Shown here piece by piece: positions 1 through 64,000 of a DNA stretch of 64,000 nucleotides. The stretch is from assembly GCA_021513715.1 (NCBI GenBank), contig CP084167.1:2880001-2944000 (forward strand), given 5' to 3'. How positions within the stretch are numbered: position 1 is the first letter of the stretch; every line of letters begins with the position of its first letter. The notes beneath the pieces are model-generated. The model searched no databases. It had not been told where the DNA came from and was given only the letters and a program-made list of their open reading frames with translations. Both the position numbers and the translations under genes were made by a program. Source of the DNA: Candidatus Heimdallarchaeum endolithica. Lineage in GTDB: Archaea; Asgardarchaeota; Heimdallarchaeia; Heimdallarchaeales; Heimdallarchaeaceae.

Positions 1-108
1 TTTATTTTTTTTATTTTATGGGTTATTATCCAAGTTATAAACAAAAACTCATGTGTTTTTGTGTTATCTTTGAATAAATTTTAAATCTTTAAAATTTACT
101 CTTGAAAT

Positions 109-879
109 ATGAAAATACTTGAGATAGTTGAAAAAATAGCTGTAGAAGAACCAAGAATAGTTTCTATCGTTGGTGCTGGGATATCAAAAGCTTCAGGTAT
201 GCCAACCTTCAGGGGAGAAGATGGAATGTGGAATAACTACAGTGCTATGGAACTAGCTACTCCTCAAGCATTTGCAAAAGATCCTCAACTAGTGTGGAAT
301 TGGTACAAAGCAAGAATGAGAATTTTGCTTAAAGCAAAACCAAACGATGCACATTTTGCCCTCACAAAATTAGAAAAAGCAGGTTTAAGTTTAGGTATTA
401 TAACTCAAAATGTTGATGGTTTACACGAATTAGCAGGGAGTAAAAAAATTATTGAAATACATGGCAGAATTAGATATGCCCGTTGTACAAGTTGCAAACA
501 TGTACAAAGATGGGATAAGGATGAAATAGTAAACGAGCGTGATTCTCTTCTTTATTGTCCTAATTGTGAAAAAAGTTTGCTAAGACCTGATGTTGTTTGG
601 TTTGGAGAACCTTTAGATCCTTCAAAAAGTGAAATTGCACTTGATTGGTTATCACATTGTAATCTTGTTTTAGTAATTGGAACAAGTGGGGTTGTTTATC
701 CTGTTGCTTCATTTCCTTCTTTTGCCAAAGAAAATGGAGCTAAAATTATAGAATTTAATATCGAATCTACTCCACTTACACCAATTTGTGATTTCTCAGT
801 ATTTGGAAAGTGCGAAGAAAACTTACCTCTGTTTGTAGAAGAGTTAATAAGAAAAATAGAGAAAAGTAAAAGTGGGTAA
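109..879 (+). CDS. cobB: NAD-dependent protein deacylase, class III sirtuin
   Basis: GAGISxxSGxPTFRG, QNVDGLH, HG, two CxxC zinc pairs, GTS; YxxR (YKAR) desuccinylase motif. Confidence 0.95.
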   Translation: MKILEIVEKIAVEEPRIVSIVGAGISKASGMPTFRGEDGMWNNYSAMELATPQAFAKDPQLVWNWYKARMRILLKAKPNDAHFALTKLEKAGLSLGIITQNVDGLHELAGSKKIIEIHGRIRYARCTSCKHVQRWDKDEIVNERDSLLYCPNCEKSLLRPDVVWFGEPLDPSKSEIALDWLSHCNLVLVIGTSGVVYPVASFPSFAKENGAKIIEFNIESTPLTPICDFSVFGKCEENLPLFVEELIRKIEKSKSG

Positions 880-880
880 A

Positions 881-1156
881 ATGAAAAAAAGAATAGAAGT
901 AAAGGTTACAGGAATAGTCCAAGGAGTATGCTTTAGAGCTTATACCAGAGATTTTGCAAAAAGAATAGGTGTAAATGGATACGTGAGAAATCTAGTTGAT
1001 GGTTCAGTGGAAATAGTAGCTGAAGGTGAAGAAGAAAAACTTTGGGAATTAATTAAATTTGCAAAAAGAGGTCCACCATCTGCTCGGGTGTATAATATTG
1101 ATGTAAAGTGGACTGAAAATTTAAATCAATTTAACAATTTTACAATAAAATATTGA
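881..1156 (+). CDS. acyP: Acylphosphatase
   Basis: VQGVCFR and GYVRNLxDGSVE motifs; ATG at 881 preferred over GTG at 872. Confidence 0.93.
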   Translation: MKKRIEVKVTGIVQGVCFRAYTRDFAKRIGVNGYVRNLVDGSVEIVAEGEEEKLWELIKFAKRGPPSARVYNIDVKWTENLNQFNNFTIKY

Positions 1157-1185
1157 AAAATAAAAATGAGGAAAATAGGTCAAGT

Positions 1186-1971
1186 CTATTCATCTTTTTC
1201 AGAAGATGTGTTTTCTTCTTTTTCTTTTTTTGATTTTGCTAGCAACTTGTCTATTTTTTTCCTATCTTCTTCTGATAGCTGCTCCATGGCCTCTTGACTC
1301 TTTTTCATAATATGTCCTAGAATAAGTCCATATAGTATCGATAAAACGCCCATTGTTGAGCCTTGAGAATTATAATGTTCTTGTGCTCTAGATTTACATG
1401 TATTCAACCATTCTTTAGTCATTTTTCCGTTTCCTAATCCAGGACATTCTTCCTTATCTGCTAAAAAGTATTTTTGTCCATTAAAAGCTAAAGGATAAGC
1501 ACTACAGTGAATAGGCATGCTATAGTAAAGGTTACAAATTTTGTTCTCATGATCGTAGAGGGGACATCCAGAAGGATTAGAATCATTTTCTTTCTTATTC
1601 CGCTTCAAAACTAACTGAACACTAAATTGGTTTACTTCTTTTATTTGAAGAAAGGGTAATACGTAATTAAGAGAACCATCGTTGATCCATCTCTGAATGT
1701 CAGAAATATAGACTGGAACTTCATCCCAACGTTCACAACACTTACCACAACCCTTTATACAATTAAAAACAAATCTTTGAGGTCTTTTTTCTTTTGATTC
1801 TTGTTTTCCTTGTTCTTCTTCTTTTTCACTTTTCTTTGTTTGTTTTTCTATTTTTTCTTTGTTTTCTTTATTTTGTTCCTTTTCTTGTTGCTCTTCTTTT
1901 TTAACTTCTTGTTTTTCTTCTTGTTCTCTTCTCTCTTCAGTGACATCTACATTCTCTTCATTTTCAATCAT
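1186..1971 (-). CDS. YkgJ-type Cys-cluster (Zn/Fe-chelating) protein with Glu/Lys-rich N-terminus
   Basis: CxxGCGxCC ... CPLY ... CNLY..MPxxCxAYP pattern. Confidence 0.75.
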   Translation of the reverse strand: MIENEENVDVTEERREQEEKQEVKKEEQQEKEQNKENKEKIEKQTKKSEKEEEQGKQESKEKRPQRFVFNCIKGCGKCCERWDEVPVYISDIQRWINDGSLNYVLPFLQIKEVNQFSVQLVLKRNKKENDSNPSGCPLYDHENKICNLYYSMPIHCSAYPLAFNGQKYFLADKEECPGLGNGKMTKEWLNTCKSRAQEHYNSQGSTMGVLSILYGLILGHIMKKSQEAMEQLSEEDRKKIDKLLAKSKKEKEENTSSEKDE

Positions 1972-2060
1972 TGTATCACCAAATATTAAGACAAATAAAA
2001 GAAAATAAAATTTTTCGGTATATAATATAATATTATAAAAATAAAAAATAAAATAAGAGT

Positions 2061-2699
2061 CTAACCGTACAACTCTCGTTTAATAGTCTCAAAGATTCCA
2101 TCTATTCTATCGTACATTTCTTCTCCGCCTTTCAAAGCTGAGATTGCTTCCCATCCGTGAAATGACCTTGGATAACGTTCTTTCAAGTGTTCCCAAGCAG
2201 CTTTAAAGTTTTCTCTCAAGTACTCATCTGCTTTTGCTTTGCTAAAATCAAGTAAGTCGATTTTATTCACTACTAAGAAAAAGATGGCTTTTGCTTTTCT
2301 TGCTTTACGCTCAGCTTTGACAATATCATTATCTAGAGTCATAAGAAAATAATTGCTAACTTGAGTTAAAGCATCAATTTGAACTTTAGTATCTTGAGTG
2401 GGGTCAATCATGAAAATTATACCGTTAGTCTTGTAGTCCTGCATTGCTTTCTTCCAATAAGGCCACAAAGACATATCTCCAGGGCAATCTACTGCCATAA
2501 CCTTGTATGTCCTATATTTTTCTAAGCTTAAAGCTGATTTGTATTGTTGACTTTTGAGTTTTATACGTTTAGAGTGCACTTCAATTTGTGTTGTAGGACT
2601 TATATCTTCGATATCTTCTCCCTTGATTCTTTTAATTAGAGTAGTTTTACCTACTCCTGTTGCACCTAAAATTGTGATTGATAATTCACGAGTTAACAT
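2061..2699 (-). CDS. Ras-superfamily small GTPase (Arf/Rab-like, Asgard type)
   Basis: G1 GATGVGKTT, G2 PTT, G3 DCPG, G4 NKID, G5 SAL. Confidence 0.9.
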   Translation of the reverse strand: MLTRELSITILGATGVGKTTLIKRIKGEDIEDISPTTQIEVHSKRIKLKSQQYKSALSLEKYRTYKVMAVDCPGDMSLWPYWKKAMQDYKTNGIIFMIDPTQDTKVQIDALTQVSNYFLMTLDNDIVKAERKARKAKAIFFLVVNKIDLLDFSKAKADEYLRENFKAAWEHLKERYPRSFHGWEAISALKGGEEMYDRIDGIFETIKRELYG

Positions 2700-3044
2700 T
2701 GTTATTCAACTGAATAGTTAGTTTATTCAGTATATCAATCTTTTGTAAAGATTAAGTATACACTTTAGTCAAAAAATCAAAATTCAATCTAATAGGTGTT
2801 GAAATTAGGATAATTGGAATTATCGCTTTAAATTTAATAAAAGGCTGATAAGCGCTATTTCTAAAAATTATGATACTAATAATTAAAAAAATTAAAAATA
2901 GGTTTTAAATTTTCTTTAAATTTAATATTTCTAAAAAATATTATCTATTTTTTCTAAATTTTTCTATTTTTCACGCAAAAAAAGCGCAATTCTAATGTGC
3001 GTTTTTAGCGCATCTAGCATTGTTTTTTAGAACTTCCAAAACTT

Positions 3045-3060
3045 GAGAAAGGTTTATAAG
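3045..3060 (+). promoter_or_regulatory. Probable BRE/TATA promoter of the kor-hdr-mvh-frd operon
   Basis: Purine-rich gagaaagg followed by TTTATAAG, ~56 nt upstream of the first ATG. Confidence 0.5.
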
Positions 3061-3116
3061 GAGACTGTTGGTGTTCTTGTAGATTATTAAAAATTAAGTT
3101 GATATGTGAATAGTAT

Positions 3117-3449
3117 ATGAATTATACTGTCGATTATGATAAAAAAAAGAAAAAAGCGGAGTGGCCCGCTTTCATAAATATAAGTGAATGGAAACAAGAA
3201 CACCCCGTAATATATTTAATCCCAGAACGTTGCAAAGCTTGTAGTTTCTGCATAAATTACTGCCCTGAACAGATACTTGAATTTTCTTCAGATATCAACC
3301 AAAAGGGTTATCATCTTCCCAAACTTAAAGAGGGTAAGGATTTTTCTAACTGTGCAGAGTGTCATTTTTGCGAATTAATTTGTCCTGAATTCGCTATTTT
3401 TGTGAAGGTTCCGGAAAAACAAGAAGAGGAGGAGAAACAAGATGAGTAA
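3117..3449 (+). CDS. korD: 2-oxoacid:ferredoxin oxidoreductase delta subunit (2x[4Fe-4S])
   Basis: CKACSFCINYCP and CAECHFCELICPEFAI; adjacent to korA. Confidence 0.88.
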   Translation: MNYTVDYDKKKKKAEWPAFINISEWKQEHPVIYLIPERCKACSFCINYCPEQILEFSSDINQKGYHLPKLKEGKDFSNCAECHFCELICPEFAIFVKVPEKQEEEEKQDE

Positions 3450-4614
3450 AACAATTCAGAAAGAAGAAGATCGAACTGTTTTAACTGGTGAATACTTTAC
3501 AACAGGAAACCTTGCTGCTGCAGAAGGAGCTTTGGCTGCTGGATGTAAGTTTTTTGGTGGTTATCCTATTACTCCTAGTTCAGAGATCGCAGAACACATG
3601 TCTTATCGTCTTCCCCAAGTTGGAGGGCATTTCCTTCAATTCGAAGATGAAATTGCTTCTATCGTATCAATTCTTGGAGCAAGTTGGGGAGGATGGAAAT
3701 CTATGACTGCAACTTCTGGGCCAGGTTACTCATTGATGTTGGAAAATATTGGTCTAGGTATAATGACTGAAACTCCTTGTGTTATAATAAATGTGCAACG
3801 AGGAGGACCATCTACTGGTCTACCAACACTAGTAGGTCAGCAAGATATCCAACAGACAAGATGGGGGTCACATGGAGATTATGAAGTAATAGCTTTAGCA
3901 CCAAATAGTGTTCAAGAATGCTTTGATTTAGTAATTGTTGCTTTTAATTATGCTGAAAAATATAGATTACCTGTAACTTTGCTAATGGATGAAACACTTG
4001 GTCATATGAGTGAAAAGTTGATTATACCAAAAAAAGATGATATCAAGATTATTAATAGAAAGAAGCCCAAAGATGATCCTTCCAGTCATCTTCCCTATAA
4101 AGCAGATGAAGATCTAGTACCACCAATGGCTACAGCTGGAGAAGGATATCGTGTTATAACCACAGGATTAACACATGATGAAAGAGGATATCCTGTTTTA
4201 GATGCAGAAACCCAAGAAAAACTTCTGCGAAGATTAATTAATAAAATAAAAAAGAATAAAGATGATATAATTTTACTTGAGGAATATAAACTTAAAGATG
4301 CTGAGCTAATAATTATCTCCTTTGGTATAAGTGCACGTGCTTCGAAAGGAGCAATTGAACTTGCAAGAAAAAAGGGGATAAAGGTTGGTCTTTTAAGACT
4401 TATTACCATCTGGCCATTTGCTGATGAACATATAGAAAAACTTGCAGAAAAAGTTGATAACATCTTGGTTGTTGAAATTAATTCTGGACAAGTTACAAGA
4501 GAGGTTCAGAGAGCTGTAAAGGGTAAAGCTAACGTACATGGAGTGCTTAAGCATGGAGGTACCATTCATACACCAGAAGAAATCTTATCTGAGATAGAGA
4601 GGAGAGTAAAATGA
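3442..4614 (+). CDS. korA: 2-oxoglutarate/2-oxoacid:ferredoxin oxidoreductase alpha subunit
   Basis: GYPITPSSEIAE, EDEIAS, TATSGPG, QRGGPSTGLPT. Confidence 0.92.
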   Translation: MSKTIQKEEDRTVLTGEYFTTGNLAAAEGALAAGCKFFGGYPITPSSEIAEHMSYRLPQVGGHFLQFEDEIASIVSILGASWGGWKSMTATSGPGYSLMLENIGLGIMTETPCVIINVQRGGPSTGLPTLVGQQDIQQTRWGSHGDYEVIALAPNSVQECFDLVIVAFNYAEKYRLPVTLLMDETLGHMSEKLIIPKKDDIKIINRKKPKDDPSSHLPYKADEDLVPPMATAGEGYRVITTGLTHDERGYPVLDAETQEKLLRRLINKIKKNKDDIILLEEYKLKDAELIIISFGISARASKGAIELARKKGIKVGLLRLITIWPFADEHIEKLAEKVDNILVVEINSGQVTREVQRAVKGKANVHGVLKHGGTIHTPEEILSEIERRVK

Positions 4615-5471
4615 CTAGTGAATTATTAAAAGCTGAAGAACATCCTTCAGATGTATTTCTAAGACCCGGTAGAATACCTCATATCTGGTGTCCTGGGTGC
4701 AGTTTAGGTTCAGTAACGAATGTGATTATACAAGCAATAAAACAAAGTGGAATTGATTCTAAAAAGATAGCTATAATTTCTGGTATTGGTTGCACAGGAA
4801 GAGCTGCAGGCTATCTGAATTTTGATTCTTTTCACACAACTCATGGTAGAGCTATACCTTTTGCTATAGGATTAAGCGTAACTGACCCTGAGAGAAAAGT
4901 TATTGTTATTTCAGGAGATGGAGATTTAGCTTCTATAGGAGGTAATCATCTGATTCATGGAGCTAGAAGAAATGCAGACATTACAGTTATTTGTGTAAAT
5001 AACTTTCAATATGGAATGACTGGTGGGCAAGTAGGCCCTACTTCCTACGAGGGACAATTTCAGACTACTGCCCCATATGGAAATGTTGAGCATCCATTTG
5101 ACCTACCAGGTTTAGCTTATTCATGTGGGGCAACTTTTGTAGCAAGGTGGACAGCTCTTGATGTTAGAAGAATGAAAGAAACAATTATTGAAGCGATTCT
5201 ACATAAAGGATTCTCTTTTGTAGAAATTTTGGGCTCATGTCCTACAACTTATGGTAGAAGAAATCAATTAAGAGAAGGTTTAGAAATTTTAGAAAATTTC
5301 AGAAAGAGGACAGTATTGCAACATGGAGCTGACCCAACAAAAACTGAAATCTCCAAAGATGGACCTATAATTGTTGGAAAATTTGTTGAAATAAAAGATA
5401 AATCAACCTTAACAGATAACTTGCTTAAAGTTCAAAGAATAGCAAAAGCAACAAAATCAAGGGGGTTATAA
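4611..5471 (+). CDS. korB: 2-oxoacid:ferredoxin oxidoreductase beta subunit (TPP-binding)
   Basis: WCPGC, SGIGC, HGRA, GDGD...NN TPP motif, YGMTGGQ. Confidence 0.92.
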   Translation: MTSELLKAEEHPSDVFLRPGRIPHIWCPGCSLGSVTNVIIQAIKQSGIDSKKIAIISGIGCTGRAAGYLNFDSFHTTHGRAIPFAIGLSVTDPERKVIVISGDGDLASIGGNHLIHGARRNADITVICVNNFQYGMTGGQVGPTSYEGQFQTTAPYGNVEHPFDLPGLAYSCGATFVARWTALDVRRMKETIIEAILHKGFSFVEILGSCPTTYGRRNQLREGLEILENFRKRTVLQHGADPTKTEISKDGPIIVGKFVEIKDKSTLTDNLLKVQRIAKATKSRGL

Positions 5472-5472
5472 A

Positions 5473-6012
5473 ATGCCAAGAGTAGAAATACGTTTTGCTG
5501 GTTTTGGAGGACAAGGAATCGGTCTTCTAGGAAGATTAATGGGTGAAGCAATTGCTTTGTATATGGAAGAAAAAAATGCTATAATGACTCAGAGCTATGG
5601 ACCTGAAAGTAGAGGAGGAGCCAGTAGTTCTGATGTTGTGATTGATGAAGGAGAAATTGCCTACCCTAAAGCAACTCATTATGATTATTTAGTTGTTATG
5701 TCAGAGGAAGCCTATCATAAATACATCCCGAATTTGAAAGAAGGGGGAACATTATTTGTAGAAGAGAATCTAGTAATCCTCGATGATCATGCTAAAAAAG
5801 CTGGAAAAATCTTGAAAATTCCTGCAACTAAAATAGCTGAAGAAATAGGAAGTAGTTTATATGCAAATATTGCAATGTTGGGTTTTTTCTGTGCAAATAC
5901 TGATATAGTATCTGAAGATGCGCTAAAGAAGGTGATAAGAGAAAAAGTGAAAGCACGTTTTGTAAAGAATAATCTTATTGCTTTCGAAAAGGGGAAAAAC
6001 TATAAGGGATGA
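5473..6012 (+). CDS. korG: 2-oxoacid:ferredoxin oxidoreductase gamma subunit
   Basis: GFGGQG, QSYGPESRGG. Confidence 0.9.
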   Translation: MPRVEIRFAGFGGQGIGLLGRLMGEAIALYMEEKNAIMTQSYGPESRGGASSSDVVIDEGEIAYPKATHYDYLVVMSEEAYHKYIPNLKEGGTLFVEENLVILDDHAKKAGKILKIPATKIAEEIGSSLYANIAMLGFFCANTDIVSEDALKKVIREKVKARFVKNNLIAFEKGKNYKG

Positions 6013-7979
6013 AAAAAATGGATGAGAAAAAGAAAGTTGGAGTATTTGTTTGTCATTGTGGAAGAAATATCGCTCAAACTGTTGATATAGAAAAACTAAT
6101 GGAAAAAGTCAGAGAAAAGTATGATGTTGAGCTTGTAGAAGATAATATGTATATGTGTTCTGATCCAGGACAAAATTTGTTAAAAGAGTCAATTCAAGCA
6201 AAGAATTTAAATCGAGTTATTGTTGCTGCTTGTTCTAGAGATATGCATGAGCCAACATTCAGAAGTGCAGCTCAAGAAGCTGGTTTAAATCCTTATTTAG
6301 TTGAAATTGCTAATATTAGAGAACAAGTTAGTTGGGTTCATGATGACAAAGAAAAAGCAACAGAAAAAGCTTCAAAGATAATAGGTTCAACAATTGAAAA
6401 AGTAATAAGAGATGAACCTTTAGAACCTCTTAAAATACCTGTTGTTCAAAGAGCATTAGTTATTGGAGGAGGAATTGCAGGAATACAAGCTGCTCTTGAT
6501 ATTGCTGATGCAGGATATGAAGTAACTTTGGTTGAAAAATCTCCTACTATTGGAGGACACATGGCACAATTAGCTGAAACATTTCCGACTTTGGATTGTA
6601 GTCAATGTATTTTAACACCAAAAATGGTTGCTGTAAGTCGACATCCAAAAATTAACTTGCTGACAACCAGTGAAGTTGTAAGTGTTGATGGGTATGTTGG
6701 AAACTTTAAAGTGCAAATAAGAAAGAATCCGAGATATGTAGATGTTGATAAATGTAATCTCTGTGATGATTGTACAGCTGTATGTCCTGTAGTGGTTCAT
6801 GATGAATATAATCAAAGTTTATCCCCAAGAAAAGCTATTTATATCCCATTTCCTCAAGCTGTACCTGCATCGTATGTTATTGACGAGGAAACTTGTTTGG
6901 GAATTGATCCTCTGATCTGTTCAAAATGTAAAGATGTCTGTTTAGTTGAAGCAATAAATTTCGATATGCAACCAGAAATAATTGAAGAAGAATTTGGTGC
7001 CATAATTGTTGCCACTGGATATGATACCTATCCAATAGAAAATATAGGTGAGTATGGTTATGGTGCTCATCCAGATATTATTTCAGGACTAGACTTTGAA
7101 AGATTATTATCTGCAAATGGACCAACACAAGGTGTTATAAGAAGACCTTCAGATGGAAAAGTCCCAAAAACTGTAGTGTTTGTTCATTGTGCTGGTTCTA
7201 GAGATCCTGCTAAACATTTACCTTATTGTTCTAAAATATGCTGTATGTACTCTACAAAACATGCTTTGCAGTATAAACATCTTGTTCATGATGGAACTGC
7301 GATTAACTTTTATATTGATGTAAGAACAGCAGGAAAAGATTATGAAGAATTCTATAAACGTGCTGCAGAAGAAGAAAAGGTGATTTATGTAAGAGGAAAG
7401 GTCTCTGAAATAATAGAAGACGGAGATCAGCTTCTAGTAAAAGGTGTGGATACATTATTGGGAGAAGCAGTAGAAGTTCATGCTGATCTAGTTGTTTTAG
7501 CTACAGGATTAGTTCCAAGTAAAGGAACACAAGAAATTTCACATCTTTTGAAATTATCTTGCGATAGTAAAGGATTTCTCAAAGAAGCACATCCAAAATT
7601 AAAACCTGTAGAATCAGCTCTATCTGGTATTTTTATTGCAGGAACTGCTTCTGGTCCAAAAGACATTCCAGAGACAGTTTCTCAAGCTTCTGGGGCAGCA
7701 GCAAAAGCTGCAACAATTCTGGCTTCTGAATTCCTTGAAAGAGAGCCTCAAATCGCACAGGTAGATCCAACAACTTGCGGTCTGTGTCATACTTGTATTA
7801 ATGTTTGTCCCTATGGAGCGATCTATTTAGATGAAGGTGTGAGAAGAATAACTGTTCGAGAAGCACTATGTGAAGGATGTGGAAGTTGTGCAGCTGCTTG
7901 TCCTTCTGGTAGCATTGAATTAAAAAACTCTACTTCTGAAGGAATTAGAGCGCAGATTAAAGCATTGTTACAAGGGTGA
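6009..7979 (+). CDS. hdrA: Heterodisulfide reductase subunit A (flavin-based electron bifurcation)
   Basis: VFVCHCG, NIREQ, GGGIAG, KSPTIGGHMAQLxxTFPTLDC, YCSKICCMY, GPKDIP, ferredoxin motifs. Confidence 0.95.
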   Translation: MKKMDEKKKVGVFVCHCGRNIAQTVDIEKLMEKVREKYDVELVEDNMYMCSDPGQNLLKESIQAKNLNRVIVAACSRDMHEPTFRSAAQEAGLNPYLVEIANIREQVSWVHDDKEKATEKASKIIGSTIEKVIRDEPLEPLKIPVVQRALVIGGGIAGIQAALDIADAGYEVTLVEKSPTIGGHMAQLAETFPTLDCSQCILTPKMVAVSRHPKINLLTTSEVVSVDGYVGNFKVQIRKNPRYVDVDKCNLCDDCTAVCPVVVHDEYNQSLSPRKAIYIPFPQAVPASYVIDEETCLGIDPLICSKCKDVCLVEAINFDMQPEIIEEEFGAIIVATGYDTYPIENIGEYGYGAHPDIISGLDFERLLSANGPTQGVIRRPSDGKVPKTVVFVHCAGSRDPAKHLPYCSKICCMYSTKHALQYKHLVHDGTAINFYIDVRTAGKDYEEFYKRAAEEEKVIYVRGKVSEIIEDGDQLLVKGVDTLLGEAVEVHADLVVLATGLVPSKGTQEISHLLKLSCDSKGFLKEAHPKLKPVESALSGIFIAGTASGPKDIPETVSQASGAAAKAATILASEFLEREPQIAQVDPTTCGLCHTCINVCPYGAIYLDEGVRRITVREALCEGCGSCAAACPSGSIELKNSTSEGIRAQIKALLQG

Positions 7980-8449
7980 GAATTATGAGTACATCAAAAC
8001 AAGAACAAGAATCAGGTATAAAAAACCCAAACCCGAAGATAGTCCTTTTCTTATGCCGTTGGTGTTCTGGAAAAGGAGCAGATTTAGCAGGAACATCAAG
8101 ATTAAACTATCCCCCTAATGTTCTGCCAATAATGGTCAATTGTACATCGAGAATTGATCCTAGATTTATAGTAGAAGCTTTTCTAGATGGAGCTGATGGG
8201 GTTCTAGTTACAGGTTGTCACTTTGGTGATTGCCATTACAAGACTGGCAATTACAAAGCATATAGACGTCTCTCACTAGTTGCAAAATTATTGAAACAAG
8301 TCGGAGTTAATCCCAAAAGATTTAGATTGACTTGGATATCAGCAACAGAAGCGACAAAATTTGTGAAAGTGACTACTGAAATGGTAGAAGATTTGAAGAA
8401 ACTTCCTCCTTACTGGAGTAATGAAAATGGAGGTGATAGTGATGAATAA
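7976..8449 (+). CDS. mvhD: Methyl-viologen-reducing hydrogenase subunit D ([2Fe-2S])
   Basis: FLCRWC, GADLAG, GADGVLVTGCHFGDCHY. Confidence 0.93.
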   Translation: MRIMSTSKQEQESGIKNPNPKIVLFLCRWCSGKGADLAGTSRLNYPPNVLPIMVNCTSRIDPRFIVEAFLDGADGVLVTGCHFGDCHYKTGNYKAYRRLSLVAKLLKQVGVNPKRFRLTWISATEATKFVKVTTEMVEDLKKLPPYWSNENGGDSDE

Positions 8450-9440
8450 ATTAAAGGTCGCAGTAGCTCTTGGAGCAACTTGCGCTGGTTGTGACGTAGC
8501 TATCCTAGATTTAAATGAAAAAATACTAGATGTAATAGAAATAGTAGATTTTGTTTTTTGGCCTACAGCAATGGACTTTAAACTGGATGATCTAAAAGCA
8601 CTAAAAGATGGTGAAGTTGATGTAGGTTTGTACCATGGGGCTATAGGGACAGAAGAAGATGAAGAAATAGCTAAAATATTAAGAAAGAAATCAAAAATAG
8701 TTGTAGCTTTTGGAGCTTGCGCTAATTTTGGTGGGATACCAAGTTTAACAAATATGCCTTATGAATCAAAGATGTTTGATGTGGTTTATAAAGAAAGTCC
8801 ATCTACTTCAAACCCAGAAGGGACTCTACCACAAAAAGAAACAGAGATAGAAGGAACAAAGTTGACTTTACCAGGAATTAGAAAAAGAGCAGATTCTTTA
8901 AACAGTGTTATTGATGTCGATTATTATGTCCCAGGTTGTCCTCCTATGGTTCCTTTGATTGAACAAGTAGTTGATGTCTTAAGAGTGTTTGTTGAAAAAG
9001 GCACTTTACCTCCTAAAGGAGCAGTTATTGCTGGGCAAGATACCTTGTGTAAAGAGTGTGGACGAACTAAACCAGAAACTATTTCTTACAAAGAATTTGT
9101 GTCTCCACAAGAAGTAAAAGAAATTGATCCTGACCTTTGTCTACTCTCGCAAGGAATTCTCTGTTTAGGGCCAGCAACACGTTCTGGTTGTGGAGCCTTA
9201 TGTACAAAAATGAATGTTGGTTGTAGAGGATGTTTAGGACCAACAGACAAAGTCGATGATCATGGTCTGAAAATGATATCTGCTCTAACTTCACTTTTGG
9301 AAGTTGAACATGAAGAAGAATATACAGAGGAAGATTTCGATAAATTATTAGAAAAAATACCTGACCCATTAGGGACATTTTATCGATTTACTTATGGAGT
9401 ATCCATGATCTCTAAATTACATCCAGATAAGGAGGAATAA
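8442..9440 (+). CDS. mvhG: Group 3c [NiFe]-hydrogenase small subunit
   Basis: CAGC, GAC, PGCPP, CLLxQGILCLGPATRSGC..CxGC; GGAGGTGA RBS before ATG 8442. Confidence 0.92.
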   Translation: MNKLKVAVALGATCAGCDVAILDLNEKILDVIEIVDFVFWPTAMDFKLDDLKALKDGEVDVGLYHGAIGTEEDEEIAKILRKKSKIVVAFGACANFGGIPSLTNMPYESKMFDVVYKESPSTSNPEGTLPQKETEIEGTKLTLPGIRKRADSLNSVIDVDYYVPGCPPMVPLIEQVVDVLRVFVEKGTLPPKGAVIAGQDTLCKECGRTKPETISYKEFVSPQEVKEIDPDLCLLSQGILCLGPATRSGCGALCTKMNVGCRGCLGPTDKVDDHGLKMISALTSLLEVEHEEEYTEEDFDKLLEKIPDPLGTFYRFTYGVSMISKLHPDKEE

Positions 9441-9442
9441 AA

Positions 9443-10930
9443 ATGAATCAAAAATTAAATCCAAATATAGTGACTATTGAACCAGTCACAAGATTAGAAG
9501 GATTAGCAAAAATAACTGTACTTCTTAATGATGAAGGAAATGTAAAAGATGCTTTTTACCAAGTAGTAGAGCTCAGAGGGTTTGAACGCTTTGTTCAAGG
9601 AAGACCAATTGAAGAAGTTTTGAGAATTACGCCAAGAATCTGTGGTGTGTGTCCTATTCCTCATCATCTTGCACCTGCAATAGCTGCAGATAGAATATAT
9701 GGTGTTGACCCTCCAAAAACTGCAAAACTATTAAGAGAAATGATGGCTTTAGGCCATATTGTTCATAGTCACATTTTACATTTCTATGCTTTTGCTCTTC
9801 CTGATTTTGTATTAGGGGAAAAGAAGGAAGCAGGTACGCATAATATAATTGGTTTAGCTAAGACATTTCCAGATGTTGCCAAAGCAGCTATTAAAGCAAG
9901 AGGAGATGCTCAAAAAATTCAAGCGATGATTGGTGCAAAAGCTACTCATCCTGTTACAGTCATCCCAGGAGGAATAAGTAAGGGAGTAACAAAGGAAGAT
10001 ACAGAAAAAATGTTAGAAATGAGTAATAATATCGTAGAATTCGGTAAATTGGGTCTTAAAGTCTTTGAAGATTTAGTAGTTAAAAATAAGGATCAGATGG
10101 CTCTTATTAATAGTGATGCATATAAAATGGATACCTATTATATGTCAATTGTAGGGCCAAAAAATACGCTTGATTTCTATAATAGTCAAACAGTCAGGGT
10201 AATTGACAGTAAAGGAAAAGAGTTTGCAAAATTTGAGTCTGATAAGTATTTAGACTACATAGATGAACATGTAGAACCTTGGTCATATCTAAAGTTCCCC
10301 TACCTTAAACAGATAGGTTGGAAAGGACTTGTGGATGGACCAAATAGTGGTGTATTTAGGGTTAATGCCTTAGCTCGATTGAATGTTGTAGATAAGATAG
10401 AAACCCCTCTAGCTCAAGAAGCAATGGAAAATATGTACGATGTTCTTGGCGGAAAGCCTGCTCATCATACTCTCGGTTTTAATTGGGCTAGACTAGTTGA
10501 AATCCTTTATTGTGGTGAAAAAATGGTTGAATTAGCTCAGGATCCTGACTTCTATGGTCCAAAATTCAGGGAACAGTTAAGTAAAGACATGATTACTGGT
10601 GAAGGAGTAGGGGCAATAGAAGCACCAAGAGGAACTTTGTATCACCACTATAAGACTGATAAAGAAGGAAAAGTAACCAAAGCTAATATCATAGTAGCTA
10701 CAACAAATAATAATGCTGCAATATGCTTGAGTGTCAAAAAAGCTGCTCAAGAAATGATCAAAAAAGGTCAATATAATGATGATGGACTAAATAAAATTGA
10801 GATGGCTTTTAGAGCCTATGACCCTTGTTTAGCTTGTGCAACTCACGCTATGGTTGGACAGATGCCACTAAAAGTGGAAATATATGATTCTAAGAAAAAT
10901 AAGATAAGAGAGTTGACACGTAAACTATGA
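9443..10930 (+). CDS. mvhA: Group 3c [NiFe]-hydrogenase large subunit
   Basis: PVTRLEG, L1 RICGVC, EAPRGTLYH, L2 RAYDPCLACATH with C-terminal extension. Confidence 0.95.
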   Translation: MNQKLNPNIVTIEPVTRLEGLAKITVLLNDEGNVKDAFYQVVELRGFERFVQGRPIEEVLRITPRICGVCPIPHHLAPAIAADRIYGVDPPKTAKLLREMMALGHIVHSHILHFYAFALPDFVLGEKKEAGTHNIIGLAKTFPDVAKAAIKARGDAQKIQAMIGAKATHPVTVIPGGISKGVTKEDTEKMLEMSNNIVEFGKLGLKVFEDLVVKNKDQMALINSDAYKMDTYYMSIVGPKNTLDFYNSQTVRVIDSKGKEFAKFESDKYLDYIDEHVEPWSYLKFPYLKQIGWKGLVDGPNSGVFRVNALARLNVVDKIETPLAQEAMENMYDVLGGKPAHHTLGFNWARLVEILYCGEKMVELAQDPDFYGPKFREQLSKDMITGEGVGAIEAPRGTLYHHYKTDKEGKVTKANIIVATTNNNAAICLSVKKAAQEMIKKGQYNDDGLNKIEMAFRAYDPCLACATHAMVGQMPLKVEIYDSKKNKIRELTRKL

Positions 10931-11433
10931 AAATAGCGATTATCGGCCTAGGAAACCCTATTGTGGGGGATGATGCTGTAGGAATAAGAGTCTTAGATTA
11001 TATAAAAGAAAACAAGATTCTTCCTTACTTTGTAGACATTATGGTCGATGTAAGCCTTTCTGGGATAGGTTTAGTTGAATTATTCAGAGGATATGATAAA
11101 GTAATAATAATAGACTCAATGCAATCTAATCAATTTGAGCCTGGGACAGTTTTAAGACTCAACCCAGACCAATTTGTAAGTGCGCTACATGTTTCTGATT
11201 ATCATAATATGGATTTCTTTACTGCTTACGAATTTGGAAAAGAAATTTATGATGATCTACCATCAAACGAACAAATTGTTATCCTCGGAATTGAAATTAA
11301 TTATATCACTGTATTTAGCGAACAGCTATCTCCAGAAATAAAGTCAAAGTTTAATGAAATAGTAAACGATGTTTATCAGTTTATTGAAAACGAAATAAAT
11401 CAAGAAAAGGAGATTATACGCAATGTCCTTTGA
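10927..11433 (+). CDS. Hydrogenase maturation protease
   Basis: GLGNPIVGDDAVG motif; directly after the large subunit. Confidence 0.9.
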   Translation: MKIAIIGLGNPIVGDDAVGIRVLDYIKENKILPYFVDIMVDVSLSGIGLVELFRGYDKVIIIDSMQSNQFEPGTVLRLNPDQFVSALHVSDYHNMDFFTAYEFGKEIYDDLPSNEQIVILGIEINYITVFSEQLSPEIKSKFNEIVNDVYQFIENEINQEKEIIRNVL

Positions 11434-11836
11434 GTATATAAAAATAGGAAAAGAAGAAAAAGAATTCATAAGTAAAATAGAAGATATCAGCGGACAGAAT
11501 CTATATGCATGTTATCAATGTGGAAAATGTACCGCTGGATGTTCTTTTAGTAATCAAATGGATCTTACAGTAAACCAAGTTATTCATAGATTACAACTTG
11601 GACAAAAAGAAAAAGTGCTGAGTGCAAAGAGTCCTTGGGTTTGTGCAAGTTGTCTGACTTGTACAGTAAGATGCCCACGAGATATTGACGTAGCTGCGAT
11701 AATGGAGTCAGTAAGAGAATACATTCTACGTTATGAACCAGAGAGGATAGAAAGAATGAAAGTTACAGAAGAAAAAGCTAAAAAGCTTCCTAATATAGCC
11801 CTTGTAGGTAGTTTTAGGAAAAATACTGAATTATAA
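11423..11836 (+). CDS. hdrC: Heterodisulfide reductase subunit C
   Basis: CYQCGKCTAGC and WxCASCLTCTVRCPR. Confidence 0.9.
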   Translation: MSFEYIKIGKEEKEFISKIEDISGQNLYACYQCGKCTAGCSFSNQMDLTVNQVIHRLQLGQKEKVLSAKSPWVCASCLTCTVRCPRDIDVAAIMESVREYILRYEPERIERMKVTEEKAKKLPNIALVGSFRKNTEL

Positions 11837-11848
11837 TAGGTGAATTAA

Positions 11849-12739
11849 ATGAAATATTCATATTTTCCAGGATGCAATCTCAAAACAAATGCAAAGGAAT
11901 ATGAACATACAGCTGTAGAAGTTTCAAAAATATTGGACGCTGAGCTCGTAGAAATGCCAGTGTTTAATTGTTGTGGGACAGTTCATAGTATGGTTTCAGA
12001 TAATACTATGAGAAGAGTGGCTCCTGTACGTATTCTTTCAAGATCTGAAGAACATCAGAAAGAGTTAGAAGATACAAAAAATACCGTTGTAACTCTTTGC
12101 TCGATGTGTAGTTCAACACTAAAAGTAGTGAATGAAGAAGTAAAAGAAGACGAAGAAATGCTACAAAAAATAAATTGGCAACTTGAAAGAGATAATCTAA
12201 AATATTCTGGCCATTCAGAAGTCAAACATTATTTAGAAATACTTAGAGATGAAGTTGGTTTTGAAGAAATCATTAAAAAGGTTAAAAAACAACTTAAAGG
12301 AATGAAAATTGCTTCCTATTATGGTTGTATGTTGTTGCACCCAGACAAAGCTAAAATAGATGATAGTGAAACACCTACAGTAATGGAAAGCCTTACTCTT
12401 GCACTTGGAGGAGAAGTAGTTGATTGGCCTTATTTTAAAACTTGTTGCGGTTCTTATCATGTTGTAGATAAAGAAGATATCGTAAACAATCAAGTTTTGA
12501 AAATAACGGAGGGTGCAAAAAAAAGAGGAGCTAATGCTATAATTACTGCTTGTCCTTTGTGCGCTTATAATCTAGATAGTCAACAAGTATTTTTACAGAA
12601 AAAAGGAGTAATTAAAGAAACCATACCTGTCTTCTACTTTACTCAACTTATGGCAATAGCTCTAGGGATAAAATTGAAAAATTTTGAAGATCATCATGTA
12701 GATCCTAAACCTTTACTAAAAAGTCTAGGATTAATTTAA
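11849..12739 (+). CDS. hdrB: Heterodisulfide reductase subunit B (two CCG domains)
   Basis: YFPGC, CCG, CSMC, YYGC, CCG, CPLC. Confidence 0.9.
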   Translation: MKYSYFPGCNLKTNAKEYEHTAVEVSKILDAELVEMPVFNCCGTVHSMVSDNTMRRVAPVRILSRSEEHQKELEDTKNTVVTLCSMCSSTLKVVNEEVKEDEEMLQKINWQLERDNLKYSGHSEVKHYLEILRDEVGFEEIIKKVKKQLKGMKIASYYGCMLLHPDKAKIDDSETPTVMESLTLALGGEVVDWPYFKTCCGSYHVVDKEDIVNNQVLKITEGAKKRGANAIITACPLCAYNLDSQQVFLQKKGVIKETIPVFYFTQLMAIALGIKLKNFEDHHVDPKPLLKSLGLI

Positions 12740-12758
12740 AAAAAAAGAGGAATAAAAA

Positions 12759-13481
12759 ATGGCAAAAGCAATATCAATGAGAGAAAAAAAAGAAGAACTT
12801 GACACAGTAACCATATATATTATGGGTCAAGGATACAAAGTTCCTTCTTCTTTAACCATAATGAAAGCAATGGAATATGCTGGTTTTAAACTTAAAAGAG
12901 GAGTCGGGTGTCGTGCAGGTTTTTGTGGAGCATGTGCAACCGTTTATAGAAAATTAGGCGATTACAAAATATATGCTAACTTGGCATGTCAAACTAAAGT
13001 TGAAGACGGGATGTATCTCACACAATTACCTTTTGTTCCTGCAAATAAAGCAGAATACAATCTTGATGAGATTAAACCTTCAGCTTCAACAATGCTCCGT
13101 TTCTATCCAGAAATAGCAAGATGCTTAAGTTGTAATGCTTGTTCAAGAGTGTGCCCACAAGATATACAAGTAATGGATTATGTTCAATACAGTTTGCAAG
13201 GGCAAATAGATAAAGCAGCTGAACTAGCTTTTGATTGTATTCAATGCGGTCTTTGCGCAATTCGTTGCCCAGCAGAGATTCCTCAATATCATGTGGCAAC
13301 ATTGGCACGAAGATTACATGGTAGATATCATATGATTGCTCCTGACACTCTAGAACAAAGAGTAAAGGAAATAGAAGAAGGAAAATACGAAAAAGGATTT
13401 GAAGAGTTGATGTCTCTATCTGAAGAAGAATTAAAGAAACGATACGTTGCAAGAGACTTTATTGATCAGAAAAAGGCGTGA
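12759..13481 (+). CDS. Fumarate reductase/succinate dehydrogenase-like Fe-S subunit
   Basis: GCRAGFCGAC...LAC [2Fe-2S] plus two CxxCxxCxxxCP motifs. Confidence 0.85.
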   Translation: MAKAISMREKKEELDTVTIYIMGQGYKVPSSLTIMKAMEYAGFKLKRGVGCRAGFCGACATVYRKLGDYKIYANLACQTKVEDGMYLTQLPFVPANKAEYNLDEIKPSASTMLRFYPEIARCLSCNACSRVCPQDIQVMDYVQYSLQGQIDKAAELAFDCIQCGLCAIRCPAEIPQYHVATLARRLHGRYHMIAPDTLEQRVKEIEEGKYEKGFEELMSLSEEELKKRYVARDFIDQKKA

Positions 13482-15145
13482 GTAAAATGATTAGAGGATA
13501 TCCAGAAAGTATGAGAAAAAGTATTGACAAAGTCAATAAAACAAGAGATAAGAGAATCGACCAAATTATGAAAGATTTGACTCTTGAAGAGCGTGAGAAA
13601 GTATTGCACGAGTTTCACCCAGACTATAATCCGGCATACAAAAGAGATATTGGTTGGGGACAAAATAAGGGAGATAATGTTCCTAATGAAGTAGCAGATA
13701 TACTGGAATCATATCCAATTTATGATCCAGATGAAATCGATTTAAGCCAAATAGACTATGATGTTGGCGTGTTGATTATTGGTGCAGGAGGAGCTGGAAC
13801 AGCAGCAGCATTATGGACTGTTTATTCTGGAGTGCCAAAAGATAAGATTCTGCTGGCAACCAAACTTAGGTTAGGAGATTGTAATACTGTTATGGCGCAA
13901 GGAGGAATCCAAGCAGCCGATAGACCAGAAGATTCACCTTTGATTCATTATTTGGATGCTATGGGTGGAGGACACTTCAAAAACAAACCTGAGTTAGTAA
14001 AAGCACTTGTTTCTGATGGACCAAAAATAATCAAGTGGCATAAAGAACTAGGTTTAATGTATGATCAAAACGAAGATGGAAGTTTTGTAGAAAATGCTGG
14101 TGGAGGAACATCCAGAAACAGAATGCACTGCGCTAAAGACTATACAGGAATGGAAATTTTCAGAAATTTAAAAGATGAAGTAATTAACAATGAGATACCT
14201 TTGTTAGAATTTTCTCCTGCTGTAGAGCTATTAAAAGATGAAAATGGAAGAGTAGCAGGAGCGTTATTGTATAATCTAGAAACGAAAGAATATTCTGTCG
14301 TGAGAGCAAAAACAACCATTTTAACCACAGGTGGATTCGGAAGGTTGCACATCGCAGGGTTTGCGACAACAAATCATTATGGAGCAACAGGAGACGGAAT
14401 AGTTATGGCTTACAGAGCTGGAGCTAAACTAAGAGACTTAGATTCAACACAGTTCCACCCAACAGGAGCAGCTTTTCCAGAGCAAATAGTAGGATTACTG
14501 ATTACTGAAAAATTAAGAAGCTTAGGAGCACAAGTTTTAGGAAAGAATGGTGAACAAATATGCTATCCATTAGAACCAAGAGATGTTGAAGCTGCTTCAA
14601 TAATAAAAGTAACAAAAAGTACAGATAATTATGTTGAAACTCCTACGGGAATGAGAGGAGTTTGGCTAGACAGCCCATTGATTGAAGAAATTAGAGGAAA
14701 AGGTACTATCGATAAGAATCTTGCTGCTATGAAAAGGATGTTCTCAAGATTCGATATTGATATGACTGAAGATCCTATACTAGTTCATCCAACTCTACAT
14801 TATCAGAACGGAGGAGTAGAACTTGATGAGCATGGTTATACTTCTGTACCTGGATTGCTAGGTGCAGGTGAGATAAGTGGTGGTGTTCATGGAAAGAATC
14901 GTCTCATGGGTAATTCTCTTCTTGAGGTCAACGTTTTCGGCAGAAGAGCAGGTATATCTGCTGCTAAAGAATATAAACGAGGTAAAAAACCAGGTAAGCT
15001 TACTCTGTCTCATGTAAAGAAAGCAATTGAGCAAATAGATACTCTAAATCTCAAGAAAAAACGTTTTTCACCTGTCATTCTTCCAGAATATCGTAGTGAA
15101 GCAGTTAGAGATCGTTTAATTCAACTATTTGAATCTAGTCTCTAG
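13478..15145 (+). CDS. Fumarate reductase/succinate dehydrogenase flavoprotein-like subunit (TfrA/FrdA family)
   Basis: GAGGAG, NTVMAQGG, QFHPT, LITExLR, PRD, HYQNGG, HGKNRLMGNSL. Confidence 0.88.
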   Translation: MSKMIRGYPESMRKSIDKVNKTRDKRIDQIMKDLTLEEREKVLHEFHPDYNPAYKRDIGWGQNKGDNVPNEVADILESYPIYDPDEIDLSQIDYDVGVLIIGAGGAGTAAALWTVYSGVPKDKILLATKLRLGDCNTVMAQGGIQAADRPEDSPLIHYLDAMGGGHFKNKPELVKALVSDGPKIIKWHKELGLMYDQNEDGSFVENAGGGTSRNRMHCAKDYTGMEIFRNLKDEVINNEIPLLEFSPAVELLKDENGRVAGALLYNLETKEYSVVRAKTTILTTGGFGRLHIAGFATTNHYGATGDGIVMAYRAGAKLRDLDSTQFHPTGAAFPEQIVGLLITEKLRSLGAQVLGKNGEQICYPLEPRDVEAASIIKVTKSTDNYVETPTGMRGVWLDSPLIEEIRGKGTIDKNLAAMKRMFSRFDIDMTEDPILVHPTLHYQNGGVELDEHGYTSVPGLLGAGEISGGVHGKNRLMGNSLLEVNVFGRRAGISAAKEYKRGKKPGKLTLSHVKKAIEQIDTLNLKKKRFSPVILPEYRSEAVRDRLIQLFESSL

Positions 15146-15827
15146 TAACTATTTTCTTTTTTTTCATCTCTCTTTCTATTTCTTTTATTGAAAATATTTT
15201 TCCATGAGAAGGATATAGCCACTCTACTCCTTCATCTATTAATTTTTTCCAACTTTCGTATATCTTTTCTTTTTCATTTGCAACTATAGGAAAATAGCTT
15301 TTTCCTGAAAGCAATGGAAACTTCATTACAATATCTCCTATAAAAGCATGTTTTTGTTTGAAAATTAAAGAAATTGAACCATCAGTATGTCCTGGTGTAT
15401 GGATTATTTTAGCGTCAAATCCATAATCACTAAGTGATAATTCATTACTTACTTTGATTTCTACAGAAAAGGGAGCAATCTCACGCTTTATCGAAGGAAA
15501 TATCATTTTCAGTAATTTATTCGTTAAAACAGCTTCTGGTGTATTCCCTTTTTCAACCATATTAGCTTCTGTTTCATGCATTAAAACCTCTGCTCCTGTA
15601 ATTTCTTTCATCTCTTTCACTGATCCAATATGGTCAATGTGTCCGTGAGTAATAACAATTAGTTTAATGTTTTTTGGCTCGATAGAGAGTTTTCGTAGAA
15701 AATTAATTATTTTTTTATGACTTTTTAACATCCCTGTATCAACTAAGATGTAATTGCTATTCTCTTTTATGAGATAACTATTAACATAACCTAATTTTAT
15801 TCTGTGAATAGAAATCATAATTATCAA
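15135..15827 (-). CDS. Metallo-beta-lactamase-fold hydrolase
   Basis: THGHIDHIG, TPGHT, GD, PSHG. Confidence 0.9.
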   Translation of the reverse strand: MIIMISIHRIKLGYVNSYLIKENSNYILVDTGMLKSHKKIINFLRKLSIEPKNIKLIVITHGHIDHIGSVKEMKEITGAEVLMHETEANMVEKGNTPEAVLTNKLLKMIFPSIKREIAPFSVEIKVSNELSLSDYGFDAKIIHTPGHTDGSISLIFKQKHAFIGDIVMKFPLLSGKSYFPIVANEKEKIYESWKKLIDEGVEWLYPSHGKIFSIKEIEREMKKKKIVTRD

Positions 15828-16136
15828 AAAAAATTTGATTGCAGCATTATATCTTTTTCGAATATTTTGATTTTTATTGGTTTTTTGAAATTTGATTATT
15901 TTTCAGTTAATTAAAAATCAAACTTACTGTTAACTAAAAAATATATTAGCTGTATTACCTTTTAACTTTTAAATTATCCAGATTTTATTGCTAAATATTT
16001 TATTCTTTTGGTTTAACTACTACAATTATTTAAACCATTAATATCTTCTTATTTGCTCTTTTTTACTCTCTCTAATAATAAAATAATGCTTTTTTTTAAT
16101 TAGGTTTATAGTGTAAGCTTTTTAAGGGCACTTTAA

Positions 16137-17522
<1,386 letters not shown>

Positions 17523-17530
17523 AACTACTT

Positions 17531-17558
17531 ATTTTCTTTTCTTTTCTTTTCTTTTTTT
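17531..17558 (+). terminator. Oligo-T archaeal terminator after gdhA
   Basis: Repeated TTTTC tracts just after the stop codon, in a convergent intergenic gap. Confidence 0.5.
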
Positions 17559-17613
17559 AAATTCCAAAAATTAAATTCCAAAAATATTTTTTAGTATAAA
17601 TAAAAAAGAGTAA

Positions 17614-19020
17614 TTAAATAAAATCTCCTGTTTCTATTTTCTGTGGGAGGTAAAAGTTTGTAATAAATTGTGGATCACGTGCGTTTAGTGCCTGAATTTC
17701 CGCTTTGTATCCTGTGTTTATTAGTATTTCAAGTTGTTCTTGCCACTTTGGTTTTCTTTTTACGAACTCTTCCTCTAACATTAGTTTAGATCGTCTTATG
17801 TCTTTTTGAGTCATTTTAATTAGTGCTTCTCTAGGTATATCAAATCCACTTTCAGGTTTTAGATCACTTGGAAGCAAACCTAACCATTTAATATTTGGAA
17901 CTGCAAGATGAGTAGATTCGAAACTAAGAGCCTTACTCCCAACACTATATACTCTCATGATTTCGAAACCGTAAGGGTCAGCATCCATAATAGCAAGAAT
18001 AGGTAGTTGTAAATCATCGTTTATTTTCTTTAAAAATTGCCTTGTTGCCATATCAGGCTGACCTTTAGCTGTAACTAAAATACTTGGGACATAATCGTAA
18101 AAATGATCTTCTGCTAACCTGTTAAAAATAGCATCTTTTTCTATAACTAAACAAAATTCAGCATCACTTTCCAAATCTTCAATATCATCTATATTTGGAG
18201 AAATAGCCTTTCCTGAACCAATAGCTCTGCAGTCAATGAGATCTCCCTTTTCCTTGAATTGCAACTTACCAACAACAATTCCTTTAGAAGAAGCACTAAC
18301 ATTTAATGATGTTCTAGTAGCTTGAATCATCGCTCCTAAATCTTCAATAAGAGAATCAGAAACTGCTTGTTTCTTAAATGCATTAACATTCATGTAAAAA
18401 ATATCTCTTTTTGTACTGTGGATATCTCGGGAGAGTATATCATGAAGAAGCCTCATTAGTATAGACATTTGTTCAATTGTACTTACAGAAGATAAACTTC
18501 TAAATTGGCGTTCTATCATCTGCCTTCCAATAAGTACTAGCTCTTGTTCTTCATCAAAGCCAATATTTCTTTTTCCTCTTGAAGGGATTTTAAAACCAGC
18601 TTCATCAGGATTGTTAAGTGCTTCATTCAAAAATAATAGCGCTGCTTCAACAATTTTGTTTTTAGCTTTTTCTGAAGACATTGTTTCTACATTAGTTACA
18701 CCATAAGGTAACTCGTAGTCTTGTAATAAAGTAAGTTCATTCCTAAGTTTTCTTATTTTATCAACTGAAACTTTTCTTTTGATTTCAATTCTCATTAATT
18801 CCTTTTTAAGAGAATAATTACTAAGGACTTTACCTTTATCTAAGGAATACCACTTCTTTCCACTTCTCAAAAAGAGTACAAAAGAACCTTTTCTAAGTTC
18901 AAATTCGTCCTGTAATATCTGGTATAATTCGTTTATTTGAATGCTATTATCAAAACTCATCTTTACTTCAGTTGAAGGCAAAATTGTTGCATTTTTTACT
19001 AAAAAATTATATCTTACCAT
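17614..19020 (-). CDS. top6A: DNA topoisomerase VI subunit A (Spo11 family) with N-terminal ubiquitin-like domain
   Basis: TKRDIFY catalytic Tyr, Toprim VIEKDA and DADPYG, KAEIQAL; extra ~83-aa N-terminal domain. Confidence 0.93.
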   Translation of the reverse strand: MVRYNFLVKNATILPSTEVKMSFDNSIQINELYQILQDEFELRKGSFVLFLRSGKKWYSLDKGKVLSNYSLKKELMRIEIKRKVSVDKIRKLRNELTLLQDYELPYGVTNVETMSSEKAKNKIVEAALLFLNEALNNPDEAGFKIPSRGKRNIGFDEEQELVLIGRQMIERQFRSLSSVSTIEQMSILMRLLHDILSRDIHSTKRDIFYMNVNAFKKQAVSDSLIEDLGAMIQATRTSLNVSASSKGIVVGKLQFKEKGDLIDCRAIGSGKAISPNIDDIEDLESDAEFCLVIEKDAIFNRLAEDHFYDYVPSILVTAKGQPDMATRQFLKKINDDLQLPILAIMDADPYGFEIMRVYSVGSKALSFESTHLAVPNIKWLGLLPSDLKPESGFDIPREALIKMTQKDIRRSKLMLEEEFVKRKPKWQEQLEILINTGYKAEIQALNARDPQFITNFYLPQKIETGDFI

Positions 19021-19030
19021 TTTTTACACC

Positions 19031-22000
19031 TTATTTTGTACTCCTTTTTTTACTTTCAATCTTTTTATCTGCAGTAATTTCATCTAAAGTTGTTTGTTTT
19101 GTCCTTTTTGCTGTTGTTTTCTTTGCTGTTGTACTTGGTTTTTTTGCTGTTGCTGTTGTTTTCTTTGTTGTTGTTTTCTTTGCTGTTGCTGTTGTTTTCT
19201 TTGTTGTTGTTTTCTTTGCTGTTGCTGTTGTTTTCTTTGTTGTTGTTTTCTTTGCTGTTGTTGTTTTCTTTGTTGTTGTTTTCTTTGCTGTTGTTGTTTT
19301 CTTTGCTGTTGTACTTGGTTTTTTCTTTGCTGTTGTACTTGGTTTTTTTGCTGTTGTTGTTTTCTTTGCTGCTGTTGTTTTCTTTGCTGTTGTACTTGGT
19401 TTTTTTGCTGTTGCTGTTGTTTTCTTTGCTGTTGTTGTTTTCTTTGTTGTTGTTTTCTTTGCTGTTGCTGTTGTTTTCTTTGCTGTTGTACTTGGTTTTT
19501 TTGCTGTTGCTGTTGTTTTCTTTGCTGTTGTACTTGGTTTTTTTGCTGTTGCTGTTGTTTTCTTTGTTGTTGTTTTCTTTGCTGTTGTTGTTTTCTTTGC
19601 TGTTGTACTTGTTTTGTTTTTTACAAAAGGAATTGATTGTTTAATTTTCTTTATATCATTATAAGTCATCTCTAGTTTTCCTTCGAGCTGTGATGTTGGA
19701 TAAACAATAAATTCTCCGATTGTATTAATTCCGAGTGATTTTAGCTTATTTCGTATTCCCTGCTTAACATCCAACTTTTCTATTGGTTCTTCTATTAGCT
19801 TTTGTAACTTTTGTACATTTTCGTTTTTGAAAGTGTCTTTTTTCTTCACCCGATTATCAGCAAAGATCAACTCTTCAAAAGAATATATTCCTATTTCCTT
19901 CAGTTTTAATATTGTCTCACTACTCATAAATGGTGTATTTTTTACTATTTGCGTTTTACCTTTTTTTGCTATTTTTAGAGATTGAGGAGTTAAAGTAGCA
20001 AAATAGTTTTTCAACTGTCTTTCTGTTATATTAGTAATTTCAGTTAGTTCATTAATTCTTGTATTAAAAACGTCCCAGAGAGAATACTTCTGTTTATGGT
20101 ATAATTTAAAAATACTGTTTGGCTTATCCTGCATTAGTGCATAGAATGAGTAAATTGGGTATGAAAGAAGTTCTTTTAATGTGGATATCTGTTTAATTGT
20201 TAACTCTGTTTGCTCTTTAATCCTTTTATCAGAAACTGATAAATGTATAATGTGGGAAAAGCCTCCGTTTTCTAAGATAGATTTTTCAGTATCCGAAAAT
20301 AGACCTAAATCTTTGATTCTGTAACTATTTAGTTCTAATTGTTCCTTCACTTTAGTCATATTAAGAGAATGAAGAAGTTCAGTAAATTCTGCATGTTGTT
20401 TTTCTGTAAATTTAATATGTAAATCATCTATATTTTGTAAAAAGAAAAGATCATAAATTTGTTCATAACCTCTTTTTGATAGTTGGGAAAGTATGTTCTT
20501 TTGACGTATAAATAATGCTAATGATGCTCTAAAACAAGAAAGAACGTCTTTTACTTTCATCGATAAATCGCTTATATTTTTTTCTTCAAACAAAGCAATT
20601 AGTTCACCTAATGAATTTATATCATTTTTATTTAGCTCGTTAATTATTTCTTTATCATTTACAAATTCTATAAGTTTAGAATTACTTTGAGCTGTTAATG
20701 AATCTAGATTATGGAATGGAATTTGAGATAAAAAGTTTTTAAGAACAGTTATGTCTGTGGATTTATTTAATAATAGTAAATCATAGACTGTTTTTATGTT
20801 ATTTTTTAGTAGAAGCTTAAATGTTTCCTTACTTTCAAAGACAAGTGGAAGAGAGTAAATTTTTTGTTCTATTCTTAAACGGAGTTTTTCTGTAATCTTC
20901 CATCTCTTTGAAGTTTTTGACTTTGAAACAAGATTAAAGATATAAGCCTCTTCTATGGAGAAAATGTGACCTTGACTTAAAACATCTAATTCAGTTTTAT
21001 CCAAAATTGTTTCTGGAATGGGGGTTAACTTCGATGCAAGAGTACGTAAAGTTTCTAATGATAGATTTCGAATCTGACGTATTAGTTTATTATCATCGAT
21101 TATCTGATTTAACTGGTATTTAGGTTTTAAAATTAAATCTCCAATTGTTAAGTTGCCATATTGTTTGTATTTCTTTTTATTCTCAAAACTTTCACCTACT
21201 AGCAAAATAATGTGCCTATTTAGAAATTGTAAGTATTCATTAAAGTGTAAAGTTATGTTCTCAGGAAAAGAGCTTGTAATATTGTCAAATTTCTTTTTAT
21301 CATATTTCTCCAAAAGAAGTAAAGATTCAAGGGTATGTTGGATTTTTTGTTCATCTTCTTCAGGGAGATTCAACTTTTCTTCGAGTTTGGTTGGTTTTGA
21401 GAAAATAAATGAGTAAATATCAAGTAGCCTTTTTGACACTTGAGAGTCTACTTTTAGAGAGTCATGATGCATATTAAAGAAAACTAATTGTTGAAAACTT
21501 AAGTTGGGAAGTTTTTCATCAAAATATCGTGAAGAGAGTTTTTGTAAAAGTTCAATTTTTGTTCTTAATGAAGGTGAAAGGTTGGAAAAAACATCGGTGT
21601 TTTCAAAAAGATCAAGATAATTTTTAATACTATTTTCTCTTAATTCAGCAATATCAAAATCTTGTAGAACAATATTTGTTTTTAGAGCAGGAGGATTGCT
21701 TATCCTAGAAATAGTAATTTTACTAAGAAAAGTGTCAACTTCACTATTCTTTGTGTCTATAATTTTTGCAAGATCTGATTTAGATAACAAAAGCATTTCT
21801 TGTATAGTACTTACTTTGGACAAAAGTTTCAACCAATTTTCAAGAGGAAGTTGTGGAAAAGAAATTAGATAAATAGACTTGTTTAATATTTTTAGAACAT
21901 TATTTCGTAATTTACTTCTCAGTCTACTGTGTTTCTTTGATAAATCATAAATCAAATCATCAACAACTGTATAATATTTCAATAATTCTTTCTTTGTTTC

Positions 22001-25000
22001 ACTATCAAATAGCATAATATTAGAAAGTTGAACTCTTTTATCTCTCAATTTTCTAATTGTGTTAAGATTCAAAGTTGAGAGAACGCGATTAACTTTCTCA
22101 AGTTGTTTTTCTGTTAAGAATGAAGAATATGAAATTGGCTTAATTAGTAAATCTTTCAGTGTTTCGATTTTATGTTCATTTAGTTTTTCTATTTCTTTTT
22201 CTGTAAAATCTGTTACTATAGAGATGGAACTGTTGAGAAGATTTAAAATTTCTAACCCTTTTTTAGTAAGAGTCTGTTTGTTCATGTACAATACAGAAAT
22301 AAGATCGATTATATTTGAGATATCTGGAATTTCAATGTTTTTACTGAATAAGTCTTTTGAATTAATAGTACCAAGAAAATCTCCTGTTTTTAATGTAAGA
22401 GATAATGTTTTCTTTTTATCTTTAATCAGATTACTAATTATTGTGCTATAACCACCTAAGTTGATTAGTTTATCGTTTTTGATAAGATCCTTGACAGTGA
22501 AAAGATTGTTGTCAAAATATTTTGTTTCAATTTCTTCAAATTCTAAGGAATTAATAGCACCTAAAAATAGGATTGAAGTATCTAATATTTGTTTTATTTT
22601 TGTTTTTATTTTATTTATCTTTTTTATATCGTAAAGCCAGCTGTATATTGAATTCTCTTCTAAATCTGAAAAACTATAGAACCCATAAGAAGACAATATG
22701 TCCTTTTCTTTTTCACTAAGAAATGGCAAATCTACTAAATGATTGGGTTTATCATGTTCAATTGCATTTTTTATGTTTTCTATCTTAATTGATGAACGAA
22801 GTTTTAATATTTGATCAAGTTTAATCCTTGATTTGTGTGCAAGTGTTTTATATGGGATAAGAAGTAAATCTGCAATAGTATATATTCCACCTTTTTTAAG
22901 ATTAGTTTCTAATTTCTCTTCTAATCCTAAGTATCGAATATTAGCTAGTAAATAGGGACTAATTTCTGCAAATATGTTTTTATCTTTTAGGTTAATATCT
23001 CCAAGTAATTCTTGATAAGACAAGTATCCTAGTTTCATTATTTTTTCTTCATATGAAGTTAAAGGAGGGCTAAATTGTTCAAGTTGTAGATTCTTTAATG
23101 TTGATAGACTTGATAAAATTTCATCAACCATTTCATCTTTCAGATTTTGAATAGAGGAAATAACATCAATAATATGAATTATATTTTTGCTATAGCAATA
23201 TTCTATTGTAGAGAGTGTTAGTATAGGTAGATTATTTATATTTCTACATAATTTCATTCTAATGTTTCTAATTTCTTCAAGATATGAATCAGGCAAATTT
23301 GAGAAAAATTCTTCAGGGAAGTAATATAAGTATTCAATAGAGAAAACTCCTAAATTATATAATTTTTGAACTAATGATTTATTTAACTTCAAATTAGCTA
23401 TATCAAGAGTAGAGAATTGAAGAGAAGATAGGTTTCTAATGAAGAGAGAATTGTTCTCTTTTATCATCTTATTTAATTCTGGAAGATAGCTTTCCCACAA
23501 ATAAATTGGAATATGAAGATAGTCATAATAGGTGTTTTTATTTTTCAATGAAGATTCAACATTTATTATTGAAATGCCAAATATTCGTTCAATTGTTTTT
23601 ATTGGTGTAAAGAGAACAGGAAAATTGACTATCAGTTTTTCTTTTTCTTCTTTGCTTATTTCTATTTGATTAACGTCTTGATAAAATAGCTGAATCAAAG
23701 AGTAAATTTCATTTTCATTAAGATGTTTAATCGTAGAAATTTCTGGTTTTTCAATTGTTTTTAGACTAGTACCTTCCTTTGCCTCACGCTTTTTGATGAG
23801 TGGGAGTTTACCCTCTCCTGTGATCTCTTCTTCAGTTAAAGATGGTAAAAGGTTTAAGTCAATACCATAGATTTTAAGTTCTGAAATAATATCTTGTTTG
23901 TTTATTTGTGATTTAATAGTTTTTATTTCTTTAAACTCTATTCCAAACAATTGGCTTAAGGAAGCTGAAGGAATGGTTAAGAATTCAAGAATTGTGTTAA
24001 TTTTGTTGTTCAAAAGAATAGAATTTTGCTGTAATGAGAGAGAATTTAAGAAGGAAGTTGGAGTTGAACCAAACAAAGAGAGAGTCTTTTTTATTGTAGC
24101 TAGATTTTTATCTTCTAAGCTGTAATCTTGTAAACAAAGAAGTTGATCTAAATAATCAATTTTAATCTTTTTTAAAGCTAGCTTCTGTTCCTTCGTCAAA
24201 AACTTTACATCATGTAGTTTGATGGCCCATTTAGGTATTTGAAAATCAGATAAGGAACTTACTAAATATTCTGCCATTTCTGTATTAATCTTTTCTGGGG
24301 GAAGAAGTAATAAATCAAGAATGAGTTTTTTATTTTCTTTTATCAATTTTCTTAAGAACTCGAGTTGTTCTATTTGAGAAAATTTGTCCAACCAAATAAT
24401 TGGATATTTAACCTTGTTTGTGAGGGATTCAGAGTTATTAAAGAGGATTTGAGAACCAATAACAAATGGTTGAGGAAGTAAATCGAGTAAATTAATAACG
24501 TCGAGAGAGGTCTTAATATTTAGTTTATCATTCTTGTTTGATAGAATATCCAAATGGTCTTTAGGGATCAGATTAACCAATTTTTCTTTGGAAAACTCTT
24601 TTACAAAACGGATAATCTCTGTTCTAGCATTTGAAGGAATTGATCTTTTTTCTTCAGAACTGAGTGTAAGAAGTTCAATGATGTTTTTTACTTCGTTTTT
24701 CCACAAATCAAGCTTGACATCTAAAGATATTTCAGGTATAGAAAAAATGTTTAGGCTTAAACCATAGATAAATTCTTCAAGTTTAGCGATGCTACTTGCT
24801 TTTTCTATTTTTTCACTTTCAGAGAATATAAGAAGATATTCTGGTACCAACCCAAAGATATCTTCAAATGATGCCTTTGAAAGGTTAAACTTAAAGTTTG
24901 TGAGTGCACTCATTAACTCTTTATCTTCCTCAAGAATTGGAATGCCTGAACTAAGACTTATATTTCCTTTTCTTTTCTCCTTTAGTTCTTCAGGGATAAA

Positions 25001-28000
25001 ATTAAGGATACTCTTAAGATCTTTTTCTCTAACTGTGAAAAGATCAATAACTCGTAGAATGCGATTCTTTGCAAGAGTACGTTTAATAAATCGCGAAAGG
25101 TTTGAAATTCTGAAAATAGAGGAGTTACAAAGAGATAGAAAAACGTCGATATTTTCTTCAAATTCATCTGAAAATGATTTTATTTGATAGCTTAAACTAT
25201 AAAGATCTTGAACTGTTTCTTTATTTAGTTTTTGTAAAGTCATAAGATTTCTCTTTGATAGTAAGGTTAGAGATTCAAGTTTTACTCCTTTTTCTGCTAC
25301 TTCTTTCTGGATTTTTTTAACTGAAACATTTTCCTTTATTTTTATAATTTCTGCCTCTGGTATGTCTAAGATTAATGATATTGTGGTGATATCTTCTGTT
25401 AAGAAAGTAAGTATATCTCCAACTCCAGAATATACAAGCTTGAGCATTTGCTCTAGTTCTAAATCTAAGAAGAATACTGATGAGAGATACAATTTTGCTT
25501 CTTTGAATACATTCATATTCACTAAATAGGGATATGATTTTCTGATTTCAGACATTCTAGAAATGAAGTCTTGGATTGAATAAATCCCAAGTTCATGTAA
25601 CTTTTCAACATATTCATCTGTAATAGAGGGACAATTTTCTAAAGGAATAGCAAAACTAAGTCTTTTCTCTTTTAGTTCGTCTAATGAAAGCAAGTCAAAT
25701 ATGTGGAATTCATTATAAATTGGATTGTTTAGGATTTGAGACAATTGTCCTTTTTCAAAAAGAGACAAATCAATTACAGAGTGAATGTCGTGTAGTTCTA
25801 ACTTCTTTATTTCTTCAAAAGACAAGAAACTGAGGAAAGTTATTGAACCAGATAATAGCTCTTTGAATTCCTTATATTTTTCTTTTTTTAGAATACTGGA
25901 AGCTCCCATTCTTACTCCTGCATAGTATAAAGTTTCTATATCTGATATCCCTATTTCTTGTAACTTAGAAATTTCTGATTCAGTGATAAGAGATGAGGGC
26001 ATAATGGGGTGAGATCTAGTTCTATGTAATTCGACGATTTCACCGTAGGAAAGATTTTCCTTTATTTCATTAATTCTTTTTTGTGTTTCATTGGATATTT
26101 CAGAAAGTTTCTTGGTAGGGGTAGAATAAAAGTCTATTAATGTTGTAATTGAAGATCGACTGAGAGGGAGAGCGAGATTAGCATCAAGGTTTAGAGACGA
26201 AATAGGGATAGATAAATCGCCTATAAGTTTATCTAAACTATTTTCCTCTCTTAATTTGTTTTTTATTTCTAAAAGAGGAGAGCTCTCTTCAAATTCAAGT
26301 TCAAACAAGATACCTAAAGTTACAGTAGAGAAATCGTTCCTTGTTTCTTCATTCAAAAAGTTAAGAAAAGGGGTTATTCCAAGAGGAAGTTCAAAGACTG
26401 AACGAATAAGTGTAATATTACATTTTTCAAAAGCTAGTTGTCTTTCAAACTCACTGAGAGTTTTAATCAAATCCGTACTGGATATCACATCAAGTAGTGA
26501 TGACTCTTCTATGTCATCTAAAATAGAAGAAAAGAAGTCTTTATTGTATGCTGTTGCAGAAATAAAATCAAAGTAATGATAAGCTCTCATGTCAATTAAT
26601 TTGGATGAATAATCTGAAACTGTCCTAAACAATGTTCTGTCTGTTAAATCGTTATCTAATATGAAAATTAAATGGTAGAGATGTGAAATTTTGTTTTGAT
26701 TGAAAATAGTTAAAGAATAATCTGATATTTCCTGAAAAATTCGTAAAGGAAGTGATAATATCTTCTTTAGTGTGAAAACTTTTCGCCAGATAGATGATTT
26801 TCTATCAATGAAAACTTCATCAGGGCAGTAGAAAAGCTCTTGAATAGATTGAAATCCTTCATAACTATAAATTGTTTCTCTACTTAATGTTCTTTGTTCA
26901 TTTTTATCAAAAAGTTTAGTTTCATATGCATAGATTGCCCTTGTTTCATATTCTTCTCTTATTCTTTGAGAAGTTAAAATGTCTATTATTTCTTTAATTT
27001 CTTTTGTTGAAATGTTTAAGATGCTACTGAGTTTAACAGATGAAGTAGAAACAAAATCAACAATTGTTAATATATCAGCTTTTCTAAGTTCTTCTGTTTG
27101 TGAAAAAGAAAGTTTTGGTAAGAAATATACCGGTAAACTGAAAAAGTAGAATATTTCTCCAAGATCTAGACTCCTTTTAATATTGTCAAATCGTTCATCA
27201 GGAACTCCTGTTCTCTCCATTAAGACTTTGGATGATGTAAGTAGAAAACCTAGTAAGGTGTTTATTTTATTTTTCTTTAGAAGAGTAATTATATCTGGAT
27301 CTAACATATCTGACAAATGCTTAAAGCGTAGATTTAACACGTTTTTTAAGTTCTGTATTATTTCCCAAGGAATTGTGTTAATTGCCCATTTCTCTTGTTG
27401 AGTAGAAAAGTATAGGTCTTCAATGGTAAAAATATTGTTTGTTTCTAGAGTTTCTACTATAGAGGGTCTAAAGATGTCGAGTTCAGAAATGTCAGTACCT
27501 GTTTCACTAATTCGAATGTTTTTCTTGTATTTTTTAGCTTCTTCTAGATCAATTTTCAAGATTGAAGCAATTTTCTCATCACTAACAAGGAAAAAGTCTA
27601 TAATTCGTCTAATCCCAGTTTTTCTTAAAGCATTCAGCTGTTCATGAGATAAACTTGTTATTTCAACTTCGTCTACTTCTTTTTCTTGTTTCGTTTCCTC
27701 GTTTAATATTTTCTTCTTTACTGTTTTTTCCCAAGTGACAAGAGTCAAGGGAGAACGCAATAGCTTTTTGAATTTCTCAATTACTCCCCATTTTATAATA
27801 GTTGCACCAAAAGTATAAGGGTGTGTCAAGTAAAAGAGTTTGTCAATAGAATTGTATCCTATAACAAGTAAGGACAGTATTTCTTCTGGTGAAAAACGTT
27901 CTGAATTTTCGAAATCAAAAGAAATTGTAGATACATATTTTCCACTAGCTACTTTTTCATAAAATGGTTGTCCATCTCTATTTAAATCAAAATTGTTTAT

Positions 28001-31000
28001 TAGTTCATCAAAACTCTTCTTTGAAAAATTAAGGAGTGTTCTTAATTCATCAAAACTGTAATTAAAAAATTGATGTAAGGAGTATATTTTTTTTGATGCT
28101 AAAACCTCATAATCTTTAAGTTTCAAACCTTTTATACGAGTGATTGGGAGTTGCAAAAACTGATAGAAGTCAATTATTTCTTGAGATAGCAAAACTTTTT
28201 CAGAAAAATCATCTGAAACTTTAAGATTTTTACTATTTATGTTATCGTAGAATTCTAGTAAGACTTTCCTGTCTTTATTTTTAGAAATTTCTGTTTCAAT
28301 GAATGCAGGTGTTAGTTGAAGAAAATCTCTTATTGTATTTACATCCTTCGTTTTAAGCTTAAGAATTGCATCATTCAAAGATTTTGCTTTAGCTTTTGTT
28401 GGAGCTAATTTTGTTAAAAAGAGTATATCTTCATTCATGAATTCTTGAAAGTTATTCATTTTTGATAGAAACTCAGAGATAGGTGGGAGTTCTTCTTCAA
28501 TATAAAAGTAAAACAACTCTTGTATTGTTGTTTGTTGTTCATTGAATTGTTTGACCAATCTCGGGAAGTGCTTTTTTATAATTTTTAAATTTCCTTTGTA
28601 CAATTGTTTGTTTTTCTTAACCTTGTCAGCAGATATGCTTTGTTTTAAACGAATGATCTCTTCCTCGTTAAGGTTTAGTATTAGAGAGAGTTCTTTATTA
28701 CTCCATATAAGAAACCTCCCTATACAATTTACTCCTACCTCATTTAATACGTTAATTTTCTCATTTAATTCAGGAAAAGCAAAAATTAAAGGTGTTCGTA
28801 ATAATAAATAATCTGAAATGTATTGATTCTTAGTTTGTTCATCTTCAAATCCGAAATCTTCTGGGTTAGAGTATATTAAATCCTCTACTGTATATATTTC
28901 ATACTTGTTTGCTTTGCTTTTCAAAGATAGAAAATTGGGAATGGGTGTACCTATTTTTTTCTTTATTCTTGCAATCTCACTTTTTAATAACCCCATTTCG
29001 CGTAATCTTTTTGAAGGAGTAATCAAGAATGATGTAGAAGTAAATATTTTATTTTCCAATAATCTTTCTTCTGCCTTTTCATTAATTACTTTGAGGTGAG
29101 ATAAATCAAGATCTCTATTTGTTTCATTGAGATGAGTAAGTATGCGAAGTTTCGATTCTTCCAATAAACTATCCACAAAAATAGCTAATTCCTTTTTCAT
29201 TAAAGTTCTTAACTTTGCATTTGCATATTGGGCTAGAGTATCTATGTTCACAGACTTAAAAATGTCTAATATGCTCTTTTTTGTGCTATCATCTATAGTA
29301 GATATTAGTTTTAGTTTGCTTAGAGGAATTGATTTTTCAGTGTTAGCCAGAATAGTAAAGAATCTTGTGTAAATTGAACGCTCTAATTCTTTGATCTCTA
29401 GAAGGTCCTTAGTTGGTTTTTCAAGAAAATTTTTTATTGTCTCTATCTTTCGTCTATGGAAAGCATTTTTAGTATAACCGTCTATCCAGTCAGGTTTCAT
29501 TTTTGTTATATTAGTTTTTAGAAATTCAGGAAACTTCTGTGAAATATGCGAAAATACTTTCTTAATATAATCAATCAAGATTTCTGTTAAATCATTTTCA
29601 TATTTATAAGAAAAGGGCTCATTAAACTTGAAAATAAAATCTTCTAGTCCTCTAAACTTATTTGAAAAGTTGGGATAGGTTGTTTTTACATAGTTGAAGT
29701 CAGGATATAGAAATTCTTCTTTTAATTCTGAATAAGCAGACATGGTATCCAAATTGAACTTAAATTCTTGAATAAAACTTGATAAATCGACTGTTTCTTC
29801 TGAGTTTTGAGATTTCGTAATTTCACTAATTAACTTAAATTTGTTTCCCTCTATTAAACGCTCTACTAATCCTTCAACAAAACGTAATTGTGTAGCTTCT
29901 GTTGCTAAATAGTGATAACTATTTTGAATCCATCTTTGATATAAAGCTTCATTGAAACTACTACTTGTTCCTCTTGCAAACCTTTTATCAATTGTTTTGT
30001 TTGTTAATGCTTTCAGAGGAAGTTCAGGGCTCAACTTGGACCTGTCTAATTCATAAATTGTCCTTTGCTTTATTCTTGAAACTTCTTTTTTTGAAAGATT
30101 TAGAATTGTGGACAATTCTGAAATTGGTATAGAGAGAAACTTTCCTATTGTTAAAATATTATTTTTAGCACAATTGTTTTTATATTTGTCTGGACACCAC
30201 ACATTAAGTTCAAAAATCGGTGTTCCTAAAGGAACAAAATTCCTAATTTTCTTTTTTGCTCCATGGGCAAGAGCTGCTGCAACCTTATATTTCTCTTTAT
30301 TTATATTTGTATAAACTATTTTTTCATTCTCCAATATTCTAGCGAGATTATCGATTACAACAGGGGCTGATCTTACAAAACGAGATAATCTTGCATGTTC
30401 TCTTTTTCTTCTTTTTGCTCTACTTAGGAAAGTTTTTAGTCTTCTACCAAGTTGTTGCAAAGCTAATCTTATCTCTTCTTCAATCTCAGGAACAGTTGAA
30501 ATATACTCTTTACTAGTTTCAGGAAAAGGAATTTTTGTACTTACTATTGACACAGCAATAGCTAGCGGGTCTGATTGTCTTGTAAGTCCATATTCGCTCC
30601 AATTTAAAGAAGAAACTACTTTTGTAATAACATCATTTCCCGCACCAAAAATTAGAGGAATTCTATTTGCATATCTGTAAATTATTTTATTATCAACTGA
30701 TGTGCTTCCTTTTTGTTGGGCATATTTAGATACTCCACCTCCATAACCTATTGCAGCTTCTACAATAAAAGGGTGGCCAGAGTAAGCTTTTGGAGGACGA
30801 GAAATTGCTTCAACAAATTCTGGTTCAAGTTCTTTTTCTAAACCTTTTCTTAGTCTTGCTGCTCCTAAAGGAGAAAGAGCATCACCTTGTGGAGCGTCGA
30901 ATCTAAAGATCCTATCCCTCTTTCTTTTTATTTCTTTAGCTTCTTGGTATGCTTTAATGAATCCTTCATGAACTATTCTTCTAATTTCTTTTGAAGTAAG

Positions 31001-31945
31001 TTCGCTTGGTTTTTTGTTAGGATCAATTTCCAAAATTTGAAAGAATTCCTCAGCAACTTCCTTTCTCACTCCCATGAAGTCTTTTGATAAAAATTCGATT
31101 AGATCATTTGCAGAGGTTGCAGCTATTTTTGCTTTGAATTGAGTAATATCACAACCAAATGGGTGTAGTTGAATTACTTTTGGAGGATCTGGCATGTCAT
31201 CTACTACTTTTTGAAAAACTAGTTTTTCACTTGTTCCTTCTTCATCTCCAGGTAGTACTACAGTGAAACTAGCATAAGGGGTAATTATTGCTAATTGCTT
31301 AAAGTATTCTTTAATGCTGTTTTTTGCTAGATTCCAAGCTCCAGTGAAAGTTATACTTATCTCAGTTCCACTAGTATGTAAATATCCTTGGTCATCAGGA
31401 TAATATTCATGCTGCTCCATGATGACTGGTTCATTTTTTTCTAAATTAATCATTAAATGAACTTCATTTGTCATTTCTTCCATGAAGTATCTGCTTTTTA
31501 TTCTTGCAGGAAGATCAACTGAAGACATAGAGTGAATTAAACACATCTTGGCTCCTAAACCAAATCTTCCTCTAGTTTGAATCACTCCATATTTTGTCCC
31601 TGTTAATACTCGACCAAAAAGGTTCGGAATCTCGTGACCTGGAACACCTACACCATTATCTCTGCATGTTAACTGAAGAAAATCAAGATGTTTTTCTAAT
31701 TGTTTATATCTAGTAATATCTAATAATTCATTAATTTCAGAACTAGTTAGTTTTCTTAATTCAACATATATTTCTGGATTTACACCTAGTTTTTCAGCTG
31801 CATCTAAACCATTTTCAACTAACTCTCTAACTGATGTGAAAACAGCTCGCATTGAATTACCAAAACCTGCAATAGCCTTATTTTCATTAAAAAAAGCAGC
31901 TGCACTCATTTTTCGTGTTTTATTTTCTTCAGTCACAAAATTCAC
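19031..31945 (-). CDS. top6B: Giant DNA topoisomerase VI subunit B (GHKL + transducer + long HhH-like repeat array + basic tail), 4304 aa
   Basis: RELVENGLDA, DNGVG, TGTKY..QTRGRFGLG, RYANRIPL, PFPETSKE in aa 1-~545; uninterrupted frame; 10 bp upstream of top6A. Confidence 0.9.
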   Translation of the reverse strand: MNFVTEENKTRKMSAAAFFNENKAIAGFGNSMRAVFTSVRELVENGLDAAEKLGVNPEIYVELRKLTSSEINELLDITRYKQLEKHLDFLQLTCRDNGVGVPGHEIPNLFGRVLTGTKYGVIQTRGRFGLGAKMCLIHSMSSVDLPARIKSRYFMEEMTNEVHLMINLEKNEPVIMEQHEYYPDDQGYLHTSGTEISITFTGAWNLAKNSIKEYFKQLAIITPYASFTVVLPGDEEGTSEKLVFQKVVDDMPDPPKVIQLHPFGCDITQFKAKIAATSANDLIEFLSKDFMGVRKEVAEEFFQILEIDPNKKPSELTSKEIRRIVHEGFIKAYQEAKEIKRKRDRIFRFDAPQGDALSPLGAARLRKGLEKELEPEFVEAISRPPKAYSGHPFIVEAAIGYGGGVSKYAQQKGSTSVDNKIIYRYANRIPLIFGAGNDVITKVVSSLNWSEYGLTRQSDPLAIAVSIVSTKIPFPETSKEYISTVPEIEEEIRLALQQLGRRLKTFLSRAKRRKREHARLSRFVRSAPVVIDNLARILENEKIVYTNINKEKYKVAAALAHGAKKKIRNFVPLGTPIFELNVWCPDKYKNNCAKNNILTIGKFLSIPISELSTILNLSKKEVSRIKQRTIYELDRSKLSPELPLKALTNKTIDKRFARGTSSSFNEALYQRWIQNSYHYLATEATQLRFVEGLVERLIEGNKFKLISEITKSQNSEETVDLSSFIQEFKFNLDTMSAYSELKEEFLYPDFNYVKTTYPNFSNKFRGLEDFIFKFNEPFSYKYENDLTEILIDYIKKVFSHISQKFPEFLKTNITKMKPDWIDGYTKNAFHRRKIETIKNFLEKPTKDLLEIKELERSIYTRFFTILANTEKSIPLSKLKLISTIDDSTKKSILDIFKSVNIDTLAQYANAKLRTLMKKELAIFVDSLLEESKLRILTHLNETNRDLDLSHLKVINEKAEERLLENKIFTSTSFLITPSKRLREMGLLKSEIARIKKKIGTPIPNFLSLKSKANKYEIYTVEDLIYSNPEDFGFEDEQTKNQYISDYLLLRTPLIFAFPELNEKINVLNEVGVNCIGRFLIWSNKELSLILNLNEEEIIRLKQSISADKVKKNKQLYKGNLKIIKKHFPRLVKQFNEQQTTIQELFYFYIEEELPPISEFLSKMNNFQEFMNEDILFLTKLAPTKAKAKSLNDAILKLKTKDVNTIRDFLQLTPAFIETEISKNKDRKVLLEFYDNINSKNLKVSDDFSEKVLLSQEIIDFYQFLQLPITRIKGLKLKDYEVLASKKIYSLHQFFNYSFDELRTLLNFSKKSFDELINNFDLNRDGQPFYEKVASGKYVSTISFDFENSERFSPEEILSLLVIGYNSIDKLFYLTHPYTFGATIIKWGVIEKFKKLLRSPLTLVTWEKTVKKKILNEETKQEKEVDEVEITSLSHEQLNALRKTGIRRIIDFFLVSDEKIASILKIDLEEAKKYKKNIRISETGTDISELDIFRPSIVETLETNNIFTIEDLYFSTQQEKWAINTIPWEIIQNLKNVLNLRFKHLSDMLDPDIITLLKKNKINTLLGFLLTSSKVLMERTGVPDERFDNIKRSLDLGEIFYFFSLPVYFLPKLSFSQTEELRKADILTIVDFVSTSSVKLSSILNISTKEIKEIIDILTSQRIREEYETRAIYAYETKLFDKNEQRTLSRETIYSYEGFQSIQELFYCPDEVFIDRKSSIWRKVFTLKKILSLPLRIFQEISDYSLTIFNQNKISHLYHLIFILDNDLTDRTLFRTVSDYSSKLIDMRAYHYFDFISATAYNKDFFSSILDDIEESSLLDVISSTDLIKTLSEFERQLAFEKCNITLIRSVFELPLGITPFLNFLNEETRNDFSTVTLGILFELEFEESSPLLEIKNKLREENSLDKLIGDLSIPISSLNLDANLALPLSRSSITTLIDFYSTPTKKLSEISNETQKRINEIKENLSYGEIVELHRTRSHPIMPSSLITESEISKLQEIGISDIETLYYAGVRMGASSILKKEKYKEFKELLSGSITFLSFLSFEEIKKLELHDIHSVIDLSLFEKGQLSQILNNPIYNEFHIFDLLSLDELKEKRLSFAIPLENCPSITDEYVEKLHELGIYSIQDFISRMSEIRKSYPYLVNMNVFKEAKLYLSSVFFLDLELEQMLKLVYSGVGDILTFLTEDITTISLILDIPEAEIIKIKENVSVKKIQKEVAEKGVKLESLTLLSKRNLMTLQKLNKETVQDLYSLSYQIKSFSDEFEENIDVFLSLCNSSIFRISNLSRFIKRTLAKNRILRVIDLFTVREKDLKSILNFIPEELKEKRKGNISLSSGIPILEEDKELMSALTNFKFNLSKASFEDIFGLVPEYLLIFSESEKIEKASSIAKLEEFIYGLSLNIFSIPEISLDVKLDLWKNEVKNIIELLTLSSEEKRSIPSNARTEIIRFVKEFSKEKLVNLIPKDHLDILSNKNDKLNIKTSLDVINLLDLLPQPFVIGSQILFNNSESLTNKVKYPIIWLDKFSQIEQLEFLRKLIKENKKLILDLLLLPPEKINTEMAEYLVSSLSDFQIPKWAIKLHDVKFLTKEQKLALKKIKIDYLDQLLCLQDYSLEDKNLATIKKTLSLFGSTPTSFLNSLSLQQNSILLNNKINTILEFLTIPSASLSQLFGIEFKEIKTIKSQINKQDIISELKIYGIDLNLLPSLTEEEITGEGKLPLIKKREAKEGTSLKTIEKPEISTIKHLNENEIYSLIQLFYQDVNQIEISKEEKEKLIVNFPVLFTPIKTIERIFGISIINVESSLKNKNTYYDYLHIPIYLWESYLPELNKMIKENNSLFIRNLSSLQFSTLDIANLKLNKSLVQKLYNLGVFSIEYLYYFPEEFFSNLPDSYLEEIRNIRMKLCRNINNLPILTLSTIEYCYSKNIIHIIDVISSIQNLKDEMVDEILSSLSTLKNLQLEQFSPPLTSYEEKIMKLGYLSYQELLGDINLKDKNIFAEISPYLLANIRYLGLEEKLETNLKKGGIYTIADLLLIPYKTLAHKSRIKLDQILKLRSSIKIENIKNAIEHDKPNHLVDLPFLSEKEKDILSSYGFYSFSDLEENSIYSWLYDIKKINKIKTKIKQILDTSILFLGAINSLEFEEIETKYFDNNLFTVKDLIKNDKLINLGGYSTIISNLIKDKKKTLSLTLKTGDFLGTINSKDLFSKNIEIPDISNIIDLISVLYMNKQTLTKKGLEILNLLNSSISIVTDFTEKEIEKLNEHKIETLKDLLIKPISYSSFLTEKQLEKVNRVLSTLNLNTIRKLRDKRVQLSNIMLFDSETKKELLKYYTVVDDLIYDLSKKHSRLRSKLRNNVLKILNKSIYLISFPQLPLENWLKLLSKVSTIQEMLLLSKSDLAKIIDTKNSEVDTFLSKITISRISNPPALKTNIVLQDFDIAELRENSIKNYLDLFENTDVFSNLSPSLRTKIELLQKLSSRYFDEKLPNLSFQQLVFFNMHHDSLKVDSQVSKRLLDIYSFIFSKPTKLEEKLNLPEEDEQKIQHTLESLLLLEKYDKKKFDNITSSFPENITLHFNEYLQFLNRHIILLVGESFENKKKYKQYGNLTIGDLILKPKYQLNQIIDDNKLIRQIRNLSLETLRTLASKLTPIPETILDKTELDVLSQGHIFSIEEAYIFNLVSKSKTSKRWKITEKLRLRIEQKIYSLPLVFESKETFKLLLKNNIKTVYDLLLLNKSTDITVLKNFLSQIPFHNLDSLTAQSNSKLIEFVNDKEIINELNKNDINSLGELIALFEEKNISDLSMKVKDVLSCFRASLALFIRQKNILSQLSKRGYEQIYDLFFLQNIDDLHIKFTEKQHAEFTELLHSLNMTKVKEQLELNSYRIKDLGLFSDTEKSILENGGFSHIIHLSVSDKRIKEQTELTIKQISTLKELLSYPIYSFYALMQDKPNSIFKLYHKQKYSLWDVFNTRINELTEITNITERQLKNYFATLTPQSLKIAKKGKTQIVKNTPFMSSETILKLKEIGIYSFEELIFADNRVKKKDTFKNENVQKLQKLIEEPIEKLDVKQGIRNKLKSLGINTIGEFIVYPTSQLEGKLEMTYNDIKKIKQSIPFVKNKTSTTAKKTTTAKKTTTKKTTATAKKPSTTAKKTTATAKKPSTTAKKTTATAKKTTTKKTTTAKKTTATAKKPSTTAKKTTAAKKTTTAKKPSTTAKKKPSTTAKKTTTAKKTTTKKTTTAKKTTTKKTTATAKKTTTKKTTATAKKTTTKKTTATAKKPSTTAKKTTAKRTKQTTLDEITADKKIESKKRSTK
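19105..19612 (-). repeat. Coding tandem repeat giving a (T/A)2-4-KK / KKPSTTAKK low-complexity tail
   Basis: Shuffled units ttctttgctgttgttgt, gtacttggttttttt and gctgttgct over ~0.5 kb. Confidence 0.95.
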
Positions 31946-32083
31946 TCCTTATATTCCGAATTAATGTATACTCATACATTTTTTTTCCATTATTTAAAGA
32001 TAAACTAATTGTTTTAATAATTTAGCGCTTTAGGATTAAATTAAAAAAAATGCAATAATAGAATAAAAAATAGAAAAAAAAGA

Positions 32084-35014
32084 TTAATTTTCCTTACGGA
32101 ACAATTGTTGCTTAACTGGTTCTGCATTAATTGTTAGAGAAGATACAATTATACCTAGTGTTAGAATGAATAAGGCAGCAAAAGCTCCTCCGGTTCTATA
32201 AGAATCTGCTCTTCCTATTATTGAGAGGAAATCATTCTCGATATGTTTGGCAAGGTTTTCTGTAGAATAGAGCATATCTTCAAGCCAGAATAAGTTTGCC
32301 ATATCTGCAGTAAGTTTAGGATAAGTTTGATGCCATGTTCTATACTTATACTGAACATCTTCAGTGTTTTCTACTGCATCCTCATCTAAAAATGGATAAT
32401 ATTCTACGTATTGACCTGCATAGGTATTATATTGTACTCTATCTCTTCGTTCGAGAATTGTACCAGTTGTTGGGTCAGTGAAAATTTGTTGGAAGTGGAA
32501 TTCATCACGTATAGAACCAGGAAATGTGTGAGTAATATAAATATCATCATTCTTCCAATCTGTACCATAAATTTCGTTCCATCTTCCTACATGAACAAAA
32601 CTTTCATTTAGATAATCTGCATACTCTTGCCAATATAAGTCATATTGATCTACTTGTAGATAAGGTTGTTGTGTGTCTGCATAGTAAATGTATGCATCTC
32701 TTCCATACATGATTGTTTTATCTCTAGCAGAATCAAAGATAAAGGGACGGAAGAAGTATTCAACCCATCTTTGTGTAAATCCTCTTACTGTATTTGGAGG
32801 TAAAGCATTTAATGCATAAGTCTCACTGAATGGATCAAATTCCACTGTTTTCATTGGCCAATTATTTAATTGGACGAAAGAAGCTTTATCCCAAACTTCA
32901 ACAAATGTTCTTAATTCATCTCTATGTAGCACATCACTAAATGAACCTGAAGAGTAAGTTACATGTATTAAACCTTTAGAACCATCAGCTAAGTAAATGT
33001 TATTGCCAGAAGCGTAAACATCAAATGCTTCTCCATCGCTGTCGTAAGTTGCTAAACTGGATAAGGAATTGACGTTAGAAGCATCTACTACAATTAACCC
33101 ATTTTCTCCTGCAGTTAGGTATAATAAATCATTGTCTTCGTATATATTAAAGAAACCATCAGAAGTACCAAAGTCATATGTTTCAATTTGTGTTAAAGTG
33201 TTTCCACTAATTGAATAGACTACAAGTCCTAAAGTAGCATCAAGAACATATAATGTTGAACCATCCAACAGTAATTGTGTTGCTCCAGGAAGAGAGACGT
33301 TTACTAATGAATCTAATGTTGAAGCATCAAAAACTTCTATTCCTCGACCTTGTTCAACAGCATAAACTTTTGTTCCATCAGTATTAATTGCAATAACAGG
33401 CGAATCAGTTTCTTTAAGGGTATTCAAGGAAATATCTCCACCATTTGTTGTTAGTTTAGCTAATCCATATTGTCCCATAGCAACGAATAATGAGGATTTT
33501 GTAGGATTATATTCAAGATCTAAAGCGTTTACATTTCCTCCGTTAGTCCAAACATTAATTTGTTCTATCTCTGAAAGATCAGCTAAATTTAATGAAACTA
33601 ATCCTTTTTCACCAGCTGCTACATATCCAAAATCGCCATATAAACTAGTTTCAAAAGCAATATCCTTGAAAGAGTAACCTTGTAATCTGTATCCTCCAAT
33701 TCCTAAAAATAAGGGGCTGGAAGTATTTACTATTCTGAAACCTCTGTTTCCTTCGATCACATAAGCGAAATCTCCATTCATCTCAACCTTGTAACTTTGT
33801 GATTTTTCAAAGGTGGGGATATTGCCAATTGCAATTATTTCATCTACTCTTGTAATATTTTCTCTGCCTGTTTTTACAGCGTATAATAAGTCTGTAGAAG
33901 GATCAAAGGTTTCGAATGATTGATTAACCAAGAAAGGATATTTTCTTCCTCCAAGGAGAGGATCTTCAATCCCTGTAACCCACTCTGTTGCTGTTCTTTC
34001 GCAAATATAAGATATTTTTCTGTCGTATAACCAAGTTAATGCAGGAGTACCTGTAAGATATCTAATGTATGAAGCGAAAGATTGAGCTTGTTTTAGTTCT
34101 TCTGGTGTATCAATATCATAAATTTCTGCTAACTTTTGTGTAACGTTAACAGTGAGAATTGAGGAGTCATAGCTTAAACCTTGAACTAAATCAAGGAAGT
34201 ATTTCATAGACCCAGCTTCTCCAGTGAATAGAGAATAGTCATGACCATCTGCAGTTAATGCATTAAAGAGAATTTTGTAGGCTGTCTCACTATCAAAATT
34301 AAGATCTGTGTGATCAGGACGTGAATTAATCCACATGTGAGGGCTATACTTAATGCTGTAAATTAGGTCATTATCTTGTGCATAATCTTTATTTAGTACA
34401 ATTTTAGCAATTTCGCTGTTATTGTATCCTAATTCTTCTAATTCACTTCGAATCATAAAACTTGCAACATAAGCTTGTAAACCATACTCTGAACCATTAC
34501 CGAAATTCTTTACATAATATGGCCAGAGGTAGTTATAATTAACAATTTTCTCATTACCTGTTAATGTTGAAAGCGTTTTGTTTAAAGTGTATTGCTTCCG
34601 TTCAGTGTAAACAACATAATCATTTTCTTCACTATAATCAACTATAAATTTCTTCATTTCTAAGTCAAATACTAGTTTTCCTGGAATTCCTATGTAAGTA
34701 ACTGGCGTATTTTTGTACAGGTATGCATTTCTGTCACTTATGTTGTAAAATTCTATATAGGTATGAGCGTAATAATTACTATCATCAGAGTATTTACCAA
34801 CATACATCCAATCAGAGTAATTGTCGCTTCCTCCTTCGTAAGGATCAAGGTCGTCTTCTGTAATCATACCATAGTTACTTAGTTTCTCTTCTATTTGATT
34901 ATTGATTCTGATAGTTTGAATTGGTAACATTACGCCAACTGCGATAGCTGATCCAGAAGTTAAAATTAAAATAAATATTCCTAACATTATACGGAATTTT
35001 TTCTGCATAGTCAT
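32084..35014 (-). CDS. CD36/scavenger-receptor-class-B-like membrane protein with inserted LVIVD-type beta-propeller
   Basis: N- and C-terminal TM helices; CD36-like blocks GSDNYSDW, EFYNIS, RTATEWVTGIEDPLL, VKTGRENIT, DPTTGTILERRDRVQYN, FWLED; internal AYVxxGxxGLxxxD repeats. Confidence 0.72.
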   Translation of the reverse strand: MTMQKKFRIMLGIFILILTSGSAIAVGVMLPIQTIRINNQIEEKLSNYGMITEDDLDPYEGGSDNYSDWMYVGKYSDDSNYYAHTYIEFYNISDRNAYLYKNTPVTYIGIPGKLVFDLEMKKFIVDYSEENDYVVYTERKQYTLNKTLSTLTGNEKIVNYNYLWPYYVKNFGNGSEYGLQAYVASFMIRSELEELGYNNSEIAKIVLNKDYAQDNDLIYSIKYSPHMWINSRPDHTDLNFDSETAYKILFNALTADGHDYSLFTGEAGSMKYFLDLVQGLSYDSSILTVNVTQKLAEIYDIDTPEELKQAQSFASYIRYLTGTPALTWLYDRKISYICERTATEWVTGIEDPLLGGRKYPFLVNQSFETFDPSTDLLYAVKTGRENITRVDEIIAIGNIPTFEKSQSYKVEMNGDFAYVIEGNRGFRIVNTSSPLFLGIGGYRLQGYSFKDIAFETSLYGDFGYVAAGEKGLVSLNLADLSEIEQINVWTNGGNVNALDLEYNPTKSSLFVAMGQYGLAKLTTNGGDISLNTLKETDSPVIAINTDGTKVYAVEQGRGIEVFDASTLDSLVNVSLPGATQLLLDGSTLYVLDATLGLVVYSISGNTLTQIETYDFGTSDGFFNIYEDNDLLYLTAGENGLIVVDASNVNSLSSLATYDSDGEAFDVYASGNNIYLADGSKGLIHVTYSSGSFSDVLHRDELRTFVEVWDKASFVQLNNWPMKTVEFDPFSETYALNALPPNTVRGFTQRWVEYFFRPFIFDSARDKTIMYGRDAYIYYADTQQPYLQVDQYDLYWQEYADYLNESFVHVGRWNEIYGTDWKNDDIYITHTFPGSIRDEFHFQQIFTDPTTGTILERRDRVQYNTYAGQYVEYYPFLDEDAVENTEDVQYKYRTWHQTYPKLTADMANLFWLEDMLYSTENLAKHIENDFLSIIGRADSYRTGGAFAALFILTLGIIVSSLTINAEPVKQQLFRKEN

Positions 35015-35252
35015 TTTCCTCGCAACAATATCTGTTTATGCTTCCGTCTCTTATGTCTATTTAAATGTAATGACATATTCACTAGACATATTGGACTAGA
35101 GACATTATCAGTGCAACGGAGAAATAAACAATTATATATTTTGTGTATGTGTTTTTTTTTAAGGAATCATATATTTAAAAGAATTTACAATATAATATGC
35201 GAAAAAATTTAAATTTTTAAGAAAGAGAAAAGAAAGAGAAATTAAGCAAATA

Positions 35253-36518
35253 TTATTCTTCTTTTACTTCGTCTTCATTTTCTATTGTAACATTCTCTTC
35301 TATTAGATAATGTTCCTTCTCAAACAGAGTGTCATATGACGATAAAAAGGAGGTACTAACAAGTTCTCCATTAGAATCATACTCTTTTATAATTGCTTTG
35401 TTTAATATTTTGAATGAATCAAGAATTTCTTGGGGAATAGTAATGAAAGAAAATATTCCTCTAATGACTGTTCCCCTTCTTCTATTGCTATTTATAGCAA
35501 AAAAAACATCTTTATTTGAGTATTTTTGTCTAAAAATCTTGTAGTTTGATACAGATAAACCATCGTTAGTTGTTTGGATACAGATAAAACCTCTTAAAGG
35601 TGGTTTATCAATTGGAATGTTTGTTGCTAAATTCTCAACTTTTAATAGATTTGAAAAATCATTAATTTGTTCGTAGATGTCGTAGGAGACTAGAGAACAA
35701 AGACCTTTTGCATCTTGAAAAACATGTTGAAAATCTGATAAGTCGTAGGTATAAAAGTCATTCTTTGAGATAGAAGATATCATAATATCAACTATTACAT
35801 TCATTACTCTATCTCTAAGTTTTGTTTTCAATTCAAGATAACCACTAGACGGATTATTTTCAACTAATTTATTATGGTCTAATAAGATGAAAGGAATTAA
35901 GACATTTTCTAAATTTATCAAATAAGAAATAAAACCTAATAAAGAAATTTTCTCGCTTAAATTTTGCCCTTCTATTGGTTTTTCAAGGACAACTATTGGA
36001 GTTTTCCCTTTTTCTTTAATAATAGGTAGGAGTTCCATTAACATTCCTAATAGAAAACTATCATTTCCAGTGAAAATAAAAACAATTGAAGCATCTTCTA
36101 CAGTATTTACGATCTTCTGTGAAATACTAGATTGATTTTCATCAAACCACTTTTTACCCAAAAGAAAAGTAGAATTTATAATATCTCTGTTAGGTAAACG
36201 GATAAAATGATTCTTGTTTTCATATTTATTCAATGTTTCTTCATTAGCAAATAATAAGGAATTGCTTTTTTTTATTCTCTTAACAAGAAAAGAATAGAAT
36301 TCACAACCTTCTCCCAAAAACAAAAATGCATAATTTTTTAGTTTCTCTTCCCCTTCAAAAAATAGAGTATCAGATAGTTCAGAACCAAAAAAAGGATTTT
36401 CATCATTTTTGTTATCTACAATAATTCTTTGAAATTCAAATTTGTACAATGGGTTGAACTTTTGTTTTCTTGTCCCTAAACTTGATTTTTTTCTTTTGAA
36501 TATTTTTTTCAAACTCAT
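35253..36518 (-). CDS. Degenerate tubulin/FtsZ-fold protein lacking the GGGTGS loop
   Basis: FtsZ-like order of elements (FLFLGEG, GKKWFDEN..I, DASIVFIF, VVLEKP..EG, ILLDHNKL, YDLSDF..VF); colinear with 39520..40659. Confidence 0.6.
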   Translation of the reverse strand: MSLKKIFKRKKSSLGTRKQKFNPLYKFEFQRIIVDNKNDENPFFGSELSDTLFFEGEEKLKNYAFLFLGEGCEFYSFLVKRIKKSNSLLFANEETLNKYENKNHFIRLPNRDIINSTFLLGKKWFDENQSSISQKIVNTVEDASIVFIFTGNDSFLLGMLMELLPIIKEKGKTPIVVLEKPIEGQNLSEKISLLGFISYLINLENVLIPFILLDHNKLVENNPSSGYLELKTKLRDRVMNVIVDIMISSISKNDFYTYDLSDFQHVFQDAKGLCSLVSYDIYEQINDFSNLLKVENLATNIPIDKPPLRGFICIQTTNDGLSVSNYKIFRQKYSNKDVFFAINSNRRRGTVIRGIFSFITIPQEILDSFKILNKAIIKEYDSNGELVSTSFLSSYDTLFEKEHYLIEENVTIENEDEVKEE

Positions 36519-36587
36519 TTTGCAACACTTAACGAAACTTCATTTTATATTTTATTTATTGCTTTTTATTTCTATCGAAATGCAATG

Positions 36588-38000
36588 TTAATGTTTTCCT
36601 GCAAGTACTTCATTTGTATTAAATACTTGAATTGTGTTAGTTTTTCTTGGAATACCTAAATAACTTCCCCCTACTAATACAACTATATCATCATCCTTCA
36701 AATGTCCTTCGTTAATTAGACTTGAAATACAAGTGTAAACAAGTTGGTCGTAATCAGTTTCATATGTATGAAAAATAGGTTTCACTCCCCAATAAAGTTG
36801 CACTCTCCTCAATGTCCTTTTTTCTGGTGTAGAGGCAAATATAGGTAAACGCAATCTATATTTTGAAACCATCTGAGAACTATACCCTGTGCGTGTAAGT
36901 GCAATTATAGCTTTTGCAGAGAGGTTTTGAGCAATATCAACAGCAGCTTTTCCAATTGACTCTTCTATATTTTTTGCTTTACATTTTGGAATAAAAATAA
37001 GTTCGCTTTTTTCTGCTTCTCGAATTATTTGGTCCATTACTCTAATTACATTAACAGGATGGATACCTGTGGCTGTTTCTGCAGACAACATTACAGCGTC
37101 AGCTCCATCAAAAACAGCGTGAGCAACGTCACTAGCTTCAGCACGAGTTGGAATAGGTTCAATTGTCATTGATTCCAACATCTGTGTAGCAACAATTACA
37201 GGTTTACCAAGTTGCATTCCCATTTGAATGTATTGCTTTTGTAAAACAGGTACTTTTTCAGGACCAATTTCAATTCCTAAATCACCTCTAGCAACCATTA
37301 GTCCATCACAATTTTCCATGATGGATTTAATGTTTTTTACAGCATCAATATGCTCAATCTTTGCAATTATTGGGATATATTGTGATGTTGATGACTTTAT
37401 TATCTCCTTTATCTTTTTGATGTCTTCAACATCTCTTACGAAACTTATGAATAGATAATCTGCTTCTAGTTCACAAGCCTTTTCAATGTCTATTATGTCT
37501 TTTTTAGTTGGAACATGTAAAGTTAAATTTGAATCTGGAACGTTGACTCCTTTCCTTGTTGATATTATCCCTCCATCTCTAACAACACATTTAATTAAAT
37601 TTCCATCTATCTCCAAAACTTCTAGTTTTACTAATCCATCATTAATAAAAATAGGTGAACCTATTTTTACTTCTTTGTATAGATCTTTATAATTAACTGA
37701 AAAGTAGTTTTTTGTACTAATTATCGATTCGTCGTTTGTTATTGTCACCTTTTCACCAATTTCTAGTGAAACTGACTCTTTGAACTTTCCAATACGTATC
37801 TTAGGACCTGCTATGTCAATAGCTATTGCAATATTAGGGCAATTTTCTCTAATTCTGTTAAAAACTGTTTCATGCTCTTGATGTGTTCCATGGGAAAAGT
37901 TCAATCTAGCAATATTCATTCCTGTTTTTTCCATTTTTTTCAGCATTTCCACAGAATCAGATGATGGACCAATAGTACAAACAATTTTAGTCATTCTCAA
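36588..38000 (-). CDS. pyk: Pyruvate kinase
   Basis: TKIVCTIGP, RLNFSHG, GPKIR, IAKIE, MVARGDLG, ATQMLESM, MLSAET. Confidence 0.97.
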   Translation of the reverse strand: MRMTKIVCTIGPSSDSVEMLKKMEKTGMNIARLNFSHGTHQEHETVFNRIRENCPNIAIAIDIAGPKIRIGKFKESVSLEIGEKVTITNDESIISTKNYFSVNYKDLYKEVKIGSPIFINDGLVKLEVLEIDGNLIKCVVRDGGIISTRKGVNVPDSNLTLHVPTKKDIIDIEKACELEADYLFISFVRDVEDIKKIKEIIKSSTSQYIPIIAKIEHIDAVKNIKSIMENCDGLMVARGDLGIEIGPEKVPVLQKQYIQMGMQLGKPVIVATQMLESMTIEPIPTRAEASDVAHAVFDGADAVMLSAETATGIHPVNVIRVMDQIIREAEKSELIFIPKCKAKNIEESIGKAAVDIAQNLSAKAIIALTRTGYSSQMVSKYRLRLPIFASTPEKRTLRRVQLYWGVKPIFHTYETDYDQLVYTCISSLINEGHLKDDDIVVLVGGSYLGIPRKTNTIQVFNTNEVLAGKH

Positions 38001-38198
38001 TGTTAATCGTCTAAGTATTCGTTTTTCTACTTAAAAGATTATGTGTTTTTGGAATTGAAGAAAACTCTTTCAATTTTAATCAATAGTTCTACATTATGTT
38101 TTTTTAGCTAAAGAACAAATAAGTTTTACAGGAATTCCTTATTAGTTATTGTTCTTCTTGCGAAAGTTTAAAAATGTGAATTTACTCTTTTCATTGAA

Positions 38199-39509
38199 AT
38201 GGAAGAAAGTTCAAAAGTTCCTGTTAGTGGGATAAAGGCAAGTTTAGTATATCCTGAATCTAAAATAAAACCAGTTTTTAATTTTGAAAATATGATAGTT
38301 GAACACTATAAACGATTTCCACGAACTGCAGCATTGATTGAAAATCCAAAATATGCAAAAGCCCTAATGAACCCTCTGAAATCTTTCTATCTTGTCCCTA
38401 TTGCTATTTTCAAGGTCAAATTTAATACTATTCTCTCAATGAAATTTTGGAATTACATGTCTTTGTGGTTATACATCCTTATTGCTTCTATTCCAAATTC
38501 TATCTCTATGTATTTAACATTCAAAAGCAATAAAATTTTAGGTGATATTACTTTTTCAGTTATCATACCTATATTAGTTTCCTCTCTAGTTGCCCTTTGG
38601 TACCTTAAATTTACACATGATGGTTTCTTTGGACTAATTATAGAGAAGAAAGTTGAGTGGTTGGAAAAACCTGTAAAAGAATACTATGATAAATATTATG
38701 ATAAAAAATTTAGTTTAAACGTTGTTTTAGTCACTTTGAGCGTCTTGACCTCATTAGGTGTTGGAATTCCTGTATTAATTTATGCTTCTAGCCAAGGTTT
38801 ACAATCTGCAATTATATTTGGAATTATTGGAATGATTTGCAATCTGCTAGTCTTTTATGTTTTCTATTTGTCTTTACAATATACTATATTAAACACTAAA
38901 ATTTATTCAAAGGTATTAAACACTATAAAAAATAGAATAAATCTCTATCTCAACGAGTATGGAACTTTGCTGAACAGTGAAAATTATGAGATCATTTGGG
39001 CTTTAGGAGACACTCCTGGAAGATCAATACGACAACTTGAGAATATACCTATAGCTGGAGTAATCTCTGCATTAATAGTAACAATTGCCATGTTAATAGG
39101 GACTATTAACCAAGCAGTTCTTGGACTAGTAAAAGGAGTTATGCCAACAGTGAATATAATTAATTCACAAATGAGTCTCAATGCAATAATTGCAACAATC
39201 TCTCTAGTTATTGCAATTGTGATGGTGTTAATCGTTATTCTTCCATTGTACATCTTTAGTAGTAAAATGAAGAAATTTAAAGTTAAAGCGCTGATAGAAC
39301 TGGACAATTACATTTTTGCGAATGTGATGGAATTTGAACAACGTTATTCTGAGCTTGCAAAACAAGAAACAGTAACTATATTTGCTCTCAGAGAGTATAT
39401 CTCTGGTATGAGAACTATTCCAATTTCTGCGGCGAAGATTATTAAAAGTTTAACAGCTGTTGCAGTATGGTTCGTAAATGTAAGAAAAATAATAAAAGCA
39501 TTTGGTTGA
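38199..39509 (+). CDS. Multi-pass membrane protein of unknown function
   Basis: About 6 hydrophobic segments; 10 bp upstream of the tubulin/FtsZ-like gene. Confidence 0.75.
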   Translation: MEESSKVPVSGIKASLVYPESKIKPVFNFENMIVEHYKRFPRTAALIENPKYAKALMNPLKSFYLVPIAIFKVKFNTILSMKFWNYMSLWLYILIASIPNSISMYLTFKSNKILGDITFSVIIPILVSSLVALWYLKFTHDGFFGLIIEKKVEWLEKPVKEYYDKYYDKKFSLNVVLVTLSVLTSLGVGIPVLIYASSQGLQSAIIFGIIGMICNLLVFYVFYLSLQYTILNTKIYSKVLNTIKNRINLYLNEYGTLLNSENYEIIWALGDTPGRSIRQLENIPIAGVISALIVTIAMLIGTINQAVLGLVKGVMPTVNIINSQMSLNAIIATISLVIAIVMVLIVILPLYIFSSKMKKFKVKALIELDNYIFANVMEFEQRYSELAKQETVTIFALREYISGMRTIPISAAKIIKSLTAVAVWFVNVRKIIKAFG

Positions 39510-39519
39510 GTGAGGAAAA

Positions 39520-40659
39520 ATGTCGTTCTTAAAGAAACTTAGAAAAAAATCAATAGATATTGCAGTAATCGCTGTTGGTGATGCAGCCTGTACAATAGGA
39601 GCTAAATTTATTCAAAATTTAAAAGAAAATAAGATTAACGTGAAGTCTTTAGCAATAAATACAAAAAACAATTTTGAGTCCAAAATTTCTGACCCTTATA
39701 GTGACAAGTTTTGGTTTGCTGAACAATATTCTTCTACAAATCGTGATTTAGAATTGGCAAAAAAACTTTTTGAAGAAAGAAAAGAAGCTCTAACTGATAA
39801 ATTAAAAAATGTTGTTTTTTATCGCATAGATGACAAAAAACGAGAAGAAAAACTTGCTTTACATCTTATAATAGCTAGTGGAGGAGGAACTGGTTCAGCA
39901 GGTTCAATGATAGTAAGTAAAATAATTAAAGATATAACAGGTGAATCTCCGACAATAATCTTCATTGTTCCTGAAAAACATGAACCTTCAGTTGTTCAAT
40001 ATAATACAGCTACAGCTTTGTTCTATCTGGGATTTGATAGTCTAGGACCTAATTGTCCTACTATCCTATTTGATAATGAGAAACTAATCTCAGTTGATAA
40101 AACATTAAATATTAAGGATGCACTAGAATACTGTAATAACTATTTGGCTAATACACTCTCTACTACTATTTTAGCAGCTCTACAAGAATCTTCTCATGAA
40201 GAATTTAATGCGGGTTTAAATGATTTTTTCAAATCTTTTAGCTCTGAAGCAAAAGGAATAGGGGTCATTATTTCTGTAGATAAAACTTTTGAATCTTTAG
40301 AAAAAGCTCAAAATATTAGGTTTTCTGATATATTCTTTAAAGAATTAGAACTAACATCCAGTTTGACTGCGGATATCACAAAGGCAAGACTGGGTTTTCT
40401 ATCCATTATTGCTCCTCATTCCTATCAAACAACGTTTGAAACAAAAAAAATTGTAAAAAGATTTGAAAAAGGATCAATTAAGGTTTCATTAACATCATTA
40501 GAAGAGCCTATTCTTTTAATACGTGGAGTAATAACAGGGTTGCACCCTGATTTTATTGAGAGATTTTGGGATATTTTTGAACGTGCTAGGGATTCCAGAA
40601 AAGAGGTATTAATTCAAGAAGAGCAAATAAGAAACATGAAATTAGTTTTTTCCAACTAA
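39520..40659 (+). CDS. Divergent tubulin/FtsZ/CetZ-family GTPase
   Basis: AVGDAA, AINT, signature GGGTGSAG, VPxxxE, LFDNEKL, T7-like NAGLND. Confidence 0.85.
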   Translation: MSFLKKLRKKSIDIAVIAVGDAACTIGAKFIQNLKENKINVKSLAINTKNNFESKISDPYSDKFWFAEQYSSTNRDLELAKKLFEERKEALTDKLKNVVFYRIDDKKREEKLALHLIIASGGGTGSAGSMIVSKIIKDITGESPTIIFIVPEKHEPSVVQYNTATALFYLGFDSLGPNCPTILFDNEKLISVDKTLNIKDALEYCNNYLANTLSTTILAALQESSHEEFNAGLNDFFKSFSSEAKGIGVIISVDKTFESLEKAQNIRFSDIFFKELELTSSLTADITKARLGFLSIIAPHSYQTTFETKKIVKRFEKGSIKVSLTSLEEPILLIRGVITGLHPDFIERFWDIFERARDSRKEVLIQEEQIRNMKLVFSN

Positions 40660-40706
40660 TTTTTTAGTTGTGACCGTAATAAACCTTATTAATTAAATAT
40701 ATTTTT

Positions 40707-42059
40707 TTGATTAATGACTATTTAAATCCAAAAAAAGTAGGTAAAAAACTCCAAAGGAGAATTAAAGGAAAAGTAGTTTGGGACAAAGTTTCTAGATACT
40801 TGTATTCTACTGATGCTAGTATCTATAAACTTATGCCCTTAATTGTTGCTCAACCTACATGTACAGAAGGTGTCCAAGAAATAGTAAAATTTTGTAATAA
40901 ATACAAACTCTCTATTCACCCTCGAGGTGCAGGGACTGGGTTGGGAGGACAAGCTTTGGGAGAAGGTGTGGTAATAGATTTTGCTAGATTTATGCGAAAT
41001 ATTATAGAAATTAATCCTGAAGAAGACTATGTTTGGACTGAGGTAGGAATAAAGGGAGCTCCCTTACAAAAAAGTTTAGGAGAATATAATAAATACATAC
41101 CTCCAGATCCAAGTAGTCAGGATTATGCTACTTTAGGTGGAATGATTTCAAACAATGCTTCTGGTTCTCATTCTGTTAAATATGGTGATTACGATAAATG
41201 GGTTGAAGAATTAGAGGTTGTTCTTGCAGATGGGAACGTAATTTATACAAAAGAGTACGATATTGAGAGTGAAGAGTTTAATAAAGTATTAGAAAAGGGA
41301 ACATTAGAATCAAGCATATACAAAAACTTGTTAGAACTTTGGAAAAAGAATGAAGAAAAAATAAAGAATGCATATCCACCTGTACTGCATAACGTAACAG
41401 GATATGAGCTTAGAAAATTTATTTATGATGGAAAAATAAATCTTATAAGGTTGTTTGTAGGTTCTGAAGGTACATTCGGAGTTATAACAAAAGCAAAAAT
41501 GAGAATAGAGACCAAACCAAAATACAAAGTTCTTTCAACAGTCTATTTTAGTGATTTAGTAAAAGCAGGAAAAGCAATTCAATATATCTTGGAGCAAGAA
41601 CCAGCAGCCATTGAATTATTAGGTGAAAAACTACTAAGTATGGCAAGAGAAAGATACCCTTCTCTAAATAAGAAACTACTTAAAGAATTAGATACAATGC
41701 TGTTAGTCGAATTTGAAGAGGATGACCTTGAAGAATGCAAAAAGCAAACTGAAATTACAAAAAAGAAAGTCACTCAAACTGAGAAACTAGCTTTTGAATT
41801 TCTCTCTGCAGAAGATCCAGAAGAACAAGCAAATTTATGGGCGGCTAGAAAGTCAGCAGTACCACTTTTGTATAAAATTAAAGGCGATAGAAAAATAATT
41901 GCACTTATTGAAGACGTAGTTGTTCCTCCAGAGCATCTAGCAAAGTATGTCATAGAACTAGAAACTGTATGTAAAGATCTGGTGGTTGAATTTATAGCCT
42001 ATGAGTTGAAATTTTACTTAATTTCTTCAGGACTCTCCCCAACCAACCAACAAACTTAG
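40707..42059 (+). pseudogene. Truncated FAD-linked oxidase (GlcD/Dld-like, N-terminal part)
   Basis: YSTDAS, PRGAGTGLGGQ, PPDPSS, TLGGMISNNASG, GSEGT, EDVVVP; family similarity stops at ~42003 just before the expected GHAGxG. Confidence 0.8.
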
Positions 42060-42225
42060 CGAAAGTTGTGAAGACTGGCTTAAGAGAACATGAAAGACAC
42101 AGTCTTAATTAAGTTCTCTAAGGGGTTCATCTCCTTATCCCGGGCACTCATAACTCCCAAAGGGAAGACCGGGTGTCGTAGGAATGAAACCTACGTCTTT
42201 AAGCATATAGCTCAAGACACTAGAC
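42004..42225 (-). ncRNA. Candidate structured non-coding element at the oxidase breakpoint
   Basis: GC-richer island with nested hairpins; G-U pairs form only on the minus strand; TTTATATA upstream on the minus strand. Confidence 0.35.
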
Positions 42226-42348
42226 AAATGAGAATTAAATATATAAAGATAGCTGAAAAGTTGTTATACTCCCCAATATTTTGTATTTTTTATTTATGCA
42301 AATGTGTTTCAGGTTGTTATTGGTCTAATAACTCCACAAACTAAAAAT

Positions 42349-42700
42349 TTAGTTTTTTACGTAAAAAAGTATCGTATGTTCGATTTGCATTTTACATGTC
42401 GGGCAATCTGTAACAGCAACATCAATATCTTCCTTCTTTACTGCATTAAAAAGCCAATGCCCAATTTTCATTGAAGTTTCATAATTTTCTTTTTTCATAC
42501 CCCAACTCCCAGAAACACCACAACATGTATTAGTCCCCTTTTCAACTTCAAGTTCTGGTATTTTATTGAGTAGATCAAAGGAAACAGTTGTAATATCTCT
42601 TTGTGCTTTCAAGTGACATGACGTATGATAGAGTACTTTTGTTTTTTCTGGATTAAACTCTACATTTGCTTTGTTTTCTTTTAATAATTTATCAACAAAT
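42349..42700 (-). pseudogene. C-terminal CCG-domain fragment of an Fe-S oxidoreductase (GlpC/GlcF-like)
   Basis: Frame extends upstream of the called ORF: VLYHTSCHL...CCGVSGSWG...TDCPTCKMQI; no proper N-terminus. Confidence 0.75.
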
Positions 42701-42765
42701 TTAATCTTCTTTTTTTATTTTTTTTTCAAATAGCAAAGAATTTATAGTTCTATCTGAGCATATAG

Positions 42766-43719
42766 TTGTTTAACATGAGTGAAACAGAACCTTGTCCTTA
42801 TTGTTTTAGAGAAATTAAGAAAGGGGTAAATTTTTGTAAATATTGTGGCTCCGCAATAAAACATTGTCCAAGTTGTAATTCTCCAAATAAAGCTGAAAGT
42901 CTTTTTTGTAGTTCTTGTGGAAAGGATATTAGGGAAATCACTGTACAAAGTAGAAATCTAGAACCTCCAATCTCTCCTTCACATGTTAGCCAAACTGGAA
43001 GTGAAAAAATAATTATTTGGCCTCCTCCAGGTCAATTTTTTCCAACACAACCAAAATATAGACCTTATCAAACACCTGAAGAGCAATTGTTTGGGACAAG
43101 AGATAATCAAGAGCAATTTAAACCTAAGATTGTTTATCCATATTCAAAAGTAGGAATACTAGGATTCTTAAGAGGACCAATTTCAACATCAAAAGTTTTT
43201 ACTTCTGTAGTTGAAGCATTTGCCTATGGTCTAGCTCTTATAGCCACTGGAGTACTGATTATAAGTATAGGTTTTCTCCTTTTCAAAACTTTAATTTTGC
43301 CAATAATAGGTTTATTATGGGGAGGAACATTAATTCTTTCAGCTCCATTTTTTGGTATGTATTTTGTTTCTTCAAAGTGGTTATATAAGGCATTTAAAAT
43401 TAAAAAACCTGTAAGTGATATGACTATATTGTGGAACTATCTCTTTAGTATAATTTTCTTTTCGTTTATTTCGCTAATTTTAATACCTTTGCTAGCAATG
43501 AATACTTTGTTTGCCACAATTTTTGGAATTATTGCCATGATCTTAATCTTTGCTGTATTGATCGTGATTCCGTTGAAAGCTTTTCTCATAGATTTAGCAT
43601 ACGTTAAAGCAGCTGTAGTGGAAAGAGATAGCCAAAAAGAAAAAGAAGAAACTTTAGAAGAAAATGAACCTCAAAAAGAAAAAGAAGATATTGAGGAAAC
43701 AAGAAAAGAAAATAGATGA
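42766..43719 (+). CDS. Double zinc-ribbon membrane protein
   Basis: Four CxxC pairs, Pro/Gln linker, ~4 TM helices. Confidence 0.75.
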   Translation: MFNMSETEPCPYCFREIKKGVNFCKYCGSAIKHCPSCNSPNKAESLFCSSCGKDIREITVQSRNLEPPISPSHVSQTGSEKIIIWPPPGQFFPTQPKYRPYQTPEEQLFGTRDNQEQFKPKIVYPYSKVGILGFLRGPISTSKVFTSVVEAFAYGLALIATGVLIISIGFLLFKTLILPIIGLLWGGTLILSAPFFGMYFVSSKWLYKAFKIKKPVSDMTILWNYLFSIIFFSFISLILIPLLAMNTLFATIFGIIAMILIFAVLIVIPLKAFLIDLAYVKAAVVERDSQKEKEETLEENEPQKEKEDIEETRKENR

Positions 43720-43727
43720 AAGGAAAG

Positions 43728-44309
43728 CTAAACTAATCTTTGAACCAATCTTACTGTTTTATTATCTTCTGCAATATCAACTATCCCATTATTTCTTAAA
43801 TCGTAAAGAGCTTTCATAACTGCAGCAGGAGTTATCCCTGTTGTTTTTACTATTTCCTCTCTTGTCCATTCTTCTTTGTCTGTACCTTGCAATAGCAATA
43901 TAATTTTAGTGTGGGGATTCGCTGCAAAAACATTTTCAAAAAGAATGGAATAAATAGCAAGCAACTCTTCAATATCCATTTCTTTTGCTTTTTCAGCAGC
44001 TATCTCTTCATACATTGTTCTAAATTTTGACATAGATTCTTCGAGATTGTTTAATTTTTCTTCATATTCTTTATTTTTTTGCTCTAACTCGTTGACTTTC
44101 TCAAGTTTTTCTTTTGTTTCAGTAGATAATTTTTCAATTTCAGCTTCCTTATCTTTTAATTTTTTAATATATTTCTCTTGTTCTTTTTCTAAATTTTCTG
44201 TATATTCAATTAAACCAAGTAGAAGGACAGGTAATTGCTCGAAATTGTCTTTAATTGAAAAATAAAGGTCTTTAAATTCCTTCAAAGTGTTTGAATCTGA
44301 GTTTGACAT
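43728..44309 (-). CDS. Coiled-coil protein with C-terminal winged-helix domain
   Basis: E/K heptads, then WTREEIVKTTGITPAAVMKALYDLRNNGIV. Confidence 0.65.
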   Translation of the reverse strand: MSNSDSNTLKEFKDLYFSIKDNFEQLPVLLLGLIEYTENLEKEQEKYIKKLKDKEAEIEKLSTETKEKLEKVNELEQKNKEYEEKLNNLEESMSKFRTMYEEIAAEKAKEMDIEELLAIYSILFENVFAANPHTKIILLLQGTDKEEWTREEIVKTTGITPAAVMKALYDLRNNGIVDIAEDNKTVRLVQRLV

Positions 44310-44371
44310 AATACTTTAACTATAATATTTATATTATTTATTTGTTTTGTAAAATTGTTGACTAATCATTA

Positions 44372-44809
44372 TTAAAGATTTGATGAGAGGATTTCTATTT
44401 TATCTCCCACAGATACAGTTCCTGGTTGAATAACTTTAGCAAAGATTCCTTCTTCAACCATAGCTCTTTTTTCATAATATTCTTCATGACTGAATTGTTC
44501 TTTTGGTTTTCCTATCTGAACGATTTCTAAAATAGTTTCATTTATTTTTATTTTAGTTCCTATTGGTCTGTTATGGAGTTCAATTCCATCTATTGTTAAA
44601 TTCTCAAAAAGATCTCCATAATTTAATTTATCTGGGTTTTTCATAAGTTTATGGATGCTTTTTATACTTAATAAAGAAACTTGTTTATCCCAATTTCCTG
44701 AGTGAGAATCTCCCTTTAAACCCAAATTAGTAATTTCTGCTGTATGAACATTCTTTTTTGGTAATTCTCTTTTAGGACTAATGTTTACAGCTAAAACTGT
44801 ACCATTCAT
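44372..44809 (-). CDS. MOSC-domain protein
   Basis: AVNIS, GLKGDSH, QVSLL, ENLT, EGIFAKV..G.V..GD; true start likely ATG 44809. Confidence 0.8.
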   Translation of the reverse strand: MNGTVLAVNISPKRELPKKNVHTAEITNLGLKGDSHSGNWDKQVSLLSIKSIHKLMKNPDKLNYGDLFENLTIDGIELHNRPIGTKIKINETILEIVQIGKPKEQFSHEEYYEKRAMVEEGIFAKVIQPGTVSVGDKIEILSSNL

Positions 44810-44882
44810 AAAAAAAAGAAAAAATATTTTAAGATAAATTTTTCGTAATTTCCAAAAAAAAAAAGAAATATTTCGAAAACTA

Positions 44883-45122
44883 TTATCCTCCACCAATAGG
44901 AGGAAATAATGAAATAGTGCAATTTTCTTCTACTAGTTGGTTTTTTGAAACTTTTTTCCCGTTTAAGAGAATAAGATGAATCTCTTCAAGTTTAAAATTT
45001 AATTTATCTATTACTTCTTCAACAGTTGTATTCTTATTAACTTCCAATTCTAAGGGATTTAAATCATTGACATTCGGATATTTTTTTCTTAAATGAGCAA
45101 ATACTTTAATATAAATTTTCAA
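44883..45122 (-). CDS. MoaD/ThiS/SAMP-family sulfur carrier
   Basis: 79-aa beta-grasp protein ending FPPIGGG; next to AOR. Confidence 0.88.
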   Translation of the reverse strand: MKIYIKVFAHLRKKYPNVNDLNPLELEVNKNTTVEEVIDKLNFKLEEIHLILLNGKKVSKNQLVEENCTISLFPPIGGG

Positions 45123-45166
45123 CTATTAATTCACCTTGTAAAATAAATAATAAAAAAATAAAAGAG

Positions 45167-47002
45167 TTATATTTCAAGTTCTAATTCTTTAATTTTTTCT
45201 GGTGTAGGCACACCGTCTTCCCATCCTCGTAACTTATAATATTCTTGTTTCATTGGTTCTAATTCAACTATTTGTCCTTCTGATGCACCTTCTGGCATTT
45301 TTTCTTCAAGTAGTCGCTTGGGTAATGTATCATCTTTCCCTGTTATTCCGAGCTTATTTAATATCATCCTTTCTAAATTAGTTATTCTCTCACCAGTTTT
45401 GAGAAGTTCATCTGCTGTTATATCCCATCCTGTTATTGGGCCAATCATTTCTACGTACTCGTCTAGACCAAGAGCAAAAGTTAAGAATAAACAATTAACA
45501 CATGAGTTTACTATACTGGTAAAGTCTTGGAATGTTTTGGTTAGTTCAGCTTTTCCTTCAATTGTGAATCTATCTACATCACCTAAAACTTCTGCTGCAA
45601 TAGTATATCCTGTAACATGGCATCCTCCTCGATTAGCTGTAGCATAGTTTAATCCAATACCTTTTGCTCCTCGTGGATCATATGCTGGCATTTCTAAACC
45701 TTTCACTGACATTGATATTTCTGGAGCTCCATAATGTTCACACATCTTGCGTGATCCTTCTCCAATCCAATAACCCAAACCTTGTCTAAAAGCAGCCATC
45801 CATGTAAGTTCTACAATAGCATCAGGGTTACCAAATTCAACTTTTAATCCTTGTAAATCTTCTTCTGGTATTAGTCCTTTTTCATTTAGTTCCATAGCTG
45901 CAGCAATAGTTGAACCAATAGATATGGGGTCCATACCAAAAATGTCACAATAGTGATTAGCTCGAATAACAGCCCCCATATTATTGACGTTTGTTGAACC
46001 TCCTAATGCCCAAATTGCTTCATATTCAGGACCTTCAGTAAAGGAAATCTTGTAAGGACCAAGTTCAACCTTTGTCTTCCTTCCACAAGCAACAACACAG
46101 CCCCAACATGGGTGTTTAGAAATCAAGTATTTCTCTGTTAAAGTTTCTCCTGAAATATTTTCTGCCTCTTTATCTACTCCTGTTTGCCAATTTTTAGTCG
46201 GGAAAAGACCATTTTGATTGATTATGTTAACCAATACTGCAGTTCCATAAGTAGGTAAACCTTCTCCTGTAACTCCATTTTCTTTTAGTTTTTCAACATG
46301 TTCTTTGACTTTTGTTTCAAATTCTTCTTGTTTAGCAATTTGTGGTTTAGCGTTTCCGTCAACAATAATAGCTTTAAGATTCTTTGATCCCATTATCGCT
46401 CCTAAACCTGTTCTACCTGCTGCTCGATGTATTTCATTCATAATTACTGCACAAGGAACAAGATTTTCTCCAGCTGGGCCAATACAACTAACTCCAGCTC
46501 TCTTCCTTTCATGCTTTTCTTGTAACCACTTTGTAGTGTCCATAGTATTTTTTCCCCATATTTCACTAGCATCGTGTAGTTCAGGTTTTCCATCTATTAT
46601 GGACAAATAAACAGGAGTGTCACTCTTTCCTTCAAATACAATCCCATCATATCCTGCAAATTTGAGTTTTGCACCCCAAGTACCACCTGTGTTTCCAGAA
46701 CCAATAGATCCTGTGAGAGGTGATTTCAAAGCCATTACGTGATGTCTACCGCTATTTGGAGAACGTGTTCCTGTAACAGGTCCTGTAGAAAAGAATAAAA
46801 TGTTATCTGGTGATAAAGCATCCATTTCTTTTATATTTACACCTTTTTTTTCTAATTCTTTCGCATAATTCCAAAGATAATAAACAGCTAAACCTTTTCC
46901 TCCAATAAATTTACGTAGTAAATCCTCTGGAAAATCAAAATCAGACATTTCTTTTGAACTTAAATTAACTTTTAACCATTTTCCCATATATCCATAATTC
47001 AT
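45167..47002 (-). CDS. aor: Tungsten-dependent aldehyde:ferredoxin oxidoreductase
   Basis: IGGKG, KSPLTG, AGYDG, IGPAGEN, RAAGRTGLGAIMGSKNLKA, CWGCxxxC, EYE, YDPR; GAGGTGA RBS before ATG 47002. Confidence 0.93.
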   Translation of the reverse strand: MNYGYMGKWLKVNLSSKEMSDFDFPEDLLRKFIGGKGLAVYYLWNYAKELEKKGVNIKEMDALSPDNILFFSTGPVTGTRSPNSGRHHVMALKSPLTGSIGSGNTGGTWGAKLKFAGYDGIVFEGKSDTPVYLSIIDGKPELHDASEIWGKNTMDTTKWLQEKHERKRAGVSCIGPAGENLVPCAVIMNEIHRAAGRTGLGAIMGSKNLKAIIVDGNAKPQIAKQEEFETKVKEHVEKLKENGVTGEGLPTYGTAVLVNIINQNGLFPTKNWQTGVDKEAENISGETLTEKYLISKHPCWGCVVACGRKTKVELGPYKISFTEGPEYEAIWALGGSTNVNNMGAVIRANHYCDIFGMDPISIGSTIAAAMELNEKGLIPEEDLQGLKVEFGNPDAIVELTWMAAFRQGLGYWIGEGSRKMCEHYGAPEISMSVKGLEMPAYDPRGAKGIGLNYATANRGGCHVTGYTIAAEVLGDVDRFTIEGKAELTKTFQDFTSIVNSCVNCLFLTFALGLDEYVEMIGPITGWDITADELLKTGERITNLERMILNKLGITGKDDTLPKRLLEEKMPEGASEGQIVELEPMKQEYYKLRGWEDGVPTPEKIKELELEI

Positions 47003-47100
47003 CTTGTTCACCTCATGTGAACTACTCAAGTAAACTCTTTCACATATAAAAAATTTTTTGAAATTTACGAACTTTTTTAAATAGGACTGTTAAAAAATAT

Positions 47101-48429
47101 ATGATATACTTGTCTGATTTCCCAAAAATAATACAAATTGAACCAACAAATTCATGCAATTTCTCTTGCTCTATGTGCTTGTTATCTTTATGGAAAAATA
47201 AGAAAAGAAATTCTATTTCCCTATCACTTTTTGAGAAAATTGCAAAGGAAACATTTCCTCATATCTCTCGATTAGTGTTGTATGGAATGGGAGAACCTCT
47301 AACACATAAGAAATTTCTTGATTTACTGAGAATAGCAAGAAAATATTTGCAAGCTGAAGGAAAAATTGCATTTACTACAAATGGTTCATTGTTTAATGAA
47401 AATATGATCAATGAAGTTCTTGAAAACAATCTTGTAGATGAAATTGTATTCTCGTGTGATACTTTTGAAGGACAAGAGTCATTAGGTCATTCTATGGCTG
47501 TAACAACAGTAAGAAGAAATCTAGATTATCTCCTGAAACATAAAAAACGTTGTAGTATCAAAGTAGGAATCGAAATTGTTGTAATGAAGAAAAATTACAA
47601 ATCCCTTGAAAAATCAATACAAATGTTCTGCAATAAGAAAGTGGATTTTATTACAATTAGTCATATATACCCATATAAAGAACATGTTCAAGATGAAATG
47701 ATGTATACAATGCTTACAAATGAAGCATTAACTATTTTTGAAGAGTCAGGAGAAAAATGGGACGAACTTATACTAGGTGTAACACGAGAAAAATTTGCTG
47801 AATCTATGCAGTTACAATATAGAGAGTTATACAAATACAAAGACAAGTTGGTGAAAAAGGAGAGACCATATTCAGAAAGATACAATGAATTATTGTCTAA
47901 AGCAAAAAAGAAAAATGTTCTTTTAAACACTTCATTATATTTGAAAGAAAAAGAAAAATTAGAACTTTTAAGAGAACTTGAGACAATTTTCAAAAAAATA
48001 GTTCAAATATCAAAAAAATCAGGAGTAAAAGTTATTCTTCCTGATATTATTCCTTCTTTTAAAAACAGAGAATGCCCTTATCAATCAAATAATGCTGTGA
48101 TTATAAGGTCAGATGGGGAAGTTGTTCCTTGTTTTAAATATCTTTATGACCATCCTTCATATTTGGATTATCACAGTAGAGAGTCTTCATTTTATTCTTT
48201 TGGAAATGTGAAAAATAATTCTTTTTCAGAGATTTGGAATGGAACTGATTTTACTTCTTTTAGAAGTAAACTTAGAAATATGAATAAAAATGTCCCATAC
48301 TGTGGGAACTGTAGTTTTTCAACTAATAATTGTTTTTATGTTACAGAAGGACAAAGTGATTGTTGGGGAAATGAACCTTTTTGTTCAGAATGTCCCTATA
48401 GTTTGAATCTTACAAAATGTTTGCTTTAG
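47101..48429 (+). CDS. Radical SAM/SPASM protein, tungsten-oxidoreductase-associated maturase type
   Basis: CNFSCSMC, GMGEPL, SPASM Cys, C-terminal DCWGNxPxCxxCP; divergent from aor. Confidence 0.82.
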   Translation: MIYLSDFPKIIQIEPTNSCNFSCSMCLLSLWKNKKRNSISLSLFEKIAKETFPHISRLVLYGMGEPLTHKKFLDLLRIARKYLQAEGKIAFTTNGSLFNENMINEVLENNLVDEIVFSCDTFEGQESLGHSMAVTTVRRNLDYLLKHKKRCSIKVGIEIVVMKKNYKSLEKSIQMFCNKKVDFITISHIYPYKEHVQDEMMYTMLTNEALTIFEESGEKWDELILGVTREKFAESMQLQYRELYKYKDKLVKKERPYSERYNELLSKAKKKNVLLNTSLYLKEKEKLELLRELETIFKKIVQISKKSGVKVILPDIIPSFKNRECPYQSNNAVIIRSDGEVVPCFKYLYDHPSYLDYHSRESSFYSFGNVKNNSFSEIWNGTDFTSFRSKLRNMNKNVPYCGNCSFSTNNCFYVTEGQSDCWGNEPFCSECPYSLNLTKCLL

Positions 48430-48554
48430 CGTTTGTTGCAATAATAAAATGTTAAGAAAACAAAATAAACTTTTACTTTTAATTATTTTTTTTCTTGATT
48501 TTAAGTTGAAAAAACTAGTATATTTAAGTTTTTCATTCTACAAAGAATTTTTAA

Positions 48555-49277
48555 ATGATAACTTTTTCAAAATTTTCAATGGAAGCAATAATTCTTTGTG
48601 GGGGACTAGGAACAAGAATTAGAACTATTACCCAAGATTCTATTCCTAAAGCAATGGTGAAAATTAAAGGTAAAACGATTTTAGAATGGGAGATAGAGTG
48701 GTTAAACAAGCATGGAATTGTTCATGTTATTCTAGCAGTAAGACATTTAGCAGATTACATACAAAAAAAACTTGGGGATAGTTATCAGACTGAAATAGAT
48801 AAAGTAAAAATTACTTATAGTAGAGAACCAAAAAAACTTGGTTCAGGTGGAGCTGTTCGATTTGCTGAAAGACATGTTTCAGATGAACATGTTATTATTA
48901 TGAATGGAGATGTTTTAACAAACTATAATCTTAAAGAGATGATCAGCGCACATTTAAAAAAGAATTTAACAGGTACAATAGGCGTTTCAATGATGCGTAG
49001 CCCCTATGGGATAGTAGAATTTGATGATAATTTAATGATATCAGAATTTAAAGAAAAGCCTTTACTTAATCATTGGATTCACTCCGGTATTGATATTTTC
49101 CAAAAAAAGGTTTTACTTTCTTTTCCTGAAAAAGGTCAGATGGAAGACAGTATCTTTGTAGAACTTGCAAAGAAAAAAGAACTTTCTGTGTTTAAAATAG
49201 AACCTAAATATTATTGGAGAAGTATTGATACTACTAAAGACTTTCAAGAAGCAGAAAAAGATTGGCCAGGAGTATAG
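48555..49277 (+). CDS. Sugar-phosphate nucleotidyltransferase
   Basis: LCGGLGTR, PK, LGSGG, NGD, FKEKP. Confidence 0.88.
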   Translation: MITFSKFSMEAIILCGGLGTRIRTITQDSIPKAMVKIKGKTILEWEIEWLNKHGIVHVILAVRHLADYIQKKLGDSYQTEIDKVKITYSREPKKLGSGGAVRFAERHVSDEHVIIMNGDVLTNYNLKEMISAHLKKNLTGTIGVSMMRSPYGIVEFDDNLMISEFKEKPLLNHWIHSGIDIFQKKVLLSFPEKGQMEDSIFVELAKKKELSVFKIEPKYYWRSIDTTKDFQEAEKDWPGV

Positions 49278-49280
49278 ATT

Positions 49281-50084
49281 TCACAAAGTTGGATTCCACT
49301 CAAACCTTCTTTGAATATAAACTTGTTCAAATCCTATACTACGATATAAATGCTCCGCTTTACTGTTTAAAACAGTTTGAAGACAGAATTCTGTTTTTTT
49401 ATCCTTGAACATTTTTTCAGAAATAAAGTTTGATAGCATAGCTTTAGCATATCCTCTCCTTTGAAAACGTCTTTTAGTACCAACTCCATAAACACCAATG
49501 AGTTGTTCTGTTTTCATACTACAGAAACATGAAACATCTTTTCCTGAAACATTTCCTACATAGAAATGAATATTATTTTTCATTTGGAGGAGAACCATTT
49601 CTGAGATATATTTTTTTAAATTTCTTGGATATTGAAATGCATCAAAGAAAACATTTAGCCATCTTACGTAATCTTTTTCTGTCAATTCATTAATTTGTAA
49701 GGCTCTATTTCTAAAATATCTAATCTTATCAAAGTTTGAAAGAAACATAACATTTACATCAGTTAACGATCTAAGAAATCTTTTTGTTCTTAGAACTTTT
49801 GAGTTGTAATTGTAATTTGAATCATGTGGGATCTTGACAATAAAGTACTTTTTTCCTTCATCAAAAAAAGAAAAACATTGTTCAAGGAAAAGGTTAAATT
49901 CAGAAGAACCTATTTGTGTTGGAGTTACATAACTATATGTGTCTATCGTATTATTCTTCAAGAAGTAGCCGTGATCATTGCGTAAAACATTAGAATCAGG
50001 CATATAAGTGTAAAACAAGAACTCGTTTAAATCATATTTTTTCCTTTGATTAATTTTTGAATTTGACATTAGGTTCAACAACAA
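49281..50084 (-). CDS. GNAT-family acetyltransferase
   Basis: VGTKRRFQRRGYA acetyl-CoA motif A; LYRSIGF. Confidence 0.85.
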   Translation of the reverse strand: MLLNLMSNSKINQRKKYDLNEFLFYTYMPDSNVLRNDHGYFLKNNTIDTYSYVTPTQIGSSEFNLFLEQCFSFFDEGKKYFIVKIPHDSNYNYNSKVLRTKRFLRSLTDVNVMFLSNFDKIRYFRNRALQINELTEKDYVRWLNVFFDAFQYPRNLKKYISEMVLLQMKNNIHFYVGNVSGKDVSCFCSMKTEQLIGVYGVGTKRRFQRRGYAKAMLSNFISEKMFKDKKTEFCLQTVLNSKAEHLYRSIGFEQVYIQRRFEWNPTL

Positions 50085-50150
50085 CTACTAATATAAGGGC
50101 TTATTATAGTTTACTTTCTTTTATTAAAGCAATAGCATTTTTAATATATT

Positions 50151-50260
50151 TAGTACTTCCGCAATAAGTTGACCGATTTCTATAGGTTAAAATTATAGGC
50201 GTTCATACTATCATTGGCGTGTTCTCAATTCATACTTTTTGAGATAATTCGGAAGTACTA
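50151..50260. mobile_element. 110-bp MITE, copy 1
   Basis: TIR TAGTACTTCCG/CGGAAGTACTA; 6-bp TSD TATATT; near-identical copy at 58718. Confidence 0.9.
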
Positions 50261-50312
50261 TATATTAGCAAAAGATTTTAAAGCACTCTTTTTTTTGCAA
50301 ATATGAAATATA

Positions 50313-50591
50313 ATGAGTACAAAAACAGAAAAAAGTTTTGCTAAAGAAGTAGGAAGAGCAGTTGTTGGAGCTCTAGTTTTAATAATTTTACTGGTTATAT
50401 GGCTTCTTTGGGATAAGATTTATCATATCTTCTATAATGACTTATTTCCAAATGCACCTAAAGGAACACTTCTGATTTATTGGTTGTTATTTCTGTTTCC
50501 AATAGCTTTTGGAGGAATATCATTGCTTGTTGCAGGGGGATATCAAGCCTATAAGATAGCTGCTCCTGAGAAAGAAGAAGAGGAAGAATAA
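50313..50591 (+). CDS. Small two-TM membrane protein
   Basis: Two hydrophobic helices, acidic tail. Confidence 0.65.
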   Translation: MSTKTEKSFAKEVGRAVVGALVLIILLVIWLLWDKIYHIFYNDLFPNAPKGTLLIYWLLFLFPIAFGGISLLVAGGYQAYKIAAPEKEEEEE

Positions 50592-50640
50592 TCTAAACAA
50601 AATATTTTTTTAGTTTTTTCACTATATTCCACTAAAGAGG

Positions 50641-51696
50641 TTGTCTCTATACTTTGGTGAAGAAATGTTCGAAATTGATTTAAACATTCAAAAAGTTATA
50701 ATTGAAGTACTTAAAATCAATCTTGCATTACAAGACGGTGAAAAATTCCTAATTGCTACAGACTATCCATCTACCTTAGATTTGAAATACAAGGAGCCAG
50801 AAATTCTCCAAAGGATGTTTGCAAGGAATTTTCTAGCTCGGTTTATAGAAAAAATTGCAAAGGATAAATTTCCTGGTGTAAAAACAGATTTTATTACATA
50901 TCCATGTCCTTGGATACATTATCCTGAAAATCTAGAAGAGTTTCGTAATATTGTCAATGATTACGATGTGTGTTATGTTCTATCCGAATTTTCAATTTGG
51001 ACTATTTTTAGTTCTCCGGAAGCAAGATTGTTGAAACAGACTAGAGTCGCATTTTCACCAGGATGCGATGAAACTATTTTTCGTCCTTATGGGCCTTTGG
51101 ATATAAACAGTAGTAAACTTGAAAGAGATGTAATGAAAACATATGCAAAAATCAATAAAGGAAAGCATGTAAAAATTTGGAATCACATGGGAACAAATTT
51201 GGAAATAGAATTAACAGGAAATAACTATAATTATATGTATGAATCTGGAATTGTTAATTATCCTGGAAAAAAATCCAATCTTCCTGCAGGAGAAGTGCTT
51301 ATTCTAAATCCAAAAATAAGAGGGGTTTATGTAGTTCCTGCAGGCTGGATTGAGGGACTTAAATCAAATCTTGTTATTGAAATCAAAAATAGTGAGGTAA
51401 CAAAAATTTGCCAACAAGGAGACGACACTTGGCTAAAAAGTAACTACTTTTTGGTAAAATACCCAAATGAAATTACATTTATCTCTGTTGGGCATAATTA
51501 TCAAGCAAACAACCCTTTCCTAATAATTGAAATGATAAAGATGTGTGGATTAGTATCAATAAAAATTAACAATAGGGGATTAAGGGAACTAGATAGCTTA
51601 AATACTAAAGTCTTCTCTGGGCATTTTCCATCTCCAAATGTATACCTCGAAGTAGATGGAGAAGAGATATTTCGTAATGGACAATTTATGCTTTAA
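50641..51696 (+). CDS. M29/aminopeptidase-T-like protein, probably degenerate
   Basis: GTNL, NLPAGEV, terminal VDGEEIFRNG. Confidence 0.6.
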   Translation: MSLYFGEEMFEIDLNIQKVIIEVLKINLALQDGEKFLIATDYPSTLDLKYKEPEILQRMFARNFLARFIEKIAKDKFPGVKTDFITYPCPWIHYPENLEEFRNIVNDYDVCYVLSEFSIWTIFSSPEARLLKQTRVAFSPGCDETIFRPYGPLDINSSKLERDVMKTYAKINKGKHVKIWNHMGTNLEIELTGNNYNYMYESGIVNYPGKKSNLPAGEVLILNPKIRGVYVVPAGWIEGLKSNLVIEIKNSEVTKICQQGDDTWLKSNYFLVKYPNEITFISVGHNYQANNPFLIIEMIKMCGLVSIKINNRGLRELDSLNTKVFSGHFPSPNVYLEVDGEEIFRNGQFML

Positions 51697-51783
51697 AGGC
51701 TTTTAAAAAGTAAAAATTGCTTTTAAACAATTTGAAAGAAAATTGGAAAAATAAACAAAATAAATTAATCAAAAATTTTAAAT

Positions 51784-52017
51784 TTATTGCTCAACACATA
51801 TCATTGTCATCGTTGAACGAACGTTATCTAATGCGCGAAGATTTTCAGTAACAATCTTTTTCAAAGATTCTGTGTCTTCTGCTTCGATTTTTGCAATTAG
51901 ATCATATACTCCGTATACTACGTGAGCTTCTTTCACATTAGGAAGTTCCAATAACTGTTCCATTACGTTATTTTCCTCCCCTATTTCGCTATTTATTAAA
52001 ATAAAAGCTGTTGCCAT
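51784..52017 (-). CDS. Stand-alone Lrp/AsnC ligand-binding (RAM) domain protein
   Basis: VKEAHVVYGVYDLIAKI...VRSTMT; no HTH. Confidence 0.88.
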   Translation of the reverse strand: MATAFILINSEIGEENNVMEQLLELPNVKEAHVVYGVYDLIAKIEAEDTESLKKIVTENLRALDNVRSTMTMICVEQ

Positions 52018-52230
52018 TCTTTCATCACCAATATTAGTTCTATGTGTAAGTATATTTTAATATTAATAAACTTTATTCCTAAAATATACTTTCTACTCAT
52101 TTATTGGTAATAAGATACGGGTATTTTATACATATCCTATGTTATTAATCAACTAGTAATCTCATTGATTAAAAAATGTTTTTTTTCAAATCAAACTGTG
52201 ATGTGAGAAAATTTGATTTATTGAGAAAAT

Positions 52231-53460
52231 TAGTACTTCCGCAATAAGACCTAAACCACCTCATCTTCATAGAAACTCGAATGTAAGAACCATAAGGTGA
52301 AATAGAGCGTAACAGGTTTTGAGCGTTTAAAAAAAGGTTTGTTAGACGGGGGAGTGAAAAAAGAAGGAATAACAGAAGCACGAAAATAGACATATAAAAT
52401 GAGGACGAGAAGGGAAAACAAAGGTACAAGAACCTGACGGAGGGATGATTGGTGGTTGTAGAAAAACTAATACTCTTGAGAAGGCGGTAAGAAGTCTCTA
52501 TACTCCACCTATGACAATACTCGTAGATATGCTGGTCAGAGGTGATCATCCAACTGATACAAACAAACCAATCTTTTTGCTTTGGGAGCCAATAAGCATG
52601 TAACATGACTTCCGTAGTTAGTTTCACCTTGTCCACTTCTCATCGTGTAAGGAACAGAAATTATTTTACCTGTTTTAGGAAAAGTTACCAGATAAGACTT
52701 AATCTTCTTGTTTTTCTTTCCGCGCTCCAATGACAAAAGGAATAGTGTAGGCCTGTAATAGTTTCACTACTTCAACAGAATAGAAACCTCTATCTGCATA
52801 CAACACCTTTATGCTCTTGTTTTTAAGGCTAAACTTGTCGAAAAAGTATCCCAAGAGCCCCTTTCTAGAATTAAATGTTGAAACTGGAAATGCACCCAAA
52901 GGAAGAAAACCATAGGGGATTTGACTGTTGACACCGTGATATATCGATAAAACCATTCATTTTTTTTATACTGGTGGATATACTCATCTCTTTTTTTCCC
53001 ATAATATCGTATGCCCATTGTGTCTACTGCCAATATCAATGGACTCTTTATTATCTTCTTGCTTTTTAGTAGTTCTGCACACTGCTGAAATAAGGGTTGA
53101 AAAACCTTGAAATATTTCTATTCAGTTTGTTCAGGTGGTGACGAATTGTATCTCCGTCTTTGGTCGAAAACTGTTCAGCTGACTGTTCAATAGATGTTTG
53201 GTCAACAGAACAACAGCCTCCAGAACGGTCTTTTTAACTTCCGCTTTTATTTCTACTTTTTTCTTCTGTCCTTTATGAGGGCAATCCATCTTTTTAATCA
53301 AGTGACAAACTTTTATACTTGTTTTACTATATTTTCTTGTGGGTTGAAAGTGTTTTTCAAAAAAACTTTTGATTGATTTTAATAGGTTGAAGTTACAAGT
53401 TTTCATACTATTATTGTCGGGCTTTTAACCCATAACTTTTGCGATAATTCGGAAGTACTA
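52231..53460 (-). mobile_element. Decayed ISH3/IS4-superfamily insertion sequence, 1230 bp
   Basis: TIR TAGTACTTCCG at both ends; 6-bp TSD GAAAAT (52225-52230, 53461-53466); DDE transposase fragments inside. Confidence 0.92.
52245..53406 (-). pseudogene. Frameshifted DDE transposase
   Basis: LAVDTM..RYYG, LYADRGFYS and YxxRWSIETSYR lie in different frames (5 ORF pieces). Confidence 0.88.
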
Positions 53461-53483
53461 GAAAATAAAGAAAAGAATTTAAG

Positions 53484-53942
53484 TTGGAGTGCAAGGAAAA
53501 GAATATGGAAAATATATCAAGGTTAAATGAAAATTGTTTTGCATGTGGAAAAAACAACCCTATTGGACCCAAATTAGAGTTTAGTATTAAATCTGAAAAT
53601 CAAGTAGAAACAAGTTTTACTCCGCCACAAGAATGGAGTGGTTGGGGGGAAATAGTTCACGGAGGATTACAAACTGTGATTCTAGATGAAATTTCGGCTT
53701 GGACGATTATTCTTCTCACTAAAAGATTTAGTTTGACGATAAAAGCAAGTGTTGAATTTTTAAGACCTTTATATGTTAATGAAAGCCTAACGGCTACAGC
53801 AAAAATTGAAAAAATTGAAGAAGGTATTATCTATGTATCTAGTGTAATTTTAAATGAGAAAAAGAAAATATGTACAAAAGGTAGATTTATTTTTAAAGAA
53901 GTTTCAGAAGAAAAACTTGCAAGTGTTGCAGTTAAAAGATAA
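53484..53942 (+). CDS. PaaI-family hotdog thioesterase
   Basis: CFACGKNNPIG, VHGG, LDE. Confidence 0.88.
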   Translation: MECKEKNMENISRLNENCFACGKNNPIGPKLEFSIKSENQVETSFTPPQEWSGWGEIVHGGLQTVILDEISAWTIILLTKRFSLTIKASVEFLRPLYVNESLTATAKIEKIEEGIIYVSSVILNEKKKICTKGRFIFKEVSEEKLASVAVKR

Positions 53943-54080
53943 AAGATTCTCCTATATTCTTCTTATTTTTTCGTTTTTTGTAAAATTTTTTTACAATTAC
54001 AGATACTTATGAAAAATATTTATAAAAGGAATATCTTTGAATATTATTGATATGGGGTTTAGAATACATGGGGAAAATAA

Positions 54081-55511
54081 ATGAAAAACGAACAACATAA
54101 GCTACTACATAAATTTGAAGAAATGGAAATAGAACAAAAAATTGTTGAAATTGTTGAAAGTTCTATAGATAGACAAAAAGATAAATTAACAGATTTTGAA
54201 TTCTACAGTATTTTATACATTAAAGCCAGAGCTAATTTTATTCTTAGGAATTTTGAAGAAGCGAAAAAGATTATCTCTCAAATAGAAAAATGGGCATTAG
54301 ATCATAATATTGAATTACTTGTAAAAAGTAAAGTGTTAGAAGCTAATTGCTGTACTATTACAGGACAGTTGGTTGAAGCACAGAAAAATTTCGAAGAAAT
54401 TTTCACGAAATATCCTGAAATAAAGGAATTTCCTTTTTATACAAATATTATTATTAATTATGGGCACACTTTTTTCTATCAAGGTAAAATAATTGATGCA
54501 AATAGTCAATATATAAAGGCTTTAACTGTAGCAAAAGAACGAAATCTTCGCCAGGATAAAATAAAAAATAGCCTTGCTCTAACATACATTCAATTGGGTA
54601 ATTATGCAAAGGCTATAAAATTATTAGAAGAAGTCATCAAAGAAAAAGAAAGAATGAATGATTTTCAAGGATGGACAATTGCCAAAGTTAACTTAGGTTC
54701 AATATGTAGCTACTATGGTGATTTTCAAAGAGCTAATGAAAATATAGATGTTGCAATAAAATTTGCAGAAGAAAAATTGTTCATGAGAGAGCTAGCAGGA
54801 GCTCATTCAGCTAAAGGTTTGGTTTTGCTTAAAGAAAAGAAGGTGTTAAAAGCCCAACAACATTTAGAAAAAGCAAAATCCATACTTGAACAGATTAATG
54901 TTAAAGATATTCTTCCTGAAGTGTTAGTAAGGCTAGGCTTCATATTTTTTCTACTTGGTGAATATGAAAGAGTTGAAACTATTATAGATACTATTGAGAA
55001 AATTGCTGAAGAACAAAAAAGTACTCTATTCTTAGTTTGGAGTATTTGCTTAGAAACAATGGTGAAATTCGAAAAAGATCAAGATAAAAGTGCCTTAAAG
55101 CAGATTGACAAAGTTCTTGATATTTCATTAGAGTTTAACATTATTCCTGCTTTTATCCAAGCATCAATCTTAGCTCTCTATATCTATGCAGCAATTGAGG
55201 ATATTGAACAAGTAAATAAAATATCAATTCGTACTTTAAAAGTTGTTAAGGAGAAAGAGATAAAAATAGTACAAATCCAACTTTATATTATTTTAAGTTT
55301 TATAAATTTAATTTTAAATGATTATAATACACTTATGAACTACTATAATAATTTATTAAAATTAAACGAAGAAAACCTATACCCTGATGATATTAAAAAA
55401 TTAAATTGTTTTGTTGAACATAGAAGAAAGACAGGTAATTCTGTTGGTATAGATAATGAAATTCGCAATGTGCTTATTGATTTTCTTCAAAGAATAAGTC
55501 CTTGGTTTTGA
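54081..55511 (+). CDS. Tetratricopeptide-repeat protein
   Basis: Repeated NxG/LA..Y...G.Y.KA helical units. Confidence 0.82.
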   Translation: MKNEQHKLLHKFEEMEIEQKIVEIVESSIDRQKDKLTDFEFYSILYIKARANFILRNFEEAKKIISQIEKWALDHNIELLVKSKVLEANCCTITGQLVEAQKNFEEIFTKYPEIKEFPFYTNIIINYGHTFFYQGKIIDANSQYIKALTVAKERNLRQDKIKNSLALTYIQLGNYAKAIKLLEEVIKEKERMNDFQGWTIAKVNLGSICSYYGDFQRANENIDVAIKFAEEKLFMRELAGAHSAKGLVLLKEKKVLKAQQHLEKAKSILEQINVKDILPEVLVRLGFIFFLLGEYERVETIIDTIEKIAEEQKSTLFLVWSICLETMVKFEKDQDKSALKQIDKVLDISLEFNIIPAFIQASILALYIYAAIEDIEQVNKISIRTLKVVKEKEIKIVQIQLYIILSFINLILNDYNTLMNYYNNLLKLNEENLYPDDIKKLNCFVEHRRKTGNSVGIDNEIRNVLIDFLQRISPWF

Positions 55512-55682
55512 CCTATTCTACTTTTTCTTTTTTTTTCATTCCGTCCATTCTATGCCTAAAACGTAGTTTATTACGATTAAGTTTTTTATCAGCAACATTT
55601 ATATCAAATAAAGATAATCTTATATTGTTACACTGTTGAGTATAATTTTTATCCTCATTTTGTAATTTAAAGGTGATAAAAT

Positions 55683-56102
55683 ATGTTTGATACTGTTGGT
55701 GAATGGTTAGATAAGATGGAATTAAAATATCAGAAAAATGAAGAAAAGAGAACTTTTGTTCTTCCCTATGACATTAACAATGTGAAATTTATGGTGATTA
55801 TCCTAGTCTTTCCTGAAAAATGGATAAAAATAGGTGCACTAATATTGAGAGCAGAAAAAGTTACAGAAGAAATGTATTTAGCTCTACTTCAAGAAAATTG
55901 GAACTTGTTCGAAGTTACATATTCTGTTGACGAGCAAGGTAACATTTTTTCAGAAAATGATATACCCCACACCTCTAATTATGAAAACTTTGTATCTGAA
56001 TTTCAAGCTGTAATTTTTGGTGTGATAAACTTCTTTGAGAAAATAGCTCCAAAATTCCAAGCTAAGGCAGTAGATACCTATAATTCTGAAGCATGGGTTT
56101 AG
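55683..56102 (+). CDS. YbjN-like (T3SS-chaperone fold) protein
   Basis: Size and the LLQENW..F...YSVDEQG pattern. Confidence 0.55.
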   Translation: MFDTVGEWLDKMELKYQKNEEKRTFVLPYDINNVKFMVIILVFPEKWIKIGALILRAEKVTEEMYLALLQENWNLFEVTYSVDEQGNIFSENDIPHTSNYENFVSEFQAVIFGVINFFEKIAPKFQAKAVDTYNSEAWV

Positions 56103-56134
56103 TTCTTATTTTGCTTCTTTCTTTTTTTATCTAT

Positions 56135-57370
56135 TTATTTTGGTTTTCTTATAGTTAGATAACCGAGTGAGCTGAGAAATCTTCCTATTGTAATTACAAT
56201 TAGAAGATATGTAATAGCTTTCCATTTTCCTAGTGATGTGAACATTATTTCTGCAATTAAACCAAAAATCAAAGAACCAAAGAACATAGATATTCCAAGA
56301 AAAAGGTTATATATTCCAGTATAAGTTCCTTTTTCTTCAGTAGTAGCACAATCAAGAATAAAACTATTTTGTCCTACAATAAAGATAGCGTTACTCATTC
56401 CTGAAACAGCTGAACCAATAGCTATAACCCACCAATAAGACCACCAGAGGACGGTAAAAGCAAGATTTAGAGGAATGTAAAACATGAAAACTCTACCAAA
56501 GAAGAGTAAAGTTTTTCTGGGAATTATGTTTATTATTTTGTTTACAATAAGTAATGTCAAAATTTGCGCTATACTAAAGGCTGCCCAAATAAATGTATTT
56601 TCTTGTGCGGTGGCATATTCTGCTCTAACAAAACCAAAAATAGGCCACCCAGCAGACATAAAGAAAAACATAATTGAGTTTATAAAAACGAATCTTCTAA
56701 ATTCTCTATTTTTCTTAATTGGAGCTAGTGAAAAAACAGTTTTTTCTTGAAGTTTTTTTACTGGAGGATCAAAAATGAATAGAGTTACACAAACGCTTAA
56801 TATAAATAGTAAAGCAGTAACACGTAAAATAATAGAATATTGTTTAAATGTAGTATCTCCTAAACTTCCTATTTGCCCAACAACCAAGAGAGAAGAAAGT
56901 GTGGCTATCGCTCCAACTATAGTAATCATACTGATTAGCCCTGCTCTATTATCTCTATTTGTCAAATCACCTTGTAAGGCAGTAAAAGCAGGATAGTAAA
57001 TGGCATATCCAAATGAAAAAATAATTACAGCAATTAGAAGAACCCAACCTTTTGAAATTAAAGGAAAGAAAAAAAGAGCTAGTCCAGAAAATAGAAAACC
57101 AAAAATTAGCATTACCCTTCTACCGATTCTGTCAGATATTCTTCCAAAAGTTGATTGAAAAATTTGCTGAATAAGGTTTCTGCTTGAAGTAATCAAAGAT
57201 ATAGTAGCTGGAGAAGAACCAATTATAACAGCAAAGAGTTCAATAAAAAGCCTAGCAATAAAACTAGCAGCTGTTCCAAAGCCTGTAATAAGGTAAAGAA
57301 CTGTTTTACTGAGATTTGAAGAAGAATAGAATGTTCTGTATCTAGCATAAATTTTTTTGAAATCAGCCAT
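56135..57370 (-). CDS. MFS transporter
   Basis: GRISDRIGRR motif A; ~12 TM helices. Confidence 0.92.
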   Translation of the reverse strand: MADFKKIYARYRTFYSSSNLSKTVLYLITGFGTAASFIARLFIELFAVIIGSSPATISLITSSRNLIQQIFQSTFGRISDRIGRRVMLIFGFLFSGLALFFFPLISKGWVLLIAVIIFSFGYAIYYPAFTALQGDLTNRDNRAGLISMITIVGAIATLSSLLVVGQIGSLGDTTFKQYSIILRVTALLFILSVCVTLFIFDPPVKKLQEKTVFSLAPIKKNREFRRFVFINSIMFFFMSAGWPIFGFVRAEYATAQENTFIWAAFSIAQILTLLIVNKIINIIPRKTLLFFGRVFMFYIPLNLAFTVLWWSYWWVIAIGSAVSGMSNAIFIVGQNSFILDCATTEEKGTYTGIYNLFLGISMFFGSLIFGLIAEIMFTSLGKWKAITYLLIVITIGRFLSSLGYLTIRKPK

Positions 57371-57477
57371 TATTCCATAAATAAGAAAATTGTTTTTAAA
57401 TTTAAGTTTTCACAACTTATTAATCAACGATTTGAAAGTTCTTGTTGTTAAACCTATAAGTATTTATTCAATTCTTT

Positions 57478-58626
57478 CTATTTATCCTTTTTCTTTTCAA
57501 CATAGGAATAGAAGATTGTATCTATTTTATTTAGTATTGTTAGAATTTTTTCTAAGTTAATTTTCATTAAGGAATTGTCAGACATATTTAATTCAGTTTC
57601 AAAAACTAATACTTGAATAGGATTCCGTAGTCCATCAATAAGAATTTCTAAATAATCATAACTATTCTCTAGAAAAGAAAACATTTTGTTAGTTTTATCT
57701 TTTTCAACTTTTATTTCCTTATTTCTAGATTTTAACTTAATCTTAATATTGAATATTCTAAAGGTGAAATATGAAATTATTATAGCTGCAAATCCCAAAA
57801 AAATTTTTAAGAATAGAATTAAGTGGTTTTCTTCAGTCTCGAAATAGTTTCTTAGAATATCGTAATAGGCTGAATCTTTATCTTGTTTAAGTTCAGAGAG
57901 ATACTGATCTATTGTTCCAAGTAAATAATACTTATTTAAATTATCTTTTCCTGAAGAAAATCTCAAACTAAGAGGGTTAAAAATTATATCTAACTCTCGA
58001 ATTTTTGAATTTCTCAATTTATCATCATAAAATAAATTATTTACAACTCCTGCATCTAACTTGTTCTTATCTTCTAAATCTGCAACTAAGTCATCATAGT
58101 CTTGATACTCTATAAAAGAACTTTCTATTTTGTATTCATTGAGCAAGTCCTTAATTCCATTTTTACTTTTATAGAGAGGATCATCAACTACAACTCCTAT
58201 TCTTTTATGATGAAGATCAAAAATTGAGTTTATTTCAGAACTAGTTGTTACTACTACTCCCATAGTTGATATAACAGTTTCATTGTTAAATTCTAGATTA
58301 TTATCTGTATCAAAAGAGTAGTCTACTGCTGGAATAATATCAATCTCATTACAAATTGTTTTATTATATATATCTGAAAAATTTCCAAAATAATAATTGA
58401 TTTTCCAATTTACTTTTAAACCAATATATTCGATCAGATCAATAAAAATCCCTTTTATTGAATCATCTTCTTTAAATGAAAAGGGAGGATAATTGTAAAT
58501 ACCTATAGAGACTTCTGTTTGATTGACATCAAAGTTGATTGAGGATACATTATTGTAACCTATAGGATATATAAAGAGACAAACAATAAGAAAAAAAATA
58601 AAAGGTTTCTTTTTGGATAGATTCAT
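57478..58626 (-). CDS. Membrane sensor: family-3 solute-binding domain + TM + degenerate HisKA stub
   Basis: Signal/TM, YPPFSF..GIFIDL SBP_3 motif, second TM, DGLRNPI; no HATPase domain. Confidence 0.7.
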   Translation of the reverse strand: MNLSKKKPFIFFLIVCLFIYPIGYNNVSSINFDVNQTEVSIGIYNYPPFSFKEDDSIKGIFIDLIEYIGLKVNWKINYYFGNFSDIYNKTICNEIDIIPAVDYSFDTDNNLEFNNETVISTMGVVVTTSSEINSIFDLHHKRIGVVVDDPLYKSKNGIKDLLNEYKIESSFIEYQDYDDLVADLEDKNKLDAGVVNNLFYDDKLRNSKIRELDIIFNPLSLRFSSGKDNLNKYYLLGTIDQYLSELKQDKDSAYYDILRNYFETEENHLILFLKIFLGFAAIIISYFTFRIFNIKIKLKSRNKEIKVEKDKTNKMFSFLENSYDYLEILIDGLRNPIQVLVFETELNMSDNSLMKINLEKILTILNKIDTIFYSYVEKKKDK

Positions 58627-58717
58627 TCCTAAAACACGATTAGAATATATTATTATGTTATAATATAGTTGTTCATCTTAATAAAAATTATGCTGTGTCA
58701 ATTTTTGAACTTTAAAA

Positions 58718-58827
58718 TAGTACTTCCGCAATAAGTTGACCGATTTCTATAGGTTAAAATTATAGGCGTTCATACTATCATTGGCGTGTTCTCAATTCAT
58801 ACTTTTTGAGATAATTCGGAAATACTA
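58718..58827. mobile_element. 110-bp MITE, copy 2
   Basis: Matches 50151-50260 except one G>A in the right TIR (58822); TSD degenerate. Confidence 0.9.
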
Positions 58828-58962
58828 TATAAAAAAGTTCTTTACTAAAATGATTTAAAGTATTTGTGAAATTAAATTAAGGCAAAAAATATTTGGAAAT
58901 CGAAATATATGAAATTGATTCCTTTACTAAAGAAATATAAATTTATTACTAATACATTATAT

Positions 58963-58992
58963 TAGTTACTGCTGTAATAGTTACTGCTCTAA
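58963..58992. repeat. 15-bp tandem direct repeat in a divergent promoter region
   Basis: TAGTTACTGCTGTAA / TAGTTACTGCTCTAA. Confidence 0.6.
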
Positions 58993-59145
58993 CAACGAAC
59001 TCGGTTAATAACTTTATTTTTCATAATTTGCAATTAAACTTTTTATGTAATCCTATTTTATGCCAACTATATTATCACTTAAAAACAAAATTTGTCATAT
59101 GATAATATTTATTTTTTTAGTATTAATAGTATTAATCGATAATAA

Positions 59146-59484
59146 ATGAAAATTTTAATCGTAGACGATGATGAAAATATTCGATTTATTTTTTCTAAAG
59201 TGTTACAAGATTATTGTATTAAAACAGCAACTAATGGTTTAGAAGCTTTTGAAATTTCGATATCTTGGAATCCTGATTTAATATTAATGGATATTCGTAT
59301 GCCTAAAATGAGTGGTATTGAAGCAGCAATAAAAATTAAAAATATTAACAAAAATCAGAAAATCATTGGAATTTCAGCTTATAGTGAAATAGAAACTGAA
59401 CATTTGGAAAACAATCCATTTACTACTTTTCTAAGAAAACCAATATCAATTAATCAATTACGTGAAGAAGTGAAAAAGTATTAA
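59146..59484 (+). CDS. Single-domain response regulator (CheY-like)
   Basis: LIVDDD, DLILMDIRMP, SA, KP. Confidence 0.93.
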   Translation: MKILIVDDDENIRFIFSKVLQDYCIKTATNGLEAFEISISWNPDLILMDIRMPKMSGIEAAIKIKNINKNQKIIGISAYSEIETEHLENNPFTTFLRKPISINQLREEVKKY

Positions 59485-60562
59485 CAACATAATAAATTTG
59501 TGTAGTTAAATTTTTATCTAAATTTCTTAACAAACTTGGTTCTTTATTGAAAGAATAGTAATTAATCTTTATAAGATGCGAGTAGCTCAGTATTACTATT
59601 CCTTTAAACTATAAAATATGTTGATACGAAGTGTATCTTAATCTTTAATAATGATAAAGAGAAAAGTATAAAATTAACAAAGAGGGAAACAATTGGAATT
59701 GCTAGGTATAAACTTTTTACCTTCAATCGAAATATCCTTGAAAAGAAAAGAAAGAATCAAAGAAAGTAAAAGTCAACTAGTTTTAGGATATCATGAAGAG
59801 CTTTTTTTACATTTTTGTCAAATTAAAAAATTGGTGTTTAAATAGTGAAAAGACATTATTAATGTAGAGAGTGAAAAAAAAGATAGATGTTAAGAAAAAT
59901 ACTTACTCTCTAAGCTGGCACAACGTGTCAGGATAAAAAAAACATGCGCATAAAGAAAGAAATCAAAGAAAAGTTGAATACGACTTAACTTTCCCGTGTG
60001 AGAGGATTTATTCATCCAGTTTCCACGGTGGAGGAGTGCTCAACCTTCTCCTCTGGCTCAATGAGTGTTTAGATCTCCCTCCTAGACAGATCTTTCCGAG
60101 AGCAAGATTGGCGTACAAAAATATTGTACAAAAATTAAGTTGATGAAGAAAAAATAGCTCTTAAACTTAAAGAAATACTTAGTTGGATTGAACCTTATGG
60201 AAAAATATGTTTCTTGCTCTCTGATAGAAATTCTATGTTTGCATATAGATCCGTTCCTGCTCTATACTATAACCAAGTAGAAAACCTCTTTTCTCTAGTA
60301 TTTCTGTTTCTCTTGACATGTATAAACTAAATTTACATACTAAAAATCTGAAAAACTTAATTCTCATTTCTTTATCACCAAAGGAGGGAAAAAATTGGTC
60401 TTTGATGGAAAGAGGAAAAGTCTATTGTTTTTGTGGTGGTGAAGATATAAGAAACAAAGAAAAAATCTATTGGAGATAGTATGTTTTTTATATCAACCTT
60501 AAAAAATAAACTGGCTTTTAATAAAAACCATATTGTAGAAAAAAAAAGAAATGAATTTGAGG

Positions 60563-61687
60563 TTACCAGATATAGAATAATGCTGTATTACCATCAAATT
60601 CTTGAGGTGCATCTCCACCATGGTTTTTTGGGTAGTTTGCAAAAGCGTAATCAAAGACGTCTTCCATTGGAGTTGCTGTGTCTCCATTATAGTGTCCTAT
60701 TAGACTAAATTCAAGGAAATAGTATGTCCACATTCCATTTTGGTGCTCTGAGTCATCATATCCGTATCCTCTTTGTGTGCAAGTAGTAGTAAGATAAACA
60801 TGTTCACTATTTGGCATGTTCATCAAATCATCTCCAAACCCTCCAGAGTAGCAATGGTCTAAGAAAACGAAAATTCTATCTGCAACAGCATTGTCTAAAA
60901 TTGCTGCTAGTTCTGTGTCATATAGACTTCCATCTTCTCCATTTTCACCCGCATTTTCGTCCCACATGCAGAGGAATGAAGAACCTCTTCCATCCCCAGA
61001 TCCATGCCCACTACTGATAAATGCAATTACATCATCACTATCTGCTGATGCAACCATGTCTTGTAAGGCTTGCTTTACATTGTACTCTGTAGCTAACCCA
61101 TCATATTTTGGATAGTTATTTGAATGCCCATCACCGAGAACAACAATGTGTTCGTATCCAATTCCATGTAAATAGTTATACCAATCTGTTGCATCCTCAT
61201 CACAGTAAGAAAGATCACTTATTGCTTTATAGTCACTAATACCAACTAAAACTGCCCAGTGTTCTACTCCAGTAGGTGGAGGTGGAGGTGCATTATTTGC
61301 AACTGTTACAGAGATGGTGTCAGAACCAGTTTTTCCACCACTATCAGTGGCAATAGCTTCAATTGTGTGAGAGGCATCAGTATAAGTTGTTGTGTCCCAG
61401 TCATATTGATTTGCATGTACAATGAATACATCATCTATATAGATGTCTGCAATGAGATCCCCATCTTCCTTATCTGTGGCTGTGACTAAAATAGTAACAA
61501 CTCCACTAACTGTATCTCCATTAGATGGAGAATCAATGGACACTGTAGGAGCTTTATTTCGACCTGGTGGAGCAGGAGGTTTTGCTCTCACATTAGCCTG
61601 AGTTTGTAATGGTATCATAGTAGTAAAAAAAGCTACGATCACCAAAACTGTAAATACTGTTATCTTTTTTTTCATTTTTTTCACCAA
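60563..61687 (-). CDS. Secreted caspase-family (C14) peptidase with Ig-like domain
   Basis: Signal peptide, Big-type domain, AVLVGISDY, SGHG and DHCYSG His-Cys dyad. Confidence 0.85.
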   Translation of the reverse strand: MVKKMKKKITVFTVLVIVAFFTTMIPLQTQANVRAKPPAPPGRNKAPTVSIDSPSNGDTVSGVVTILVTATDKEDGDLIADIYIDDVFIVHANQYDWDTTTYTDASHTIEAIATDSGGKTGSDTISVTVANNAPPPPPTGVEHWAVLVGISDYKAISDLSYCDEDATDWYNYLHGIGYEHIVVLGDGHSNNYPKYDGLATEYNVKQALQDMVASADSDDVIAFISSGHGSGDGRGSSFLCMWDENAGENGEDGSLYDTELAAILDNAVADRIFVFLDHCYSGGFGDDLMNMPNSEHVYLTTTCTQRGYGYDDSEHQNGMWTYYFLEFSLIGHYNGDTATPMEDVFDYAFANYPKNHGGDAPQEFDGNTALFYIW

Positions 61688-61886
61688 ATAAACTTGGTTG
61701 ATTGAAATTATTTAAACTATTATTTAAATACTATGTTAAAATTATTTCAAATCTTTATTAACTAGTAATGCATAAAAGTAAAAAAGATGGTTTACAAGGT
61801 AAAAGAACTGTTATGATAAAAGATCATTTGAATCCAAATTTGAAGCAACGAAAATAATATTTTATTTTTTTTTTAAAAAAAAAGAG

Positions 61887-62906
61887 TTATGGGGCTTGAA
61901 TTAGACCATAACCAAATTCTGGATCCCAACCAGGTTCTCCAAGATCTAATGCATTGTTGATTAACCAATCTTTAACTGTTGCAGGATCTCTTTGTCCACC
62001 CATTGCTAAATAGAGAGCAACTAAACCACTTACATGTGGGCAAGCCATGGATGTACCAGAGAGCGTATCATAACCTCCGTTTTTGTAGGTGGAATAAATA
62101 CTGACTCCAGGAGCAGCAAAATCTAGAAATGGACCAGAGTTTGAGAAACTGGCAATTGTATCGTCTTTGTCTGTTGCTCCAACAGCTATAACTTCATCGT
62201 ATGCTGCTGGCCAACTGTATTCATCAGTTGTTCCATCACCATCACCCTCATTTCCTGCAGCTGCTACAATAGTAATTCCTGAATTATAGGCATCTATAAT
62301 TGCATTGTGAACATCTTCACCAGGGTCTCCAGAAGCACCAAGTGACATGCTAATAACATCAGCATCGTCTTCTGTACCAACAACACCATCAGGTCCTTCC
62401 ATTGCAAGATATATTCCTGTGATTAAATCATCCCAATCTCCACGACCGCCAGCTCCTAGAACCTTTATGGCATAGATTTGGACATTAGCATACATACCTA
62501 CTACTCCATTGTTGTCTCGAATAGCTCCTATTGTTCCAGCTACGTGAGTTCCATGACCATTTTTATCATCAGGATCTCCTCCTCCTGTAGCGTCAACAGC
62601 CCAAGCAATATTTGGCATTAAGTCTGGATGATCTAAATCGATACCCGAATCCAGAATAGCTACTTGAACTGCAGTTGTATATTGGTCACCATAATAAGCA
62701 CCATTAAAAACTCGTTCGATACCCCACGGAGTCTCTGGATCATCATCTTGCCAATCATAAGTTGTATCATCTCCTCCTCCAAATAGCCAATCAGGAGGAC
62801 CAGCAAGTGCGAAGGATTGTTTAGCGTAACTTGAAATGGGTACAGCGATTAGACCTAGTATTAGGGTTGCTAGTAATATACTTTTTATGCTTTTCATTTT
62901 TATCAC
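61887..62906 (-). CDS. Secreted subtilisin-like S8 serine protease
   Basis: Signal peptide; DSG, HGTH, AAAGN, GTSMA. Confidence 0.95.
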   Translation of the reverse strand: MIKMKSIKSILLATLILGLIAVPISSYAKQSFALAGPPDWLFGGGDDTTYDWQDDDPETPWGIERVFNGAYYGDQYTTAVQVAILDSGIDLDHPDLMPNIAWAVDATGGGDPDDKNGHGTHVAGTIGAIRDNNGVVGMYANVQIYAIKVLGAGGRGDWDDLITGIYLAMEGPDGVVGTEDDADVISMSLGASGDPGEDVHNAIIDAYNSGITIVAAAGNEGDGDGTTDEYSWPAAYDEVIAVGATDKDDTIASFSNSGPFLDFAAPGVSIYSTYKNGGYDTLSGTSMACPHVSGLVALYLAMGGQRDPATVKDWLINNALDLGEPGWDPEFGYGLIQAP

Positions 62907-63151
62907 TTTTTTATATGGTTGTGTTCAACCAAAAGAAAGTTCATATTATCTTATAAAAATATTGTGTCAAATTTTTATTATGGCGTGCAAATATGAAAAT
63001 ACGGCGCACTTACTTGCCTTAGTTTAACAAATTGTTTGCCTTACAAGTTTCTGAAAAAAGGAGTTTAATTACGGGGTGACAGTTGTTTTTTGATAACTGC
63101 AAAAAAGTTGGTTGAGACAAAGGGATAAAAATATAAATATTAATTTGAAAT

Positions 63152-63652
63152 ATGTCTCTGAGTAACATGCAATTGAAAAAGAAATTGTTATTATTAATTA
63201 TTGGTTTCGTAATATTTAGTTCTTTAGTGAGAGCGCTTCCTCAAGATGATTCAGTTTCAACTAACTCTACAGATAATTTGTTGAGACTATCACTTTATGA
63301 TGCTTCTTATAACGATTTTGATGATGATGGAAGAATGGATGATGTTGAATGTTTTCTTGATATCATGATTTCAGATGACTTGAACAGGAAAAATTTTATC
63401 TGTGATATATCAATTTATCTGCCTAATGGAGATAGTTATGAATATAGTATTTTAGTATCTATGAAATATGATAGCATAACACTCAGAATCGTTTTCATGA
63501 ATCATGCATATGTTTCTGGAGATTATAGAATCAAAGTGGAAATAAATTTATTTACATCTGGTTTCTACTATGATGAAACAGAGATAGTTTTTGATCCACC
63601 AAGTGAAGAAATTCCTGATGATGAACCATTTATAACTTACTCCACAGTATAA
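63152..63652 (+). CDS. Exported acidic hypothetical protein
   Basis: Signal peptide; DxDxDG calcium-binding-like motif. Confidence 0.6.
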   Translation: MSLSNMQLKKKLLLLIIGFVIFSSLVRALPQDDSVSTNSTDNLLRLSLYDASYNDFDDDGRMDDVECFLDIMISDDLNRKNFICDISIYLPNGDSYEYSILVSMKYDSITLRIVFMNHAYVSGDYRIKVEINLFTSGFYYDETEIVFDPPSEEIPDDEPFITYSTV

Positions 63653-63703
63653 TTATAATTTAAAGAATATATTTTAAAAAATTCTGAAAGCAGTTGCTAG
63701 AGG

Positions 63704-64000
63704 GTGCCTATTGGATTGATTACAAAAACAGACTACCAATTACTAATCTTATTGCAATCTAAGCCTACAATTAGCTATTCTGATATTGCACGCATTTTTA
63801 ATATAAGTTCAGCAACTGCAAAAAGAAAAATTGTTGAATTAAGAAATAAAGGGTTATATTCTGGTAAGTATGCACAATTTTATCCTACAGCTTTAGGGCT
63901 GAATAAATTTATAGTGGTTTCTTTTGTTAAGAGTATTAAGCAAATTTTAATGCTTGAAAAAGCTCTACGAGAACACCCTTATACAATTCACAGATCAAGG
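63704..64000 (+). CDS. Lrp/AsnC-type HTH regulator (partial, runs off the window)
   Basis: Not in the ORF track; GTG 63704 opens MPIGLITKTDYQLLILLQSKPTISYSDIARIFNISSATAKRKIVELRNKG...LGL. Confidence 0.75.
   Translation, partial: MPIGLITKTDYQLLILLQSKPTISYSDIARIFNISSATAKRKIVELRNKGLYSGKYAQFYPTALGLNKFIVVSFVKSIKQILMLEKALREHPYTIHRSR

Follow-up and report, generated by a model that had tools for sequence, protein, structure and literature searches.

Thirteen tightly packed genes of Candidatus Heimdallarchaeum endolithica form one predicted operon joining a [NiFe]-hydrogenase, Hdr, a probable fumarate reductase and Kor. Taken together, their sequences tip the balance toward a system in which electrons from H2 would be bifurcated, one branch reaching fumarate (via HdrBC, an FeS subunit and FAD) and the other ferredoxin, with which Kor would then make 2-oxoglutarate. 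This suggests that fumarate would take the place of the methanogens' disulfide as the acceptor of Hdr. The window analyzed is a stretch of 64,000 nt (GCA_021513715.1, CP084167.1:2880001-2944000), and positions are counted from its first letter. The ORF listing gives exactly 13 ORFs, all on the plus strand, spanning 3117-15145 and separated by junctions of -8, -4, +1, -4, -4, -29, +2, -4, -11, +12, +19 and -4 bp, in that order. An earlier note on this DNA had described 13 co-directional genes with overlaps or gaps under 20 bp, which these junctions bear out, and had given their order as korDABG-hdrA-mvhDGA-protease-hdrCB-FeS-flavoprotein, which is matched by Pfam and NCBIfam. The features are as follows.

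3053-3059, plus strand: candidate archaeal TATA box TTTATAA, read from the sequence by consensus resemblance only
3117-3449, plus strand: korD, delta subunit of 2-oxoacid:ferredoxin oxidoreductase, 2x[4Fe-4S] ferredoxin-like (Pfam Fer4_7)
3442-4614, plus strand: korA, alpha subunit (Pfam POR_N and PFOR_II)
4611-5471, plus strand: korB, beta (TPP-binding) subunit (Pfam TPP_enzyme_C)
5473-6012, plus strand: korG, gamma subunit (Pfam POR)
6009-7979, plus strand: hdrA, electron-bifurcating flavoprotein (full-length match to methanogen HdrA structures)
7976-8449, plus strand: mvhD, [2Fe-2S] adaptor between donor module and HdrA (Pfam FlpD, E 9e-50; single copy)
8421-9440, plus strand: mvhG, [NiFe]-hydrogenase small subunit (Pfam Oxidored_q6; best NCBIfam VhuG, 183 bits)
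9443-10930, plus strand: mvhA, [NiFe]-hydrogenase large subunit, Mvh/Vhu type (best NCBIfam VhuA, 390 bits)
10927-11433, plus strand: hydrogenase maturation endopeptidase (Pfam HycI; TIGR00072, 93 bits, above the cut-off of 47)
11423-11836, plus strand: hdrC, 2x[4Fe-4S] subunit (best NCBIfam TIGR03290, E 3e-18, below cut-off)
11849-12739, plus strand: hdrB, two CCG domains (two non-cubane [4Fe-4S] sites), divergent subfamily (full-length match to methanogen HdrB structures, 117 bits)
12759-13481, plus strand: FrdB/SdhB-like FeS subunit, 240 aa ([2Fe-2S] and two complete [4Fe-4S] motifs)
13478-15145, plus strand: fumarate-reductase-like flavoprotein, predicted non-covalent FAD (Pfam FAD_binding_2)
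15135-15827, minus strand: metallo-beta-lactamase-fold gene, convergent to the cluster
15152-15164, plus strand: oligo-T tract TTTTCTTTTTTTT, candidate archaeal terminator, read from the sequence

The TATA candidate is 58 nt before the korD ATG, in a 417-bp AT-rich region upstream of korD. At the other end, the oligo-T tract is found directly 3' of the flavoprotein stop, where it also falls within the convergent gene's own 3' end on the minus strand. The gdhA gene, which the earlier note placed about 1 kb downstream, is indeed at 16161-17522, 1015 bp from the cluster, but since the convergent gene and a 330-bp AT-rich region intervene, it is in a separate transcription unit, and the link is kept in only one of 57 related loci. 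There is no convincing transmembrane segment in any of the 13 proteins, and searches of this genome and of seven others with the cluster give no hit to the Sdh_cyt family. This agrees with the reported absence of a membrane anchor (SdhC/D, FrdC).

Among the Kor subunits, KorA scores 571 bits on NCBIfam PRK08659 (cut-off 411) and has 1yd7 and the OGOR chain 8ys5_A as its best PDB matches. KorB is closest to the 2-oxoglutarate:ferredoxin oxidoreductase beta family in NCBIfam (244 bits, under the cut-off of 364) and to 8ys5_C (OGOR beta) in the PDB. The best NCBIfam match of KorD, a protein with eight Cys, is OGOR_delta (E 4e-14, below cut-off), and that of KorG is PRK08537 (189 bits, under 235). 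The OGOR-specific NCBIfam cut-offs are not reached by the Kor subunits, which counts against the reading preferred here. In the hydrogenase, MvhA has the L1 motif RICGVC and the L2 motif DPCLACATH, followed by a cleavable 27-aa tail. HdrA matches the methanogen structures 8rvu and 5odc over its full length (704 bits), and tblastn finds no hdrA paralog in the genome. All eight Cys of HdrC are kept in at least 49 of 50 loci, and all ten Cys of HdrB, with both CCG motifs, in 50 of 50. HdrB has near-equal NCBIfam scores on SdhE (148 bits) and HdrB (145 bits), both below cut-off, and its CCG domains reach 34-40 bits, whereas the best one of the canonical HdrB scores 79.5 bits. HdrA, HdrB and HdrC are all under the NCBIfam equivalog cut-offs.

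All 12 Cys of the FeS subunit are kept in at least 77 of 79 sequences. Its N-terminal domain matches TfrB/dhsB, with the match confined to positions 19-85 of a TfrB model 488 positions long, and Pfam and NCBIfam profile searches find no CCG domain in it, so that the earlier description of an FeS subunit without the CCG domains of TfrB stands. The best full-length matches of its AF2 model (pLDDT 79) are the FrdB chains 1kf6_B and 1qlb_B, with low TM-scores (0.26-0.29). The fold of the flavoprotein matches FrdA/SdhA, and all Frd/Sdh catalytic residues are retained and invariant (H327, T343, E344, R368, H441, and R475). An invariant Asn (Asn136) occupies the position of the covalent-FAD His. At its N terminus the protein is extended by about 95 aa, a conserved feature, and at its C terminus the Succ_DH_flav_C domain is absent. 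Its best NCBIfam match is TfrA (309 bits, under the cut-off of 718), and it fails every NCBIfam equivalog cut-off. Its family forms a clade of its own outside TfrA, SdhA, FrdA, and NadB, with a bona fide TfrA (P0189) falling separately. Judging from the active-site residues and the gene context, fumarate/succinate is likely to be its substrate couple.

The single-contig genome has one copy each of hdrA, hdrB, hdrC, mvhD, the FeS subunit, and the flavoprotein, and the cluster holds its only Hdr and its only Frd/Sdh-type enzyme. The search for mcr and for markers of CoM/CoB synthesis that the earlier note called for finds neither mcrA nor ComA in the genome; DsrC is not found there either. The same genome searches find no citrate synthase (Citrate_synt domain), ATP-citrate lyase, isocitrate dehydrogenase (Iso_dh family), methylmalonyl-CoA mutase, or malic enzyme. 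SucCD, a class I fumarase, and an Ldh_2-type malate dehydrogenase candidate are present. Thus, with the last three but neither citrate synthase nor isocitrate dehydrogenase, Kor carboxylation is the only de novo route to 2-oxoglutarate found, and since ATP-citrate lyase and Citrate_synt are missing, there is at most a reductive branch rather than an rTCA cycle.

The 13 gene products would work as one soluble, cytoplasmic redox unit, and the functional coupling of Hdr, Frd and Kor is probable. H2 would be oxidized by MvhAG, with MvhD relaying the electrons to HdrA and its bifurcating FAD. From there, the downhill branch would go through HdrC, HdrB and the FrdB-like FeS subunit to the non-covalent FAD of the flavoprotein, where fumarate would be reduced to succinate, while the second HdrA branch would reduce ferredoxin. 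SucCD, encoded elsewhere in the genome, would convert succinate to succinyl-CoA, and KorDABG would carboxylate this to 2-oxoglutarate using the reduced ferredoxin. The stoichiometry closes, as 2 H2 provide two electrons for one fumarate and two more, at low potential, for one succinyl-CoA. The chain of cofactors is unbroken, with the Cys motifs conserved in HdrC, HdrB, and the FeS subunit. In such a complex, HdrB, the FeS subunit and the flavoprotein would together make a thiol:fumarate reductase whose CCG half is split off and shared with Hdr. A diffusible CoM/CoB-type thiol would then be unnecessary, and we give this thiol-free wiring an even chance. Reaction energies calculated from textbook potentials are -24 kJ/mol at 10 Pa H2 and -12.5 kJ/mol at 1 Pa with fumarate as acceptor, and +9.5 kJ/mol at 10 Pa with a -140 mV disulfide. 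The NADH variant, at -33 kJ/mol, is therefore effectively one-way. The H2-driven bifurcation put forward in the earlier note, with fumarate as sink and ferredoxin feeding Kor, is thus supported computationally by the sole Hdr and Frd, the lack of hits to mcrA, ComA, and DsrC, the conserved association, the catalytic residues, and the 2-oxoglutarate route.

The flavoprotein clade is compact and present in more than 580 species. Synteny was counted in the 57 loci whose upstream flank is 7 kb or longer, where the nearby genes are FeS (57), hdrA (49), hdrB (49), hdrC (48), mvhD (44), korAB (31), and mvhGA (25). The absence of hdrA within the flank in 8 of these 57 counts against the preferred reading. 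In 50 loci, hdrB is directly upstream of the FeS gene. The synteny search for hdr-mvh-frd-kor, which the earlier note had proposed, thus finds that the association of HdrABC, the FeS-flavoprotein pair and Kor recurs in phyla of both archaea and bacteria, and that the donor module can be exchanged: MvhAG here, FlxABC-like in L002, L020, L022, and L056, and a GltD/NfnB-like module fused to HdrA in L014. The sister Heimdall loci (L002-L006) have Flx-like genes instead of mvhGA (the Flx-like ORFs were scanned in L002). Gene order differs by lineage, kor being found on the upstream side, on the downstream side, or separating hdrA from hdrCB. Dozens of unrelated lineages have this same gene set around the flavoprotein, so that the arrangement can hardly be due to chance. 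The parts are about equally similar to bacterial and non-Asgard archaeal counterparts (KorA 57 vs. 57%, HdrA 55 vs. 56%, flavoprotein 60 vs. 61%), which indicates a joint spread of the whole module across domains. Most carriers (29 of 30 genomes) have no mcrA, and the one cluster-carrying methanogen also has a separate canonical HdrB, the cluster HdrB being a divergent paralog. No natural fusion joining HdrB to the FeS subunit turned up in this family, a point against the preferred reading; there is one fusion of FlxA with FeS (P0271).

The same machinery might run in reverse, as a confurcating, H2-evolving complex in glutamate or amino-acid breakdown, which we consider unlikely. Kor would oxidize 2-oxoglutarate and reduce ferredoxin, SucCD would gain ATP, succinate would be oxidized to fumarate, and the low-potential ferredoxin electrons would join the high-potential succinate electrons at HdrA to yield 2 H2. 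The stoichiometry closes equally well, and the fumarate reaction is calculated to be near equilibrium at ~0.1 Pa H2 and reversed below. The gdhA gene lies close by, but its product scores 746 bits (cut-off 536) on the equivalog for the NADP-specific, E. coli-type enzyme, a type that is usually assimilatory. The invariant Asn at the covalent-His position also speaks against this direction, as non-covalent FAD disfavors succinate oxidation in FrdA His44 variants and in soluble fumarate reductases. Asgard archaea are thought to be H2-evolving amino-acid fermenters, and Imachi et al. take their MvhADG-HdrABC as confurcating in a lifestyle of syntrophic amino-acid degradation (PMC7015854); likewise, the Culexarchaeia paper draws KOR, SucCD and TfrA oxidatively (PMC9723716). 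Against this, the reverse reaction would be uphill by ~33 kJ/mol in the orthologous NADH-fed variants, there is no malic enzyme to drain malate, and two further [NiFe]-hydrogenase-like loci in the genome could evolve H2. Pseudoclostridium thermosuccinogenes, a cultured carrier, excretes succinate according to the account in PMC7282089, which supports the reductive direction. That direction is rather likely.

It is improbable that Mvh-HdrABC instead reduces a low-molecular-weight or protein disulfide, re-oxidation of the thiol then driving fumarate reduction through a diffusible carrier. Both CCG motifs of HdrB are kept throughout, and in methanogen HdrB such sites bind and cleave disulfide. 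Rubin-Blum et al. offer this as one option, via a DsrC-like protein (PMC6315080). However, without a CCG domain the FeS subunit has no thiol-oxidizing site of its own, so that re-oxidizing the thiol would again need HdrB, making the carrier redundant; the lack of hits to ComA, DsrC and mcrA and the divergence of the cluster HdrB from the canonical HdrB of the methanogen carrier point the same way. Quite improbably, Hdr could serve a flavoprotein-FeS pair acting on L-aspartate, as NadB does, or on another C4 or enoate compound. The separate clade, the failed cut-offs, the N-terminal extension and the absent C-terminal domain would fit this, and NadB has the same catalytic residues as well as Asn at the covalent-His position. 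Yet the NadB-specific Glu is replaced by Gly in the flavoprotein and all family members, and NadB works without an FeS partner, whereas the flavoprotein is always paired with a FrdB-like subunit and sometimes fused to it (P0123). The conserved proximity to Kor, an enzyme with a product or substrate one step removed from succinate, fits fumarate best, and the P. thermosuccinogenes operon, as outlined in PMC7282089, includes a fumarase. Kor, Mvh-Hdr and Frd could, finally, be independent neighbors co-located for the co-regulation of anaerobic redox metabolism, as the differing gene orders and the expression pattern of tfrAB in Endoriftia, unlike that of the rest of its cluster (PMC11636981), might suggest. 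The adjoining hdrB and FeS genes, the sole Hdr and Frd, the joint spread of the whole set and the FlxA-FeS fusion make this highly improbable.

Bifurcation to fumarate was already proposed in 2019 for the NADH/Flx bacterial version, in tubeworm symbionts (PMC6315080) and in P. thermosuccinogenes (PMC7282089), and is a proposal there too; we found no paper on the Mvh/Asgard version. In Thioflavicoccus mobilis and the tubeworm symbionts, the korABCD-tfrAB-flxABCD-hdrABC rTCA cluster (Rubin-Blum 2019, PMC6315080; Mitchell 2024, PMC11636981) has, going by its description, the same co-directional, interspersed Kor, HdrABC and soluble "Tfr-like" FeS-flavoprotein pair. The hypothesis, bifurcation feeding fumarate reduction and 2-oxoglutarate synthesis, is also the same (PMC6315080 and its Supplementary Note 3; PMC11636981), and the cluster is co-expressed in Endoriftia (PMC11636981). 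As published, its kor genes separate hdrA from hdrBC, an order shared by loci L020, L032, L043, and L078. Its donor is FlxABCD (NADH) rather than the Mvh [NiFe]-hydrogenase (H2). The host here is an Asgard archaeon with at most the reductive branch. The "succinate operon" of P. thermosuccinogenes, which combines Flx-Hdr with fumarase and a fumarate reductase described as novel (preprint by Koendjbiharie and van Kranenburg, 2019, as cited in PMC7282089), is likewise alike by description, the fumarate reductase being proposed to couple to ferredoxin reduction through bifurcating Hdr. As presented in that source, it differs in its NADH/Flx donor, its fumarase, its bacterial host and the absence of a reported kor, and its role is that of a fermentative electron sink, not 2-oxoglutarate synthesis.

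The methanogen MvhADG-HdrABC complex (PDB 5ODC, 8RVU, 9SFI) matches HdrA and HdrB over their full length, including both CCG motifs, and its HdrC, MvhD, MvhG and MvhA are present here, the last with intact [NiFe] motifs. Unlike in methanogens, the CoM-S-S-CoB system was not found in the genome (no mcrA, no ComA), the CCG domains are divergent, and an FeS-flavoprotein pair follows hdrB. The type E succinate:quinone reductases (Campylobacter/Wolinella MFR, SdhABE) also have an HdrB-like subunit with CCG domains, on whose SdhE model the cluster HdrB scores its 148 bits, far under the cut-off of 500. In place of the [3Fe-4S] motif of classical enzymes, the FeS subunit here has a second complete [4Fe-4S] motif, another likeness to type E enzymes. 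SdhABE differ in being without the linked HdrA, HdrC and hydrogenase that this cluster has; here, FAD is predicted to be non-covalent and nothing points to association with quinone or a membrane. TfrAB, the thiol:fumarate reductase of Methanothermobacter (Heim et al. 1998, as cited in PMC6315080), is soluble and without an anchor, and the flavoprotein scores higher on TfrA than on any other named family, even though the clades, the scores and the terminal domains set the two apart. The FeS subunit here has no CCG domain, and the donors CoM-SH and CoB-SH are unavailable in the genome. In TfrB, the N-terminal domain resembles the FeS subunit and the C-terminal half is HdrB-like; thus TfrB is a natural fusion of the two adjoining gene products found here. 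In methanogen carbon metabolism, TfrAB serves the reductive branch to 2-oxoglutarate, the same role as the one proposed for this cluster.

The 13 open reading frames of the cluster all lie on the plus strand (window 3117-15145), with successive junctions of -8, -4, +1, -4, -4, -29, +2, -4, -11, +12, +19, and -4 bp. Pfam and NCBIfam models give the order korD, korA, korB, korG (gamma), hdrA, mvhD, mvhG, mvhA, a hydrogenase maturation protease gene, hdrC, hdrB, an FeS protein gene, and a FAD_binding_2 flavoprotein gene. The earlier note had described 13 co-directional genes in this order, with overlaps or gaps under 20 bp, and its description of the operon is correct in each point checked. A 417-bp AT-rich region containing a candidate TTTATAA box lies upstream of korD, and an oligo-T tract is found directly past the flavoprotein stop codon, where the next gene converges from the opposite strand. 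A scan for sigma-70 promoters and hairpin terminators returned 47 sites against 53 expected; such bacterial-type signals are uninformative for an archaeal host. The 3' end of the operon is arranged as follows:

12759-13481, plus strand: FrdB/SdhB-like FeS subunit
13478-15145, plus strand: fumarate-reductase-like flavoprotein, the last gene of the operon
15135-15827, minus strand: metallo-beta-lactamase-fold hydrolase, convergent, overlapping the flavoprotein 3' end by 11 bp and standing between the operon and gdhA

The gdhA gene had been placed about 1 kb downstream, and this position holds (1015 bp further on). It is found near the cluster in only 1 of 57 loci and appears to be separately transcribed; since it stands behind the convergent gene and has its own AT-rich upstream region, it is treated here as a neighbor outside the unit. 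Immediately upstream of the operon, window 2061-2699 encodes, on the opposite strand, a small GTPase with Arf as its best Pfam family (E 7e-11); such eukaryote-like signatures are typical of Asgard archaea. Further upstream (window 109-1156, plus strand), a gene for a Sir2-family deacetylase shares 8 bp with the start of one for an acylphosphatase.

Delta, alpha, beta, and gamma subunits of Kor are all encoded, giving the four-subunit architecture of a 2-oxoacid:ferredoxin oxidoreductase. KorA reaches 571 bits on PRK08659 (cut-off 411), and the best specific matches of Kor are to OGOR (PRK09628, PDB 8ys5), with scores below the OGOR equivalog cut-offs. The hydrogenase and its adaptor are of the Mvh type (MvhD on FlpD, E 9e-50; MvhG on VhuG, 183 bits; MvhA on VhuA, 390 bits), again under the NCBIfam equivalog cut-offs. 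In MvhA the L1/L2 [NiFe] motifs are intact, and its cleavable tail fits the protease gene directly downstream. Residues 4-654 of HdrA align to 8-653 of 8rvu_a (704 bits), and the protein also matches 5odc; with its complete set of N-terminal, TrxR-like FAD, inserted, and C-terminal ferredoxin domains, it is a canonical HdrA of the bifurcating kind, complete in length. HdrB matches its methanogen namesake from end to end, and all 50 of 50 loci keep its CCG cysteines (C9, C41, C42, C84, C87 and C160, C199, C200, C235, C238), while the eight cysteines of HdrC (2x[4Fe-4S]) are conserved in at least 49 of 50. HdrB itself belongs to a divergent subfamily. It scores equally on the NCBIfam HdrB and SdhE models, below cut-off on both, and its CCG domains reach 34-40 bits, whereas a canonical HdrB reaches 79.5 bits with its best CCG domain. 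All three Hdr subunits miss their equivalog cut-offs (HdrA 822 for 1100, HdrB 145 for 345, HdrC 66 for 160).

The FeS subunit (240 aa) has one [2Fe-2S] motif of the plant type, followed in number by two complete CxxCxxCxxxCP motifs, with all 12 cysteines each conserved in at least 77 of 79 sequences. Its third cluster motif is thus a full CxxCxxCxxxCP, unlike the [3Fe-4S] site of classical enzymes. As first described, it has no TfrB-type CCG domains; these are on the separate HdrB, encoded just upstream. In a structural model (pLDDT 79), the best match is FrdB of quinol:fumarate reductases, over the full length and with low TM-scores. The flavoprotein has an FrdA/SdhA fold; residues H327, T343, E344, R368, H441, and R475 are family-invariant, and TfrA, Sdh, and Frd carry them at the aligned positions. 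Asn136 occupies the site of the flavinylated His of Sdh/Frd, and a Gly the site of the NadB-specific Glu. Its N-terminus bears a conserved extension of about 95 aa, and only about 80 residues follow the last catalytic Arg, vs. 166-208 in relatives. An AF2 model built from 12 sequences is of moderate quality (pLDDT 67) and confirms the FrdA fold, but not a role for the N-terminal extension. In a maximum-likelihood tree, the flavoprotein family and a second tier at 40-45% identity form a clade of their own (support 100/100), apart from the clade of NadB, SdhA/FrdA, and a bona fide TfrA (P0189). L-aspartate oxidase is rejected as its identity, since it lacks the Glu specific to NadB and invariably has an FrdB-like partner. 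A membrane-bound complex II is also ruled out: no convincing transmembrane segment is found among the 13 cluster proteins, nor any Sdh_cyt match in the genome, which bears out the absence of an SdhC/D-type anchor.

The flavoprotein is 97% identical to its counterpart in Candidatus Heimdallarchaeum aukensis, and its family is highly conserved, with more than 580 species representatives at 57-80% identity. Carriers include Asgard archaea, Thermoplasmata, Theionarchaea, Methanofastidiosum, Bathyarchaeia, Culexarchaeum, Acetothermia/Bipolaricaulota, WOR-3, Aerophobetes, Aminicenantes, Thermotogae, Chloroflexi, Spirochaetota, and others. Window proteins were mapped by tblastn onto 80 loci, and counts were taken from the 57 loci with at least 7 kb upstream. 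The FeS gene is present in 57/57, hdrA in 49, hdrB in 49, hdrC in 48, mvhD in 44, korAB in 31, and mvhGA in 25, all parts of the set occurring together in 13. In 50 loci, the gene directly upstream of the FeS gene is hdrB. Loci without mvhGA have a FlxABC-type trio in the slot after the MvhD/FlxD gene. This trio, confirmed in L002 (another Heimdall genome), L020, L022, and L056, consists of a NAD-binding flavoprotein, a Fer4_22 protein, and a third FeS protein that is FrhB-like in L020 and L022. In Thermoplasmata, as at locus L014 (1805-5122, plus strand), a cluster of this type encodes a 1105-aa HdrA that carries a fused GltD/NfnB-like NAD(P)H module (Fer4_20 + Pyr_redox_2), a third kind of donor input. 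Locus comparison thus reveals a constant core of HdrABC, FeS subunit, and flavoprotein, usually with Kor, and interchangeable donors. Two Asgard clusters (L010, Heimdall; L011, Thor) have two hdrA genes, about 75% and 65% identical to that of the window, the second lying between mvhA and the protease gene.

For each component, bacterial and non-Asgard archaeal counterparts are equally similar. Across a sample of the phylum, the flavoprotein family is patchy, occurring in 58 of 301 genomes. The window's own family has it in 25 of 28 genomes, and two large families have it in 0 of 68 and 4 of 76. It seems that the module moves as one unit. The operon is real, tightly packed, and belongs to a widespread, horizontally mobile module. 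One natural FeS-flavoprotein fusion occurs (P0123), as does one FlxA-FeS fusion (P0271), which is on a single contig and could be a gene-calling artefact; an HdrB-FeS Rosetta-stone fusion of this family was sought and not found. In the search output, the flavoprotein match in five Asgard genomes (G178, G223, G328, G142, and G169) shows one in-frame TAA, which may be the stop codon of the gene itself, an error of sequencing, or recoding.

The host genome is a single contig of 3.33 Mb, in which tblastn finds no second copy of hdrA, hdrB, hdrC, mvhD, the FeS subunit, or the flavoprotein. The search does find several other 2-oxoacid oxidoreductases and, besides the cluster, two more loci that are [NiFe]-hydrogenase-like. 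The host had been presumed to be a non-methanogen, and its genome has no MCR_alpha and no ComA match; this search covered mcr and the CoM side. Methanogens without citrate synthase make 2-oxoglutarate by an incomplete reductive branch. The host genome encodes SucCD (above equivalog cut-offs), a two-subunit class I fumarase, and an Ldh_2-type malate dehydrogenase candidate. This set is that of the methanogen-type branch, with an Hdr-linked enzyme in Tfr's place. There is no Citrate_synt domain in the genome, and hence neither citrate synthase nor ATP-citrate lyase, which rules out the rTCA cycle in this organism. LDH/MDH-type malate dehydrogenase, malic enzyme, and any Iso_dh-family enzyme (isocitrate or isopropylmalate dehydrogenase) were likewise not found there; the missing Iso_dh family, isopropylmalate dehydrogenase included, suggests leucine auxotrophy. 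Asgard SdhA has been listed under propionate fermentation (Imachi 2020, PMC7015854), which is ruled out here since methylmalonyl-CoA mutase is found neither in this genome nor in three other Heimdall genomes. Two further loci of the genome touch on fumarate and on CCG domains:

G000:C1:1642170-1644500 (L087:671-3001), minus strand: PurB-PurM fusion of 776 aa (adenylosuccinate lyase + AIR synthetase), fumarate-releasing, the only Lyase_1 protein of the genome
G000:C1:1234147-1236739 (L088:2148-4740), plus strand: HdrD/GlcF-like protein (Fer4 + two CCG domains), which matches the TfrB model in its C-terminal part at 191 bits

Together with an adjoining GlcD-like FAD oxidase, the HdrD/GlcF-like protein is probably a 2-hydroxyacid dehydrogenase pair. 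Besides this gene and hdrB, the third CCG-domain locus of the genome is an open frame of 121 aa that has just one such domain (40.5 bits; window 42382-42636, minus strand). Among 30 other carriers, mcrA is absent in 29 and full-length citrate synthase is present in only 6. The one methanogen among them, Methanofastidiosum, has a separate canonical HdrB, so its cluster HdrB is an extra paralog and is ruled out as the methanogenic enzyme. Six carriers (G002, G003, G004, G010, G012, and G017), including two other Heimdall genomes and a Promethearchaeota genome, show partial Citrate_synt matches within open frames of 600-730 aa. The encoded proteins might resemble ATP-citrate lyase or citryl-CoA lyase, and would then link the module to an rTCA cycle in those carriers.

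The best-supported model is flavin-based bifurcation at HdrA. Electrons from H2 would enter via MvhAG and pass through MvhD to HdrA. The high-potential branch would then run from HdrC to HdrB, the FeS subunit, FAD, and fumarate, while the low-potential branch would reduce ferredoxin, used by Kor to carboxylate succinyl-CoA. Two H2 would thus provide two electrons for one fumarate and two low-potential electrons for the succinyl-CoA made from it. The energetics of 2 H2 + Fd + fumarate were calculated from textbook potentials, with fumarate at +33 mV and the disulfide at -140 mV.

Calculated free energy of bifurcation by acceptor, donor, and H2 pressure
Fumarate acceptor, 10 Pa H2: -24 kJ/mol
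Fumarate acceptor, 1 Pa H2: -12.5 kJ/mol
Fumarate acceptor, 0.1 Pa H2: about 0 kJ/mol
Disulfide acceptor at -140 mV, 10 Pa H2: +9.5 kJ/mol
NADH-fed variant: -33 kJ/mol

A fumarate acceptor would therefore permit H2-driven ferredoxin reduction at H2 pressures too low for a -140 mV disulfide. At -33 kJ/mol, the NADH-fed variant is effectively irreversible. At very low H2, the complex may run in reverse and evolve H2, which would suit the syntrophic picture of Asgard archaea (PMC7015854). The invariant non-covalent FAD, the one-way energetics of the orthologous NADH variants, and a succinate-excreting cultured carrier all favor the reductive direction. A diffusible thiol carrier between Hdr and the fumarate reductase would account for the complete disulfide-type cluster sites that HdrB retains, but it is unlikely: the FeS subunit has no thiol-oxidising CCG domain, and the markers of known carriers (ComA, DsrC) are not found in the host genome. 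The reading first put forward, H2 bifurcation to fumarate and ferredoxin with carboxylation by Kor, is supported by all the available comparative evidence; its substrate, complex formation, thiol independence, and direction are inferred.

Taken jointly, these points allow a broader proposal, which we hold tentatively and at somewhat less than even chance. The “heterodisulfide reductase” of this and hundreds of other non-methanogens would be no disulfide reductase, its HdrB non-cubane clusters relaying electrons directly to a docked fumarate reductase. The whole would be an H2 (or NAD(P)H):fumarate and ferredoxin bifurcating supercomplex working at very low sediment H2, and the sole Mvh-Hdr function in Heimdall-group Asgard archaea. 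If so, these archaea would consume H2 at the Mvh-Hdr step or, with the complex in reverse, produce it while oxidising succinate, a point that matters for hydrogen-based models of how eukaryotes arose. Whether Asgard Mvh-Hdr uses or produces H2 also has a direct bearing on how the archaeal host of eukaryotes is modelled. It is a long-standing question what HdrABC (with Mvh or Flx) reduces when an organism has no CoM/CoB, and the operon offers a concrete answer for one lineage, in which the genome's only Hdr is joined to its only fumarate reductase and to a putative 2-oxoglutarate synthase. Since the module is widespread, crosses domains, and has three kinds of donor, one biochemical demonstration would lead to re-annotation of many “heterodisulfide reductases” and “succinate dehydrogenases” in uncultured anaerobes.

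Arrangements of this kind have been reported in bacteria. In tubeworm symbionts and Thioflavicoccus, korABCD, tfrAB, and flxABCD-hdrABC are interspersed (Rubin-Blum et al., 2019; PMC6315080, Supplementary Note 3), and the tubeworm-symbiont cluster is co-expressed, tfrAB excepted (Mitchell et al., 2024; PMC11636981). For the P. thermosuccinogenes “succinate operon”, the same coupling was put forward by Koendjbiharie and van Kranenburg, whose proposal PMC7282089 cites and uses. Separate annotation of the parts is what papers on WOR-3, Cloacimonadota, and Culexarchaeia give. Among the papers searched, none was found on the H2/Mvh variant, its Asgard occurrence, its breadth, or its donor modularity, nor any biochemical test of a variant. 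The H2-fed, archaeal variant is thus new, while the general kind has already been proposed in print and never demonstrated.

Compared with methanogen MvhADG-HdrABC, the cluster shares the HdrA domain set, the two CCG motifs of HdrB, the 2x[4Fe-4S] of HdrC, and the Mvh hydrogenase with MvhD; it differs in its host, which lacks mcrA and ComA, and in HdrA, HdrB, and HdrC scores under the equivalog cut-offs. Classical membrane-bound quinol:fumarate and succinate:quinone reductases of types A-D have an anchor, a covalent 8-alpha-histidyl FAD, and a [3Fe-4S] cluster, none of which is seen here. The six dicarboxylate-site residues (His, Thr, Glu, Arg, His, Arg) are common to the flavoprotein and TfrA. 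The flavoprotein, however, reaches 309 bits against the TfrA cut-off of 718, covers positions 7-426 of the 546-position model, and has no C-terminal Succ_DH_flav_C domain (Pfam, no PF02910). TfrB fuses its FeS domain to the two CCG domains of the thiol-oxidising site, whereas here they are unfused and the CCG domains are on HdrB. With the Flx-Hdr-Tfr-Kor cluster and the P. thermosuccinogenes operon, the window and 45 of the 57 loci share hdrABC and the FeS-flavoprotein pair, co-directional and adjacent. The published bacterial flavoproteins (Endoriftia, T. mobilis, P. thermosuccinogenes) may belong to the same clade, judging by identical gene order in four loci (L020, L032, L043, and L078). 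In the published cluster the donor is FlxABCD, which oxidises NADH, whereas in Candidatus Heimdallarchaeum endolithica mvhGA fills that position.

Follow-up and report, generated by a model that had tools for sequence, protein, structure and literature searches.

Topoisomerase VI subunit A (Top6A) is the archaeal homologue of the meiotic protein Spo11. Its catalytic residues are the tyrosine of the 5Y-CAP domain and the Mg-binding acidic residues of the Toprim domain, a glutamate and a DxD motif. In the solved Topo VI holoenzymes (2zbk, 2q2e) the N-terminal segment of the A subunit clamps onto the end of the transducer of the B subunit. In eukaryotes, ubiquitin-like (UBL) and UBX adaptors link clients to the proteasome or to Cdc48, and the closest known archaeal relatives of eukaryotes belong to the Heimdall group. 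Brinkmeier et al. (2022, PMC9665070) described an "additional N-terminal helix" in the TopoVIA of Asgard archaea and eukaryotes. A precedent for a UBL without a degradative function is provided by SMCHD1, where the domain stabilises the GHKL ATPase module and its dimer (PMC6620310).

The DNA analysed here, referred to as the window, is a stretch of 64,000 nucleotides from Candidatus Heimdallarchaeum endolithica (CP084167.1:2880001-2944000) that encodes a Top6A protein with a predicted UBL at its N-terminus. No description of a UBL on Top6A was found in full-text searches of the literature, and none is mentioned in the Topo VI phylogeny papers PMC9665070 and PMC11302465. A 2025 paper on the Asgard replisome discusses Top6A paralogues and never mentions ubiquitin (PMC12680538). 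The sole earlier public trace of the domain is an automated RefSeq name, "ubiquitin-like protein". This is the only name given to WP_287583880.1 (P0032; 165-1553 of the Borrarchaeum locus discussed below), which is a full Top6A. The JGI name for members of the same cluster is "meiotic recombination protein SPO11", and neither name conveys the fusion.

Gene and operon

The topoisomerase VI genes lie on the minus strand of the window and comprise the following features.

17614..19020, minus strand: top6A gene, 468 aa (open reading frame, Pfam, and alignment to 2zbk_A)
17635..18156, minus strand: Toprim domain (residues 289-462) with E294 and D346/D348 (Pfam and alignment)
18298..18477, minus strand: 5Y-CAP/winged-helix domain (TP6A_N, residues 182-241), with the codon of the catalytic Tyr209 at 18394-18396 (Pfam and alignment)
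19027..19033, minus strand: top6B stop codon TAA (19031-19033), with the Shine-Dalgarno sequence GGTG (19027-19030) immediately after it, 6 nt before the top6A ATG
19031..31945, minus strand: giant top6B gene, 4304 aa, encoding the partner subunit (open reading frame)

Top6A and Top6B are each encoded in a single copy in the 3.33-Mb single-contig genome, which also encodes gyrase. Assignment of the A subunit is supported by both of its domains, which exceed their Pfam cut-offs (TP6A_N, PF04406, residues 182-241, 68.5 bits against a cut-off of 26; Toprim, PF21180, residues 289-462, 200.6 bits against 24.1). Residues 111-468 aligned with residues 9-388 of Sulfolobus shibatae Top6A (2zbk_A) with an E-value of 8e-57, and in this alignment Y209 (RDIFY), E294 (VIEKDA), and D346/D348 (DADPYG) match the corresponding motifs. 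Because the alignment begins only at residue 111, about 100-110 residues at the N-terminus of the window protein are extra. The top6B gene ends 10 nt upstream of the top6A start, and the succession of top6B stop codon, GGTG, and top6A ATG suggests that translation of the two genes is coupled.

Two modules of the giant Top6B arm resemble DNA-binding folds of the helix-hairpin-helix type. Residues 1610-1660 (window positions 26966-27118) matched Pfam RAD51D_N with 74.5 bits (cut-off 27.3), and residues 1910-1966 matched RNA_pol_A_CTD with 20.8 bits, slightly below the cut-off of that family. Outside the window, the GyrA match of the gyrA gene (G000:C1:2465029-2467680) falls into two parts, covering model positions 1-41 and 37-431 and lying about 1.3 kb apart within one open frame of 1270 aa, which suggests an intein or another large insertion.

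Translation start and selection

The N-terminal 115 residues of Top6A are present in 29 of the 31 genomes of the family, with 41-49% identity outside the genus and with stop-free matches, and the reading frame of the extended protein is kept in about 60 genomes. A site of the GGAGG/GGTG type is found shortly before the same methionine (M1) at all 20 of the loci examined. In the window's family (f1) the spacing between the end of top6B and M1 ranges from a 10-nt gap to a 7-nt overlap, and gaps of up to 181 nt occur in other families. The dN/dS ratio (Nei-Gojobori) across nine close pairs was 0.05-0.31 for the first 85 codons and 0.004-0.05 for the catalytic core, indicating that the N-terminal region is selected as protein, less tightly than the core.

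The earlier note on this DNA, made from the sequence alone, had named a start further downstream, for example at MSSEKAK (M114), among the findings that would overturn its reading of the N-terminus as a domain. This start was ruled out by the Shine-Dalgarno sequence at M1, by the purifying selection on the N-terminal codons, and by the lack of conservation of position 114, which is not a methionine in most orthologues. These comparisons of gene sequences place the start of translation at M1 and show that the UBL is under purifying selection.

Predicted fold of the N-terminal domain

The N-terminal domain comprises the following feature.

18766..19020, minus strand: ubiquitin-like β-grasp domain, residues 1-85, pI 9.8, without di-Gly (AlphaFold2, Foldseek, VIA-align, conservation, and dN/dS)

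The structure of the N-terminus was predicted with AlphaFold2 using an alignment of 20 sequences, which gave a pLDDT of ∼90 over residues 1-90; the pLDDT obtained with the single sequence, 52, is a hint only. The predicted elements are β-strands at residues 3-10 and 17-24, an α-helix at 29-40, and β-strands at 47-53, 56-60, and 76-82, followed by a helix at 86-101. The strand-strand-helix-strand-strand-strand order of the model is that of a β-grasp domain, and it is formed by the same segments from which the earlier note had read such a fold in the ∼83 extra residues.

A Foldseek search of the PDB with the predicted domain returned 80 matches at E ≤ 1e-3, with a best E-value of 6e-5. The leading matches were to ubiquitin, ISG15, and the UBL of TBCE, with TM-scores normalised to the target of 0.70-0.82. 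Comparison with 48,161 representative chains using VIA-align gave the highest Z-scores for the UBLs of TBCE (12.5) and TBCB (12.0), with ubiquitin at 10.4 and Nub1, Dsk2, parkin, FAT10, SUMO, the UBX domain of UBXD7, and talin F0 at 9.8-11.6. The best 50 VIA-align matches (Z 12.5-9.6) are all ubiquitin-like domains of eukaryotic type. ThiS and MoaD, which had been suggested for comparison alongside ubiquitin and UBX, are not found among these 50, and the window domain is not stand-alone and has no C-terminal GG.

Sequence relationship to the ubiquitin family

At the level of sequence the UBL of the window had no Pfam match above the gathering score. Weak matches to FERM_f0, a family with the ubiquitin fold, were obtained for 7 of the 20 family members (best E 0.0045). 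The orthologues from Candidatus Borrarchaeum, by comparison, exceed the cut-offs of both PF00240 ubiquitin (27.4 and 26.7 bits; cut-off 25.4) and PF11976 Rad60-SLD (29.8 and 30.2 bits; cut-off 23.8). When alignments of the UBL only were compared with hhalign, that of the window's order (families f1-f4) matched that of Borrarchaeum (f28) over 78 columns with an E-value of 3.6e-5 and a probability of 71%. By sequence, the UBL of the window is thus linked to the ubiquitin family indirectly, through its Borrarchaeum orthologues.

A direct alignment of one motif with ubiquitin, proposed in the earlier note, was reproduced by both HMMER (UBL profile positions 60-76 against ubiquitin 49-65) and hhalign. 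It is a weak likeness, worth 3.9 bits per match in the former and a P-value of 0.003 in the latter, and by itself is not significant as a sequence match. A sequence-profile search of the PDB gave only ubiquitin and polyubiquitin; this result was not counted as significant, since its low E-values are the product of adding up nine repeats, each worth 3.9 bits.

Apart from two polyubiquitins, all sequences retrieved by a profile search of 1.84 billion representatives were Top6A N-termini or fragments of these. The search detected no stand-alone homologue of the UBL and no other host protein (short matches being counted as Top6A fragments), and likewise no eukaryotic or other Top6A/Spo11 bearing the domain. 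The description of the domain as a "eukaryote-like" addition holds for the class of fold. Matches in the ESM Atlas were confined to unrelated clusters below threshold. Descent of the UBL from the free ubiquitin encoded in the same genome was also considered and found no support (hhalign P 0.065).

Attachment to the Top6A core

Two features connect the UBL with the remainder of the protein.

18718..18765, minus strand: helix, residues 86-101, running straight on from β5 (AlphaFold2)
18685..18711, minus strand: linker motif LPYGVTNVE, residues 104-112, with P105, G107, V108, and V111 invariant (orthologue alignment)

The helix is predicted with a pLDDT of about 84-91, and the chain passes into it from β5 without a break. 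It is the additional helix known from Asgard and eukaryal TopoVIA (PMC9665070), and by eye it lines up with the helix at the N-terminus of canonical Asgard Top6A proteins of 394-418 aa. These proteins have, in the same comparison by eye, a motif similar to the linker (LPxxVxxV), and several of them begin with a short Lys/Arg-rich tail ahead of this helix and the LPxxV motif. The helix and LPYGVTNVE together thus correspond to the canonical Asgard N-terminus, which makes the UBL an addition placed before an otherwise Asgard-typical Top6A.

No Gly-Gly follows β5 in any of the 20 orthologues (residues 80-120 were checked). The absence of a di-Gly motif, together with the continuation of β5 into a confidently predicted helix, identifies the UBL as an integral domain and not a modifier, as the earlier note had anticipated. 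N-terminal ubiquitin fusions do occur in eukaryotes, and E1 and E2 genes are present in the genome, so the UBL might be imagined as a modifier that is released or conjugated after cleavage, like the ubiquitin of ubiquitin-ribosomal-protein fusions. The missing Gly-Gly and the uninterrupted helix argue against such a fate, as does the existence in the genome of a true free ubiquitin of 78 aa, which ends KGGF and has no significant similarity to the Top6A UBL; we regard release or conjugation as extremely improbable. It is nearly certain that the first ∼85 residues of Top6A form an integral, non-conjugatable ubiquitin-like (β-grasp) domain.

The gene for the free ubiquitin ending KGGF lies in a cluster (G000:C1:1706500-1712500, positions 917-4806) that also holds genes for a 334-aa E1-like protein with a weak C-terminal match to the ubiquitin family and for a 472-aa protein with a UQ_con/UEV-like N-terminus.

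Distribution and phylogeny

To assess the distribution of UBL-Top6A, 400 genomes of the phylum were scanned with a profile. Matches were obtained in 28/30, 1/1, 3/3, and 12/12 genomes of the four families that make up the window's order, in 12/22 genomes of a second family of the class (f5, MAGs labelled Hodarchaeota), and in 3/5 genomes of Borrarchaeum (f28). The only other matches, four in family f20, were weak (E 0.002-0.009) and were treated as noise. The UBL was accordingly not found in most of the Asgard families scanned. A scan for the Toprim domain detected long Top6A frames both in those f5 genomes that the profile had not matched and in family f6, all f5 and f6 frames being 466-506 aa in length; the Top6A frames of other Asgard families are 387-424 aa.

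In a maximum-likelihood tree calculated from catalytic-core columns only, all 18 sampled long Top6A proteins fall on one side of a branch with an SH-aLRT support of 99, and the support is 100/99 when the UBL columns are added. By this phylogeny UBL-Top6A is one clade, comprising Heimdallarchaeaceae and related families, Hodarchaeales, and Borrarchaeum. The tree, whose root is not fixed, is consistent with a single gain of the UBL, which we consider probable.

Association with giant Top6B

The length of the Top6B encoded next to UBL-Top6A was measured in seven genomes from four families. The values are 4304 aa in the window, 4191 and 4202 aa in the same family, 3473 aa in family f4, 2312 and 2314 aa in family f5, and at least 2293 aa in Borrarchaeum, where the frame is broken by masked bases. 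Canonical Top6A is paired with Top6B proteins of 543-660 aa (families f8, f11, f14, f27, and f28). In every lineage measured, the gene immediately upstream of that for UBL-Top6A therefore encodes a giant Top6B of 2293-4304 aa, which bears out the co-occurrence that the earlier note had put forward for checking. This co-occurrence could stem from shared ancestry of one operon rather than from physical contact between the two proteins.

Variation in the Topo VI loci of other genomes was also recorded. In Borrarchaeum (G307:C6:515200-535199) two Topo VI operons adjoin, at positions 11573-14427 and 162-11548. The canonical pair consists of a Top6B of 564 aa and a Top6A of 387 aa, and the giant pair consists of a Top6B of at least 2293 aa, with a 972-aa frame past the masked bases, and a UBL-Top6A of 463 aa. 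This double operon offers a natural system in which to ask what the giant form adds. In genomes of Hodarchaeales type (G066:C1, 8546-13023; G058:C9, 8110-12638) gyrB-gyrA is immediately followed, on the same strand, by the giant top6B and UBL-top6A, which brings all type II topoisomerase genes together in a single cluster. In families f7 and f20 the Top6B upstream of a canonical Top6A measures at least 757-778 aa from mid-protein to end, with a frame that runs beyond the fetched stretch. A full length of roughly 1000-1100 aa is implied, that is, B subunits of intermediate size without a UBL on A.

Recognition motifs

The earlier note had interpreted the domain as a UBL/UBX-like link between the DNA-cleaving subunit and the proteasome or Cdc48. 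As a handle for degradation or extraction, the UBL would bring the proteasome, PAN, or Cdc48 into contact with Top6A, for instance for the removal of trapped covalent cleavage complexes; an intermediate in which protein and DNA are covalently joined is a plausible client for such machines. The genome has a ubiquitin system of eukaryotic type, with the free 78-aa ubiquitin (KGGF) and genes for E1 and E2/UEV, and the predicted fold matches the UBL or UBX domains of Nub1 (Z 11.6), Dsk2 (10.9), parkin (10.9), Ddi2 (9.8), and UBXD7 (10.3). These proteasome-shuttle and UBX matches are, however, no better than those to TBCE/TBCB, ISG15, SUMO, and talin F0.

In UBX domains a conserved Arg and an FPR motif in the β3-β4 loop insert into the N-domain of p97. 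The corresponding loop reads LRSGKKW in the window protein and FLFNKKV in Borrarchaeum, both without the FPR motif that would mark a member of the UBX class. By hydrophobic register, a charged residue (E79) occupies the β5 position that matches V70 of ubiquitin, so that preservation of the Ile44 patch is not obvious. A search of the window's genome revealed no UBA domain or receptor, and the distribution of the UBL tracks the giant B subunit, with no UBL in most of the Asgard families scanned. Taken together, an unexceptional UBX score, a loop without FPR, and a genome with no UBA match lend no specific support to the proposed link with the proteasome or Cdc48, and we consider a handle for degradation or extraction unlikely. 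A role as a recognition handle for Cdc48/PAN-proteasome or for an Asgard ubiquitin/ESCRT reader, by which Top6A covalently trapped on DNA might be extracted or regulated, is in our view quite improbable.

Charge and possible role of the UBL

The UBL is highly basic, with a pI of 9.2-10.3 in 19 of 19 lineage representatives, and the rest of Top6A is acidic (pI 5.4). Conservation across lineages extends to basic residues at columns 44, 52, 55, and 81, beside the hydrophobic core. Since the N-terminus of the A subunit is bound to the end of the B transducer, the UBL is expected to lie at the A-B junction. At this position it would be close both to the place where the giant C-terminal arm of B emerges from the core and to the exit of the G-segment DNA from the A dimer. 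We propose that the UBL may be a built-in adaptor that would touch DNA and/or the initial modules of the B arm with its conserved basic face (K44, R52, K55, and K81). Such contact would tie the giant arm to the cleavage core, and the UBL would take the place of the short Lys/Arg-rich N-terminal tail of several canonical Asgard Top6A proteins.

Docking on the giant B subunit, a role that had been raised in the earlier note, fits the co-occurrence of the two in every measured lineage. Among the VIA-align matches is also 8id2_A (Z 10.1), the UBL of SF3A1 bound to RNA, which is a further precedent for a UBL acting outside degradation. On the other hand, nucleic-acid-binding UBLs are rare, which counts against an adaptor that contacts DNA. 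Charge profiles of the giant B arms revealed no conserved acidic patch complementary to the UBL. Since the charge of the arm is neutral to acidic and conservation between families does not extend to its tail, the analysis points to no specific site of docking.

Alternatively, the UBL might be an internal structural strap, as in SMCHD1, that packs on the Toprim or 5Y-CAP domain, in either its own A protomer or the opposite one, or on the B transducer. It would then stabilise the dimer or the gate without involving DNA or the giant arm. In SMCHD1 the N-terminal UBL that precedes the GHKL ATPase is needed for dimerisation (PMC6620310), and in models of Asgard/eukaryal TopoVIA the N-terminal helices pack on Toprim (PMC9665070); it is to this helix that the UBL is directly attached. 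Nevertheless, canonical Topo VI dimerises without a UBL, packing of this kind has no need of a conserved high positive charge, and the link with giant B is left unexplained. We therefore think neither the packing nor an independent stabilising effect likely.

Placement of the UBL as an adaptor at the A-B junction, in contact with DNA and/or the giant arm, is a serious and still tentative possibility. Ubiquitin-like identity and adaptor role combined form the best explanation as a whole, one that we judge to be somewhat probable. A UBL hard-wired on the only Topo VI cleavage subunit, in combination with a Top6B of 4-8 times the usual size, amounts to a remodelled type IIB topoisomerase. Should the UBL connect the giant DNA-binding arm with the catalytic core, it would belong to a new mode of chromosome organisation. 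If, instead, it is a handle for protein-handling machines, control of DNA-cleaving enzymes through the ubiquitin fold would predate eukaryotes.

Comparison with known systems

With the canonical archaeal Top6A proteins (S. shibatae 2zbk_A, 389 aa; M. mazei 2q2e_A, 369 aa; M. jannaschii 1d3y_A) the window protein shares the 5Y-CAP tyrosine, the Toprim acidic residues, and the top6B-top6A gene order. It differs from them in having the UBL (residues 1-85) and the helix of Asgard/eukaryote type, and in a partner B subunit of about 8 times the normal size. In comparison with the Asgard/eukaryal TopoVIA proteins (PMC9665070), helix 86-101 and LPxGVxxV align by eye with the canonical Asgard N-termini of proteins of 394-418 aa. 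The difference lies in what precedes the helix, which is a short tail in those proteins and a folded UBL in the window protein.

The integral UBLs of eukaryotes (TBCE/TBCB, 9eeb_E and 4b6w_A; ISG15, Dsk2, parkin, Nub1, and talin F0) have the same β-grasp topology (Z 12.5-9.8), with an rmsd of about 1.8-2.4 Å over 74-82 residues and an identity of 9-24%, and the window UBL resembles them in being a non-cleaved module within a larger protein. It is distinguished by a longer β3-β4 hairpin (an RSGKKWY insertion that is not found in Borrarchaeum), by its very basic character, and by its host, a DNA-cleaving enzyme. In SMCHD1 (PMC6620310) a UBL is likewise located at the extreme N-terminus of GHKL/Topo VI-related machinery, where it is structural and not a modifier. 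That UBL is on the ATPase chain and aids ATP-dependent dimerisation, whereas the window UBL is on the cleavage subunit, and the likeness between the two is one of fold.

A further counterpart is the Candidatus Borrarchaeum sp. orthologue WP_287583880.1, which belongs to the same UBL-Top6A clade and whose UBL exceeds the Pfam cut-offs for ubiquitin and Rad60-SLD. Its β3-β4 hairpin is shorter and more like that of ubiquitin, and its genome keeps a canonical Top6B/Top6A pair alongside the giant one.

Follow-up and report, generated by a model that had tools for sequence, protein, structure and literature searches.

Described archaeal topoisomerase VI B subunits (Top6B), such as those of S. shibatae (2ZBK_B, 530 aa) and M. 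mazei (2Q2E_B, 621 aa), have GHKL, H2TH, and transducer motifs and are encoded in a top6B-top6A operon, and they end in a short helix or an Ig-like domain of ∼100 aa, according to the passages of PMC9348778 that treat them. In Methanopyrus kandleri topoisomerase V (Topo V), a long tandem series of HhH-type domains follows the topoisomerase domain; this enzyme is of type IC, its catalytic domain is unrelated to that of Top6B, and its 12 (HhH)2 units wrap DNA (PMC9489208). Single domains of a related fold occur in the RAD51/RadA N-terminal domain (NTD), the RNA polymerase alpha-CTD, and NusA AR1/AR2, with one or two per protein. In eukaryotes, the unstructured C-terminal region of topo II, a type II topoisomerase (type IIA, non-homologous to the enzyme described here), drives DNA-stimulated condensation (PMC9674351), and BIN4-RHL1 or REC114 attach, as modelled or known, to the C terminus of the Top6B/TOP6BL subunit; these are separate proteins of unrelated folds, and BIN4 and RHL1 bind DNA (passages of PMC9665070 on these complexes). 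Eukaryotic Top6A/Spo11 is reported, in the relevant passages of PMC12680538, to descend from Asgard Top6A.

Here we analyze a 64,000-nucleotide stretch (the window) of the genome of Candidatus Heimdallarchaeum endolithica that encodes a giant Top6B. Judged from its sequence, this protein is a surprising topoisomerase VI variant that is conserved across Heimdallarchaeia, the archaea near which eukaryotes branch. It shares with known archaeal Top6B proteins the catalytic motifs and the operon, but it has ∼3760 extra residues, which bring it to eight times the usual length, and an HhH-fold array, a basic tail, a PIP-like motif, and a ubiquitin-like Top6A partner are features of the giant. Unlike Topo V, it is a type IIB enzyme with GHKL and transducer domains, and its repeat units, roughly double in number, belong to the RAD51-NTD/alpha-CTD type and for the most part have no GhG hairpin. 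Eukaryotic topo II offers a functional analogy for the tail but lacks a folded arm of 3500 aa linking its core to the tail. An array of this kind on a eukaryotic Top6B is not described in the passages of the literature searched, and the main-text passages on Asgard Top6B in PMC9348778, PMC12680538, PMC9665070, and PMC11302465 do not mention a giant Top6B, an HhH array, or a ubiquitin-like Top6A. The preliminary description of this DNA had singled the architecture out as the best candidate for an undescribed system in the window, and we found no account of it in those parts of the searched literature that cover Topo VI, gyrase, and replisome evolution, including Asgard genomes.

The top6B frame and its genome

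The top6B gene occupies positions 19031-31945 of the window on the minus strand as a single unbroken frame of 4304 codons. Translation may instead begin at the GTG at 31936 (4301 aa), as the first GTG is overlapped by a Shine-Dalgarno-like AGGAGTGA. The H. endolithica genome is one closed contig of 3,326,783 bases, and the published account of this 3.32-Mb genome describes a Nanopore assembly with Illumina polishing (PMC8813620). Open frames of 4140 to 4305 aa recur in ∼20 independent genomes of the same taxonomic family, and with a closed long-read genome and these independent frames in hand, the giant frame is real and not a misassembly. The 4304-aa Top6B of the preliminary description thus stands on the unbroken frame, the family cut-offs given below, and the independent long frames.

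A genome search recovered no other Top6B in the closed genome, which also encodes gyrase, a type IA topoisomerase, and PCNA; Topo IB was searched for in the same genome and not found. A second array-like protein is likewise missing from it, the next-best matches carrying 1 to 2 domains, and among 1.84 billion representatives searched, only 35 score below E 1e-30.

Catalytic core and Top6A partner

The N-terminal part of the protein reads as a complete Top6B core, encoded throughout on the minus strand. The GHKL ATPase domain (aa ∼1-252; 31190..31945) aligns to 2ZBK_B with an E value of 1e-87, an unbroken alignment to S. shibatae Top6B continues through an H2TH domain with approximate boundaries (aa ∼253-350; 30896..31189), and the transducer follows (aa 352-545; 30311..30892; Pfam PF09239, E 4.6e-57), including the Top6A-binding helices. 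Residues 7-550 score above the NCBIfam cut-offs of both PRK04184 (467.8 > 274) and TIGR01052 (399 > 380.7). In total, 15 catalytic or motif residues are invariant in 59 to 60 array-bearing orthologs: E41, N45, D96, G98, G100, R125, G126, G129, G131, K133, and G193 of the GHKL N, G1, G2, and G3 boxes across 59 proteins, and the anchoring N427, the WxxY residues W449 and Y452, and the switch K471 of the transducer in 60. At the basic residues of the transducer WKxY motif, the H. endolithica copy reads WSEY. The core (aa 1-545) has a dN/dS of 0.016 relative to Candidatus Heimdallarchaeum aukensis PM71, a neighbor of the same genus. The intact GHKL ATPase and transducer claimed previously are therefore borne out by cut-offs, alignment, and invariant motif residues. 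By these family scores the giant belongs to Top6B and not to Topo V, and with its catalytic residues intact it is, as far as sequence can tell, the ordinary topoisomerase VI B subunit of the cell.

Top6A (468 aa; 17614..19020, minus strand; Pfam TP6A_N and TOP6A-Spo11_Toprim) lies 10 bp downstream of top6B and is intact, with catalytic Y209, Toprim E294, and D346/D348. NCBI names the B subunits "DNA topoisomerase VI subunit B" and the A subunits mostly "hypothetical." At the Top6A N terminus (aa ∼1-85; 18766..19020, minus strand) we recognized a ubiquitin-like domain through ortholog and family profile matches: two Borrarchaeum orthologs exceed the cut-off of the Pfam ubiquitin family PF00240 (31.0 and 32.7 > 25.4) and such orthologs also pass that of Rad60-SLD (PF11976), and a profile of the N-terminal family (alignment A1) retrieves PDB ubiquitins, the H. 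endolithica copy alone being under the Pfam cut-off. Because alignment A1 contains no di-glycine after the last strand, the domain is best read as an integral part of Top6A and not a modifier. No eukaryotic protein appears by name among the best 120 matches listed in a Top6A homolog search. The preliminary description had overlooked this domain, as well as the ∼194-aa K/T/A-rich tail and PIP-like motif of Top6B described below.

The repeat array

Between core and tail lies an array of at least 49 RAD51-NTD/alpha-CTD-like HhH-fold domains (aa ∼577-4108; 19622..30217, minus strand), delimited by HMM searches, profile-profile scoring, and AF2 models. A strict version of the repeat motif occurs 8 times, against a mean of 0.1 and a maximum of 2 in shuffled sequences; an iterative HMM finds 39 copies, and profile-profile scoring with a family alignment places 49 positions above the null maximum, from aa 597 to 4073. 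Since two further positions fall just below the threshold and several gaps are of repeat size, the true count is probably 50 to 58. The recurrence first noticed by eye is hence far beyond chance, but the figure of at least two dozen copies was too low. Over long stretches the repeat spacing alternates between 67 and 54 aa, which suggests two-domain units. Pairwise identity between repeats reaches at most 37%, with a median of 13%, in keeping with the earlier view of an old array and not an assembly duplication.

Evidence on the fold comes from profiles and models alike. The protein matches the Pfam family RAD51D_N with 74.5 bits (cut-off, 27.3); its score for RNA_pol_A_CTD, 20.8 bits, is under the cut-off of 23.8. 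AF2 models of aa 540-1120 (a multi-repeat segment of 581 aa; pLDDT 88.7, pTM 0.80) and aa 1270-1740 (pLDDT 84.2, pTM 0.66) have HhH-like folds, and we infer from the high pTM that neighboring repeats pack in a defined manner rather than as loose beads. In fold searches, whose best matches were single domains, the N-terminal domains of RAD51 paralogs led the matches (Z 6 to 7.3; rmsd 1.2 to 2.9), the best being the RAD51D NTD (Z 7.3; rmsd 1.2 over 53 residues), and RAD51C NTD, alpha-CTD, NusA AR, and SAM domains were also recovered; for this fold of four to five helices all Z scores are below 8, and we weighed them jointly with the sequence match. Neither Topo V nor any multi-repeat structure was among the matches listed, which does not make the fold new, and the multi-repeat assembly had no match among solved or Atlas structures (best Atlas TM, 0.29). 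Profiles, models, and fold searches thus agree with the RAD51/RadA-NTD or alpha-CTD HhH-like fold proposed at the outset. PF26169 carries the family name HHH_XRCC3_RpoA.

Compared with H. aukensis, dN/dS in the array is 0.045 to 0.17 in all segments, and the array is under purifying selection. Across families, the conservation of the array is specific to position.

Distribution and evolution

The array-bearing Top6B proteins fall into length classes: ∼4150 to 4300 aa in Heimdallarchaeaceae (f1) and a second family (f2); ∼3470 to 3590 aa in f3, which includes RS678 and which we take to be Kariarchaeaceae, and in f4; ∼2310 to 2340 aa in Hodarchaeales (f5); ∼2285 aa in Candidatus Borrarchaeum; and ∼1110 to 1150 aa in the JABLTI01 family (f6), presumably Gerdarchaeales, which also encodes a second, normal Top6B. 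No repeats were detected in the remaining Asgard Top6B proteins fetched, and arrays are confined to Heimdallarchaeia and Borrarchaeum in this survey. Long Top6B proteins of Lokiarchaeia (1000 to 1350 aa) were considered as the same architecture and rejected; no repeats were detected in them, and their extra length lies before and within the core.

Arrays of different lineages are largely colinear with the window protein, those of Hodarchaeales over aa 4-2331, of Borrarchaeum over aa 14-1668, and of one f3 protein over aa 4-1973. Identity peaks near aa 1300-1700 and climbs again at the last repeats; beyond aa 2400, the distal array has 17 to 37% identity within the family. In a tree of 61 Top6B cores (a quick IQ-TREE search, with SH-aLRT support only), the 24 array-bearing proteins form one clade (SH-aLRT 100), in which Gerdarchaeales are sister to all other array-bearers and Borrarchaeum is nested, with the array-less Sifarchaeum as the closest row outside. 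The simplest reading of this tree and these lengths is a single origin followed by stepwise growth of the array, and an array-bearing Top6B was possibly transferred to Borrarchaeum.

The lower conservation of the distal array, together with the fourfold length variation among families and one MAG (G040) in which core and array lie in overlapping frames, might be taken to mean that the array is near-neutral accretion, tolerated baggage or a segment processed off a normal Top6B, or else an assembly artefact. We consider this very improbable, given the closed long-read genome and the ∼20 full-length frames, the dN/dS of at most 0.17 throughout, and the colinearity of arrays across orders; the split in G040 resembles a single frameshift.

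Charge, hairpins, and possible binding partners

DNA-binding HhH hairpins consist of a GhG motif followed by a basic helix. In the long arrays this hairpin is found in 2 of 943 repeats, and the mean charge per repeat ranges from +0.3 to −1.2 by family. Over 3550 aa the H. endolithica array has a net charge of +1, and for all sequence beyond the core the sum is −38 to −51 in Hodarchaeales and −16 to −96 in f2 to f4, basic tails included. The short arrays of Gerdarchaeales, by contrast, have the hairpin in 15 of 43 repeats (as KGLGxKT) and a net charge of +2.1 per repeat, and a Gerdarchaeales array protein matches the classic HHH_5 family (E 8e-26). The short array of this earliest-branching lineage therefore resembles a DNA-binding element; the long arrays, in which the hairpin is nearly absent and the charge is neutral to acidic, seem to have become structural or protein-binding. 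For RAD51-type N-terminal domains, DNA binding is possible without a GhG motif, and the arm may bind DNA weakly and additively along its length.

These data bear on whether the array works as a clamp like that of Topo V, with ∼50 HhH-fold domains wrapping or tracking DNA lengthwise and providing processivity and a bridging surface. Its RAD51/alpha-CTD HhH-like fold is the correct one, the paired 67/54-aa spacing is reminiscent of (HhH)2 units like those with which Topo V wraps DNA, one repeat column is 66% K/R, and the short Gerdarchaeales arrays have the expected basic hairpins. We nevertheless regard such a clamp as unlikely, since the long arrays have almost no such hairpins and are neutral to strongly acidic, the top-conserved polar residues across families are often acidic or aromatic (the TxEDLY motif and several Trp residues), and an acidic, Trp-containing stretch of the repeat aligns with the NLGRKS segment through which alpha-CTD binds DNA. 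Of the DNA-binding scaffold envisaged in the preliminary description, the HhH-like fold holds, but the clearly basic part of the protein is its C-terminal tail and not the array.

Alternatively, the array could be a regulatory or protein-binding scaffold, in which acidic HhH domains similar to NusA AR1/AR2 or SAM domains bind the replisome, RNA polymerase, histones, or, through the ubiquitin-like domain of Top6A, the proteasome/Cdc48, or in which the array folds back on the enzyme and restrains it in such a way that it decatenates without undoing gyrase supercoils. NusA AR and SAM domains are indeed among the fold matches, arrays are most acidic in the histone-rich Hodarchaeales, and a ubiquitin-like Top6A is found beside each long array whose contig includes Top6A and beside none of the short arrays, being absent in Gerdarchaeales. 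Furthermore, gyrA adjoins top6B in Hodarchaeales, and C-terminal extensions of Top6B are proposed as adaptations to gyrase in the passages of PMC9348778 that discuss them. Gyrase was not found, however, in the array-bearing Gerdarchaeales and Borrarchaeum, and it is present in the array-less Lokiarchaeales; with the two distributions in disagreement, the array as an adaptation to gyrase is unsupported, and the scaffold as a whole strikes us as quite doubtful. The reading that we prefer remains a rigid arm whose main contacts with DNA and PCNA would lie at its tip.

The basic tail and its PIP-like motif

The last 194 residues (aa 4111-4304; 19034..19615, minus strand) form a low-complexity, basic, H1-like tail (31% K, 40% T, and 15% A; net +59); no other K/A/T/S/P-rich basic stretch of the H. 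endolithica genome is as strong. Over the final 100 aa, net charge has a median of +25 to +31 in f1, f3, and f4, versus +6 in Hodarchaeales.

Within the tail lies a degenerate PIP-box-like motif, QTTLDEIT (aa 4284-4291; 19073..19096, minus strand), recognized by family conservation: Q-x-T-L-x-[DE]-h occurs in 17 of 18 complete Heimdallarchaeaceae tails (shuffle P ≤ 0.003). It has the Q-x-x-h start near the C terminus but lacks the aromatic pair at positions 7 and 8, where it reads I-T. It resembles the C termini of the probable RFC-L, FEN1, and Hel308 of the genome (named from sequence appearance), which carry Q-x-[SR]-L-D-x-F-F, but is without their FF. The Hodarchaeales Top6B C terminus reads L-D-x-Y-M, without the Q, and the f3 and f4 tails have neither this nor the PIP-like Q-x-T-L motif.

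Chromosome organizers in the same genomes

We surveyed the array-bearing lineages for other chromosome organizers. Condensin-type Smc is present in 21 of 22 Hodarchaeales and 12 of 12 Gerdarchaeales genomes; in the order of H. endolithica it was found in 0 of 8 high-quality genomes and 4 of 47 overall, most of them incomplete. Three of these four matches are partial, and the fourth (G023), 72% identical to a Hodarchaeales Smc, looks like bin contamination. Canonical Smc queries gave no full-length tblastn match on the closed H. endolithica genome, which does contain a divergent SMC-family gene of 992 aa with two small genes downstream. An apparent lack of Smc in Hodarchaeales, from a Pfam SMC_hinge search, was rejected upon finding full-length Smc with a diverged hinge, and Pfam ScpA was too insensitive to be informative.

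Histones show a similar pattern. HMf-type histones (E <1e-10) occur in 36 of 36 genomes of the other orders, with 2 to 13 matches per Hodarchaeales genome, versus 2 of 47 genomes of the H. endolithica order. A complete lack of histones in H. endolithica was considered and rejected; one FtF-like histone is encoded at C1:1770339-1770596, the species appears in a published histone alignment (10.1101/2025.05.08.652872), and the genome also encodes two Alba proteins.

Condensin-type Smc and nucleosomal histones are thus mostly not found in the very order whose arrays are longest and whose tails are strongly basic. This coincidence amounts to a single phylogenetic event and is a lead, not proof, and G031 retains an HMf-type histone with a Top6B of 4241+ aa. 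Hodarchaeales have a 2300-aa array without a basic tail and retain Smc and many histones, and Borrarchaeum, with an array and a short K/T tail, retains both. Because these lineages have arrays yet keep Smc and histones, the array itself is not a replacement for them. The Smc and histone surveys lend circumstantial support to the possible role in chromosome architecture that the preliminary description suggested for the giant Top6B.

Discussion

With somewhat less than even confidence, we favor a model in which the array is a rigid tether arm on a working topoisomerase VI whose tip binds DNA and PCNA. The enzyme would be an A2B2 complex of ∼1.1 MDa by calculation, each B subunit bearing a long folded arm. 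The ancestral form of this arm would have been a short HhH array, basic and DNA-binding, of the sort that Gerdarchaeales still have, and it would later have grown into a mostly structural and protein-binding tether. At its tip, the H1-like tail would grip DNA irrespective of sequence, with the PIP-like motif docking on PCNA, contacts that could keep the decatenase at replicated, interlinked DNA and allow one enzyme to bridge distant DNA segments via the arm. In the order of H. endolithica, in which condensin-type Smc and nucleosomal histones are mostly not found, the longer arm and tail would probably also help to compact and organize the nucleoid, much as the basic C-terminal region does for eukaryotic topo II. 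A stronger version, which we think improbable at present, is that in the order of Heimdallarchaeum and Kariarchaeaceae, from which condensin-type Smc and nucleosomal histones seem to have been lost, the megadalton topoisomerase VI with its two long folded arms and H1-like tips is itself a main chromosome organizer, bridging and condensing DNA and resolving the links that it holds; if true, it would parallel, in a prokaryote, the part that topo II plays as a scaffold in eukaryotes.

The array-bearing topoisomerase VI appears to be a housekeeping enzyme whose B subunit has grown stepwise from ∼540 to 4300 residues under purifying selection, with its partner gaining a ubiquitin-like domain. The giant Top6B is longest in the lineage from which Smc and nucleosomal histones were mostly not recovered, and it provides a testable handle on how the chromosomes of these archaea are organized and separated.

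Genes around top6B in the window

Immediately upstream of top6B lies the gene for a 976-aa LVIVD-repeat protein (window 32084-35014, - strand), and no link between the two was found. Elsewhere in the window, a divergent tubulin/FtsZ-family GTPase (39520-40659, + strand), whose match to PF00091 is barely above the cut-off (33.6 bits), is preceded at a distance of 10 bp by a 436-aa gene without clear family (38199-39509), and a caspase-family Peptidase_C14 protein (60563-61687, - strand) carries an N-terminal Ig-like domain.

gyrA and chromosome organizers

In Hodarchaeales, gyrA is located ~1 to 2 kb or less from top6B (contigs G059:C23, G068:C1, G049:C4, and G047:C256); in the window genome the distance is ~430 kb. 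The window-genome GyrA (1270-aa frame; G000:C1:2465029-2467680) has its Pfam match interrupted by ~430 aa, probably an intein, and other members of the family show comparable interruptions, at two sites.

Searches of genomes from the window's order mostly recovered neither condensin-type Smc nor HMf-type nucleosomal histones; in the same survey, both were present in Hodarchaeales and Gerdarchaeales. Bin G023 is probably a chimeric MAG: in contrast to other members of its family, it contains an HMf-type histone as well as Smc copies resembling those of Hodarchaeales. The window genome encodes one FtF-like histone (G000:C1:1770339-1770596, - strand) and a divergent 992-aa SMC-family protein (G000:C1:1457751-1460726, - strand), whose gene is followed by two small genes that possibly encode a kleisin and a kite.

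Other enlarged Top6 subunits

In the family f28 genome G272, a 671-aa Top6B has as its neighbor a Top6A of 747 aa (locus L096:4357-6600), which is about double the usual length. In the "Ca. Borrarchaeum yapensis" Top6B (L023:5883-12731), the HhH array is followed by a helical-looking, coiled-coil-like region of ~540 aa (aa ~1690 to 2230), absent from the other lineages, and then by a short K/T-rich tail. Top6B reaches 1000 to 1350 aa in Lokiarchaeia, where one source appears to be Promethearchaeum, and 961 aa in family f29 (L082:3717-7181, L089:4227-7973, L024:1094-5140, and L092:4401-7286). The extra length comprises an N-terminal extension of ~150 to 350 aa and an insertion ahead of the transducer, neither of which has a match in Pfam; this enlargement is a second route, unrelated to the HhH array.

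What the first reader, a model, noticed from the sequence alone, without database searches (positions are those of the whole stretch)
32084..35014. CD36/SR-BI/LIMP-2-like scavenger receptor in an archaeon, with a beta-propeller insert
Seen: two terminal TM helices enclose a large ectodomain. Its blocks are colinear with the CD36 family consensus as I recall it: GSDNYSDW (GSxxYxxW), EFYNISD (FFNVTN), YVVYTERKQYTLNKTLS (VSYxxxxxYxFxxxxS), RTATEWVTGIEDPLL (RTVxELLWGYxDPLL), VKTGRENITRV (VxTGxxDIxxV), DPTTGTILERRDRVQYN (EPxTGxxLxxxxRLQxN), FWLED (xWxxE). About 300 aa of LVIVD-like repeats are inserted at ~32920-33800. Known: CD36-family proteins are eukaryotic lipid-uptake, phagocytosis and lysosomal receptors. 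Inference: a candidate eukaryotic signature protein for lipid scavenging or partner-cell recognition.
Basis: partly seen in the sequence, partly recalled or inferred. Interest (0 to 1): 0.85.

Follow-up and report, generated by a model that had tools for sequence, protein, structure and literature searches.

The report
Divergent CD36-type receptor with propeller
This Heimdall-group archaeon encodes a membrane protein that is a very diverged relative of the animal lipid receptors CD36/SR-BI/LIMP-2 with a whole beta-propeller spliced into it, and ordinary-looking CD36 genes turn out to sit unannotated in other Asgard archaea, a family the literature treats as eukaryote-only.

Summary
Window 32084-35014 (-) is one 976-aa ORF with only two hydrophobic helices (res 6-35, 939-965) and a seven-bladed LVIVD propeller at res 406-700.

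Pfam CD36 scores 21.1 bits (E 1.3e-4), below its 26.5-bit cut-off. Profile-profile comparison settles homology:
- Three separate segments hit a eukaryotic CD36 profile in the right order.
- With the two inserts removed, one alignment spans 351 columns (Prob 95%, P 4e-8, score 70; shuffles 17.9±2.8).
- The unedited family alignment also gives three colinear hits to an Asgard CD36 profile (best P 8.6e-7).

The gene is single-copy in 29 of 30 genomes of its family and absent from the other 370 Asgard genomes searched. Canonical CD36 genes (115.5-238.4 bits in the six-frame genome search) occur in 28 of 400 Asgard genomes. The named copies of three looked up are "hypothetical protein".

A structural match of the CD36-like part could not be tested, because the propeller fills every fold-search list. 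Function is inferred: handling of hydrophobic ligands at the cell surface.

This scan has noted archaeal CD36 proteins before, on other DNA (Asgard, Poseidoniales). I found no paper on them.

Verdict: a new, propeller-bearing variant of a known kind.

The parts
32084..35014 (-). Whole CDS, 976 aa: divergent CD36-type hairpin membrane protein with two inserts
   Evidence: ORF list and translation. Full-length orthologues of 975-1044 aa occur in 29/30 genomes of the same family.
34910..34999 (-). N-terminal transmembrane helix (res 6-35), preceded by a short basic cytoplasmic tail
   Evidence: Hydropathy scan. It aligns with TM1 of canonical Asgard CD36 proteins.
34499..34909 (-). CD36-like segment N (res 36-172). 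Blocks: SDW, FYN[IV]SD (conserved sequon N91), G(K/E)LVFD, NxNY.
   Evidence: Pfam CD36 stretch 115-165 to profile 81-133. hhalign res 62-167 to mouse CD36 47-147, P 1.2e-4. AF2 pLDDT 65-92 over these blocks.
34010..34498 (-). Helical apex insert (res 173-335), at the position of the CD36 apex helices
   Evidence: AF2 helices with pLDDT 80-93 (already 63-88 with 7 sequences). It is the most conserved region of the family: mean major-residue frequency 0.75, and 34% of columns at 0.9 or more. No hhalign match to CD36 profiles (P 0.14 and 0.62).
33800..34009 (-). CD36-like segment M (res 336-405). Blocks: RTAxEWVxGIEDPLL, N-x-S/T (N364), KTGxxNITxV.
   Evidence: Six-frame Pfam stretch res 283-402 to profile 122-237. 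hhalign P 1.3e-3 against the eukaryotic profile and 7.9e-6 against the Asgard profile. Columns shown.
32915..33799 (-). Seven-bladed LVIVD beta-propeller insert (res 406-700)
32201..32914 (-). CD36-like segment C (res 701-938). Blocks: VEVWxK...NNW, FPG, EP(T/I)TGxxxxxxDRVQYN, LFWxED.
   Evidence: hhalign res 819-927 to mouse CD36 329-432, P 1.8e-5. Unedited A5 against the Asgard profile: 220 columns, P 8.6e-7. Res 720-802 are not modelled by AF2, pLDDT < 40.
32120..32200 (-). C-terminal transmembrane helix (res 939-965), followed by an 11-aa tail
   Evidence: Hydropathy scan. It aligns with TM2 of P0194.
35018..35065 (-). Possible own expression signals: TTTAAATA (35058-35065) and GAGG (35018-21) upstream of the ATG
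   Evidence: Read by eye in the 238-nt AT-rich gap. Not tested.

Best explanation
The gene encodes a cell-surface protein anchored by an N- and a C-terminal helix. Its ectodomain is a very diverged CD36/class-B-scavenger-receptor-type domain; I put the odds of homology at about 0.95.

The CD36-like chain is interrupted at two places:
- the membrane-distal apex is enlarged to a ~165-aa helical domain;
- a complete seven-bladed LVIVD beta-propeller is spliced into the stretch between the 'TGxxNIxxV' block and the 'W..G....W' block.

It is the only CD36-type gene of Heimdallarchaeaceae and is kept in nearly every genome of that family. It probably descends from the canonical CD36 gene still present in sister families.

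Most likely mechanism (inferred, about 0.5): as in CD36, SR-BI and LIMP-2, the apex captures a hydrophobic or amphipathic molecule (fatty acid, isoprenoid lipid, quinone or carotenoid). The barrel then passes it between the outside and the outer membrane leaflet. The fast-evolving propeller would act as a docking platform for the donor surface or an envelope partner.

Shown: topology, domain layout, homology, distribution. Inferred: fold of the C-terminal half, the tunnel, the ligand, the direction of transfer.
For: Topology: only two TM segments.

Sequence-to-profile: Pfam CD36 21.1 bits, E 1.3e-4, two colinear stretches. Four of 7 family members hit CD36, best E 3.5e-5.

Profile-to-profile against 25 eukaryotic CD36 proteins:
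- N segment P 1.2e-4, C segment P 1.8e-5.
- Inserts removed: Prob 95%, P 4e-8, 351 columns.
- Controls score 15-24 against 70, and only the native segment order works.

Profile-to-profile against 18 canonical Asgard CD36 proteins, with the family alignment unedited: three colinear hits, P 8.6e-7, 3.1e-4 and 6.1e-4.

Bridge: the family's C-terminal HMM finds P0194 (E 1.1e-5). P0194 scores 175 bits on PF01130 and E 1e-20 to LIMP-2 and CD36 chains.

Distribution: 29/30 genomes of the family carry the gene, and none of them has a canonical copy; 7/16 genomes of the sister families f2-f4 do.

Tree: a clade of this family with the canonical sequences of the same class (families f2-f4 and f6) is not rejected, p-AU 0.47.

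Other points:
- Conserved N-glycosylation sequons N91 (the FNVTN position), N173, N364 and N803 fit an extracellular domain.
- The apex is the most conserved part and the propeller the least.
- Family knowledge: the CD36 apex binds ligands and the barrel holds a lipid tunnel (PMC10715195). Distant actinobacterial relatives PgfA/LmcA traffic envelope lipids (PMC9678360).
Against: - Pfam's curated threshold is not reached.
- HMM searches of the PDB with the family profiles found no CD36 or LIMP-2 chain.
- A profile search of 1.84 billion representatives found no eukaryotic CD36.
- The GPYxY and SxPHF blocks of the family are not kept, and all ectodomain cysteines are absent.
- AF2 could not model res 720-802, and its good N-terminal model used canonical Asgard rows, so it is not independent.
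- No tunnel, ligand or expression datum exists.
- The neighbours (a 421-aa protein with no Pfam hit, pyruvate kinase, giant Topo VI-B) say nothing about lipids.
Confidence: 0.55

Rival explanations
1. Adhesin or recognition receptor. The CD36 scaffold no longer moves lipids. It only displays the helical apex and the propeller, which bind a protein or glycan on the S-layer, on partner cells or on particles.
For: The propeller evolves fastest, 28-30% identity against 45-54% for the other parts, as expected for a surface that tracks variable partners. LVIVD propellers are typical of secreted or surface proteins (Atlas clusters with sorting tails). Eukaryotic CD36 proteins also act as binding receptors through the apex (PMC10715195). 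The lost GPYxY and PHF blocks could mean a changed core.
Against: The barrel-forming blocks and both TM helices stay conserved over the whole family. No binding partner is encoded nearby.
Confidence: 0.25
2. Envelope-biogenesis factor working outward. Like actinobacterial PgfA/LmcA (DUF3068/PorA), it would hand lipids or lipid-linked glycans from the membrane to the cell envelope, with the propeller tied to the envelope.
For: Canonical Asgard CD36 proteins also match PF11271 PorA: P0194 scores 32.5 bits against a 29.5-bit cut-off, and others 17-22 bits. PgfA is needed for trehalose-monomycolate trafficking and shares 'limited homology to CD36' (PMC9678360). The gene is near-universal and single-copy in the family, like a housekeeping envelope gene.
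Against: P0001 itself has no PorA hit. There are no envelope or glycosylation genes in the conserved neighbourhood. Direction of transfer cannot be read from sequence.
Confidence: 0.15
3. Chance or convergent resemblance: an unrelated surface protein whose short motifs mimic CD36 blocks.
For: Sub-threshold Pfam score. No PDB sequence hits. No structural confirmation of the CD36-like part.
Against: Three independent segments match two independent CD36 profiles in the correct order. The combined score is about 18 SD above shuffles. Segment-order permutations break the alignment. Topology is identical and a bridging sequence exists.
Confidence: 0.03

Closest known systems
Eukaryotic class B scavenger receptors: CD36, SR-BI/SCARB1, LIMP-2/SCARB2, insect SNMP and Croquemort, Dictyostelium Lmp (Pfam PF01130; PDB 5LGD, 4F7B)
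   Same: Hairpin topology with two terminal TM helices. Colinear blocks along the whole ectodomain, including the FNVTN-type sequon, xGxxDPLL, TGxxNIxxV, EPxTGxxxxxxRxQxN and FWxE. A variable helical expansion at the apex position, as reported for many eukaryotic lineages (PMC10715195).
   Different: About 16% identity and below the Pfam cut-off. No cysteines or disulfides. GPYxY and PHF blocks changed. A 295-aa beta-propeller is inserted at a second, non-apex site; the survey of 418 eukaryotic sequences reports expansions only at the apex. Archaeal host.
Canonical Asgard CD36-family proteins (e.g. P0194, 607 aa; L029, 917 aa; up to 1367 aa), labelled 'hypothetical protein' where a public record names them
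   Same: Same phylum and, for P0194, L029, L039 and L040, the same order. Same topology, large apex inserts, no propeller-independent extras. The TM2-proximal region is directly alignable, 28% identity over 101 columns.
   Different: They score 175-329 bits on PF01130 as whole proteins and keep GPYVY, WxYxDPLL and KPHF. None has a propeller. They are not syntenic with the gene studied here. In the tree, the family studied here sits on a 1.8 substitutions-per-site branch.
Actinobacterial DUF3068/PorA proteins (PgfA / MSMEG_0317, LmcA)
   Same: Prokaryotic envelope proteins said to share limited homology with CD36 and to handle lipids (PMC9678360). Canonical Asgard CD36 proteins touch PF11271.
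   Different: No PF11271 signal in P0001. Different phylum and envelope. No propeller.
LVIVD-repeat beta-propeller proteins (PF08309)
   Same: The insert is a bona fide seven-bladed LVIVD propeller.
   Different: Here it is not a terminal module of a secreted protein. It is nested inside another domain.

Membership tests
CD36 / class B scavenger receptor family (PF01130) | Large ectodomain flanked by exactly two TM helices with short cytoplasmic tails (the operational SR-B definition, PMC10715195) | tested here: met
   Only res 6-35 and 939-965 are hydrophobic.
CD36 / class B scavenger receptor family (PF01130) | Pfam PF01130 score at or above the curated cut-off (26.5 bits) | tested here: not met
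   21.1 bits, E 1.3e-4. Best E among 7 family members is 3.5e-5. For this reason I file it as a divergent relative, not as a Pfam-rule member.
CD36 / class B scavenger receptor family (PF01130) | Significant colinear similarity over the whole CD36 domain | tested here: met
   hhalign P 4e-8 over 351 columns, with controls. Three colinear hits to the Asgard CD36 profile with the alignment unedited.
CD36 / class B scavenger receptor family (PF01130) | Signature blocks FNVTN, WGYxDPLL, TGxxNIxxV, EPxTGxxLxxxxRxQxN, PxxWxEE | tested here: met
   All five align in register across this family, Asgard and eukaryotic sequences.
CD36 / class B scavenger receptor family (PF01130) | Signature blocks GPYxY and SxPHF | tested here: not met
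   Replaced by G(K/E)LVF and THxFPG. Canonical Asgard members keep both.
CD36 / class B scavenger receptor family (PF01130) | Asymmetric beta-barrel with an internal hydrophobic tunnel | tested here: inconclusive
   The AF2 model is confident for the N half but not for res 720-802. Foldseek, VIA-align and Atlas lists are filled by propellers, so the CD36-like part was barely tested.
CD36 / class B scavenger receptor family (PF01130) | Ectodomain disulfide bridges (a metazoan trait rather than a family-wide one) | tested here: not met
   One Cys in the whole protein. The paper treats the bridges under 'conservation in Metazoa'.
LVIVD repeat beta-propeller (PF08309) | Pfam score above cut-off and a propeller fold | tested here: met
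Actinobacterial DUF3068/PorA (PF11271) | Pfam PF11271 match | tested here: not met
   No hit for P0001 at E <= 10. Only canonical Asgard relatives touch it.

The most novel reading that the evidence does not exclude
The eukaryotic SR-B/CD36 family, inferred to be present in LECA, descends from Asgard CD36-type proteins. These proteins, including the propeller-bearing form fixed in Heimdallarchaeaceae, take up or exchange lipids with bacterial partners at the cell surface. That would be a concrete molecular route for the archaeal-to-bacterial membrane lipid shift in eukaryogenesis.
Probability: 0.1. Interest if true: 0.9.

Novelty: new variant of a known kind. Interest (0 to 1): 0.7.

Why it matters
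CD36-type receptors are central to lipid uptake, phagocytosis and lysosome biology in eukaryotes. The one pan-eukaryotic survey I could read traces them to LECA and does not mention archaea (PMC10715195).

Two things follow from this work:
- **Archaeal home for the family.** Canonical CD36 genes are native to several Asgard lineages: 28/400 genomes, on contigs up to 504 kb. Where a public record names them, it says 'hypothetical protein'.
- **A remodelled form.** One whole family, Heimdallarchaeaceae, carries instead a strongly remodelled version with a nested beta-propeller, publicly named only 'LVIVD repeat-containing protein'.

This gives an archaeal starting point for the origin of a eukaryotic membrane-trafficking receptor. 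It also gives a testable candidate for how Asgard archaea handle lipids at their surface, and an unusual example of domain-in-domain insertion outside the known variable apex.

Tried and rejected
**Sequence searches that found nothing useful**
- phmmer and hmmsearch of P0001, A1, A2 and A3 against PDB sequences: no CD36 or LIMP-2 chain.
- Profile of the N part against 1.84 billion representatives: only family members, plus two weak hits that I did not examine further.
- ESM Atlas search by features with res 1-405: no usable hit.

**Structure**
- AF2 with 7 sequences: the CD36-like parts came out at pLDDT < 35.
- Foldseek PDB, VIA-align wide and Atlas with the second model: lists filled by propellers, so the CD36-like part was not really tested. 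The family is not excluded by its absence there.
- Merged MAFFT alignments A6 and A7, and several trial versions, misplaced CD36 segments into the propeller or the N part. I did not use them for folding.

**Homology of the inserts, and paralogues**
- hhalign of the helical insert and of the propeller against CD36 profiles: no match.
- Other propeller copies in this genome: none by single-sequence search; one other LVIVD ORF elsewhere.

**Positional orthology with canonical CD36 genes**
- Pyruvate kinase and Topo VI-B lie on contigs other than the canonical CD36 gene in 5 genomes.

**Expression and literature**
- Expression: no RNA holder listed.
- Literature: CD36/LIMP-2/scavenger receptor combined with Asgard/Lokiarchaeota/Heimdallarchae terms returned nothing relevant.

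**A note on method**
- Two typed baits of 77 and 79 aa, written from memory, served only to fish real CD36 sequences out of the database. The first proved 100% identical to human CD36.
Full report
**1. What is there.**
Window 32084-35014 (minus strand) is a single 976-aa ORF. A hydropathy scan finds only two hydrophobic segments, res 6-35 and 939-965. The tails are short and basic, there is one cysteine, and there are 11 N-x-S/T sequons. Five sequons are kept in at least 23 of 27 orthologues: N91, N173, N364, N430 and N803.

Pfam gives LVIVD (32 bits) and a sub-threshold CD36 hit: 21.1 bits, E 1.3e-4, against a cut-off of 26.5. The six-frame search of the genome shows that this hit is two colinear stretches. 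Res 115-165 map to profile positions 81-133, and res 283-402 map to 122-237. No other CD36-like locus exists in this genome.

The closest database relatives are 975-1044-aa proteins of Candidatus Heimdallarchaeaceae, annotated only as 'LVIVD repeat-containing protein'.

**2. Is it a CD36 relative?**
HMM-to-sequence searches were not enough. There were no CD36 or LIMP-2 chains in the PDB and no eukaryotic proteins among 1.84 billion representatives.

I therefore built a CD36 family alignment of 25 diverse eukaryotic proteins. I fetched them with two short typed baits; the first bait turned out identical to human CD36. Profile-profile comparison then gave the following.

| Query (this family) | Target profile | Result |
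|---|---|---|
| Res 62-167 | Mouse CD36 47-147 | P 1.2e-4 |
| Res 819-927 | Mouse CD36 329-432 | P 1.8e-5 |
| Middle segment (res 283-405) | Eukaryotic CD36 profile | P 1.3e-3, at the expected profile columns |
| Helical insert alone | Eukaryotic CD36 profile | P 0.14 (no match) |
| Propeller alone | Eukaryotic CD36 profile | P 0.16 (no match) |
| Both inserts cut out | Eukaryotic CD36 profile | One alignment, 351 columns, Prob 95%, P 4e-8, score 69.6 |

Controls: the reversed query or target scores 15.3. Sixty column shuffles score 17.9 +/- 2.8, maximum 23.7. Every non-native order of the three segments drops to 45.6-47.9, and the alignment then no longer spans all three segments.

**3. A bridge, and a wider picture.**
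I searched 400 Asgard genomes with the C-terminal profile of the family. It found the gene, single-copy and about 1000 aa, in 29 of 30 genomes of the same family (six genera). It found the gene in none of the other 370 genomes. The one exception was a weak hit (E 1.1e-5) in a sister family.

That hit, P0194 (607 aa), is an unmistakable CD36 protein: 175 bits on PF01130, and E about 1e-20 to LIMP-2 and CD36 chains. The juxtamembrane region and TM2 of the two align directly, 28% identity over 101 columns.

Searching the same 400 genomes with PF01130 found canonical members (115.5-238.4 bits in that six-frame search) in 28 genomes:
- three sister families of the same order;
- one further family of the class;
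- 20 of 135 genomes of a distant Asgard family.

These lie on contigs up to 504 kb. The ORFs are 607-1367 aa. They carry large inserts of no known family at the apex position and no propeller. I looked up five of them in the protein collection. Three had copies with a source name, 'hypothetical protein' in each case.

Against a profile of 18 of these Asgard proteins, the unedited alignment of the family studied here gives three colinear hits: P 8.6e-7 (220 columns), 3.1e-4 and 6.1e-4. This removes the worry that my cutting out of the inserts created the signal.

**4. Anatomy.**
AF2 with 7 sequences modelled only the helical insert and the propeller. I then used 28 orthologues plus cleanly aligned N- and C-terminal pieces of canonical Asgard proteins (A8, checked). 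The model reached pLDDT 77 and pTM 0.72.
- The N-terminal strands, the helical domain (res 173-335, pLDDT 80-93) and the propeller (85-96) are confident.
- Res 720-802 stayed unmodelled.
- Because canonical rows were in the alignment, this model illustrates the homology. It does not prove it.

The helical insert sits where the CD36 apex helices are. That is the place where many eukaryotic lineages have independent helical expansions and where ligands bind (PMC10715195).

The propeller sits elsewhere, between the 'TGxxNIxxV' block and the 'W..G....W' block. The eukaryotic survey reports expansions only at the apex.

Within the family the apex is the most conserved region and the propeller the least: 28-30% identity against 45-54%.

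**5. Origin.**
The tree used 400 conserved columns.
- The family sits on a very long branch, 1.8 substitutions per site.
- Eukaryotes form one group (support 97).
- Canonical Asgard sequences form another (support 89).
- Holding the family together with the canonical sequences of its own class (families f2-f4 and f6) costs 1.8 log-likelihood units, p-AU 0.47. Descent from the canonical gene of that lineage is therefore allowed but not shown.
- The distributions are complementary. There is no canonical copy in 30 genomes of the family, but one in 7 of 16 genomes of the sister families f2-f4. That fits replacement by rapid divergence.
- Positional orthology was not found.
- The eukaryotic sample is mostly metazoan, so I draw no conclusion on the root.

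**6. Context.**
The order [421-aa protein with no Pfam hit] - [this gene] - [giant Topo VI-B] is kept, in the same orientation, in all six other genomes of the family that I checked. They belong to three or more other genera. The gaps are 238 and 138 nt. A TATA-like box and a GAGG lie upstream of the ATG. Nothing nearby points to lipids. No RNA run could be listed.

**7. How it most likely works.**
By homology, the protein is a hairpin-anchored barrel that captures a hydrophobic or amphipathic ligand at a specialised helical apex. It would then pass the ligand to or from the outer leaflet. The propeller would be an added docking module.
- This follows from what is established for CD36, SR-BI and LIMP-2.
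- It is in line with lipid trafficking by the distant actinobacterial relatives PgfA/LmcA (PMC9678360).
- Rivals are a pure adhesin or receptor role and an outward, envelope-building role.

None of these can be separated by sequence alone.

**8. Novelty.**
I found no paper on archaeal CD36 proteins. This scan's own notes list 30 earlier findings of CD36-type proteins in archaea, Asgard and Poseidoniales. The general point is therefore not new to the scan, and I reached the Asgard part independently before that look-up.

New here:
- a family-wide, strongly diverged subfamily that annotation and Pfam miss;
- a beta-propeller nested at a non-apex site.

Noticed in passing
window 19031-31945 (-): A 4304-aa ORF directly downstream. 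It has a Topo VI-B ATPase plus transducer at the N-terminus, then about 3800 aa with RAD51D_N/HhH-like repeats. Open frames of 1359-4244 aa at the Topo VI-B locus also occur in five genomes of sister families and of a further family of the same class, and of 4156-4213 aa in five genomes of this family. Already noted by this scan.
   Followed up: partly
window 35253-36518 (-): A 421-aa protein with no Pfam hit, always immediately upstream of the CD36-like gene. It is only 30-35% identical across the genera of the family, yet its position and orientation are kept. Another reader called it a degenerate tubulin/FtsZ fold; I did not test that.
   Followed up: partly
window 39520-40659 (+): Tubulin/FtsZ-family GTPase domain just above the Pfam cut-off (33.6 vs 33 bits), preceded by a 436-aa gene with no convincing Pfam hit.
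   Followed up: no
L041 864-3311 and 3825-6527 (G264:C33); G274:C4: Canonical Asgard CD36 genes occur as tandem or nearby duplicates in some genomes of the distant family f20.
   Followed up: no
P0194 (L016:549-2372) and L029, L036, L039, L041: Canonical Asgard CD36 proteins also match Pfam PF11271 PorA/DUF3068. P0194 scores 32.5 bits, above the 29.5-bit cut-off. This links CD36 and the actinobacterial lipid-trafficking family at sequence level.
   Followed up: partly
L040 (G050:C45) and L030 (G078:C695): Canonical CD36 proteins of 1367 and 1168 aa carry apex inserts of roughly 870 and 700 aa with no Pfam family.
   Followed up: no
G000:C1:1451216-1451578 (-), outside the window: The only other LVIVD-repeat ORF of this genome (1082 aa open frame). 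It is not detectably similar to the inserted propeller by single-sequence search.
   Followed up: no
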